From Eledone cirrhosa (lineage: Eukaryota), in contig OZ024742.1 of assembly GCA_964016885.1 (NCBI GenBank), positions 373,550,001-373,614,000 on the forward strand: a DNA stretch of 64,000 nucleotides. Direction: 5' to 3'. A program made the position numbers and the translations under genes. The notes under the pieces are model-generated. The model was given only the letters and a program-made list of their open reading frames with translations, did no database searches and was not told where the DNA came from. This document shows positions 1-64,000 of this stretch, piece after piece. Numbering within the stretch: the stretch's first letter is position 1; the number at the start of each line of letters is the position of its first letter.

Positions 1-3000
1 CCCACAAGCCACATAACTCTGATAGTCCCACAAGCCACATACTTCTGATAGTCCCACAAGCCACATACCTCTGATAGTCTCACAAGCCACATACCTCTGA
101 TAGTCCCACTAGCCACATACCTCTGACAGTCCCACAAGCTACATACCTCTCATAGTCCCACAAGCCACATACCTCACATAGTCCAACACGCCACATATTA
201 GTTTGATAGTCCCACAAGCCACATACCTCTGATAGTCCCACAAACCTCATACCTCTGATAGTCCCACAAGCCACATATTAGTCTGATAGTCCCACAGGTC
301 ACATACTTCTGATAGTCCCACAAACCACATATCTCTGATAGTCCCACAACCCACATATTAGTCTGATAGTCCATCAAGCCAGATACCTCTGATAGTCCCA
401 CAAGCCACATACCTCTGATAGTCCCACAAGTCACATACCTCTGATAGTCCCACAAGTCACATACCTCTGATAGTCCCACAAGCCACATACCTCTGATAGT
501 ACCACAAGCCACATACCTCTGATTGTCCCACAAGCCACATACCTCTGATAGTCCCACAAGGCACATACCTCTGATAGTCCCACAAGCCACATATTAGTCT
601 GATAGTCCCACAAGCCACATACCTCTGATAGTCCCACAAGCCACATATTAGTCTGATAGTCCCACAAGTCACATACCTCTGATTGTCCCACAAGTCACAT
701 ACCTCTGATAGTCTTACAAGCCACATATTAGTATGATAGTCCCACAAGCCACATGCCTCTGATAGTCCCACAAGCCACATATTAGTCTGATAGTCCCACA
801 AGTCACATACCTCTGATAGTCCCACAAGCCACATATTAGTCTGATAGTCCCACAAATCACATACCTTTGATAGTCCCACAAGCCACATATTAATCTGATA
901 GTCCCACAAGCCACATACCTCTGATAGTCCCACAAGCCACATATTAGTCTGATAGTCCCACAAGCCACATACCTCTGATAGTCCCACAAGCCACATACCT
1001 CTGATAGTCCCACAAGCCACATACCTCTGATAGTCCCACAAGCCACATACCTCTGATAGTCCCACAAGTCACATACCTTTGGTAGTCCTACAAGCAACAT
1101 ATTAATCTGATAGTCCCACAAACCACATATCTCTGATAGTCCCACACGCAACATATTAGTCTGATAGTCCCACAAGCCACATACTTCTGATAGTCCCACA
1201 AGCCACATATTAGTCTGATAGTCCCACAAGCCACATACCTCTGATAGTCTCACAAGCCACATATTAGTCTGATAGTCCCACAAGTCACATACCTCTGATA
1301 GTCCCACAAGTCACATACCTCTTATAGTCCCACAAACCACATACTTCTGATAGTCCCACAAGCCACATATTAGTCTGATAGTCCCACAAGCCACATACCT
1401 CTGATAGTCCCACAAGCCACATACCTCTGATAGTCCCACAAGCCACATATTAGTCTGATAGTCCCACAAGTCACATACCTCTGATAGTCCCACAAACCAC
1501 ATATTAGTCTGATAGTTCCACAAGCGACATACCTCTGATAGTCCCACAAGCCACATATTAGTCTGATAGTCCCACAGGTCACATATCTCTGATAGTCCCA
1601 CAAGCGACATACCTCTGATAGTCCCACAAGCCACATACCTCTGATAGTCCCACAAGCCACATACCTCTGATAGTCTCACAAGCCACATACCTCTGATAGT
1701 CCCACTAGCCACATACCTCTGATAGTCCCACAAGCTACATACCTCTCATAGTCCCACAAGCCACATACCTCTCATAGTCCAACACGCCACATATTAGTTT
1801 GATAGTCCCACAAGCCACATACCTCTGATAGTCCCACAAACCACATACCTCTGATAGGCCCACAAGCCGCATATTAGTCTGATAGTCCCACAGGTCACAT
1901 ACCTCTGATAGTCCCACAAGCCACATACCTCTGATAGTCCCACAAGCCACATATTAGTCTGATAGTCCCAGAAATCACATACCTCTGATAGTCCCACAAG
2001 CTACATATTAGTCTGATAGTCCCTCAAGTCACATACCTCTGATAGTCCCACAAGCCACATACCTCTGATAGTCCCACAAGCCACATACCTCTGATAGTCT
2101 CACAAGCCACATACCTCTGATAGTCCCACTAGCCACATACCTCTGATAGTCCCACAAGCTACATACCTCTCATAGTCCCACAAGCCACATACCTCTCATA
2201 GTCCAACACGCCACATATTAGTTTGATAGTCCCACAAGCCACATACCTCTGATAGTCTTACAAGCCACATATTAGTATGATAGTCCCACAAGCCACATGC
2301 CTCTGATAGTCCCACAAGCCACATATTAGTCTGATAGTCCCACAAGCCACATACCTCTGATAGTCCCACAAGCCACATACCTCTGATAGTCCCACAAGTC
2401 ACATACCTTTGGTAGTCCTACAAGCAACATATTAATCTGATAGTCCCACAAACCACATACCTCTGATAGTCCCACACGCAACATATTAGTCTGATAGTCC
2501 CACAAGCCACATACTTCTGATAGTCCCACAAGCCACATATTAGTCTGATAGTCCCACAAGCCACATACCTCTGATAGTCTCACAAGCCACATATTAGTCT
2601 GATAGTCCCACAAGTCACATACCTCTTATAGTCCCACAAACCACATACTTCTGATAGTCCCACAAGCCACATACCTCTGATAGTCCCACAAGCCACATAT
2701 TAGTCTGATAGTCCCACAAGCCACATACCTCTGATAGTCCCACAAGCCACATACCTCTGATAGTCCCACAAGCCACATATTAGTCTGATAGTCCCACAAG
2801 TCACATACCTCTGATAGTCCCACAAACCACATATTAGTCTGATAGTTCCACAAGCCACATACCTCTGATAGTCCCACAAGCCACATATTAGTCTGATAGT
2901 CCCACAGGTCACATATCTCTGATAGTCCCACAAGCGACATACCTCTGATAGTACCACAAGCCACATACCTCTGATTGTCCCACAAGCCACATACCTCTGA

Positions 3001-6000
3001 TAGTCCCACAAGGCACATACCTCTGATAGTCCCACAAGCCACATATTAGTCTGATAGTCCCACAAGCCACATACCTCTGATAGTCCCACAAGCCACATAT
3101 TAGTCTGATAGTCCCACAAGTCACATACCTCTGATAGTCCCACAAGCCACATACCTCTGATAGTACCACAAGCCACATACCTCTGATTGTCCCACAAGCC
3201 ACATACCTCTGATAGTCCCACAAGGCACATACCTCTGATAGTCCCACAAGCCACATATTAGTCTGATAGTCCCACAAGCCACATACCTCTGATAGTCCCA
3301 CAAGCCACATATTAGTCTGATAGTCCCACAAGTCACATACCTCTGATTGTCCCACAAGCCACATATTAGTCTGATAGTCCCACAAGTCACATACCTCTGA
3401 TAGTCTTACAAGCCACATATTAGTATGATAGTCCCACAAGCCACATGCCTCTGATAGTCCCACAAGCCACATATTAGTCTGATAGTCCCACAAGTCACAT
3501 ACCTCTGATAGTCCCACAAGCCACATATTAGTCTGATAGTCCCACAAATCACATACCTTTGATAGTCCCACAAGCCACATATTAATCTGATAGTCCCACA
3601 AGCCACATACCTCTGATAGTCCCACAAGCCACATATTAGTCTGATAGTCCCACAAGCCACATACCTCTGATAGTCCCACAAGCCACATACCTCTGATAGT
3701 CCCACAAGCCACATACCTCTGATAGTCCCACAAGCCACATACCTCTGATAGTCCCACAAGTCACATATCTTTGGTAGTCCTACAAGCAACATATTAATCT
3801 GATAGTCCCACAAACCACATACCTCTGATAGTCCCACACGCAACATATTAGTCTGATAGTCCCACAAGCCACATACTTCTGATAGTCCCACAAGCCACAT
3901 ATTAGTCTGATAGTCCCACAAGCCACATACCTCTGATAGTCTCACAAGCCACATATTAGTCTGATAGTCCCACAAGTCACATACCTCTTATAGTCCCACA
4001 AGCCACATACTTCTGATAGTCCCACAAGCCACATACCTCTGATAGTCCCACAAGCCACATATTAGTCTGATAGTCCCACAAGCGACATACCTCTGATAGT
4101 CCCACAAGCCACATACCTCTGATAGTCCCACAAGCCACATACCTCTGATAGTCTCACAAGCCACATACCTCTGATAGTCCCACTAGCCACATACCTCTGA
4201 TAGTCCCACAAGCTACATACCTCTCATAGTCCAACACGCCACATATAATTTTGATAGTCCCACAAGCCACATACCTCTGATAGTCCCACAAACCACATAC
4301 CTCTGATAGTCCCACAAGCCGCATATTAGTCTGATAGTCCCACAGGTCACATACCTCTGATAGTCCCACAAACCACATACCTCTGATAGTCCCACAAGCC
4401 ACATATTAGTCTGATAGTCCCACAAGTCACATACCTCTGATAGTCCCATAAGCCACATATTAATCTGATAGTCCCACAAGCCACATACATCTGATAGCCC
4501 CACAAGCCACATACCTCTGATAGTCCCACAAACCACATATTAGTCTGATAGTTCCACAAGCCACATCCCTCTGATAGTCCCACAAGCCAGATAATTGTCT
4601 GATAGTCCCACAGGTCACATATCTCTGATAGTCCCACAAGCCACATAACTCTGATAGTCCCACAAGCCACATACTTCTGATAGTCCCACAAGCCACATAC
4701 CTCTGATAGTCTCACAAGCCACATACCTCTGATAGTCCCACTAGCCACATACCTCTGACAGTCCCACAAGCTACATACCTCTCATAGTCCCACAAGCCAC
4801 ATACCTCACATAGTCCAACACGCCACATATTAGTTTGATAGTCCCACAAGCCACATACCTCTGATAGTCCCACAAACCACATACCTCTGATAGTCCCACA
4901 AGCCACATATTAGTCTGATAGTCCCACAGGTCACATACTTCTGATAGTCCCACAAACCACATATCTCTGATAGTCCCACAACCCACATATTAGTCTGATA
5001 GTCCATCAAGCCACATACCTCTGATAGTCCCACAAGCCACATACCTCTGATAGTCCCACAAGCCACATACCTCTGATAGTCCCACAAGCCACATACCTCT
5101 GATAGTCCCACAAGTCACATACCTTTGGTAGTCCTACAAGCAACATATTAATCTGATAGTCCCACAAACCACATATCTCTGATAGTCCCACACGCAACAT
5201 ATTAGTCTGATAGTCCCACAAGCCACATACTTCTGATAGTCCCACAAGCCACATATTAGTCTGATAGTGCCACAAGCCACATACCTCTGATAGTCTCACA
5301 AGCCACATATTAGTCTGATAGTCCCACAAGTCACATACCTCTGATAGTCCCACAAGTCACATACCTCTTATAGTCCCACAAACCACATACTTCTGATAGT
5401 CCCACAAGCCACATATTAGTCTGATAGTCCCACAAGCCACATACCTCTGATAGTCCCACAAGCCACATACCTCTGATAGTCCCACAAGCCACATATTAGT
5501 CTGATAGTCCCACAAGTCACATACCTCTGATAGTCCCACAAACCACATATTAGTCTGATAGTTCCACAAGCGACATACCTCTGATAGTCCCACAAGCCAC
5601 ATATTAGTCTGATAGTCCCACAGGTCACATATCTCTGATAGTCCCACAAGCGACATACCTCTGATAGTCCCACAAGCCACATACCTCTGATAGTCCCACA
5701 AGCCACATACCTCTGATAGTCTCACAAGCCACATACCTCTGATAGTCCCACTAGCCACATACCTCTGATAGTCCCACAAGCTACATACCTCTCATAGTCC
5801 CACAAGCCACATACCTCTCATAGTCCAACACGCCACATATTAGTTTGATAGTCCCACAAGCCACATACCTCTGATAGTCCCACAAACCACATACCTCTGA
5901 TAGGCCCACAAGCCGCATATTAGTCTGATAGTCCCACAGGTCACATACCTCTGATAGTCCCACAAGCCACATACCTCTGATAGTCCCACAAGCCACATAT

Positions 6001-9000
6001 TAGTCTGATAGTCCCAGAAATCACATACCTCTGATAGTCCCACAAGCTACATATTAGTCTGATAGTCCCTCAAGTCACATACCTCTGATAGTCCCACAAG
6101 CCACATACCTCTGATAGTCCCACAAGCCACATACCTCTGATAGTCTCACAAGCCACATACCTCTGATAGTCCCACTAGCCACATACCTCTGATAGTCCCA
6201 CAAGCTACATACCTCTCATAGTCCCACAAGCCACATACCTCTCATAGTCCAACACGCCACATATTAGTTTGATAGTCCCACAAGCCACATACCTCTGATA
6301 GTCTTACAAGCCACATATTAGTATGATAGTCCCACAAGCCACATGCCTCTGATAGTCCCACAAGCCACATATTAGTCTGATAGTCCCACAAGCCACATAC
6401 CTCTGATAGTCCCACAAGCCACATACCTCTGATAGTCCCACAAGTCACATACCTTTGGTAGTCCTACAAGCAACATATTAATCTGATAGTCCCACAAACC
6501 ACATACCTCTGATAGTCCCACACGCAACATATTAGTCTGATAGTCCCACAAGCCACATACTTCTGATAGTCCCACAAGCCACATATTAGTCTGATAGTCC
6601 CACAAGCCACATACCTCTGATAGTCTCACAAGCCACATATTAGTCTGATAGTCCCACAAGTCACATACCTCTTATAGTCCCACAAACCACATACTTCTGA
6701 TAGTCCCACAAGCCACATACCTCTGATAGTCCCACAAGCCACATATTAGTCTGATAGTCCCACAAGCCACATACCTCTGATAGTCCCACAAGCCACATAC
6801 CTCTGATAGTCCCACAAGCCACATATTAGTCTGATAGTCCCACAAGTCACATACCTCTGATAGTCCCACAAACCACATATTAGTCTGATAGTTCCACAAG
6901 CCACATACCTCTGATAGTCCCACAAGCCACATATTAGTCTGATAGTCCCACAGGTCACATATCTCTGATAGTCCCACAAGCGACATACCTCTGATAGTCC
7001 CACAAGCCACATACCTCTGATAGTCCCACAAGCCACATACCTCTGATAGTCTCACAAGCCACATACCTCTGATAGTCCCACTAGCCACATACCTCTGATA
7101 GTCCCACAAGCTACATACCTCTCATAGTCCAACACGCCACATATAATTTTGATAGTCCCACAAGCCACATACCTCTGATAGTCCCACAAACCACATACCT
7201 CTGATAGTCCCACAAGCCGCATATTAGTCTGATAGTCCCACAGGTCACATACCTCTGATAGTCCCACAAACCACATACCTCTGATAGTCCCACAAGCCAC
7301 ATATTAGTCTGATAGTCCCACAAGTCACATACCTCTGATAGTCCCATAAGCCACATATTAATCTGATAGTCCCCCAAGCCACATACATCTGATAGCCCCA
7401 CAAGCCACATACCTCTGATAGTCCCACAAACCACATATTAGTCTGATAGTTCCACAAGCCACATACCTCTGATAGTCCCACAAGCCAGATAATTGTCTGA
7501 TAGTCCCACAGGTCACATATCTCTGATAGTCCCACAAGACACATACCTCTGATAGTCCCACAAGCCACATACCTCTGATAGTCCCACAAGCCACATACCT
7601 CTGATAGTCTCACAAGCCACATACCTCTGATAGTCCCACTAGCCACATACCTCTGACAGTCCCACTAGCTACATACCTCTCATAGTCCCACAAGCCACAT
7701 ACCTCACATAGTCCAACACGCCACATATTAGTTTGTTAGTCCCACAAGCCACATACCTCTGATAGTCCCACAAACCACATACCTCTGATAGTCCCACAAG
7801 CCACATATTAGTCTGATAGTCCCACAGGTCACATACTTCTGATAGTCCCACAAACCACATATCTCTGATAGTCCCACAACCCACATATTAGTCTGATAGT
7901 CCATCAAGCCACATACCTCTGATAGTCCCACAAGCCACATACCTCTGATAGTCCCACAAGTCACATACCTCTGATAGTCCCACAAGTCACATACCTCTGA
8001 TAGTCCCACAAGCCACATACCTCTGATAGTACCACAAGCCACATACCTCTGATTGTCCCACAAGCCACATACCTCTGATAGTCCCACAAACCACATATTA
8101 GTCTGATAGTTCCACAAGCCACATACCTCTGATAGTCCCACAAGCCACATATTAGTCTGATAGTCCCACAGGTCACATATCTCTGATAGTCCCACAAGCG
8201 ACATACCTCTGATAGTCCCACAAGCCACATACCTCTGATAGTCCCACAAGCCACATACCTCTGATAGTCTCACAAGCCACATACCTCTGATAGTCCCACT
8301 AGCCACATACCTCTGATAGTCCCACAAGCCACATACCTCTGATAGTCCCACAAGTCACATACCTTTGGTAGTCCTACAAGCAACATATTAATCTGATAGT
8401 CCCACAAACCACATACCTCTGATAGTCCCACACGCAACATATTAGTCTGATAGTCCCACAAGCCACATACTTCTGATAGTCCCACAAGCCACATATTAGT
8501 CTGATAGTCCCACAAGCCACATACCTCTGATAGTCTCACAAGCCACATATTAGTCTGATAGTCCCACAAGTCACATACCTCTTATAGTCCCACAAACCAC
8601 ATACTTCTGATAGTCCCACAAGCCACATACCTCTGATAGTCCCACAAGCCACATATTAGTCTGATAGTCCCACAAGCCACATACCTCTGATAGTCCCACA
8701 AGCCACATACCTCTGATAGTCCCACAAGCCACATATTAGTCTGATAGTCCCACAAGTCACATACCTCTGATAGTCCCACAAACCACATATTAGTCTGATA
8801 GTTCCACAAGCCACATACCTCTGATAGTCCCACAAGCCACATATTAGTCTGATAGTCCCACAGGTCACATATCTCTGATAGTCCCACAAGCGACATACCT
8901 CTGATAGTCCCACAAGCCACATACCTCTGATAGTCCCACAAGCCACATACCTCTGATAGTCTCACAAGCCACATACCTCTGATAGTCCCACTAGCCACAT

Positions 9001-12000
9001 ACCTCTGATAGTCCCACAAGCTACATACCTCTCATAGTCCAACACGCCACATATAATTTTGATAGTCCCACAAGCCACATACCTCTGATAGTCCCACAAA
9101 CCACATACCTCTGATAGTCCCACAAGCCGCATATTAGTCTGTTAGTCCCACAGGTCACATACCTCTGATAGTCCCACAAACCACATACCTCTGATAGTCC
9201 CACAAGCCACATATTAGTCTGATAGTCCCACAAGTCACATACCTCTGATAGTCCCATAAGCCACATATTAATCTGATAGTCCCACAAGCCACATACATCT
9301 GATAGCCCCACAAGCCACATACCTCTGATAGTCCCACAAACCACATATTAGTCTGATAGTTCCACAAGCCACATACCTCTGATAGTCCCACAAGCCAGAT
9401 AATTGTCTGATAGTCCCACAGGTCACATATCTCTGATAGTCCCACAAGACACATACCTCTGATAGTCCCACAAGCCACATACCTCTGATAGTCCCACAAG
9501 CCACATACCTCTGATAGTCTCACAAGCCACATACCTCTGATAGTCCCACTAGCCACATACCTCTGACAGTCCCACTAGCTACATACCTCTCATAGTCCCA
9601 CAAGCCACATACCTCACATAGTCCAACACGCCACATATTAGTTTGATAGTCCCACAAGCCACATACCTCTGATAGTCCCACAAACCACATACCTCTGATA
9701 GTCCCACAAGCCACATATTAGTCTGATATCCCACAGGTCACATACTTCTGATAGTCCCACAAACCACATATCTCTGATAGTCCCACAACCCACATATTAG
9801 TCTGATAGTCCATCAAGCCACATACCTCTGATAGTCCCACAAGCCACATACCTCTGATAGTCCCACAAGTCACATACCTCTGATAGTCCCACAAGTCACA
9901 TACCTCTGATAGTCCCACAAGCCACATACCTCTGATAGTACCACAAGCCACATACCTCTGATTGTCCCACAAGCCACATACCTCTGATAGTCCCACAAAC
10001 CACATATTAGTCTGATAGTTCCACAAGCCACATACCTCTGATAGTCCCACAAGCCACATATTAGTCTGATAGTCCCACAGGTCACATATCTCTGATAGTC
10101 CCACAAGCGACATACCTCTGATAGTCCCACAAGCCACATACCTCTGATAGTCCCACAAGCCACATACCTCTGATAGTCTCACAAGCCACATACCTCTGAT
10201 AGTCCCACTAGCCACATACCTCTGATAGTCCCACAAGCTACATACCTCTCATAGTCCAACACGCCACATATAATTTTGATAGTCCCACAAGCCACATACC
10301 TCTGATAGTCCCACAAACCACATACCTCTGATAGTCCCACAAGCCGCATATTAGTCTGATAGTCCCACAGGTCACATACCTCTGATAGTCCCACAAACCA
10401 CATACCTCTGATAGTCCCACAAGCCACATATTAGTCTGATAGTCCCACAAGTCACATACCTCTGATAGTCCCATAAGCCACATATTAATCTGATAGTCCC
10501 ACAAGCCACATACATCTGATAGCCCCACAAGCCACATACCTCTGATAGTCCCACAAACCACATATTAGTCTGATAGTTCCACAAGCCACATACCTCTGAT
10601 AGTCCCACAAGCCAGATAATTGTCTGATAGTCCCACAGGTCACATATCTCTGATAGTCCCACAAGACACATACCTCTGATAGTCCCACAAGCCACATACC
10701 TCTGATAGTCCCACAAGCCACATACCTCTGATAGTCTCACAAGCCACATACCTCTGATAGTCCCACTAGCCACATACCTCTGACAGTCCCACAAGCTACA
10801 TACCTCTCATAGTCCCACAAGCCACATACCTCACATAGTCCAACACGCCACATATTAGTTTGATAGTCCCACAAGCCACATACCTCTGATAGTCCCACAA
10901 ACCACATACCTCTGATAGTCCCACAAGCCACATATTAGTCTGATAGTCCCACAGGTCACATACTTCTGATAGTCCCACAAACCACATATCTCTGATAGTC
11001 CCACAACCCACATATTAGTCTGATAGTCCATCAAGCCACATACCTCTGATAGTCCCACAAGCCACATACCTCTGATAGTCCCACAAGTCACATACCTCTG
11101 ATAGTCCCACAAGTCACATACCTCTGATAGTCCCACAAGCCACATACCTCTGATAGTACCACAAGCCACATACCTCTGATTGTCCCACAAGCCACATACC
11201 TCTGATAGTCCCACAAGGCACATACCTCTGATAGTCCCACAAGCCACATATTAGTCTGATAGTCCCACAAGCCACATACCTCTGATAGTCCCACAAGCCA
11301 CATATTAGTCTGATAGTCCCACAAGTCACATACCTCTGATTGTCCCACAAGCCACATATTAGTCTGATAGTCCCACAAGTCACATACCTCTGATAGTCCC
11401 ACAAGCCACATATTAGTCTGATAGTCCCACAAATCACATACCTTTGATAGTCCCACAAGCCACATATTAATCTGATAGTCCCACAAGCCACATACCTCTG
11501 ATAGTCCCACAAGCCACATATTAGTCTGATAGTCCCACAAGCCACATACCTCTGATAGTCCCACAAGCCACATACCTCTGATAGTCCCACAAGCCACATA
11601 CCTCTGATAGTCCCACAAGCCACATACCTCTGATAGTCCCACAAGTCACATACCTTTGGTAGTCCTACAAGCAACATATTAATCTGATAGTCCCACAAAC
11701 CACATATCTCTGATAGTCCCACACGCAACATATTAGTCTGATAGTCCCACAAGCCACATACTTCTGATAGTCCCACAAGCCACATATTAGTCTGATAGTC
11801 CCACAAGCCACATACCTCTGATAGTCTCACAAGCCACATATTAGTCTGATAGTCCCACAAGTCACATACCTCTGATAGTCCCACAAGTCACATACCTCTT
11901 ATAGTCCCACAAACCACATACTTCTGATAGTCCCACAAGCCACATATTAGTCTGATAGTCCCACAAGCCACATACCTCTGATAGTCCCACAAGCCACATA

Positions 12001-15000
12001 CCTCTGATAGTCCCACAAGCCACATATTAGTCTGATAGTCCCATAAGTCACATACCTCTGATAGTCCCACAAACCACATATTAGTCTGATAGTTCCACAA
12101 GCGACATACCTCTGATAGTCCCACAAGCCACATATTAGTCTGATAGTCCCACAGGTCACATATCTCTGATAGTCCCACAAGCGACATACCTCTGATAGTC
12201 CCACAAGCCACATACCTCTGATAGTCTCACAAGCCACATACCTCTGATAGTCCCACTAGCCACATACCTCTGATAGTCCCACAAGCTACATACCTCTCAT
12301 AGTCCCACAAGCCACATACCTCTCATAGTCCAACACGCCACATATTAGTCTGATAGTCCCACAAGCCACATACCTCTGATAGTCCCACAAGCCACATACC
12401 TCTGATAGTCCCACAAGCCACATATTAGTCTGATAGTCCCACAAGTCACATACCTCTGATAGTCCCACAAACCACATATTAGTCTGATAGTTCCACAAGC
12501 GACATACCTCTGATAGTCCCACAAGCCACATATTAGTCTGATAGTCCCACAAGCCACATACCTCTGATAGTCCCACAAGCCACATACCTCTGATAGTCCC
12601 ACAAGCCACATACCTCTGATAGTCTCACAAGCCACATACCTCTGATAGTCCCACTAGCCACATACCTCTGATAGTGCCACAAGCTACATACCTGTCATAG
12701 TCCCACAAGCCACATACCTCTCATAGTCCAACACGCCACATATTAGTTTGATAGTCCCACAAGCCACATACCTCTGATAGTCCCACAAACCACATACCTC
12801 TGATAGTCCCACAAGCCGCATATTAGTCTGATAGTCCCACAGGTCACATACCTCTGATAGTCCCACAAGCCACATACCTCTGATAGTCCCACAAGCCACA
12901 TATTAGTCTGATAGTCCCACAAATCACATACCTCTGATAGTCCCACAAGCTACATATTAGTCTGATAGTCCCACAAGTCACATACCTCTGATAGTCCCAC
13001 AAGCCACATACCTCTGATAGTCCCACAAGCCACATACCTCTGATAGTCTCACAAGCCACATACCTCTGATAGTCCCACTAGCCACATACCTCTGCTAGTC
13101 CCACAAGCTACATACCTCTCATAGTCCCACAAGCCACATACCTCTCATAGTCCAACACGCCACATATTAGTTTGATAGTCCCACAAGCCACATACCTCTG
13201 ATAGTCCCACAAACCACATACCTCTGATAGTCCCACAAGCCGCATATTAGTCTGATAGTCCCACAGGTCACATACCTCTGATAGTCCCACAAACCACATA
13301 CCTCTGATAGTCCCACAAGCCACATATTAGTCTGATAGTCCCACAAGTCACATACCTCTGATAGTCCCATAAGCCACATATTAATCTGATAGTCCCACAA
13401 GCCACATACATCTGATAGTCCCACAAGCCACATACCTCTGATAGTCCCACAAACCACATATTAGTCTGATAGTTCCACAAGCCACATACCTCTGATAGTC
13501 CCACAAGCCAGATAATTGTCTGATAGTCCCACAGGTCACATATCTCTGATAGTCCCACAAGCCACATACCTCTGATAGTCCCACAAGCCACATACCTCTG
13601 ATAGTCCCACAAGCCACATACCTCTGATAGTCTCACAAGCCACATACCTCTGATAGTCCCACTAGCCACATACCTCTGACAGTCCCACAAGCTACATACC
13701 TCTCATAGTCCCACAAGCCACATACCTCACATAGTCCAACACGCCACATATTAATCTGATAGTCCCACAAGCCACATACCTCTGATAGTCCCACAAACCA
13801 CATACCTCTGATAGTCCCACAAGCCACATATTAGTCTGATAGTCCCACAGGTCACATACTTCTGATAGTCCCACAAACCACATATCTCTGATAGTCCCAC
13901 AAGCCACATATTAGTCTGATAGTCCATCAAGCCACATACCTCTGATAGTCCCACAAGCCACATACCTCTGATAGTCCCACAAGTCACATACCTCTGATAG
14001 TCCCACAAGTCACATACCTCTGATAGTCCCACAAGCCACATACCTCTGATAGTCCCACAAGGCACATACCTCTGATAGTCCCACAAGCCACATATTAGTC
14101 TGATTGTCCCACAAGCCACATACCTCTGATAGTCCCACAAGCCACATATTAGTCTGATAGTCCCACAAGTCACATACCTCTGATTGTCCCACAAGCCACA
14201 TATTAGTTTGATAGTCCCACACGTCACATACCTCTGATAGTCTTACAAGCCACATATTAGTATGATAGTCCCACAAGCCACATGCCTCTGATAGTCCCAC
14301 AAGCCACATATTAGTCTGATAGTCCCACAAGTCACATACCTCTGATAGTCCCACAAGCCACATATTAGTCTGATAGTCCCACAAATCACATACCTTTGAT
14401 AGTCCCACAAGCCACATATTAATCTGATAGTCCCACAAGCCACATACCTCTGATAGTCTCACAAGCCACATATTAGTCTGATAGTCCCACAAGTCACATA
14501 CCTCTGATAGTTCCACAAGTCACATACCTCTTATAGTCCCACAAACCACATACTTCTGATAGTCCCACAAGCCACATACCTCTGATAGTCCCACAAGCCA
14601 CATATTAGTCTGATAGTCCCACAAGCCACATACCTCTGATAGTCCCACAAGCCACATACCTCTGATAGTCCCACAAGCCACATATTAGTCTGATAGTCCC
14701 ACAAGTCACATACCTCTGATAGTCCCACAAACCACATATTAGTCTGATAGTTCCACAAGCCACATACCTCTGATAGTCCCACAAGCCACATATTAGTCTG
14801 ATAGTCCCACAGGTCACATATCTCTGATAGTCCCACAAGCCACATACCTCTGATAGTCCCACAAGCCACATACCTCTGATAGTCTCACAAGCCACATATT
14901 AGTCTGATAGTCCCACAGGTCACATACCTCTGATAGTCCCACAAGCCACATACCTCTGATAGTCCCACAAGCCACATATTAGTCTGATAGTCCCACAAGT

Positions 15001-18000
15001 CACATACCTCTGATAGTCCCACAAGCTACATATTAGTCTGATAGTCCCACAAGTCACATACCTCTGATAGTCCCACAAGCCACATAACTCTGATAGTCCA
15101 TCAAGCCACATACCTCTGATAGTCCCACAAGCCACATACCTCTGATAGTCCCACAAGCCACATACCTCTGATAGTTCCACAAGCCACATATTAGTCTGAT
15201 AGTCCCACAAGCCACATACCTCTGATAGTCCCACAAGCCACATACCTCTGATAGTTCCACAAGCCACATATTAGTCTGATAGTCCCACAAGTCACATACC
15301 TCTGATAGTCCCACAGGCCACATATTAGTCTGATAGTCCCACAAGCCACATACCTCTGATAGTCCCACAAGTCACATGCCTCTAATAGTCCCACAAGTCA
15401 CATACCTCTGATAGTCCCACAGGCCACATATTAGTCTGATAGTCCCACAAGCCACATACCTCTGATAGTCCCACAAGCCACATACCTCTGATAGTCCCCA
15501 AACCACATACCTCTGATAGTCCCACAAGCCACATACCTCTGATAGTCCCACAAGCCACATACCTCTGATAGTCCCACAAGCCACATACCTCTGATAGTCC
15601 CACAAGTCACATACCTCCGATAGTCCCACAAGCCACATATTAGTCTGATAGTCTTACAAGCCACATACCTCTGATAGTCCCACAAGCCACATACCTCTAA
15701 TAGTCCCACAAGTCACATACCTCTGATAGTCCCACAAGCCACATATTAGTCTGATAGTCCCACCAGCCACATATTAGTCTAATAGTCCCACAAACCACAT
15801 AGTTCTGATAGTCCCACAAGCCACATACTTCTGATAGTCCCACAAGCCACATACTGCTGATAGTCCCACAAGCCACATATTGGTTTGATAGTCCCACAAG
15901 TCACATACCTCTGATAGTCCCATAAGCCACATATTAGTCTGATAGTCCCACAAGCCACATACATCTGATAGTCCCACAAGCCACATACCTCTGATAGTCC
16001 CACAAGCCACATACCTCTGATAGTCCCACAAGCCACATACCTCTGATAGTCCCACAAGCCACATATTAGTTTGATAGTCCCACAAGCCACATACCTCTGA
16101 TAGTCCCAAAAGCCACATATTAGTGTGATAGTCCCACAAGCCACATACCTCTGATAGTCCCACAAGCCACATACCTCTGATAGTCCCACAAGCCACATAT
16201 TCGTCTGATAGTCCCACAAGCCACATACCTCTGATAGTCCCACAAGCCAAATACCTCTGATAGTCCCACAAGTCACATACCTCCGATAGTCCCACAAGCC
16301 ACATATTAGTCTGATAGTCTTACAAGCCACATACCTCTGATAGTCCCACAAGCCACATACCTCTAATAGTCCCACAAGTCACATACCTCTGATAGTCCCA
16401 CAAGTCACATACCTCTGATAGTCCCACAAGCCACATATTAGTCTGATAGTCCCACAAGCCACATATTAGTCTAATAGTCCCACAAACCACATAATGCGGA
16501 TAGTCCCACAAGCCACTTATTGGTATGATAGTCCCACAAGCCACATACTTCTGATAGTCCCACAAGCCACATACTGCGGATAGTCCCACAAGCCACTTAT
16601 TGGTCTGATAGTCCCATAAGTCACATACCTCTGATAGTCCCATAAGCCACATATTAGTCTGATAGTCCCACAAGCCACATACATCTGATAGTCCCACAAG
16701 CCACATTCCTCTGATAGTCCCACAAGCCACATACCTCTGATAGTCCCACAAGCCACATACCTCTGATAGTCCCACAAGCCACATATTAGTCTGATAGTCC
16801 CACAGGTCACATACATCTGATAGTCCCACAAGCCACATACCTCTGATAGTCCCACAAGCCACATATTAGTGTGATAGTCCCACAAGCCACATACCTCTGA
16901 TAGTCCCACAGGCCACATACTGCTGATAGTCCCACAAGACACATATTAGTCTGATAGTCCCGCAAGTCACATACCTCTGATAGTCCCACAACCCACATAC
17001 CTCTGATAGTCCCACAAGCCACATATTAGTCTGATAGTCCCACAGGTCACATACCTCTGATAGTCCCACAAGCCACATACCTCTGATAGTCCCACAAGCC
17101 ACATACCTCTGATAGTCCCACAAGTCACATACCTCTGATAGTCCCACAAGCCACATACCTCTGATAGTCCCACAAGCCACATACCTCTGATAGTTCCACA
17201 AGCCACATACCTCTGATAGTCTCACAAGCCACATTCCTCTGATAGTCCCACAAGCCACATACCTCTGATAGTCTCACAAGCCACATATTAGTCTGATAGT
17301 CCCACAGGTCACATACCTCTGATAGTCCCACAAGCCACATACCTCTGATAGTCCCACAAGCCACATATTAGTCTGATAGTCCCACAAGTCACATACCTCT
17401 GATAGTCCCACAAGCTACATATTAGTCTGATAGTCCCACAGGTCACATACCTCTGATAGTCCCACAAGCCACATAACTCTGATAGTCCATCAAGCCACAT
17501 ACCTCTGATAGTCCCACAAGCCACATACCTCTGATAGTCCCACAAGCCACATACCTCTGATAGTCCCACAAGCCACATATTAGTCTGATAGTCCCACAAG
17601 CCACATACCTCTGATAGTCCCACAAGCCACATACCTCTGATAGTTCCACAAGCCACATATTAGTCTGATAGTCCCACAAGTCACATACCTCTGATAGTCC
17701 CACAGGCCACATATTAGTCTGATAGTCCCACAAGCCACATACCTCTGATAGTCCCACAAGTCACATGCCTCTAATAGTCCCACAAGTCACATACCTCTGA
17801 TAGTCCCACAGGCCACATATTAGTCTGATAGTCCCACAAGCCACATACCTCTGATAGTCCCACAAGCCACATACCTCTGATAGTCCCACAAACCACATAC
17901 CTCTGATAGTCCCACAAGCCACATACCTCTGATAGTCCCACAAGCCACATACCTCTGATAGTCCCACAAGCCACATACCTCTGATAGTCCCACAAGTCAC

Positions 18001-20042
18001 ATACCTCCGATAGTCCCACAAGCCACATATTAGTCTGATAGTCTTACAATCCACATACCTCTGATAGTCCCACAAGCCACATACCTCTAATAGTCCCACA
18101 AGTCACATACCTCTGATAGTCCCACAAGTCACATACCTCTGATAGTCCCACAAGCCACATATTAGTCTGATAGTCCCACCAGCCACATATTAGTCTAATA
18201 GTCCCACAAACCACATAGTTCTGATAGTCCCACAAGCCACATACTTCTGATAGTCCCACAAGCCACATACTGCTGATAGTCCCACAAGCCACATATTGGT
18301 TTGATAGTCCCACAAGTCACATACCTCTGATAGTCCCATAAGCCACATATTAGTCTGATAATCCCACAAGCCACATACATCTGATAGTCCCACAAGCCAC
18401 ATACCTCTGATAGTCCCACAAGCCACATACCTCTGATAGTCCCACAAGCCACATACCTCTGATAGTCCCACAAGCCACATATTAGTCTGATAGTCCCACA
18501 GGTCACATACCTCTGATAGTCCCACAAGCCACATACCTCTGATAGTCCCACAAGCCACATATTAGTGTGATAGTCCCACAAGCCACATACCTCTGATAGT
18601 CCCACAAGCCACATACCTCTGATAGTCCCACAAGCCACATATTCGTCTGATAGTCCCACAAGCCACATACCTCTGATAGTCCCACAAGCCAAATACCTCT
18701 GATAGTCCCACAAGTCACATACCTCCGATAGTCCCACAAGCCACATATTAGTCTGATAGTCTTACAAGCCACATACCTCTGATAGTCCCACAAGCCACAT
18801 ACCTCTAATAGTCCCACAAGTCACATACCTCTGATAGTCCCACAAGTCACATACCTCTGATAGTCCCACAAGCCACATATTAGTCTGATAGTCCCACAAG
18901 CCACATATTAGTCTAATAGTCCCACAAACCACATACTGCGGATAGTCCCACAAGCCACTTATTGGTCTGATAGTCCCACAAGCCACATACTTCTGATAGT
19001 CCCACAAGCCACATACTGCGGATAGTCCCACAAGCCACTTATTGGTCTGATAGTCCCACAAGTCACATACCTCTGATAGTCCCATAAGCCACATATTAGT
19101 CTGATAGTCCCACAAGCCACATACATCTGATAGTCCCACAAGCCACATACCTCTGATAGTCCCACAAGCCACATACCTCTGATAGTCCCACAAGCCACAT
19201 ACCTCTGATAGTCCCACAAGCCACATATTAGTCTGATAGTCTCACAGGTCACATACATCTGATAGTCCCACAAGCCACATACCTCTGATAGTCCCACAAG
19301 CCACATATTAGTGTGATAGTCCCACAAGCCACATACCTCTGATAGTCCCACAGGCCACATACTGCTGATAGTCCCACAAGACACATATTAGTCTGATAGT
19401 CCCACAAGTCACATACCTCTGATAGTCCCACAACCCACATACCTCTGATAGTCCCACAAGCCACATATTAGTCTGATAGTCCCACAGGTCACATACCTCT
19501 GATAGTCCCACAAGCCACATACCTCTGATAGTCCCACAAGCCACATACCTCTGATAGTCCCACAAGTCACATACCTCTGATAGTCCCACAAGCCACATAC
19601 CTCTGATAGTTCCACAAGCCACATACCTCTGATAGTCCCACAAGCCACATATTAGTCTGATAGTCCCACAAGTCACATACCTCTGATAGTCCCACAAGCT
19701 ACATATTAGTCTGATAGTCCCACAAGTCACATACCTCTGATAGTCCCACAAGCCACATAACTCTGATAGTCCATCAAGCCACATACCTCTGATAGTCCCA
19801 CAAGTCACATATCTCTGATAGTCCCACAAGCCACATATTAGTATGATTGTCCCACAAGCCACATGCCTCTGATAGTCCCACAAGCCACATATTAGTCTGA
19901 TAGTCCCACAACTCACATACCTCTGATAGTCCCACAAGCCACATATTAATCTGATAGTCTCACAAGCCACATACCTCTGATAGTCCCACAAGCCACATAT
20001 TAGTCTGATGGTCCCACAAGCCACATACCTCTGATAGTCCCA
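1..20042. repeat. Minisatellite/satellite array of interleaved 26-bp and 28-bp units (~750 units; continues off the left edge)
   Basis: Units GATAGTCCCACAAGCCACATACCTCT (26) and GATAGTCCCACAAGCCACATATTAGTCT (28) with recurrent point variants and no unique spacers. Confidence 0.98.
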
Positions 20043-23000
20043 GTTCACCCTGTAATCTGGTACTGTTGGAGTCATGATAAAATACACCCAGTTCACCCTG
20101 TAATGTGCTACTGTTGGAGTCATGATAAATTACACCCAGTTCACCCTGTAATGTGCTCCTGTTGAAGTCATGATAAAATACACCCAGTTCACCCTGTAAT
20201 GTGCTAGTGCTTGAGTCATGATAAAACGCACCCAGTTCACCCTGTAATGTGCTACTGTTGGAGTCATGATAAAATACACCCAGTTCACCCTGTAATGCGT
20301 TACTGTTGGAGTCATGATAAAATACACCCAGTTCACCCTGTAATGTGCTATTGTTGGATTCATGATAAAATACACCCAGTTCACCCAGTAATGTGCTAGT
20401 GGTGGAGTTCACCTTGTAATGTGCTAGTGGTGGAGTCATGATAAAATAGACCCAGCTCACCCTGTAATGTGCTACTGTTGGAGTCATGATAAAATACACC
20501 CAGTTCACCCTGTAATGTGCTACTGTTGGAGTCATCATAAAATACACCCAGTTCACCCTGTAACGTGCTAGTGCTGGAGTCATAATAAAATACAACCAGT
20601 TCAACCTGTAATGTGCTAGTGCTGGAGTCATGATAAAATACACCCAATTCACCCTGTAATGTGCTACTGTTGGAGTCGTGATAAAATACACCCAGTTCAC
20701 CCTGTAATGTGCTACTGTTGGAGTCATGATAAAACACACCTAGTTCACCCTGTAATGTGCTACTGTTGGAGTCATGATAAAACACACCTAGTTCACCCTG
20801 TAATGTGCTAGTGCTGGAGTCATGATAAAACACACCCAGCTCACCCTGTAATGTGCTAGTGGTGTAGTCATGATAAAATACACCCAGTTCACCCTGTAAT
20901 GTGCTACTGTTGGAGTCATGATAAAATACACCCAGTTCACCCTGTAATGTGCTAGTGCTGGAGTCATGATAAAACACACCCAGTTCACCCTGTAATGTGC
21001 TACTGTTGGAGTCATGATAAAATACACCCAGTTCACCCTGTAATGTGCTACTGTTGGAGTCATGATAAAATACACCCAGTTCACCCTGTAATGTGCTACT
21101 TTTGGAGTCAAGATAAAATACACCCAGTTCACCCTGTAATTTGCTCCTGTTGGAGACATGATAAAATACACCCAGTTCACCCTGTAATGTGCTACTATTG
21201 GAGTCATGATAAAATACACCCAGTTCACCCTGTAATGTGCTACTGTTGGAGTCATGATAAAATACACCCAGTTCACCCTGTAATGTGCTACTGTTGGAGT
21301 CATGATAAAATACACCCAGTTCACCCTGTAATGTGCTAGTGCTGGAGTCATGATAAAATACACCCAGTTCACCCTGTAATGTGCTCCTGTTGGAGTCATG
21401 ATAAAATACACCCAGTTCACCCTGTAATGCGTTACTGTTGGAGTCATGATAAAATTAACCCAATTCACCCTGTAATGTGCTACTGTTGGAGTCATGTTAA
21501 AACACACCCAGCTCACCCTGTAATGTGCTAGTGGTGTAGTCATGATAAAATACACCCAGTTCACCCTGTAATCTGCTACTGTTGGAGTCATGATAAAATA
21601 CACCCAGTTCACCCTGTAATGTGCTAGTGCTGGAGTAATGATAAAACACACCCAGTTCACCCTGTAATGTGCTAGTGCTGGAGTCATGATAAAATACACC
21701 CAGTTCACCCTGTAATGTGCTAGTGCTGGAGTAATGATAAAACACACCCAGTTCACCCTGTAATGTGCTACTGTTGGAGTCATGATAAAATACACCCAGT
21801 TCACCCTGTAATGCGTTACTGTTGGAGTCATGATAAAATACACCCAGTTCACTCTGTAATGTGCTAGTGCTGGAGTCATGATAAAATACACCCAGTTAAC
21901 CCTGTAATGTGCTAGTGCTGGAGTCATGATAAAATACACCCAGTTCACCCTGTAATCTGCTAGTGCTGGAGTCATGATAAAATACACTCAGTTCACCCTG
22001 TAATGTGCTAGTGCTGGAGTCATGATAAAATACACTCAGTTCACCCTGTAATGTGCTAGTGCTGGAGTCATGATAAAATACACCCAGTTCACCCTGTAAT
22101 GTGCTAGTGCTGGAGTCATGATAAAATACACCCAGTTCACCCTGTAATGTGCTACTGTTGGAGTCATGATAAAATACACCCAGTTAACCCTGTAATGTGC
22201 TAGTACTCAAGTCATGATAAAATAGACCCAGTTCACCCTGTAATCTGCTACTGTTGGAGTCATGATAAAATACACCCAGTTCACCCTGTAATGTGCTACT
22301 TTTGGAGGCATGATAAAATACACCCAGTTAACCCTGTAATGTGCTAGTACTCAAGTCATGATAAAATAGACCCTGTTCACCCTATAATGTGCTACTGTTG
22401 GAGTCATGATAAAATACACCCAGTTAACCCTGTAATGTGCTAGTACTCAAGTCATGATAAAATAGACCCAGTTCACCCTGTAATCTGTTACTGTTGGAGT
22501 CATGATAAAATACACCCAGTTCACCCTGTAATGTGCTACTGTTGGAGTCATGATAAAATACACCCAGTTCACCCTGTAATGTGCTACTGTTGGAGTCATG
22601 ATAAAATACACCCAGTTCACCCTGTAATGTGCTAGTGCTGGAGTCATGATAAAACACTCCCACTTCACCCTGTAATGTGCTACTGTTGGAGTCATGATAA
22701 AATACACCCAGTTCACCCTGTAATGTGCTACTGTTGGAGTCATGATATAATACACCCAGTTCACCGTGTAATGTGCTACTGTTGGAGTCATGATAAAATA
22801 CACCCAGTTCACCCTGTAATGTGCTAGTGCTGGAGTAATGATAAAACACCCAGTTCACCCTTTAATGTGCTACTGTTGGAGTCATGATAAAATACACCCA
22901 GTTCACCCTGTAATGTGCTCCTGTTGGGGTCATGATAAAATACACCCAGTTCACCCTGTAATGCGTTACTGTTGGAGTCATGATAAAATACACCCAATTC

Positions 23001-25937
23001 ACCCTGTAATGTGATAGTGCTGGAGTCATGATAAAATACACCCAGTTCACCCTGTAATGTGCTCCTGTTGGAGTCATGATAAAATACACCCAGTTCACCC
23101 TGTAATGTGCTACTGTTGGAGTCATGATAAAATACACCGAGTTCACCCTGTAATGTGCTACTTTTGGAGTCATGATAAAATACACCCAGTTCACCCTGTA
23201 ATGCGTTACTGTTGGAGTCATGATAAAATACACCCAGTTCACCCTGTAATGTGCTAGTGCTGGAGTCATGATAAAATACACCCAGTTCACCCTGTAATGT
23301 GCTAGTGCTGGAGTCATGATATAATACACCCAGTTCACCCTATAATGTGCTACTGTTGGAGTCATGATAAAATACACCCAGTTCACCCTGTAATGTGCTA
23401 CTTTTGGAGTCATGATAAAATACACCCAGTTCACCCTGTAACGTGCTAGTGCTGGAGTCATGATAAAACACACCCAGTTCACCCTGTAATGTGCTAGTGG
23501 TGGAGTCATGATAAAATACACCCAGTTCACCCTGTAATGTGCTAGTGCTGGAGTCATGATATAATACACCCAGTTCACCCTGTAATGTGCTACTGTTGGA
23601 GTCATGATAAAATACACCCAGTTCACCCTGTAATCTGCTACCGTTGAAGTCATGATATAATACACCCAGTTCACCCTGTAATGTGCTAGTGCTGGAGACA
23701 TGATAAAATACAACCAGTTCACCCTGTAAAGTGCTACTGTTGGAGTCATGATAAAATACACCCAGTTCACCCTGTAATCTGCTACTGTTGAAGTCATGAT
23801 ATAATACACCCAGTTCACCCTGTAATGTGCTAGTGCTGGAGTCATGATAAAATACAACCAGTTCACCCTGTAATGTGCTACTGTTGGAGTCATGATAAAA
23901 TACACCCAGTTCACCCTGTAATGTGCTAGTGGTGGAGTCATGATAAAATACACCCAGTTCACCCTGTAATGTGCTAGTGCTGGAGTAATGATAAAACACA
24001 CCCAGTTCACCCTGTAATGTGCTAGTGCTGGAGTCATGATATAATACACCCAGTTCACCCTGTAATGTGCTACTGCTGGAGTCAATATAAAATACACCCA
24101 CTTCACCCTGTAATGTGCTACTGTTGGAGTCATGATATAATACACCCAGTTCACCCTGTAATGTGCTACTGTTGGAGTCATGATAAAATACACCCAGTTC
24201 ACCCTGTAATGTGCTACTGTTGGAGTCATGATAAAATACACCCAGTTCACCCTGTAATGTGCTACTGTTGGAGTCATGATATAATACACCCAGTTCACCC
24301 TGTAATGTGCTAGTGCTGGAGTCAATATAAAATACACCCACTTCACCCTGTAATGTGCTAGTACTGGAGTCATGATAAAATACACCGAGTTCACCCTGTA
24401 ATGTGCTACTTTTGGAGTCATGATAAAATACACCCAGTTCACCCTGTAATGCGTTACTGTTGGAGTCATGATAAAATACACCCAGTTCACCCTGTAATGT
24501 GCTAGTGCTGGAGTCATGATAAAATACACCCAGTTCACCCTGTAACGTGCTAGTGCTGGAGTCATGATATAATACACCCAGTTCACCCTATAATGTGCTA
24601 CTGTTGGAGTCATGATAAAATACACCCAGTTCACCCTGTAATGTGCTACTTTTGGAGTCATGATAAAATACACCCAGTTCACCCTGTAACGTGCTAGTGC
24701 TGGAGTCATGATAAAACACACCCAGTTCACCCTGTAATGTGCTAGTGGTGGAGTCATGATAAAATACACCCAGTTCACCCTGTAATGTGCTAGTGCTGGA
24801 GTCATGATATAATACACCCAGTTCACCCTGTAATGTGCTACTGTTGGAGTCATGATAAAATACACCCAGTTCACCCTGTAATCTGCTACTGTTGAAGTCA
24901 TGATATAATACACCCAGTTCACCCTGTAATGTGCTAGTGCTGGAGACATGATAAAATACAACCAGTTCACCCTGTAAAGTGCTACTGTTGGAGTCATGAT
25001 AAAATACACCCAGTTCACCCTGTAATCTGCCACTGTTGAAGTCATGATATAATACACCCAGTTCACCCTGTAATGTGCTAGTGCTGGAGTCATGATAAAA
25101 TACAACCAGTTCACCCTGTAATGTGCTACTGTTGGAGTCATGATAAAATACACCCAGTTCACCCTGTAATGTGCTAGTGCTGGAGTAATGATAAAACACA
25201 CCCAGTTCACCCTGTAATGTGCTAGTGCTGGAGTCATGATATAATACACCCAGTTCACCCTGTAATGTGCTACTGCTGGAGTCAATATAAAATACACCCA
25301 CTTCACCCTGTAATGTGCTACTGTTGGAGTCATGATATAATACACCCAGTTCACCCTGTAATGTGCTACTGTTGGAGTCATGATAAAATACACCCAGTTC
25401 ACCCTGTAATGTGCTACTGTTGGAGTCATGATAAAATACACCCAGTTCACCCTGTAATGTGCTACTGTTGGAGTCATGATATAATACACCCAGTTCACCC
25501 TGTAATGTGCTAGTGCTGGAGTCAATATAAAATACACCCACTTCACCCTGTAATGTGCTAGTACTGGAGTCACGATAAAATACACCCAGTTCACCCTGTA
25601 ATGTGCTACTGTTGGAGTCATGATAAAATACACCCACTTCACCCTGTAATGTGCTACTTTTGGAGTCATGATAAAACACACCCAGTTCACCCTGCAATGT
25701 GCTAGTGCTGGAGTCATTATAAAATACACCCTGTTCACCCTGTAATCTGCTACTGTTGGAGTCATGATAAAATACACCCAGTTCACCCTGTAATGTGCTA
25801 CTGTTGGAGTCATGATAAAATACACCCAGTTCACCCTGTAATGTGCTAGTGCTGGAGTCATGATAAAATACACCCAGATCACCCTGTAATGTGATAGTGC
25901 CAATGTTCTCATACAACACACCCAGTTCACTCTGTAA
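20039..25937 (+). repeat. 48-bp tandem array (~120 units) homologous to the RTE 3'UTR internal repeat
   Basis: Unit CACCCAGTTCACCCTGTAATGTGCTACTGTTGGAGTCATGATAAAATA, with a TAGTGCTGG variant. A 1200-bp (25-unit) higher-order duplication is shown by identical ORFs at 24065 and 25265. Confidence 0.97.
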
Positions 25938-25942
25938 GGCAA

Positions 25943-25958
25943 TGGTGGTGGTGGTGGT
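25943..25958. repeat. Short (GGT)n microsatellite at the end of the 48-bp array
   Basis: TGGTGGTGGTGGTGGT directly visible. Confidence 0.8.
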
Positions 25959-26071
25959 AGTTTTTTGTCCTATTATTATTAAATTCCTTTTACCATTTTC
26001 ACAAAAGCTATTTTTTTATCAGTTATTAACTGCAAATATATTCATATAATTAATTTTTGGCCAACTTTTAC

Positions 26072-26651
26072 TTAATCCCCTTCATACCAACCCTCCAAAA
26101 CTGCCCCTGTTTATGAAACACGACCTCCCATTTTATATTTTAAAGTGTTCCTATTTAAATTTAAATATTTTTAGCATAATTTGATATTTTGTAAAGTTAT
26201 TTATGAATACCAACTTAATAAGTTCCATACATGGCTAATGTCTACCAAATATAAACAACATCTTTGACTACATGGAAGCTAGGAAAATATTGAACAACGG
26301 AAACTCCTCCTCCTCCTCCTTCTTCTTCACCCACTTATGCCGGAGAGGGTCGTGGGGGCAGAGTCCTCAAACACTCCTTCCAGTGGGTCCTGTCAGAAGC
26401 AACCATCTCCAACTGATCTGGCTGGATTTCCAATCGAGACTGGCCAAGCTCGTCGATGTTATCCAGCCAGCTGTAAGGAGTACTTCATACTTCTCCTACT
26501 CTGTCACGGCTTACTAGCTCTATACAGACGTTTAGATTGATTAAATAAATAAATAATGAAATAAATAATAATCTTAATAAATCCTTCCGATATTTTCATT
26601 AATTGATTGAAATAGAGTGTATTTCATTAGAAAGATGGCCGAAAGAGTTAA
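26072..26651. mobile_element. Possible degenerate piggyBac-like MITE (TTAA ends)
   Basis: Left end TTAATCCCCTTCATACCA and right end GATGGCCGAAAGAGTTAA form a decayed TTAA-CCC...GGG-TTAA type inverted pair around an AT-rich interior. The match is poor. Confidence 0.35.
26304..26487 (-). mobile_element. 3' fragment of an Expander/Rex3-like RTE-clade LINE
   Basis: The minus strand translates TPYSWLDNIDELGQSRLEIQPDQLEMVASDRTHWKECLRTLPPRPSPA*, resembling the RTE C-terminus (W..I...RL.I....LE.VA.DR..W...L..LPPRP). A very short UTR and a (GAA)n(GGA)n tail follow. Confidence 0.75.
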
Positions 26652-26825
26652 ATAGATGCAAGCTCATGTTTACTAAGATAAATTCTATTAACTCAAATGT
26701 TTTACTGATATTCATTTTAATAAATTCCAACAAAGCCAAAGCCACAATTTTAATTTAAAAAATATAGCACTGAACTAAATACTGCTTAGTAGTCCCCATG
26801 TCTAACATTACTCCAGACTAGTTCA

Positions 26826-26934
26826 ATTGAAAAGAGGTAGTCACAGTTCTAGGACAGCATTCTTCACTCTATGAGATGACATCTGGTGTACCACAGTGTT
26901 CTGTTCTTGGTCCCCTTTTGTTTGTTGCATATAT
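26826..26934 (+). pseudogene. Internal reverse-transcriptase fragment of a CR1/L2-type LINE
   Basis: Translates KEVVTVLGQHSSLYEMTSGVPQCSVLGPLLFVAYI, matching the RT motif SGVPQGSVLGPLLF. Flanked by a direct repeat containing CCCATGTCTAACATTAC at 26795 and 26940. Confidence 0.8.
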
Positions 26935-27314
26935 AGTTTCCCATGTCTAACATTACCCCAACCTCCCTCTAACTTTATAAGGGCTGAAACACTCACTTGA
27001 GTAGGGTTTCTTCTCTGAAGACCTTCTGCTGTCCAGCTCTCCTGAGAGTTTCTTACCTCTTTTTATTGACCAAATACACTGATATATTTATATAGAAAAC
27101 AGTTATATCAAATTAAGCTCAACCCTTTAGCATTTACATTACTCTATATATACTATTGTATTTTCATGGTAAACACTTTATCTCACATAATTATTTCATA
27201 TAATATCTCACATAATGTTGAATCTGACATTTTGATATTATTTATTTTGAGAACAATACTTTAACATAAGTATGAGCAGCTGGTTTGAACAGAAAGAGGT
27301 GAGAGAATTAGGCT

Positions 27315-27591
27315 TCATCATCATCATTATCATCATTATCATCATCAACATCATCATCACATCATCACCGCTGCTGCCACCATCACCACCATCATCATCA
27401 TCACTATCATCATCATCACCACCATCATCATCATTACCACCATCATCATCACCACCACCACCATCATCCTCATCATCATTATCATCATCACCACCACCAT
27501 CATCATCAGCACCACCATCATCACCTCCAACATCATCATCACCACCACCACCATCATCGTCACCATCATCACCATCATCCTCATCATCATC
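27315..27591. repeat. Compound (CAT)n/(CAC)n microsatellite, the expanded (GAT)n tail of a minus-strand retroposon
   Basis: Directly visible. It abuts a minus-strand copy of the RTE-type 3'UTR, whose other copies also end in (GAT)n. Confidence 0.92.
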
Positions 27592-27781
27592 TTTACCATT
27601 TAATATTCATTTTTCCATGCTAACATGGGTTAGACAAATTGTTCCATTGTGAAATAAGCTAGGTTAGATGATCATGTCTTGCTCACACAGAACTGGTTTT
27701 GGCTAGGTTTCTACAGGTGGATGCCCTTCCTAACACTGACCACATTTATAGTGTGTACTGGGTGCTTTTTGTTGTGACACC
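27592..27781 (-). mobile_element. Older RTE-type 3' tail (LINE or SINE), interrupted at 27781 by the RTE insertion and continuing as the 49-bp array
   Basis: The reverse complement contains GTGTTAGGAAGGGCATCCACCTGTAGAAA...GAGCAAGACA...CCCATGTTAGCATGGAAA, homologous to 30190-30330 and 58600-58727. Confidence 0.88.
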
Positions 27782-30045
27782 AGAGGCCAACCTGGAGAAG
27801 AAAGATCTGGAAGCTGAAAGACCCCTCGGCCAGTAACAGATTTAAAGATATTCTACTCAACGCCTACGACAGTAAAGAAGAACAGATAGAGACATTCAAT
27901 GTAGAAGAGCACTGGGAGTTCCTAAAAAATAACTTACTAGAGGCGACGGATGAGATCTGTGGCTGGAGTAAGACCTCAAGCAGGAGGAGAGTGACTTGGT
28001 GGTGGAACAATAAGGTAGATGAGGCAGTTAAGGCCAAGAGACAGGCATGGTAAGAATGGAAGAATGGGTGGAGCAGGGTACATTACATAGAAACCAAGAG
28101 GGAAGCTAGGCGACGAGTATACTTAGCTAGGAGGGAAGCAGAGGATAGAAAATTCAAGCATGTTCTGCAACGTGAGGTGTTCAAAATTGCGAGGCAGTGT
28201 GTCAGAGAGAATTGTGATGTCATTGGAGAGAAGTGTATCCGGAATGATAAAGGTGAGCTTGCTCTCACAAATGCTGAGAAGAAAGATGCATGGCAGCGCC
28301 ATTATGATAGATTACTAAATGAGAATGCATGGGAAGAAGAGACCCTACCCCAAGTAGACCCTATAGAGGGGCCAGCAGTACAAGTCAGCAGCAGCGTAGT
28401 AAGTAAGGCCATCAAAGATATGAAGACGGGGAAGGCAATTGGTCCATCGGGTATAGCTGCCGAGATGCTGAAGGCATCTGGGTCTGTAGGTCACACTATA
28501 ACCACACGTATTGTTAACCAGGTAATACTAGGTGTCATACCAAAAGATTGGTGCAGTAGCATCATTGTCAACTGCTACAAAGGTAAAGGTGATGCACTCG
28601 ATAGAGGAAACTATAGTGGTATAAAGCTGATGGACCAGGTCATGAAAGTAACAGAAAGAGTTATAGCCCAGTTGATTAGGGACCGGGTGAAACTAGATGA
28701 GATGCAATTTGGGTTTGTACCAGGAAGAGGCACCACTGATGCCCTCTTCCTTGTGAGGCAGTTACAGGAAAAGTACCTAGCTAAAAGTAAGCCACTCTAC
28801 CTGGCATTCGTCGATCTCGAGAAAGCCTTTGACAGAGTTCCACGTGCTGTAATCTGGTGGGCTCTTAGAAAACTAGGAGTAGATGAATGACTTGTGAAAG
28901 CTGTATAAGCCATGTATAGGGGAGCAGTCAGCAAAGTTAGGATTAGCAATGAGTATAGCGAGGAATTTAGCGTACAGGTTGGTGTCCACCAGGGCTCTGT
29001 TCTTAGCCCTCTCCTGTTCATCATAGTCCTGCAGGCAATAACGGAGGAGTTTAAGACCGGATGCCCATGGGAACTCCTGTATGCTGATGACCTCGCACTT
29101 ATAGCTGAATCTATGGTATAACTAGAGAAGAAATTCCAAACTTGGAAGCAGGGACTAGAAAGAAAGCGTCTCAAAGTCAACAGGACAAAGACTAAGGTCC
29201 TTGTATGTAGAAGAGGAAATAGAACCCAGATCCGCTCAGGGAAATGGCCTTGCTCAGTATGTAGGAAAGGTGTAGGTAGGAACTCTATTCTCTGCCCCAA
29301 ATGCAAACAATGGGTACACAAGAGATGTAGCGGGATCTCAGGAAGCTTAATTAAGAATGTAGGCTTCACATGCAGCAGCTGTGCTGGGACAGCAAGCAGC
29401 AAACAGCCACAGGAAGCAAGTACCACCAATCTCTGGGAGGGCTCTGTAGAAAGATTAGACAGCTTCTGCTATCTAGGTGACCGAATTAGCAGCGGAGGTG
29501 GGTGTTCAGAAAGTACAATAACTAGGGTAAGAACGGGATGGAAGAAGTTTAGGGAACTACTACCACTGCTAGCTGCAAAAGGCTTCTCCCTCAAAATGAA
29601 AGGCAGACTGTATGATGCGTGTATACGAACAGCAATGTTACATGGTAGTGAGACCTGGGCGCTGAAGGTGGAAGACTTACGTAGATTAGAGAGAAACGAA
29701 GCCTGCATGCTACGATGGATGTGTAATATTAATATACGAGAACGACAAAGCATAAATGAATTGAGAGAGAGACTAAGCATAAGAGGAATCAAATGCTGTG
29801 TGCAGAAGAGGCGGTTGCGTTGGTATGGACATGTGATGCATATGAAGGATGACAGCTGCATAAAAAGGTGCAGAGCACTAGAAGTCAATGGAAACCGCGG
29901 AGTGGGGAGACCCAAGAAGACCTGGGATGAGGTGTTAAAAGCCGACCTCACCCAATTACACCTCTCAAAGGCGATGACACATGACCGTGACCTCTGGCGT
30001 CACGCAGTAATACAGAGTACCCGACCTCCCATGGGTACAAGCTGA
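27781..30045 (+). pseudogene. Disabled RTE ORF (linker, RT with PHD-like finger, C-terminus)
   Basis: One reading frame joins track ORFs 28177-28890, 28912-29121 and 29596-30045. Premature stops at 28051, 28888, 28906 and 29119. Confidence 0.93.
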
Positions 30046-30350
30046 AGCATATAGACAATATGCCCCCACACCCCCCACTGCAAGGCGGTCGTGGAGGTGC
30101 CACGGCAAAAAAGCACCCAGCCCACACTGTAAAGTGGACGTGTAGGTGCCACGGAAAAAAAGCACCCAGCACTCACTGTAAATGAGGTTGGTGTTAGGAA
30201 GGGCATCCAGCTGCAGAAATCAAGCCAGAATAAGTTCCTGTATGAGTAAGACAAGGTCAGCCGACCAGACACTGCCCACAACAGGACAACCCATCGAACC
30301 CATGCTAGCGTGGAAGAATGGACGTAAAATGGTGATGATGATGATGATGA
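27782..30350 (+). mobile_element. 5'-truncated RTE-clade non-LTR retrotransposon
   Basis: RT motifs (YKGKGD, QFGFVPGRGTTDA, DLEKAFDRV, VHQGSVLSP, YADD, YLG), RTE C-terminal motifs (RRLRWYGHV, GRPKKTW, DRDLWR), a ~300-bp 3'UTR and a (GAT)n tail. No endonuclease domain is present. Confidence 0.95.
30065..30185 (+). repeat. ~2.5 copies of a 49-bp internal repeat in the RTE 3'UTR
   Basis: CACCCAG recurs at 30114 and 30163 (period 49). Unit CACCCAGCCCACACTGTAAAGTGGACGTGTAGGTGCCACGGAAAAAAAG. Confidence 0.85.
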
Positions 30351-33300
30351 CCTACATGACCACTTTATAGTGTGTACTGGGTGCTTTTTGTCGTGAAACC
30401 TACATGACCACTTGACAGTGTGTACTGGGTGCCTTGTTGTCATGACACCTACATGACCTCTTGACAGTGTGTACTGGGTGCCTTGTTGTCATGACCCCTA
30501 CATGACCTCTTGACAGTGTGTACTGGGTGCCTTGTTATCATGACCCCTACATGACCACTTGACAGTGTGTACTGGGTGCCTTGTTGTCATGACACCTACA
30601 TGACCTCTTGACAGTGTGTACTGGGTGCCTTGTTGTCATGACACCTACATGACCACTTGACAGAGTGTACTGGGTGCCTTGTTGTCATGACACCTACATG
30701 ACCTCTTGACAGTGTGTACTGGGTGCCTTGTTGTCATGACACCTACATGACCACTTGACAATGTGTACTGGGTGCCTTGTTGTCATGACACCTACATGAC
30801 CACTTGACAGAGTGTACTGGGTGCCTTGTTGTCATGATACCTACATGACCTCTTGACAGTGTGTACTGGGTGCCTTATTGTCATGACACCTACATGACCT
30901 CTTGACAGTGTGTACTGGGTGCCTTGTTGTCATGATACCTACATGACCTCTTGACAGTGTGTACTGGGTGCCTTGTTGTCATGATACCTACATGACCTCT
31001 TGACAGTGTGTACTGGGTGCCTTGTTGTCATGACACCTACATGACCTCTTGACAGTGTGTACTGGGTGCCTTGTTGTCATGACACCTACATGACCACTTG
31101 ACAGTGTGTACTGGGTGCCTTGTTGTCATGATACCTACATGACCTCTTGACAGTGTGTACTGGGTGCCTTGTTATCATGATACCTACATGACCTCTTGAC
31201 AGTGTGTACTGGGTGCCTTGTTGTCATGACACCTACATGACCTCTTGACAGTGTGTACTGGGTGCCTTGTTGTCATGATACCTACATGACCTCTTGACAG
31301 TGTGTACTGGGTGCCTTGTTGTCATGACACCTACATGACCTCTTGACAGTGTGTACTGGGTGCCTTGTTGTCATGACACCTACATGACCTCTTGACAGTG
31401 TGTACTGGGTGCCTTGTTGTCATGACACCTACATGACCTCTTGACAGTGTGTACTGGGTGCCTTGTTGTCATGACACCTACATGACCTCTTGACAGTGTG
31501 TACTGGGTGCCTTGTTGTCATGACACCTACATGACCTCTTGACAGTGTGTACTGGGTGCCTTGTTGTCATGACACCTACATGACCTCTTGACAGTGTGTA
31601 CTGGGTGCCTTGTTGTCATGACACCTACATGACCACTTGACAGTGTGTACTGGGTGCCTTGTTGTCATGACACCTACATGACCACTTGACAGTGTGTACT
31701 GGGTGCCTTGTTGTCATGATACCTACATGACCTCTTGACAGTGTGTACTGGGTGCCTTGTTGTCATGACACCTACATGACCTCTTGACAGTGTGTACTGG
31801 GTGCCTTGTTGTCATGACACCAACATGACCTCTTGACAGTGTGTACTGGGTGCCTTGTTGTCATGACACCTACATGACCTCTTGACAGTGTGTACTGGGT
31901 GCCTTGTTGTCATGACACCTACATGACCACTTGACAATGTGTACTGGGTGCCTTGTTGTCATGACACCTACATGACCTCTTGACAGTGTGTACTGGGTGC
32001 CTTGTTGTCATGACACCTACATGACCACTTGACAGTGTGTACTGGGTACCTTGTTGTCATGATACCTACATGACCACTTGACAGTGTGTACTGGGTGCCT
32101 TGTTGTCATGATACCTACATGACCTCTTGACAGTGTGTACTGGGTGCCTTGTTGTCATGACACCTACATGACCACTTGACAATGTGTACTGGGTGCCTTG
32201 TTGTCATGACACCTACATGACCACTTGACAGTGTGTACTGGGTACCTTGTTGTCATGATACCTACATGACCTCTTGACAGTGTGTACTGGGTGCCTTGTT
32301 GTCATGACACCTACATGACCTCTTGACAGTGTGTACTGGGTGCCTTGTTGTCATGACACCTACATGACCACTTGACAGTGTGTACTGGGTACCTTGTTGT
32401 CATGACACCTACATGACCACTTGACAGTGTGTACTGGGTGCCTTGTTGTCATGACACCTACATGACCTCTTGACAGTGTGTACTCGGTGCCTTGTTGTCA
32501 TGATACCTACATGACCTCTTGACAGTGTGTACTCGGTGCCTTGTTGTCATGACACCTACATGACCTCTTGACAGTGTGTACTCGGTGCCTTGTTGTCATG
32601 ATACCTACATGACCTCTTGACAGTGTGTACTCGGTGCCTTGTTGTCATGACACCTACATGACCACTTGACAGTGTGTACTGGGTGCCTTGTTGTCATGAC
32701 ACCTACATGACCTCTTGACAGTGTGTACTGGGTGCCTTGTTGTCATGATACCTACATGACCTCTTGACAGTGTGTACTGGGTGCCTTGTTGTCATGACAC
32801 CTACATGACCTCTTGACAGTGTGTACTGGGTACCTTGTTGTCATGACACCTACATGACCTCTTGACAGTGTGTACTGGGTGCCTTGTTGTCATGATACCT
32901 ACATGACCTCTTGACAGTGTGTACTGGGTGCCTTGTTGTCATGACACCTACATGACCTCTTGACAGTGTGTACTGGGTGCCTTGTTGTCATGATACCTAC
33001 ATGACCTCTTGACAGTGTGTACTGGGTGCCTTGTTGTCATGACACCTACATGACCACTTGACAGTGTGTAATGGGTACCTTGTTGTCATGACACCTACAT
33101 GACCTCTTGACAGTGTGTACTGGGTGCCTTGTTGTCATGACACCTACATGACCTCTTGACAGTGTGTAATGGGTACCTTGTTGTCATGACACCTACATGA
33201 CCTCTTGACAGTGTGTACTGGGTGCCTTGTTGTCATGACACCTACATGACCTCTTGACAGTGTGTACTGGGTGCCTTGTTGTCATGACACCTACATGACC

Positions 33301-36300
33301 TCTTGACAGTGTGTACTGGGTGCCTTGTTGTCATGACACCTACATGACCTCTTGACAGTGTGTACTCGGTGCCTTGTTGTCATGATACCTACATGACCTC
33401 TTGACAGTGTGTACTGGGTGCCTTGTTGTCATGACACCTACATGACCACTTGACAGTGTGTAATGGGTACCTTGTTGTCATGACACCTACATGACCTCTT
33501 GACAGTGTGTACTGGGTGCCTTGTTGTCATGACACCTACATGACCTCTTGACAGTGTGTAATGGGTACCTTGTTGTCATGACACCTACATGACCTCTTGA
33601 CAGTGTGTACTGGGTGCCTTGTTGTCATGACACCTACATGACCTCTTGACAGTGTGTACTGGGTGCCTTGTTGTCATGACACCTACATGACCTCTTGACA
33701 GTGTGTACTGGGTGCCTTGTTGTCATGATACCTACATGACCTCTTGACAGTGTGTACTCGGTGCCTTGTTGTCATGATACCTACATGACCTCTTGACAGT
33801 GTGTACTGGGTGCCTTGTTGTCATGACACCTACATGACCTCTTGACAGTGTGTACTGGGTGCCTTGTTGTCATGATACCTACATGACCTCTTGACAGTGT
33901 GTACTCGGTGCCTTGTTGTCATGATACCTACATGACCTCTTGACAGTGTGTACTGGGTGCCTTGTTGTCATGACACCTACATGACCTCTTGACAGTGTGT
34001 ACTCGGTGCCTTGTTGTCATGATACCTACATGACCTCTTGACAGTGTGTACTGGGTGCCTTGTTGTCATGACACCTACATGACCTCTTGACAGTGTGTAC
34101 TGGGTGCCTTGTTGTCATGACACCTACATGACCTCTTGACAGTGTGTACTGGGTGCCTTGTTGTCATGATACCTACATGACCTCTTGACAGTGTGTACTC
34201 GGTGCCTTGTTGTCATGATACCTACATGACCTCTTGACAGTGTGTACTGGGTGCCTTGTTGTCATGACACCTACATGACCTCTTGACAGTGTGTACTGGG
34301 TGCCTTGTTGTCATGACACCTACATGACCTCTTGACAGTGTGTACTGGGTGCCTTGTTGTCATGATACCTACATGACCTCTTGACAGTGTGTACTCGGTG
34401 CCTTGTTGTCATGATACCTACATGACCTCTTGACAGTGTGTACTGGGTGCCTTGTTGTCATGACACCTACATGACCTCTTGACAGTGTGTACTGGGTGCC
34501 TTGTTGTCATGATACCTACATGACCTCTTGACAGTGTGTACTCGGGTGCCTTGTTGTCATGATACCTACATGACCTCTTGACAGTGTGTACTGGGTGCCT
34601 TGTTGTCATGACACCTACATGACCTCTTGACAGTGTGTACTGGGTGCCTTGTTGTCATGACACCTACATGACCTCTTGACAGTGTGTACTGGGTGCCTTG
34701 TTGTCATGACACCTACATGACCTCTTGACAGTGTGTACTGGGTGCCTTGTTGTCATGACACCTACATGACCACTTGACAGTGTGTACTGGGTGCTTGTTG
34801 TCATGATACCTACATGACCTCTTGACAGTGTGTACTGGGTGCCTTGTTGTCATGACACCTACATGACCTCTTGACAGTGTGTACTGGGTACCTTGTTGTC
34901 ATGATACCTACATGACCACTTGACAGTGTGTACTGGGTGCTTGTTGTCATGATACCTACATGACCTCTTGACAGTGTGTACTGGGTGCCTTGTTGTCATG
35001 ACACCTACATGACCTCTTGACAGTGTGTACTGGGTGCCTTGTTGTCATGACACCTACATGACCACTTGACAGTGTGTACTGGGTGCCTTGTTGTCATGAT
35101 ACCTACATGACCACTTGACAGTGTGTACTGGGTGCCTTGTTGTCATGACACCTACATGACCTCTTGACAGTGTGTACTGGGTGCCTTGTTGTCATGACAC
35201 CTACATGACCACTTGACAGTGTGTACTGGGTGCCTTGTTGTCATGATACCTACATGACCTCTTGACAGTGTGTACTGGGTGCCTTGTTGTCATGACACCT
35301 ACATGACCTCTTGACAGTGTGTACTGGGTGCCTTGTTGTCATGATACCTACATGACCTCTTGACAGTGTGTACTCGGTGCCTTGTTGTCATGACACCTAC
35401 ATGACCTCTTGACAGTGTGTACTGGGTGCCTTGTTGTCATGACACCTACATGACCTCTTGACAGTGTGTACTGGGTGCCTTGTTGTCATGATACCTACAT
35501 GACCTCTTGACAGTGTGTACTCGGTGCCTTGTTGTCATGATACCTACATGACCTCTTGACAGTGTGTACTGGGTGCCTTGTTGTCATGACACCTACATGA
35601 CCTCTTGACAGTGTGTACTGGGTACCTTGTTGTCATGATACCTACATGACCTCTTGACAGTGTGTACTGGGTGCCTTGTTGTCATGATACCTACATGACC
35701 TCTTGACAGTGTGTACTGGGTGCCTTGTTGTCATGACACCTACATGACCTCTTGACAGTGTGTACTGGGTGCCTTGTTGTCATGACACCTACATGACCTC
35801 TTGACAGTGTGTACTCGGTGCCTTGTTGTCATGACACCTACATGACCTCTTGACAGTGTGTACTGGGTGCCTTGTTGTCATGACACCTACATGACCTCTT
35901 GACAGTGTGTACTGGGTGCCTTGTTGTCATGACACCTACATGACCTCTTGACAGTGTGTACTCGGTGCCTTGTTGTCATGACACCTACATGACCTCTTGA
36001 CAGTGTGTACTGGGTGCCTTGTTGTCATGACACCTACATGACCTCTTGACAGTGTGTACTGGGTGCCTTGTTGTCATGACACCTACATGACCTCTTGACA
36101 GTGTGTACTGGGTGCCTTGTTGTCATGACACCTACATGACCTCTTGACAGTGTGTACTCGGTGCCTTGTTGTCATGACACCTACATGACCTCTTGACAGT
36201 GTGTACTGGGTGCCTTGTTGTCATGACACCTACATGACCTCTTGACAGTGTGTACTGGGTGCCTTGTTGTCATGACACCTACATGACCTCTTGACAGTGT

Positions 36301-39300
36301 GTACTCGGTGCCTTGTTGTCATGACACCTACATGACCTCTTGACAGTGTGTACTGGGTGCCTTGTTGTCATGACACCTACATGACCTCTTGACAGTGTGT
36401 ACTGGGTGCCTTGTTGTCATGACACCTACATGACCTCTTGACAGTGTGTACTGGGTGCCTTGTTGTCATGACACCTACATGACCACTTGACAGTGTGTAC
36501 TGGGTGCCTTGTTGTCATGATACCTACTGACCACTTGACAGTGTGTACTGGGTGCCTTGTTGTCATGATACCTACATGACCACTTGACAGTGTGTACTGG
36601 GTGCCTTGTTGTCATGACACCTACATGACCACTTGACAGTGTGTACTGGGTGCCTTGTTGTCATGATACCTACTGACCACTTGACAGTGTGTACTGGGTG
36701 CCTTGTTGTCATGATACCTACATGACCTCTTGACAGTGTGTACTGGGTGCTTGTTGTCATGATACCTACATGACCTCTTGACAGTGTGTACTGGGTGCCT
36801 TGTTGTCATGATACCTACATGACCTCTTGACAGTGTGTACTGGGTGCCTTGTTGTCATGATACCTACTGACCACTTGACAGTGTGTACTGGGTGCTTGTT
36901 GTCATGATACCTACATGACCTCTTGACAGTGTGTACTGGGTGCCTTGTTGTCATGATACCTACTGACCACTTGACAGTGTGTACTGGGTGCCTTGTTGTC
37001 ATGATACCTACTGACCACTTGACAGTGTGTACTGGGTGCTTGTTGTCATGATACCTACATGACCTCTTGACAGTGTGTACTGGGTGCCTTGTTGTCATGA
37101 TACCTACTGACCACTTGACAGTGTGTACTGGGTGCCTTGTTGTCATGATACCTACTGACCACTTGACAGTGTGTACTGGGTGCTTGTTGTCATGATACCT
37201 ACATGACCTCTTGACAGTGTGTACTGGGTGCCTTGTTGTCATGATACCTACTGACCACTTGACAGTGTGTACTGGGTGCTTGTTGTCATGATACCTACAT
37301 GACCTCTTGACAGTGTGTACTGGGTGCCTTGTTGTCATGATACCTACATGACCACTTGACAGTGTGTACTGGGTGCCTTGTTGTCATGATACCTACTGAC
37401 CACTTGACAGTGTGTACTGGGTGCTTGTTGTCATGATACCTACATGACCTCTTGACAGTGTGTACTGGGTACCTTGTTGTCATGATACCTACATGACCTC
37501 TTGACAGTGTGTACTGGGTGCCTTGTTGTCATGATACCTACATGACCACTTGACAGTGTGTACTGGGTGCCTTGTTGTCATGATACCTACTGACCACTTG
37601 ACAGTGTGTACTGGGTGCCTTGTTGTCATGATACCTACATGACCTCTTGACAGTGTGTACTGGGTGCCTTGTTGTCATGATACCTACTGACCACTTGACA
37701 GTGTGTACTGGGTGCTTGTTGTCATGATACCTACATGACCTCTTGACAGTGTGTACTGGGTGCCTTGTTGTCATGATACCTACTGACCACTTGACAGTGT
37801 GTACTGGGTGCTTGTTGTCATGATACCTACATGACCTCTTGACAGTGTGTACTGGGTGCCTTGTTGTCATGATACCTACTGACCACTTGACAGTGTGTAC
37901 TGGGTGCTTGTTGTCATGATACCTACATGACCTCTTGACAGTGTGTACTGGGTACCTTGTTGTCATGATACCTACTGACCACTTGACAGTGTGTACTGGG
38001 TGCTTGTTGTCATGATACCTACATGACCTCTTGACAGTGTGTACTGGGTGCCTTGTTGTCATGACACCTACATGACCTCTTGACAGTGTGTACTGGGTGC
38101 CTTGTTGTCATGACACCTACATGACCTCTTGACAGTGTGTACTGGGTGCCTTGTTGTCATGATACCTACATGACCTCTTGACAGTGTGTACTGGGTGCCT
38201 TGTTGTCATGATACCTACATGACCTCTTGACAGTGTGTACTGGGTGCCTTGTTGTCATGACACCTACATGACCTCTTGACAGTGTGTACTGGGTGCCTTG
38301 TTGTCATGACACCTACATGACCTCTTGACAGTGTGTACTGGGTGCCTTGTTGTCATGACACCTACATGACCTCTTGACAGTGTGTACTGGGTGCCTTGTT
38401 GTCATGACACCTACATGACCTCTTGACAGTGTGTACTGGGTGCCTTGTTGTCATGACACCTACATGACCACTTGACAGTGTGTACTGGGTGCCTTGTTGT
38501 CATGATACCTACATGACCACTTGACAGTGTGTACTGGGTGCCTTGTTGTCATGATACCTACATGACCTCTTGACAGTGTGTACTGGGTGCCTTGTTGTCA
38601 TGACACCAATATGACCTCTTGACAGTGTGTACTGGGTGCCTTGTTGTCATGACACCTACATGACCACTTGACAGTGTGTACTGGGTGCCTTGTTGTCATG
38701 ATACCTACATAACCACTTGACAGTGTGTACTGGGTGCCTTGTTGTCATGACACCTACATGACCACTTGACAGTGTGTACTGGGTGCCTTGTTGTCATGAC
38801 ACCTACATGACCACTTGACAGTGTGTACTGGGTGCCTTGTTGTCATGATACCTACATGACCACTTGACAGTGTGTACTGGGTGCCTTGTTGTCATGATAC
38901 CTACATGACCTTTTAACAGAGTGTACTTGGTTCTTTGTTGTCATGACACCTACATGACCTCTTGACAGTGTGTACTGGGTGCCTTGTTGTCATGATACCT
39001 ACATGACCTCATGACCGTGTGTACTGGGTTACTTGTTGTCATGACACCTACATGACCTCTTGACAATGTGTACTGGGTGCCTTGTTGTCATGACACCTAC
39101 ATGACCACTTGACAGTGTGTACTGGGTGCCTTGTTGTCATGATACCTACATGACCTCATGACCGTGTGTACTGGGTTACTTGTTGTCATGACACCTACAT
39201 GACCTCTTGACAATGTGTACTGGGTGCCTTGTTGTCATGACACCTACATGACCACTTGACAGTGTGTACTGGGTGCCTTGTTGTCATGATACCTACATGA

Positions 39301-40112
39301 CCTCTTGACAGTGTGTACTGGGTACCTTGTTGTCATGATACCTACATGACCTCTTGACAGTGTGTAATGGGTACCTTGTTGTCATGACACCTACATGACC
39401 TCTTGACAGTGTGTACTGGGTGCTTTGTTGTCATGATACCTACATGACCTCTTGACAGTGTGTACTGGGTGCCTTGTTGTCATGACACCTACATGACCTC
39501 TTGACAGTGTGTAATGGGTACCTTGTTGTCATGACACCTACATGACCTCTTGACAGTGTGTACTGGGTGCCTTGTTGTCATGACACCTACATAACCTCTT
39601 GACAGTGTGTACTGGGTGCCTTGTTGTCATGACACCTACATAACCTCTTGACAGTGTGTACTGGGTGCCTTGTTGTCATGATACCTACATGACCACTTGA
39701 CAGTGTGTACTGGGTGCCTTGTTGTCATGATACCTACATGACCACTTGACAGTGTGTACTGGGTGCCTTGTTGTCATGATACCTACATGACCTCTTAACA
39801 GAGTGTACTTGGTTCCTTGTTGTCATGACACCTACATAACCACTTGACAGTGTGTACTGGGTGTCATGACACCTACATGACCTCTTGACAGTGTGTACTG
39901 GGTGCCTTGTTGTCATGATACCTACATGACCACTTGACAGTGTGTACTGGGTGCCTTGTTGTCATGATACCTACATGACCACTTGACAGTGTGTACTGTC
40001 TGCTTGTTGTCATAATACCTACATGACCTCTTGACAGTGTGTACTGGGTGCCTTGTTGTCATGATACCTACATGACCACTTGACCACTTGACAGTGTGTA
40101 CTGGGTGCCTTG
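30351..40112 (-). repeat. 49-bp tandem array (~200 units), reverse-complement homologue of the RTE 3'UTR repeat
   Basis: Plus-strand unit GACACCTACATGACC(T/A)CTTGACAGTGTGTACTGGGTGCCTTGTTGTCAT. Very homogeneous. Confidence 0.98.
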
Positions 40113-40272
40113 TTTTCCAAGGGAAAGGCAATGGGCAATACAGTTTGGCACCAGCTGAGTAAACTGGAGTTACGTGAAATGAAGTGTCTTGCTCAACACA
40201 TCACCCTGTCAAACAATCAAACTCACAACCTATCAACTGCAATCCCAATACTCTAACCACTAAGCCATGTGC
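40113..40272 (-). mobile_element. 5' part of a tRNA-derived SINE (Pol III A/B boxes plus CORE-like segment)
   Basis: Minus strand: A box TGGCTTAGTGG (40257-40267), decayed B box GAGTTTGATT (40215-40224), then GTGTTGAGCAAGACACTTCATTTCAC, which is CORE-like. Confidence 0.75.
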
Positions 40273-40549
40273 ATGTATAAAAATCATATTCTCCATATTG
40301 AAGTTTTTCTCTTCTCATTTCTTCTTAATTTTGCCAGAACTTCCAATTCTTCTACAATTTATGCTCTGCTAAATGTGATAACATTTATGTAATGCCAAAA
40401 ATATGATAAAATTTCAATATGAAATATAAAATATCTTGTTATACTTTGAGATATACTTTGCCAATAAAATATCTTGTACTTTGAGAGGGCCACAAAAATA
40501 TATGTACCAGTTGGATTTCACTTTGGTTTTATTATTGATGGTGGATCTT

Positions 40550-40728
40550 TGAGATTTTTGTTCTGGATCTTTATGTTGTGAGTTCAGATCCCACTCAGGT
40601 CAACTTTGCTTATCATCCTTTTGGGGGTCAGTAAAATAAAGTGCCAGTCAAGTACTGATGGTGAATATAATCAACTTTTCCCACTCTCTAAATTGCTGGC
40701 CTTAGGTCACAATTAGAAGCCATTATTG
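40550..40728 (+). mobile_element. Degenerate SINE of a second family
   Basis: B-box-like GAGTTCAGATCCC, then GGTCAACTTTGCTTATCATCCTTTTGGGGGTCAGTAAAATAAAGTGCCAG (resembles a conserved invertebrate SINE central domain) and a short ATT tail. Recognised from memory only. Confidence 0.6.
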
Positions 40729-40751
40729 GTAAGGTCCATAATCCACTCAGT

Positions 40752-43700
40752 TAGTTGACTAACTAGATAGTAATGTTACTGTCACAGCTCTTTACACCTT
40801 CTCTGACTCTACTAATAGTATACTAACTAGATAGTAATGTTACTGTCACAGCTCTTTACACCTTCTCTGACTCTACTAGTAGTTTAATAACTAGACAGTA
40901 ATGTTACTGTCACAGCTCTTTACACCTTCTCTGACTCTACTAATAGTTTACTAACTAGATTGTAATGTTACTGTCACAGCTCTTTACACCTTCTCTGACT
41001 CTACTAATAGTTTACTAACTAGATAGTAATGTTACTGTCACAGCTCTTTACACCTTCTCTGACTCTTCTAATAGTTTACTAACTAGACAGTAATGATACT
41101 GACACAGCTCTTTACACCTTCTCTGACTCTACTAATAGTTTACTAAATAGATAGTAATGTTACTGTCACAGCTCTTTACACCTTCTCTGACTCTACTAAT
41201 AGTTTACTAACTAGATAGTAATGTTACTGTCACAGCTCTTTACACCTTCTCTGACTCTACTAATAGTTTACTAAATAGATAGTAATGTTACTGTCACAGC
41301 TCTTTACACCTTCTCTGACTCTACTAATAGTTTACTAAATAGATAGTAATGTTACTGTCACAGCTCTTTACACCTTCTCTGACTCTACTAATAGTTTACT
41401 AAATAGATAGTAATGTTACTGTCACAGCTCTTTACACCTTCTCTGACTCTACTAATAGTTTACTAACTAGACAGTAATTTAACTGTCACAGCTCTTTACA
41501 CCTTCTCTGACACTACTAATAGTTTACTAACTAGACAGTAATGTTACTGTTACAGCTCTTTACACCTTCTCTGATTCTGCTAATAGTTTACTAACTAGAC
41601 AGTAATGTTACTGTTGCAGCTCTTTACACCTTCTCTGATTCTGCTAATAGTTTACTAACTAGACAGTAATGTTACTGTCACAGCTCTTTACACCTTCTCT
41701 GACTCTACTAATAGTTTACTAACTAGACAGTAATGTTACTGTCACAGCTCTTTACACCTTCTCTGACTCTACTAATAGTTTACTAACTAGACAGTAATGT
41801 TACTGTCACAGCTCTTTACACCTTCTCTGATTCTGCTAATAGTTTACTAACTAGACAGTAGTGTTACTGACACAGCTCTTTACACCTTCTCTGACTCTAC
41901 TAATAGTTTACTAACTAGATAGTAATGTTACTGTCACAGCTCTTTACACCTTCTCTGACTCTACTAATAGTTTACTAACTAGATAGTAATGTTACTGTCA
42001 CAGCTCTGTACACCTTCTCTGACTCTAGTAATAGTTTACTAACTAGATAGTAATGTTATTGTCACAGCTCTTTACAGTCTCTCTGACTCTACTAATAGTA
42101 TACTAACTAGACAGTAATGTTACTGTCACAGCTCTTTACACCTTCTCTGACTCTACTAATAGTTTACTAACTAGACAGTAATTTAACTGTCACAGCTCTT
42201 TACACCTTCTCTGACTCTACTAATAGTTTACTAACTAGATAGTAATGTTACTGACACAGCTCTTTACAGCTTCTCTGACTCTACTAATAGTTTACTAACT
42301 AGATAGTAATGTTACTGACACAGCTCTTTACAGCTTTGCTGACTCTACTAATAGTTTACTAACTAGATAGTAATGTTACTGTCACAGCTCTTTACACCTT
42401 CTCTGACTCTACTAATAGTTTACTAACTAGACAGTAATGTTACTGACACAGCTCTTTACAGCTTCGCTGACTCTACTAATAGTTTACTAACTAGATAGTA
42501 ATGTTACTGTCACAGCTCTTTACACCTTCTCTGTCTCTAGAAATACTTTACTAACTAGATAGTATTGTTAGTGACACAGCTCTTTATAGCTTCTCTGACT
42601 CTACTAATAGTTTACTAACTAGATAGTAATGTTACTGACACAGCTCTTTACACCTTCTCTGACTCTACTAATAGTTTACTAACTAGACAGTAATGTTACT
42701 GTCACAGCTCTTTACAGCTTCTCTGACTCTAATAATAGTTTACTAACTAGACAGTAATGTTACTGTCACAGCTCTTTACACCTTCTCTGACTCTACTAAT
42801 AGTTTACTAACTAGATAGTAATGTTACTGACACAGCTCTTTACACCTTCTCTGACTCTACTAATAGTTTACTAACTAGACAGTAATTTAACTGTCACAGC
42901 TCTTTACACCTTCTCTGACTCTACTAATAGTTTACTAACTAGACAGTAATTTAACTGTCACAGCTCTTTACACCTTCTCTGACTCTACTAATAGTTTACT
43001 AACTAGATAGTAATGTTACTGACACAACTCTTTACACCTTCTCTGACTCTACTAATAGTTTACTAACTAGATAGTAATGTTACTGACACAGCTCTTTACA
43101 CCTTCTTTGACTCTACTAATAGTTTACTAACTCGACAGTAATGTTACTGTCACAGCTCTTTACACGTTCTCTGACTCTACTAATAGTTTACTAACTAGAT
43201 AGTAATGTTACTGACACAGCTCTTTACACCTTCTCTGACTCTACTAATAGTTTACTAAATAGATAGTAATGTTACTGTCACAGCTCTTTACACCTTCTCT
43301 GACTCTAGTAATAGTTTACTAAATAGATAGTAATGTTACTGTCACAGCTCTTTACACCTTCTCTGACTCTACTAATAGTTTACTAACTAGATAGTAATGT
43401 TACTGTCACAGCTCTTTACACCTTCTCTGACTCTACTAATAGTTTACTAACTAGATAGTAATGTTACTGTCACAGCTCTTTACACCTTCTCTGACTCTAC
43501 TAATAGTTTACTAACTAGATAGTATTGTTAGTGACACAGCTCTTTACACCTTCTCTGACTCTACTAGTAGTTTACTAACTAGATAGTAATGTTAGGGACA
43601 CAGCTCTTTACAGCTTCTCTGACTCTAGTAATAGCTTACTAACTAGATAGTAATGTTACTGTCACAGCTCTTTACACCTTCTCTGACTCTACTAATAGTT

Positions 43701-46700
43701 TACTAACTAGACAGTAATGTTACTGTTACAGCTCTTTACACCTTCTCTGATTCTGCTAATAGTTTACTAACTAGACAGTAATGTTACTGACACAGCTCTT
43801 TATAGCTTCTCTGACTCTACTAATAGTTTACTAACTAGACAGTAATGTTACTGTTACAGCTCTTTACACCTTCTCTGATTCTGCTAATAGTTTACTAACT
43901 AGACAGTAATGTTACTGACACAGCTCTTTATAGCTTCTCTGACTCTACTAATAGTTTACTAACTAGATAGTAATGTTACTGTCACAGCTCTTTACACCTT
44001 CTCTGACTCTACTAATAGTTTACTAACTAGATAGTAATGTTACTGTCACAGCTCTTTACACCTTCTCTGACTCTGGTAATAGTTTACTAACTAGTTAGTA
44101 TTGTTAGTGACACAGCACTTTATCGCTTCTGTGACTCTACTAATAGTTTACTAACTAGACAGTAATGATACTGACACAGCTCTTTACACCTTCTCTGACT
44201 CTACAAATAGTTTACTAACTAGATAGTAATGTTATTGTCACAGCTCTTTACACCTTGTCTGACTCTACTAATAGTTTACTAACTAGACAGTAATGTTACT
44301 GTCACAGCTCTTTACACCTTCTCTGACTCTACTAATAGTTTACTAACTAGATTGTAATGTTACTGTCACAGCTCTTTACACCTTCTCTGACTCTACTAAT
44401 AGTTTACTAACTAGATAGTAATGTTACTGTCACAGCTCTTTACACCTTCTCTGACTCTTCTAATAGTTTACTAACTAGACAGTAATGATACTGACACAGC
44501 TCTTTACACCTTCTCTGACTCTACTAATAGTTTACTAAATAGATAGTAATGTTACTGTCACAGCTCTTTACACCTTCTCTGACTCTACTAATAGTTTACT
44601 AACTAGATAGTAATGTTACTGTCACAGCTCTTTACACCTTCTCTGACTCTACTAATAGTTTACTAAATAGATAGTAATGTTACTGTCACAGCTCTTTACA
44701 CCTTCTCTGACTCTACTAATAGTTTACTAAATAGATAGTAATGTTACTGTCACAGCTCTTTACACCTTCTCTGACTCTACTAATAGTTTACTAAATAGAT
44801 AGTAATGTTACTGTCACAGCTCTTTACACCTTCTCTGACTCTACTAATAGTTTACTAACTAGACAGTAATTTAACTGTCACAGCTCTTTACACCTTCTCT
44901 GACTCTACTAATAGTTTACTAACTAGACAGTAATGTTACTGTTACAGCTCTTTACACCTTCTCTGATTCTGCTAATAGTTTACTAACTAGACAGTAGTGT
45001 TACTGACACAGCTCTTTACACCTTCTCTGACTCTACTAATAGTTTACTAACTAGATAGTAATGTTACTGTCACAGCTCTTTACACCTTCTCTGACTCTAG
45101 TAATAGTTTACTAACTAGATAGTAATGTTATTGTCACAGCTCTTTACAGTCTCTCTGACTCTACTAATAGTATACTAACTAGACAGTAATGTTACTGTCA
45201 CAGCTCTTTACACCTTCTCTGACTCTACTAATAGTTTACTAACTAGACAGTAATTTAACTGTCACAGCTCTTTACACCTTCTCTGACTCTACTAATAGTT
45301 TACTAACTAGATAGTAATGTTACTGACACAGCTCTTTACAGCTTCTCTGACTCTACTAATAGTTTACTAACTAGATAGTAATGTTACTGACACAGCTCTT
45401 TACAGCTTTGCTGACTCTACTAATAGTTTACTAACTAGATAGTAATGTTACTGTCACAGCTCTTTACACCTTCTCTGACTCTACTAATAGTTTACTAACT
45501 AGACAGTAATGTTACTGACACAGCTCTTTACAGCTTCGCTGACTCTACTAATAGTTTACTAACTAGATAGTAATGTTACTGTCACAGCTCTTTACACCTT
45601 CTCTGTCTCTAGAAATACTTTACTAACTAGATAGTATTGTTAGTGACACAGCTCTTCATAGCTTCTCTGACTCTACTAATAGTTTACTAACTAGATAGTA
45701 ATGTTACTGACACAGCTCTTTACACCTTCTCTGACTCTACTAATAGTTTACTAACTAGACAGTAATGTTACTGTCACAGCTCTTTACAGCTTCTCTGACT
45801 CTAATAATAGTTTACTAACTAGACAGTAATGTTACTGTCACAGCTCTTTACACCTTCTCTGACTCTACTAATAGTTTACTAACTAGATAGTAATGTTACT
45901 GACACAGCTCTTTACACCTTCTCTGACTCTACTAATAGTTTACTAACTAGACAGTAATTTAACTGTCACAGCTCTTTACACCTTCTCTGACTCTACTAAT
46001 AGTTTACTAACTAGACAGTAATTTAACTGTCACAGCTCTTTACACCTTCTCTGACTCTACTAATAGTTTACTAACTAGATAGTAATGTTACTGACACAAC
46101 TCTTTACACCTTCTCTGACTCTACTAATAGTTTACTAACTAGATAGTAATGTTACTGACACAGCTCTTTACACCTTCTTTGACTCTACTAATAGTTTACT
46201 AACTCGACAGTAATGTTACTGTCACAGCTCTTTACACGTTCTCTGACTCTACTAATAGTTTACTAACTAGATAGTAATGTTACTGACACAGCTCTTTACA
46301 CGTTCTCTGACTCTACTAATAGTTTACTAACTAGATAGTAATGTTACTGTCACAGCTCTTTACACGTTCTCTGACTCTACTAATAGTTTACTAAATAGAT
46401 AGTAATGTTACTGTCACAGCTCTTTACACCTTCTCTGACTCTAGTAATAGTTTACTAAATAGATAGTAATGTTACTGTCACAGCTCTTTACACGTTCTCT
46501 GACTCTACTAATAGTTTACTAACTAGATAGTAATGCTACTGACACAGCTCTTTACACCTTCTCTGACTCTACTAATAGTTTACTAAATAGATAGTAATGT
46601 TACTGTCACAGCTCTTTACACGTTCTCTGACTCTACTAATAGTTTACTAACTAGATAGTAATGTTACTGACACAGCTATTTACACCTTCTCTGACTCTAC

Positions 46701-47425
46701 TAATAGTTTACTAACTAGACAGTAATGTTACTGACACAGCTCTTTACACTTTCTTTGACTCTACTAATAGTTTACTAACTCGACAGTAATTTAACTGTCA
46801 CAGCTCTTTACACCTTCTCTGACTCTAGTAATAGTTTACTAACTACATAGTAATGTTACTGTCACAGCTCTTTACACCTTCTCTGACTCTACTAATAGTT
46901 TACTAACTAGATAGTAATGTTACTGACACAGTTCTTTATAGTTTCTCTGACTCTACTAATAGTTTACTAACTAGATAGTAATGTTACTGATACAGCTCTT
47001 TACTGCTTCTCTGACTCTACTAATAGTTTACTAACTAGATAGTAATGTTACTAACACAGTTCTTTACACCTTCTCTGACTCTACTAATAGTTTACTAACT
47101 AGACAGTAATGTTACTGTCACAGCTCTTTACACCTTCTCTGACTCTACTAATAGTTTACTAACTAGAGACTAATGTTACTGACACAGCTCTTTACACCTT
47201 CTCTGACTCTAGTAATAGTTTACTAACTCGATAGTAATGTTACTGTCACAGCTCTTTACAGTTTCTCTGACTCTACTAATAGTTTACTAACTAGATAGTA
47301 ATGTTACTGACACAGCTCTTTACACCTTCTCTGACTCTACTAGTAGTTTACTAACTAGACAGTAATGTTACTGTCACAGCTCTTTACACCTTCTCTGACT
47401 CTACTAATAGTTTACTAACTAGATA
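40752..47425. repeat. 64-bp tandem array, left block (~104 units)
   Basis: Unit CTAGATAGTAATGTTACTGTCACAGCTCTTTACACCTTCTCTGACTCTACTAATAGTTTACTAA. Confidence 0.98.
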
Positions 47426-47432
47426 TGTTTCT

Positions 47433-47438
47433 TTTATT
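47433..47438 (-). promoter_or_regulatory. Polyadenylation signal of the Tx1-like element
   Basis: AATAAA 7 nt from the element's 3' end (AATAAAAGAAACA). Confidence 0.7.
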
Positions 47439-47689
47439 TGCCACTAGGGCATCAAAAGTGGGACAAGTAGAAAGGGGGGAGTTTACACAAAAAGGCGTCC
47501 TCAATAAGGAGGAGGCAATAACAAAATATAAAAATAAAATAGGATATAACAAAAAATAAAATTCATAACAAAATCCTCAATAAAGGGGAGGCGCCTTGGG
47601 GGGTCGCACACACCCCCGAAAAAAGTGTGCAACCCTTCTCCTCAGGAGCACAGAGAAGGGGTGCTCCCTTGGTCTTTCATCTTCCTCAC

Positions 47690-50600
47690 CTATAGTCTGA
47701 TGTAGAGTGAAGGCCCATTCACACGGGCCATTCTCGCCACTTTCACCCATCTTTCATAGAAACGGCTGGGGTGCAGCACCTCTCTCTCCATCCTGATCCT
47801 TCTTCCGAAATGATATCGGAAGAAACGGACCAGTTGTTGGCCAGAGAGAAAGGTGCCTGACATCAGTCCTTTCAGACGCCTCCACCATACAACCTCTTTC
47901 GCCATGGCTATTACGCACAGAAACACCGCCTCTGCTTCATCTTTGAAGGGGGGAGGCGGCTTGATCATTACAATAGACTCGGTGGTCAACCGGATCGGTC
48001 CCACCCTTGACAGCAGTTGTTCGACATAGCCCCACAGATCGGCTACGCCCGAGCAGTGTACCAATGCGTGTGTAACGGTTTCCTCGTCGCACACGCATCT
48101 GGGACAGATCTTTTTGGCGGGGTCCCTACCCGGGCGCCCGTGTCTGTAGAGCCTTTCTCGAACGGGTAAAGCCCCTCGGTAGCACTGCCAGGCCAGGGAC
48201 TTCTGGAAGTTGTCCATAGGTCCCGGGCTGAATGTCCTACCGAACAGGCTGGCCAGTTCGTCCTCCTCCATGTCTAGGGCTTCTCCGAGGGCGTCGTCGC
48301 ACCTGCTGCGTACCAGCCCTCTATAGAATGTTGCGGTGGAGTCTCCACTGATAACCGGATCCGCCTGCCAGAGGGCGGTGAGCGCCTGGGCACACTCAGT
48401 GTGCCAGGCGCCCAGTTTTCTAAATCTTTGCTTGACCCAGGATTGCAGCTCGGTGAGTGAGACGAGTCTGGGAAAGGTTCGTCTCACAAACGAGGCCCAC
48501 ACCGGTTGTCCGGTGAGGAATACGTAGAGGTGCCGTAGCCTTAATGCGTGTTTACGCATCATTAGCCACGGCATCCCCAGCCCTCCTTTCGAAGGGTGTT
48601 GACAGCAGATGGATCTCCTCACCATAGGAGCCCGCCTCTTCCAAAGGAATTGGAAGAACGCGCGCTCCATCTTGGTGAGGGTTTCCCTTGGGCAGGGCAC
48701 TACGGTCAGGCGGTAGTAGATGACGGACGCTATGTAGGTGTTCGCCACCTCCGCCCGACCTTTCAGGGATAGTTTGCAACTGGCCCACTTCTGGGTCAGT
48801 GCAAACACCCTGTTCATAACCTCCACCCAGATTTTCTCCACCTGGAGGTCCGGTCCGAACCAGACCCCGAGCAACTTCACCGGGCCCTCCGTCCAGCGTC
48901 CGACGATGCCATCGGAGGGCATCGGTCTGCCCCTCCACGTGCCGAGTTGCAAACCGATCGACTTGTCCCGGTTCAGCTTAGCCCCTGTTAACTTTTCGTA
49001 CTCCTCCAGTAAGGTGCCGACTGCCTCGATTTCGGAGGCCGTCGACACCATTACTGTCACGTCATCGGCGTAGGCCGACACCGCTTTCCGCAATCCCGGT
49101 TCCAAAGGGATGCCCTGCAACAACTCCAACTTCCGCAGTAGTGGCTCGAGAGTCAGCACATACAGAAGGGAGGAGAGAGGGCACCCTTGTCGGATGGACC
49201 GCGCGATTTTGAACGGCTCCGAGAGGTAGCCGTTCACCTTGACCCTAGAGCAGATGCGGCTGCTGTGCATAGCAGTGATCCAGCCCCTGAAAACGGGTCC
49301 GAAGCCTGCCGCCGCTAACACCGCATCCAGGTAACCATGGTCGACCCTATCGAACGCCTTAGATTGATCCAAGTTGATCAGAGCCCCACCAAAGCCGGGT
49401 TCGTTCCCAACCCTCTCTATGATGTATCGCATGAGGTGGAGGTTGTCATGGATGGACCTGGACGGGATAGCGCATGTCTGCGCATCTCCCACCAGGTTGC
49501 CCACGACAAGCGCCAACCTCTTTGCTAGCACCTTGGCCAAAATCTGTAACTCTGTATTTAGCAGAGTTATGGGCCTGAAGTTACTTATTTCGTCCCCCTT
49601 GTTCTCGTCCTTCCTCACTAGCGTGACTACGCCCTTGGTCACAGTACAGGGAATTCTCCCGTTCTGTTGCCAGTTGCAGTAGACCACCTCGAGGAGATTG
49701 GGGAACAAGTCCGGCATAGCTAGATATAATTCGTAAGGAAGACCATCGAGACCCAGGGATTTGCGTTTGCCGCATTGGCTCAGCACGTCCTCTATCTCAG
49801 CGGCCGAAATCGGCTCCTCGCAGGACTTCGCCTCCCTGTCCGAGAGGCGCGGCAGGCCGTCGAGGTATGGACCGAAGTCCACGTTCCCAACCGGCTCCCC
49901 GCCCCTCCCGAACAGTCGGGCAAAGAGCCTTTGAAAGGCCTCACACATCTGCTTAGGCTCAAGAATCGCCCGTCCATCCAGGTCTCGCAAAGACCAGATG
50001 GTGGATTTAGTTCCACTGTTGGCCTCTGTCATGCGGGCCCAGCTAACAGCTTTGGTCCCCTCGTTCCCTAGAGCACGTATTTTACTTCGGACAACGCAGC
50101 CTTCGTGCTTCGCGTCGAAAAACTGGCTCAAAGCCGTTCTCGACGCTAGCACTCTGGCCACGTCGCCGCTTCTAATTGCCTCTTCTACTCTATCTATTAG
50201 CTCCCTTTCCTTCCTATTCCTATCCGCAGCTAGAACCTTACTAAATTCTATCGAGACTACTCTAATCTCTCTCTTTAGAGATACCCACCACCTGCTGTTG
50301 ACGATCGCTCCAGTCAACCGTTCCTTAACTAACGTACTAATCCGATTCCTGTAGGCTCTACTTGCCGGCAAGGACAAGTTGAGCTTCCAGTAACCGGGGC
50401 CCTGTCTATAAGTTCTGTCAAGGTTGACCATGCAGGTCACTAATTTGTGGTCTGAATAGCCAACCATGCGCATTTTTGGACAACTTAAAAAGTCCTTATC
50501 CTTAATTCTAACTAAGAACCTATCTAGGTACGACCTAGATGATCCGCTACGATTTGCCCAAGTCCAGGTTGGCGCAGTCGGAAAATCTAGTCGATATCTA

Positions 50601-51127
50601 TCGGCCAGGTCAAATCGACCGATTAACCCTTTGAGGCTATTACACCCCTCTCTATCGGGGCAGGCCCCTACGTAGTCCCAGCGTGCATCTAGGATACCAT
50701 TCCAGTCCCCCACTAATAGCAAGGAGCGGGACGTCCCTAGAAAAGTCTCCAGACGATGGAAGAAGTCCGGCCGCATTGACCCGAAAGGGCCGTAGGCGGC
50801 TACCAACCTAAACGCTCCGCCTTTACCACTGCCAAGGTCCAGAACCACTAGTCGACCCTCCGGGTCCAAATGTACCATCTGTGTTGCGAGACCCAGATGT
50901 TTTTGCAGCAGAACGACAACTCCACCCCCACCTCCGGGCTGACAGAGAGATGCGTGCATCTCAAAGTCATCAAAGGTGGGGGCCAGCTGTCGCACGTTGC
51001 TGATCCGTGCCTCGCAAATAACCATCACATCTATACGTTGTGACCTGAGGTCATTTAGAAGCATTGCTTGCTTCCAAGTTGAGCCCAGGCCACGCGCATT
51101 TAAACAGCCTACTCTTAGCATAGCCAT
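47690..51127 (-). CDS. LINE ORF2p: APE endonuclease, reverse transcriptase and C-terminal CCHC finger (1145 aa from the first ATG)
   Basis: EN motifs GCLNARGL, GDWN, YLDRF, SDH; linker GPGYWKLN; RT motifs FRPITLLN, LDQSKAFDRVDH, RQGCPLS, YADD; finger CPRC...ETVTHALVHC. The track's start at 51151 is a GTG, and the first ATG is at 51127. Confidence 0.95.
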   Translation of the reverse strand: MAMLRVGCLNARGLGSTWKQAMLLNDLRSQRIDVMVICEARISNVRQLAPTFDDFEMHASLCQPGGGGGVVVLLQKHLGLATQMVHLDPEGRLVVLDLGSGKGGAFRLVAAYGPFGSMRPDFFHRLETFLGTSRSLLLVGDWNGILDARWDYVGACPDREGCNSLKGLIGRFDLADRYRLDFPTAPTWTWANRSGSSRSYLDRFLVRIKDKDFLSCPKMRMVGYSDHKLVTCMVNLDRTYRQGPGYWKLNLSLPASRAYRNRISTLVKERLTGAIVNSRWWVSLKREIRVVSIEFSKVLAADRNRKERELIDRVEEAIRSGDVARVLASRTALSQFFDAKHEGCVVRSKIRALGNEGTKAVSWARMTEANSGTKSTIWSLRDLDGRAILEPKQMCEAFQRLFARLFGRGGEPVGNVDFGPYLDGLPRLSDREAKSCEEPISAAEIEDVLSQCGKRKSLGLDGLPYELYLAMPDLFPNLLEVVYCNWQQNGRIPCTVTKGVVTLVRKDENKGDEISNFRPITLLNTELQILAKVLAKRLALVVGNLVGDAQTCAIPSRSIHDNLHLMRYIIERVGNEPGFGGALINLDQSKAFDRVDHGYLDAVLAAAGFGPVFRGWITAMHSSRICSRVKVNGYLSEPFKIARSIRQGCPLSSLLYVLTLEPLLRKLELLQGIPLEPGLRKAVSAYADDVTVMVSTASEIEAVGTLLEEYEKLTGAKLNRDKSIGLQLGTWRGRPMPSDGIVGRWTEGPVKLLGVWFGPDLQVEKIWVEVMNRVFALTQKWASCKLSLKGRAEVANTYIASVIYYRLTVVPCPRETLTKMERAFFQFLWKRRAPMVRRSICCQHPSKGGLGMPWLMMRKHALRLRHLYVFLTGQPVWASFVRRTFPRLVSLTELQSWVKQRFRKLGAWHTECAQALTALWQADPVISGDSTATFYRGLVRSRCDDALGEALDMEEDELASLFGRTFSPGPMDNFQKSLAWQCYRGALPVRERLYRHGRPGRDPAKKICPRCVCDEETVTHALVHCSGVADLWGYVEQLLSRVGPIRLTTESIVMIKPPPPFKDEAEAVFLCVIAMAKEVVWWRRLKGLMSGTFLSGQQLVRFFRYHFGRRIRMEREVLHPSRFYERWVKVARMARVNGPSLYIRL

Positions 51128-51151
51128 GTTGGTGGTGAAGAGAAAAGGCAC

Positions 51152-51486
51152 TTACCTCTCTGCGTCCCGGGTATCGGGCTGCACAATTTCCATTAGGGTG
51201 GGGGATGGGTTGTTGGTTGGGGTGGTGGTTTGTGGAAGTGTGGGGGCATCAGTGTGTTGTGTGGTTGGGGAGCTTGGAGTTGTGTGGGTGTTTGGGGAGG
51301 GGGTGGGATAGTTTTTTAGGAGGACGCGGTTAATGGGCCCGACGCAGGGGGGACCCACGTCCTCTTTAAAATTGTTTTTTAAAGTTTTATAGGTGTCCTG
51401 TGGGGCCTTAATCATTTTGAGGTGGGGGAAATCCCCTGCCTGGGTGAAGTTAGGCCCTTGTGTTTTTATTAGATTGTTGTTGTACA
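51152..51486 (-). pseudogene. Probable C-terminal remnant of LINE ORF1 (Pro/Thr-rich), cut by the 5' truncation
   Basis: An open frame runs from the insertion boundary to a TAA 24 nt before the ORF2 ATG. No diagnostic domain is visible. Confidence 0.6.
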
Positions 51487-54400
51487 TACTAACTAGATAG
51501 TAATGTTACTGTCATAGCTGTTTACACCTTCTCTGACTCTACTAATAGTTTACTAACTACACAGTAATGTTACTAACACAGCTCTTTACACCTTCTCTGA
51601 CTCTACTAATAGTTTACTAACTAGATAGTAATGTTACTGTCACAGCTCTTTACAGCTTCTCTGACTCTACTAATAGTTTACTAACTAGATAGTAATATTA
51701 CTGTCACATCTCTTTACACCTTCTCTGACTCTACTAATAGTTTACTAACTAGACAGTAATGTTACTGTCACAGCTCTTTACACCTTCTCTGACTCTACTA
51801 ATAGTTTACTAACTAGACAGTAATGTTACTGTCACAGCTCTTTACACCTTCTCTGACTCTACTAATAGTTTACTATCTAGATAGTAATGTTACTGACGCA
51901 GCTCTTTACACCTTCTCTGACTCTATTAATAGTTTACTAACTAATTTAACTGTCACAGCTCTTTACACCTTCTCTGACTCTAGTAATAGTTTACTAACTA
52001 GAGACTAATGTTACTGTCACAGCTCTTTACAGCTTCTCTGACTCTACTAATAGTTTACTAACTAGATAGTAATGTTACTGACACAGTTCTTTATAGTTTC
52101 TCTGACTCTACTAATAGTTTACTAACTAGATAGTAATGTTACTGACACAGTTATTTATAGTTTCTCTGACTCTACTAATAGTTTACTAACTAGATAGTAA
52201 TGTTACTGACACAGTTATTTATAGTTTCTCTGACTCTACTAATAGTTTACTAACTAGAGACTAATGTTACTGTCACAGCTCTTTACAGCTTCTCTGACTC
52301 TACTAATAGTTTACTAACTAGATAGTAATGTTACTGACACAGCTCTTTACAGCTTCTCTGACTCTACTAATAGTTTACTAACTAGATAGTAATGTTACTG
52401 ACACAGCGCTTTACAGCTTCTCTGACTCTACTAATAGTTTACTAACTAGATAGTAATGTTACTGTCACAGCTCTTTACACCTTCTCTGACTCTACTAATA
52501 GTTTACTAACTAGACAGTAATGTTACTGTCACAGCTCTTTACACCTTCTCTGACTCTAGTAATAGTTTACTAACTAGAGAGTAATGTTACTGACACAGCT
52601 CTTTACACCTTCTCTGACTCTAGTAATAGTTTACTAACTCGATAGTAATGTTACTGTCACAGCTCTTTACAGTTTCTCTGACTCTACTAATAGTTTACTA
52701 ACTAGACAGTAATGTTACTGTCACAGCTCTTTACACCTTCTCTGACTCTACTAATAGTTTACTAACTAGATAGTAACGTTACTGTCATAGCTGTTTACAC
52801 CTTCTCTGACTCTACTAATAGTTTACTAACTAGATAGTAATGTTACTGTCACAGCTCTTTACAGCTTCCCTGACTCTACTAATAGTTTACTAACTACACA
52901 GTAATGTTACTAACACAGCTCTTTACACCTTCTCTGACTCTACTAATAGTTTACTAACTAGATAGTAATATTACTGTCACAGCTCTTTACACCTTCCCTG
53001 ACTCTACTAATAGTTTACTAACTACACAGTAGTGTTACTGACACAGCTCTTTACACCTTCTCTGACTCTACTAATAGTTTACTAACTAGATAGTAATGTT
53101 ACTGTCACAGCTCTTTACACCTTCTCTGACTCTACTAATAGTTTACTAACTAGAGAGTAATGTTACTGACACAGCTCTTTACACCTTCTCTGACTCTAGT
53201 AATAGTTTACTAACTAGATAGTAATGTTACTGACACAGCTCTTTACACCTTCTCTGACTCTACTAATAGTTTACTAACTAGATAGTAATGTTACTGACAC
53301 AGTTCTTTACTGCTTCTCTGACTCTACTAATAGTTTACTAACTAGACAGTAATGTTACTGTCACAGCCCTTTACACCTTCCCTGACTCTACTAATAGTTT
53401 ACTAACTACACAGTAATGTTACTGTCACAGCCCTTTACACCTTCCCTGACTCTACTAATAGTTTACTAACTACACAGTAATGTTACTGACACAGCTCTTT
53501 ACACCTTCTCTGACTCTACTAATAGTTTACTAACTAGATAGTAATGTTACTGTCACAGCTCTTTACACCTTCTCTGACTCTACTAATAGTTTACTAACTA
53601 GACAGTAATGTTACTGTCATAGCTCTTTACACCTTCTCTGACTCTAGTAATAGTTTACTAACTAGAGAGTAATGTTACTGACACAGCTCTTTACACCTTC
53701 TCTGACTCTAGTAATAGTTTACTAACTAGATAGTAATGTTACTGACACTGCTCTTTACACATTCTCTGACCCTACTAATAGTTTACTATCTAGATAGTAA
53801 TGTTACTGACACAGCTCTTTACACCTTCTCTGACTCTACTAATAGTTTACTAACTAGACAGTAATTTAACTGTCACAGCTCTTTACACCTTCTCTGACTC
53901 TAGTAATAGTTTACTAACTACATAGTAATGTTACTGTCACAGGTCTTTACAGCTTCTCTGACTCTACTAATAGTTTACTAACTAGATAGTAATGTTACTG
54001 ACACAGCTCTTTACACCTTCTCTGACTCTACTAATAGTTTACTAACTAGATAGTAATGTTACTGACACAGTTCTTTATAGTTTCTCTGACTCTACTAATA
54101 GTTTACTAACTAGATAGTAATGTTACTGACACAGCTCTTTACAGCTTCTCTGACTCTACTAATAGTTTACTAACTAGATAGTAATGTTACTGACACAGTT
54201 ATTTATAGTTTCTCTGACTCTACTAATAGTTTACTAACTAGATAGTAATGTTACTGACACAGCTCTTTACACCTTCTCTGACTCTACTAATAGTTTACTA
54301 ACTAGACAGTAATGTTACTGTCACAGCTCTTTACACCTTCTCTGACTCTACTAATAGTTTACTAACTAGATAGTAATGTTACTGTCATAGCTGTTTACAC

Positions 54401-57400
54401 CTTGTCTGACTCTACTAATAGTTTACTAACTAGATAGTAATGTTACTGTCACAGCTCTTTACAGCTTCCCTGACTCTACTAATAGTTTACTAACTACACA
54501 GTAATGTTACTAACACAGCTCTTTACACCTTCTCTGACTCTACTAATAGTTTACTAACTAGATAGTAATATTACTGTCACAGCTCTTTACACCTTCTCTG
54601 ACTCTACTAATAGTTTACTAACTAGATAGTAATGTTACTGTCACAGCTCTTTACACCTTCTCTTACTCTAGTAATAGTTTACTAACTAGAGAGTAATGTT
54701 ACTGACACAGCTCTTTACACCTTCTCTGACTCTAGTAATAGTTTACTAACTAGAGAGTAATGTTACTGACACAGCTCTTTACACCTTCTCTGACTCTAGT
54801 AATAGTTTACTAACTAGATAGTAATGTTACTGACACAGTTCTTTACTGCTTCTCTGACTCTACTAATAGTTTACTAACTAGACAGTAATGTTACTGTCAC
54901 AGCTCTTTACACCTTCTCTGACTCTACTAATAGTTTACTAACTAGACAGTAATGTTACTGTCACAGCTCTTTACACCTTCTCTGACTCTACTAATAGTTT
55001 ACTAACTACACAGTAATGTTACTGACACAGCTCTTTACACCTTCTCTGACTCTACTAATAGTTTACTAACTAGACAGTAATGTTACTGTCACAGCCCTTT
55101 ACACCTTCCCTGACTCTACTAATAGTTTACTAACTACACAGTAATGTTACTGACACAGCTCTTTACACCTTCTCTGACTCTACTAATAGTTTACTAACTA
55201 GACAGTAATGTTACTGTCACAGCTCTTTACACCTTCTCTGACTCTACTAATAGTTTACTAACTAGACAGTAATGTTACTGTCACAGCTCTTTACACCTTC
55301 TCTGACTCTACTAATAGTTTACTAACTACACAGTAATGTTACTGACACAGCTCTTTACACCTTCTCTGACTCTACTAATAGTTTACTAACTAGATACTAA
55401 TGTTACTGTCACAGCTCTTTACACCTTCTCTTACTCTACTAATAGTTTACTAACTAGAGAGTAATGTTACTGACACAGCTCTTTACACCTTCTCTGACTC
55501 TAGTAATAGTTTACTAACTAGAGAGTAATGTTACTGACACAGCTCTTTACACCTTCTCTGACTCTAGTAATAGTTTACTAACTAGATAGTAATGTTACTG
55601 ACACAGTTCTTTACTGCTTCTCTGACTCTACTAATAGTTTACTAACTAGACAGTAATGTTACTGTCACAGCTCTTTACACCTTCTCTGACTCTACTAATA
55701 GTTTACTAACTAGACAGTAATGTTACTGTCACAGCTCTTTACACCTTCTCTGACTCTACTAATAGTTTACTAACTACACAGTAATGTTACTGACACAGCT
55801 CTTTACACCTTCTCTGACTCTACTAATAGTTTAATAACTAGACAGTAATGTTACTGTCACAGCCCTTTACACCTTCCCTGACTCTACTAATAGTTTACTA
55901 ACTACACAGTAATGTTACTGACACAGCTCTTTACACCTTCTCTGACTCTACTAATAGTTTACTAACTAGACAGTAATGTTACTGTCACAGCTCTTTACAC
56001 CTTCTCTGACTCTACTAATAGTTTACTAACTAGACAGTAATGTTACTGTCACAGCTCTTTACACCTTCTCTGACTCTACTAATAGTTTACTAACTACACA
56101 GTAATGTTACTGACACAGCTCTTTACACCTTCTCTGACTCTACTAATAGTTTACTAACTAGACAGTAATGTTACTGTCACAGCCCTTTACACCTTCCCTG
56201 ACTCTACTAATAGTTTACTAACTACACAGTAATGTTACTGACACAGCTCTTTACACCTTCTCTGACTCTACTAATAGTTTACTAACTAGACAGTAATGTT
56301 ACTGACACAGCTCTTTACACCTTCTCTGACTCTACTAATAGTTTACTAACTAGAGAGTAATGTTACTGACACAGCTCTTTACACCTTCTCTGACTCTACT
56401 AATAGTTTACTAACTAGAGAGTAATGTTACTGACACAGCTCTTTACACCTTCTCTGACTCTAGTAATAGTTTACTAACTAGATAGTAATGTTACTGACAC
56501 TGCTCTTTGCACCTTCTCTGACTCTACTAATAGTTTACTAACTAGATAGAAATGTTACTGACACAGCTCTTTACACCTTCTCTGACTCTACTAATAGTTT
56601 ACTAACTAGACAGTAATTTAACTGTCACAGCTCTTTACACCTTCTCTGACTCTAGTAATAGTTTACTAACTACATAGTAATGTTACTGTCACAGCTCTTT
56701 ACAGCTTCTCTGACTCTACTAATAGTTTACTAACTAGATAGTAATGTTACTGACACAGCTCTTTACACCTTCTCTGACTCTACTAATAGTTTACTAACTA
56801 GATAGTAATGTTACTGACACAGCTCTTTACACCTTCTTTGACTCTACTAATAGTTTACTAACTCGACAGTAATGTTACTGTCACAGCTCTTTACACCTTC
56901 TCTGACTTTACTAATAGTTTACTAACTAGATAGTAATGTTACTGTCACAGCTCTTTACACCTTCTTTGACTCTACTAATAGTTTACTAACTCGACAGTAA
57001 TGTTACTGTCACAGCTCTTTACACCTTCTTTGACTCTACTAATAGTTTACTAACTAGACAGTAATGTTACTGACACAGCTCTTTACACCTTCTCTGACTC
57101 TACTAATAGTTTACTAACTAGAGAGTAATGTTACTGACACAGCTCTTTACACCTTCTCTGACTCTACTAATAGTTTACTAACTAGATAGAAATGTTACTG
57201 ACACAGTTCTTTACACCTTCTCTGACTCTACTAATAGTTTACTAACTAGACAGTAATTTAACTGTCACAGCTCTTTACACCTTCTCTGACTCTAGTAATA
57301 GTTTACTAACTAGAGAGTAATGTTACTGACACAGCTCTTTACACCTTCTCTGACTCTAGTAATAGTTTACTAACTAGATAGTAATGTTACTGACACAGTT

Positions 57401-58384
57401 CTTTACTGCTTCTCTGACTCTACTAATAGTTTACTAACTAGACAGTAATGTTACTGTCACAGCCCTTTACACCTTCCCTGACTCTACTAATAGTTTACTA
57501 ACTACACAGTAATGTTACTGACACAGCTCTTTACACCTTCTCTGACTCTACTAATAGTTTACTAACTAGACAGTAATGTTACTGTCACAGCCCTTTACAC
57601 CTTCCCTGACTCTACTAATAGTTTACTAACTACACAGTAATGTTACTGACACAGCTCTTTACACCTTCTCTGACTCTACTAATAGTTTACTAACTAGATA
57701 GTAATGTTACTGTCATAGCTCTTTACACCTTCTCTGACTCTAGTAATAGTTTACTAACTAGAGAGTAATGTTACTGACACAGCTCTTTACACCTTCTCTG
57801 ACTCTAGTAATAGTTTACTAACTAGATAGTAATGTTACTGACACTGCTCTTTACACCTTCTCTGACTCTACTAATAGTTTACTAACTAGATAGTAATGTT
57901 ACTGACACAGCTCTTTACACCTTCTCTGACTCTACTAATAGTTTACTAACTAGACAGTAATTTAACTGTCACAGCTCTTTACACCTTCTCTGACTCTAGT
58001 AATAGTTTACTAACTACATAGTAATGTTACTGTCACAGCTCTTTACAGCTTCTCTGACTCTACTAATAGTTTACTAACTAGATAGTAATGTTACTGACAC
58101 AGCTCTTTACACCTTCTCTGACTCTACTAATAGTTTACTAACTAGATAGTAATGTTACTGACACAGCTCTTTACACCTTCTTTGACTCTACTAATAGTTT
58201 ACTAACTCGACAGTAATGTTACTGTCACAGCTCTTTACACCTTCTCTGACTTTACTAATAGTTTACTAACTCGACAGTAATGTTACTGTCACAGCTCTTT
58301 ACACCTTCTCTGACTCTACTAATAGTTTACTAACTAGATAGTAATGTTACTGTCACAGCTCTTTACACTTTCTCTGACTCTACT
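51487..58384. repeat. 64-bp tandem array, middle block (~108 units)
   Basis: Same unit resumes after the LINE. Confidence 0.98.
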
Positions 58385-58736
58385 TAGGCATCTCTAACAA
58401 AACACACCCCCGTCCCACCACCCCCACCCCATCCACACCGCCCCTTTCAATGTAAAGTTATGTTGGTGCTACAACATCCAGGCCGAAACAAATGAGATCG
58501 TGTAGGTGTCACGACAAAAAAATACACAGTCCACGCTGTAATGTGGCCGTGTAGGCAACACGGTAAAAACCTCCCAGTCCCACACTGTAAATGTGGTTGG
58601 TGTTAGGAAGGGCATCCAGCTGTAGAAAACCTGCCAGACAGTCCTATGCGAGCAAGACAACCATTCTTGCCTCAAGTCGGAAAACTCCCGTTCAAACCCG
58701 TGCAAGTGTGGAACATGGACGTTAAACGATGATGAT
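58385..58736 (+). mobile_element. 5'-truncated RTE-type 3'UTR copy inserted in the 64-bp array
   Basis: About 2 copies of the internal repeat, then GTGGTTGGTGTTAGGAAGGGCATCCAGCTGTAGAAA...TGGACGTTAAAC and (GAT)3. Homologous to 30100-30350. Confidence 0.9.
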
Positions 58737-59862
58737 AGTAATGTTACTGACACAGCTCTTTACACCTTCTCTGACTCTACTAATAGTTTACTAACTAGAT
58801 AGTAATGTTACTGTCACAGCTCTTTACACCTTCTCTGACTCTACTAATAGTTTACTAACTAGATAGTAATGTTACTGACACAGCTCTTTAAACCTTCTCT
58901 GACTCTACTAATAGTTTACTAACTAGATAGTAATGTTACTGACACAGCTCTTTAAACCTTCTCTGACTCTACTAATAGTTTACTAACTAGATAGTAATGT
59001 TACTGTCACAGCTCTTTACACCTTCTCTGACTCTACTAATAGTTTACTAACTAGATAGTAATGTTACTGTCACAGCTCTTTACACCTTCTCTGACTCTCC
59101 TAATAGTTTACTAACTAGATAGTAATGTTACTGTCACAGCTCTTTACACCTTCTCTGACTCTACTAATAGTTTACTAACTAGATAGTAATGTTACTGTCA
59201 CAGCTCTTTACACCTTCTCTGACTCTACTAATAGTTTACTAACTAGATAGTAATGTTACTGACACAGCTCTTTACACCTTCTCTGACTCTACTAATAGTT
59301 TACTAACTAGATAGTAATGTTATTGTCACAGCTCTTTACACCTTCTCTGACTCTAGTAATAGTTTACTAACTAGAGAGTAATGTTACTGACACAGCTCTT
59401 TACACCTTCTCTGACTCTACTAATAGTTTACTAACTAGATAGTAATGTTACTGTCACAGCTCTTTACACCTTCTCTGACTCTACTAATAGTTTACTAACT
59501 AGATAGTAATGTTACTGACACAGCTCTTTACACCTTCTCTGACTCTACTAATTGTTTACTAACTACACAGTAATGTTACTGACACAGTTCTTTACTGCTT
59601 CTCTGACTCTACTAATAGTTTACTAACTAGATATTAATGTTACTGTTAAAACTCTTTACACCTTCTCTGATTCTACTAATAGTTTACTAACTAGATAGTA
59701 ATGTTACTGTTAAAACTCTTTACACTTTCTCTGACTCTACTAATAGTTTACTAACTAGATAGTAATGTTACTGTTAAAACTCTTTACACATTCTCTGATT
59801 CTACTAATAGTTTACTAACTAGATAGTAATGTTACTGTTAAAACTCTTTACACATTCTCTAA
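58734..59862. repeat. 64-bp tandem array, right block (~17 units), diverging at its end
   Basis: Same unit. The last four copies carry TGTTAAAACTC variants. Confidence 0.97.
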
Positions 59863-59942
59863 CCTTCTCAATAACTATTTCAGCTCTCTGTGTCTCCTCA
59901 TCATTTCGTTTTGGTTCCAGTTACTCCATCTTGTCTTTTCAG

Positions 59943-60023
59943 ATAAAGAAACACATGACAAAGTAGAGATATCAGCCCGGGAGTCTTTTGTGAGCCATGA
60001 AGGCTTTACTTTACTGGCTATAG
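59943..60023 (+). CDS. Probable internal 81-bp coding exon (phase 1-1) of an unidentified host gene
   Basis: Polypyrimidine tract CTCCATCTTGTCTTTTCAG acceptor and TAG|GTGAGT donor. Length is divisible by 3 and only one frame is open: xKETHDKVEISARESFVSHEGFTLLAI. No homology recognised. Confidence 0.6.
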
Positions 60024-60357
60024 GTGAGTTTTATGTTGATATCTAACAGGAGTCGTTTGTGAGCCATGGAGGCTTTACTTTACTGGCTGTAGGTGAGTTT
60101 TATGTTGATATCTAATGGGAGTCTTTTGTGAGCCATGGAGGCTTTACTTTACTGGCTGTAGGTGAGTTTTATGTTGATATCTAACAGGAGTCGTTTGTGA
60201 GCCATGGAGGCTTTACTTTACTGGCTGTAGGTGAGTTTTATGTTGATATCTAATGGGAGTCTTTTGTGAGCCATGGAGGCTTTACTTTACTGGCTGTAGG
60301 TGAGTTTTATGTTGATATCTAATAGGAGTCTTTTGTGAGTCATGGAGGCTTTACTTT
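59980..60357 (+). repeat. 69-bp tandem repeat (~5.5 copies) spanning the exon 3' end and its splice donor
   Basis: GAGTC recurs at 59981, 60050, 60119, 60188, 60257 and 60326. Confidence 0.95.
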
Positions 60358-60614
60358 TCTTGGTGTAGATAATTTTGTTAATGTTGGACTGTCAGAATTG
60401 TTAGAGCATCGGATTAATGGTTATCCAAGAGAACAGAGTTGTTCAATTGCTCTGTTGGTTCAGTGTGTGATCTGTCATATTTTCTGTGCTGTGCCATTCA
60501 ATAAACATTGCTGAAAGTTACAAACTAATGGAGGCCCAATTAAGTTAAAATATGCTTTACACGAAAGTTCTGATTATATATCTAGGTTAGCAGCAGTAAC
60601 CAGTACACAGGGAT

Positions 60615-63600
60615 TATACAAGGATGGTATAGTGATTCTAATAACCAGTATATAGGGATGGTATAGTGATTCTAATAACCAGTATATAGAGATGCTATAG
60701 TGATTCTAATAACCAGTATATAGAGAAGGTATAGTGATTCTAATAACCAGTATATAGGGATGGTACAGTGATTCTAATAACCAGTATATAGAGATGGTAC
60801 AGTGATTCTAATAACCAGTATATAGGGATCGTATAGTGATTCTAATAACCAGTATATAGAGAAGGTATAGTGATTCTAATAACCAGTATATAGGGATCGT
60901 ATAGTGATTCTAATAACCAGTATATAGGGATGGTACAGTGATTCTAATAACCAGTATATAGGGATCGTATAGTGATTCTAATAACCAGTATATAGGGATG
61001 GTATAGTGATTCTAATAACCAGTATATAGGGATCGTATAGTGATTCTAATAACCAGTATATAGAGATGGTACAGTGATTCTAATAACCAGTATATAGAGA
61101 AGGTATAGTGATTCTAATAACCAGTATATAGGGATGGTACAGTGATTCTAATAACCAGTATATAGGGATCGTATAGTGATTCTAATAACCAGTATATAGA
61201 GATGGTACAGTAATTCTAATAACCAGTATATAGAGAAGGTATAGTGATTCTAATAACCAGTATGTAGAGATGGTATAGTGATTCTAATAACCAGTATATA
61301 AAGATGGTATAGTGATTCTAATAACCAGTATATAGAGAAGGTACAGTGATTCTAATAACCAGTATATAGGGATCGTATAGTGATTCTAATAACCAGTATA
61401 TAGAGATGGTATAGTGATTCTAATAACCAGTATGTAGAGATAGTATAGTGATTCTAATAACCAGTATATAGGGATGGTACAGTGATTCTAATAACAGTAT
61501 ATAGGGATGGTACAGTGATTCTAATAACCAGTATATAGAGATGGTACAGTGATTCTAATAACCAGTATATAGAGATGGTACAGTGATTCTAATAACCAGT
61601 ATATTGAGATGGTATAGTGACTCTAATAACCAGTATATAGAGATGGTATAGTGATTCTAATAACCAGTATATAGAGATGGTATAGTGATTCTAATAACCA
61701 GTATAGAGAGATGGTATAGTGATTCTAATAACCAGTATAGAGAGATGGTATAGTGATTCTAATAACCAGTATATAGAGATGGTATAGTGATTCTAATAAC
61801 CAGTATATAGGGATGGTATAGTGATTCTAATAACCAGTATATAGAGATGGTATAGTGATTCTAATAACCAGTATATAGAGATGGTATAGTGATTCTAATA
61901 ACCAGTATAGAGAGATGGTATAGTGATTCTAATAACCAGTATAGAGAGATGGTATAGTGATTCTAATAACCAGTATATAGAGATGGTATAGTGATTCTAA
62001 TAACCAGTATATAGAGATGGTATAGTGATTCTAATAACCAGTATATAGAGATGGTATAGTGATTCTAATAACCAGTATGTAGAGATGGTATAGTGATTCT
62101 AATAACCAGTATATAGGGATGGTACAGTGATTCTAATAACAGTATATAGGGATGGTACAGTGATTCTAATAACCAGTATATAGAGATGGTACAGTGATTC
62201 TAATAACCAGTATATAGAGATGGTATAGTGATTCTAATAACCAGTATATAGAGATGGTATAGTGATTCTAATAACCAGTATATAGGGATGGTACAGTGAT
62301 TCTAATAACCAGTATATAGAGATGGTACAGTGATTCTAATAACCAGTATATAGAGATGGTACAGTGATTCTAATAACCAGTATATGAGATGGTATAGTGA
62401 TTCTAATAACCAGTATATAGAGATGGTATAGTGATTCTAATAACCAGTATATAAAGATGGTATAGTGATTCTAATAACCAGTATATAGAGATGGTATAGT
62501 GACTCTAATAACCAGTATATAGAGATGGTACAGTGATTCTAATAACCAGTATATAGAGAAGGTATAGTGATTCTAATAACCAGTATATAGAGATGGTATA
62601 GTGATTCTAATAACCAGTATGTAGAGATGGTATAGTGATTCTAATAACCAGTATATAGAGATGGTACAGTGATTCTAATAACCACTATATAGAGATGGTA
62701 TAGTGATTCTAATAACCAGTATATAGGGATGGTATAGTGATTCTAAAAACCATTATATAGAGATGGTATAGTGATTCTAATAACCAGTATATAGAGATGG
62801 TATAGTGATTCTAATAACCAGTATATAAAGATGGTACAGTGATTCTAATAACCATTATATAGAGATGGTACAGTGATTCTAATAACCAGTATATAAAGAT
62901 GGTACATTGATTCTAATAACCAGTATATAGGGATGGTATAGTGATTCGAATAACCAGTATATAAAGATGGTATAGTGATTCTAATAACCAGTATATAGAG
63001 ATGATATAGTGATTCTAAAAACCAGTATATAGAGAGATGGTATAGTGATTCTAATAACCAGTATATAGAGATTGTATAGTGATTCTAATAACCACTATAT
63101 AGAGATGGTATAGTGATTCTAATAACCAGTATATAGAGGTGGTATAGTGATTCTAATAACCAGTATATAGAGATGGTATAGTGATTCTAATAACCAGTAT
63201 AAAGAGATGGTGTAGTGATTCTAATAACCAGTATATAGAGATGGTATGGTGATTCTAATAACCAGTATATAAAGATGGTACAGTGATTCTAATAACCAGT
63301 ATATAGAGATGATATAGTGATTCTAATAACCAGTATATAGAGAGATGGTATAGTGATTCTAATAACCAGTATATAGAGATTGTATAGTGATTCTAATAAC
63401 CACTATATAGAGATGGTATAGTGATTCTAATAACCAGTATATAGAGGTGGTATAGTGATTCTAATAACCAGTATATAGAGATGGTATAGTGATTCTAATA
63501 ACCAGTATATAGAGATGGTATAGTGATTCTAATAACCAGTATATAGAGATGCTATAGTGATTCTAATAACCAGTATATAGAGATGGTATAGTGATTCTAA

Positions 63601-64000
63601 TAACCAGTATATAGAGAAGGTACAGTGATTCTAATAACCAGTATATAGAGTTGGTACAGTGATTCTAATAACCAGTATATAGAGATGGTACAGTGATTCT
63701 AATAACAGTATATAGAGATGGTACAGTGATTCTAATAACAGTATATAGAGATGGTATAGTGATTCTAATAACCAGTATATAAAGATGGTATAGTGATTCT
63801 AATAACCAGTATATAAAGATGGTATATTGACTCTAATAACCAGTATATAGAGATGGTACAGTGATTCTAATAACAGTATATAGAGATGGTACAGTGATTC
63901 TAATAACCAGTATATGAGATGGTACAGTGATTCTAATAACCAGTATATAAAGATGGTACAGTGATTCTAATAACCAGTATAGAGAGATGGTATAGTGATT
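60615..64000. repeat. 34-bp tandem array (~100 units; continues off the right edge)
   Basis: Unit GTGATTCTAATAACCAGTATATAGAGATGGTATA. Confidence 0.98.

Follow-up and report, generated by a model that had tools for sequence, protein, structure and literature searches.

The window (i.e. the whole stretch of 64,000 nucleotides of Eledone cirrhosa DNA that was analysed) lies 5 Mb from the end of contig C3 in a 3.0-Gb genome and consists almost entirely of tandem repeats. Its features around two arrays of 48–49-bp units, termed A and B, are given below in window coordinates.

20039..25937, plus strand: array A, 123 units of 48 bp, without an attached retroposon head or tail
20039..20042, plus strand: direct junction of array A with a 26-bp satellite; four common bases, CCCA, fit both units (TRF overlap)
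20378..20436, plus strand: shortened unit in array A, 20 bp missing, giving a 28-bp period
23117..25030, plus strand: recent block duplication in array A, lag of 26 units (1248 bp)
25873..25937, plus strand: decayed terminal unit and last partial unit of array A, likely an old seed edge
25938..25960, plus strand: GGT-rich stretch 3' of array A, as a tail remnant not distinguishable from chance
27315..27777, minus strand: 3' end of the carrier element of array B, with the last unit, an in-register tail and an expanded (GAT)n
27778..30349, plus strand: 5'-truncated LINE with reverse transcriptase and a PHD-like finger, frame broken, inserted in the last units of array B
30350..40110, minus strand: array B, 200 units of 49 bp, of a different lineage of unit from array A
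40115..40275, minus strand: 5' half of a tRNA-type SINE adjoining array B, from a different family in which the 3' half has no unit
58385..58737, plus strand: short copy of a LINE 3' end bearing two units and a tail, inserted in a 64-bp satellite

Array A is regularly spaced, with 120 of the 122 intervals between its 123 anchors being 48 bp, and its units have a mean identity of 95.2% to their own majority unit. The duplicated block is present as copies of 666 bp at 23117 and 24365 with at most two mismatches. Mean pairwise divergence between units is 7.9% as compared to 3.5% in array B, and the terminal unit of array A carries 13 differences from the array majority. Block duplication, unit divergence and a decayed end are the kind of traces left by unequal exchange within a locus. 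The majority unit differs at six sites (five nearly fixed and one polymorphic) from a unit found genome-wide, hereafter F. The last partial unit has kept the ancestral base at one A-private site, and two ancestral unit types alternate even now within the array. The first-pass annotation had proposed that the two arrays were each homogenised locally, which was borne out by an A-private 20-mer for which 76 of 77 genome matches fall inside array A. A short-read contig, possibly from the assembly's own sample, crosses the end of the array (25826–26163) with 0 differences; RAD-seq runs (X4–X6) gave no coverage of this end. No function of array A is indicated; a 1035-codon open reading frame on the minus strand (22862–25969) was rejected as a gene, being a product of 48 bp equalling 16 codons.

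The 3' end of array A had been described as CTGTAA followed by a GGT-rich stretch, in the register at which an RTE element leaves its repeat. The array indeed stops after CTGTAA (offset 17), but the GGT stretch was not confirmed as a retroposon exit. Against the two tail exits of the window, its local score was equalled by 27% and 60% of shuffles and, among random genomic 30-mers, by 2% and 9%; a profile of the tail drawn from 50 copies gave no match there beyond the unit itself. The register carries no weight as evidence; array ends are scattered over the unit with 4 of 41 at offsets 16–19. No terminal unit of array A reaches into a parent element. The 26-, 34- and 64-bp satellites were rejected as derivatives of the unit (shuffle p 0.04–0.92 in six tests, no profile match); the 26-bp satellite continues for at least 20 kb upstream of the window and the 34-bp satellite for at least 20 kb downstream (L067–L070). 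A 69-bp array at 59980–60368 (minus strand) showed a weak alignment to the unit (shuffle p 0.0005 and 0.0015 among eight tests) and no match by unit profile; it is possibly a third, older derivative.

In array B, 168 of 199 intervals are 49 bp and the units are 97.9% identical to their own majority unit. Its tail is in register, faces array A and was cut off from the array by insertion of the LINE at 27778..30349, whose 3' UTR holds 2.3 unit copies at 30072–30182. Interpretation of array B as a complete tRNA SINE was rejected, the tRNA head belonging to another SINE family. In four cases (L033, L040, L058 and 27778–30349 of the window), the 3' end of a unit array is immediately adjoined by the 3' end of an antisense LINE or SINE. 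Elsewhere in the window, a LINE on the minus strand (47427–51490) within the 64-bp satellite has an unbroken frame of 1153 codons with endonuclease, reverse transcriptase and zf-RVT, and about 11 bases of the satellite unit flank it on both sides. By eye, the insertion at 58385–58737 shows no target duplication and a loss of about 16 bases from the satellite unit, and its (GAT)n tail merges into GAT of the target.

The unit is found in the 3' ends of LINEs in one to three copies ahead of a common tail ending in (GAT)n. Other carriers are a tRNA-headed SINE, an old, decayed family that has an entry of its own, and a position upstream of LINE coding sequence, where the unit sits just behind a stretch that by eye resembles a conserved RTE 5'-UTR domain. 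A Pfam search of the carrier LINE returned RVT_1 only; we take this LINE to be of RTE type from its short microsatellite tail and 5'-UTR motif. From these sequences, the unit carriers look like fusions of a 5' UTR with a 3' tail. At six loci (L073, L075, L090 and L094–L096, at ~1300–1800 from the oriented start), the unit and an exit occur upstream of LINE coding sequence, and by eye these copies sit inside a longer repeat of ~89 bp. Dispersed copies that have the tail or the entry are 65–78% identical to array A. Since array A has neither, its retroposon origin is argued from identity of its unit to arrays with a tail or entry.

The abundance of the unit was estimated from 58 stretches of 10 kb (i.e. 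580 kb), in which small chromosomes are over-represented. A unit profile gave 99 matches in this sample versus 0 in reversed DNA. These matches fall in 42 unit loci, of which 23 have a single unit, 16 have two to four units and three have at least eight. Extrapolation from the 42 loci gives ~217,000 unit loci in the genome and 15,000 arrays (3,200–45,000), a number of arrays that is likely high because the over-sampled small chromosomes hold all three arrays.

The 48-bp unit and the reverse complement of the 49-bp unit had been reported to match at 35 of 48 positions. This was reproduced as the best ungapped match and exceeds 3000 dinucleotide shuffles (22.9 ± 1.5, maximum 30); both short motifs said to be shared with the tail copy at 58515–58545 are present there. 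A genome-wide search with four array A units gave 1394 candidates, of which 39 were scored and 36 distant loci fetched. Identity to array A was 81–88% for 37 distant arrays from these 36 loci (one distant array with a 31-bp period was excluded), as compared to 71% for array B, 73% for the first unit of the 58385..58737 copy (at 58525) and 65% for the last unit of the adjacent LINE. As the 37 arrays were picked by likeness to array A, these values mean that closer relatives than array B exist and do not describe the family average. The closest single pair of an A unit and a B unit is 78% identical. In a tree of 52 rows and 48 columns, array A lies within a starred set of 17 rows (96/81) and array B outside it. 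The tree of units called for by the first-pass annotation thus places array A in a set without array B, but an AU test on those 48 columns does not reject a clade of A plus B (p 0.151).

Features of the parent elements survive in relatives of array A. A decayed tail in register is retained by 10 of 38 A-type arrays, though not by array A, and several A-type arrays retain the entry of the old dispersed family (947 exact 20-mer matches). About 310 kb from the window, a further unit array of at least 208 copies (L250, C3:373,926,500–373,936,499) shares 73% identity with A and 80% with B. At L040 (112–2144), an array of ~80-bp units from LINE coding sequence adjoins a 31/48-bp unit array.

Array A is probably a minisatellite that grew in place from an old multi-unit retroposon copy, separately from array B, which is of another lineage. 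Growth in place is suggested by the decayed edge unit together with the two ancestral unit types that are still mixed. The seed would have been an old multi-unit copy of the 48–49-bp repeat carried by the genome-wide RTE-type retroposons; it would have grown by unequal exchange and slippage at its locus, and its own tail and entry would have been lost. The copy from which array B expanded was likely of another lineage.

One observation runs against growth in place: loci of the F lineage resemble one another more than growth from decayed seeds predicts. Nine arrays on six contigs have an identical majority unit, while the tails attached to F-type arrays are only 61–65% alike (65% among eight tails). 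Divergence from F was measured for 16 loci picked by a 28-base F pattern, of which the 13 with at least three units were scored. The F-type arrays differ at 9 of 260 free sites (3.5%) versus 118 of 675 (17.5%) for single copies, a comparison set picked by similar patterns; ancestral-type arrays differ at 10 of 60 free sites (n = 3 arrays). The F pattern has 1483 genome matches and the ancestral pattern 215. On C2, among the matches listed, the last 7 Mb hold 11 of 15 F loci versus 0 of 20 ancestral-type loci. The region C2:409.7–413.7 Mb contains eleven separate F-type loci (L259–L269) in both orientations and with unrelated flanks. Segmental duplication was rejected as the source of this cluster, the flanks not being colinear.

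Judged from sequence comparison, the uniformity of the F lineage hints at exchange from array to array. It may be, though we lean against it, that a variant of the unit became free of its carrier and now moves from chromosome to chromosome as a minisatellite, replacing old retroposon remnants by homology, array A being a drifted member. If so, there would be many dispersed arrays near chromosome ends with an almost identical unit and with tails decayed by a third. A specific form of exchange, which we consider unlikely for array A, is that a fragment of another F-type array seeded it by ectopic gene conversion or by circular DNA inserting at short homology, and that local drift followed. The landing site would then have been an old remnant or the edge of the 26-bp satellite, leaving the retroposon as a remote ancestor only. 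Such seeding would fit the low divergence of F-type arrays beside that of single copies with their poorly conserved tails, the clustering of the listed C2 loci amid non-colinear flanks, and the 4-base homology at the junction of a tailless array A. It fits less well with the decayed unit in which array A ends, as this is expected of a seed in place, and neither circular DNA nor a conversion tract was seen. Every F locus had been selected for its similarity to A or F, and the ancestral-type control comprises three arrays. Arrays would also be skewed towards a multi-unit master if expansion took place only in copies whose neighbouring units stayed alike. Furthermore, at 20 further loci picked by likeness to another array, and so from another seed, each array carries its own majority unit, with 62–85% identity to F.

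Why a multi-unit copy should expand in place was addressed in the 580-kb sample. The first-pass annotation had suggested that the unit is intrinsically prone to expansion. Expansion was found at 3 of the 42 unit loci, whereas the remaining parts of these elements (21,841 bp) gave 0 arrays (Fisher p 0.0006). The rate is also ~20-fold above background, and it is based on three arrays that are all on the over-sampled small chromosomes. The unit therefore does expand more often than other DNA, but the likely reason is that it is tandem in its carriers to begin with, 19 of the 42 loci having at least two units. Tandem repeats make up 205,914 of the 580,000 sampled bases (35%), and other sequences gave rise to 28 of the 31 complex arrays (35 of 66 arrays having been dropped as low-complexity).

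A role for the unit's own sequence, in which an imperfect hairpin would drive expansion, is very unlikely. A stem is formable in 89% of pair cells of 40 array units, the ~20-fold excess would be consistent with such a driver and the F variant is in long arrays in 4 of 20 cases versus 0 of 30 for the ancestral variant (p 0.02). Against this, folding energies are the same as those of shuffles (z +0.24 for A and -0.18 for B) and of unexpanded copies (51 array units versus 79 dispersed units, p 0.89), covariation does not exceed that of shuffles (326 and 322 of 500) and the majority unit of array A breaks one stem pair. No ribozyme family in Rfam was found among 100 matches in 10 loci. A pre-existing tandem state is the likelier cause of expansion than special folding, and the tandem copies already present, not a special DNA structure, would be what makes the unit expand.

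It is barely credible that an inversion split one ancestral array into A and B, or that B or the 3' UTR of the adjacent LINE served as the template for A: the arrays are 4.4 kb apart in opposite orientation with 71–73% identity and the AU test tolerates their grouping, but 37 distant arrays resemble A more closely than B does, the in-register tail of B lies on the side facing A, the spacer and outer flanks have no mutual similarity, and opposite pairing of A-type with B-type arrays recurs at L042 and L046. Splitting by inversion, named by the first-pass annotation as one outcome that would overturn its reading, is thus largely excluded by the closer distant arrays and the tail of B. Neither the spacing nor the orientation that it had stressed is special, as a second unit-family array occurs within a few kb at 5 of the 36 distant loci, in opposite orientation in three of these five. 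Arrays A and B expanded separately, each from its own lineage of the unit, and are not products of one local seed or of an inversion. The earlier proposal of two separate amplifications of one seed holds for the separate expansions and the shared ancestral unit, but not for a single seed.

Birth of satellites from parts of retroposons is already known, and array A is one more case. The closest parallel comes from the squamate SINE-derived satellites sSat1–3, for which Vassetzky et al. (2023, PMC10702118) describe many loci where a portion of a retroposon is tandemly repeated, frequently with a longer end that extends into the element and with minor variants lacking such an end. They also describe long loci that are uniform within and between loci and have a subtelomeric preference. 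Array A resembles these in having a unit that shares homology with a portion of dispersed SINEs or LINEs, in being a long, head-to-tail, locally homogenised array, and in belonging to a family with many loci in which ends are favoured (the window being 5 Mb from the C3 end, and 11 of 15 F loci on C2, among the matches listed, lying in its last 7 Mb). In contrast to the squamate satellites, the Eledone unit is already tandem in its carriers and common to LINE ends and several SINE families, and the extended end is absent from array A while present in B and in 10 of 38 sister arrays. By analogy, array A would fit the definition of an sSat-type satellite save for the missing extended end.

Other systems match particular aspects. 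For human tandem repeats derived from transposable elements, Ahmed and Liang (2012, PMC3389668) report local expansion after insertion and, at LTR12 hotspots, a tandem repeat that probably pre-existed in the source element. The pre-existing tandem is alike in array A, whereas the carriers here are non-LTR elements and arrays reach 100–200 units or more. In the Drosophila Rsp-like and 1.688 euchromatic satellites, as described by Sproul et al. (2020, PMC7403614), a young repeat enters older clusters at short homology, with unequal exchange within loci in addition. These satellites offer a model for spread between loci, though with no retroposon origin there, and spread in Eledone would be deduced from uniformity of sequence. 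Bipartite non-autonomous RTE elements and RTE-derived SINE bodies, including the Ceph domain, are treated by Kojima (2018, PMC5786205). By eye, the stretch upstream of the unit resembles the Ceph domain as given there, while the unit itself is not that domain, and three short unit or tail motifs had no match in the supplement of that paper. No paper on this repeat family in octopus or other cephalopods was found in a search from which subscription journals mostly lay outside.

With ~200,000 copies of one unit (as extrapolated from 42 loci) present at one, two, three or many repeats, this genome provides a natural experiment on how fast satellites arise depending on the number of pre-existing tandem copies, on lineage and on chromosome position, and on whether dispersed arrays exchange sequence.
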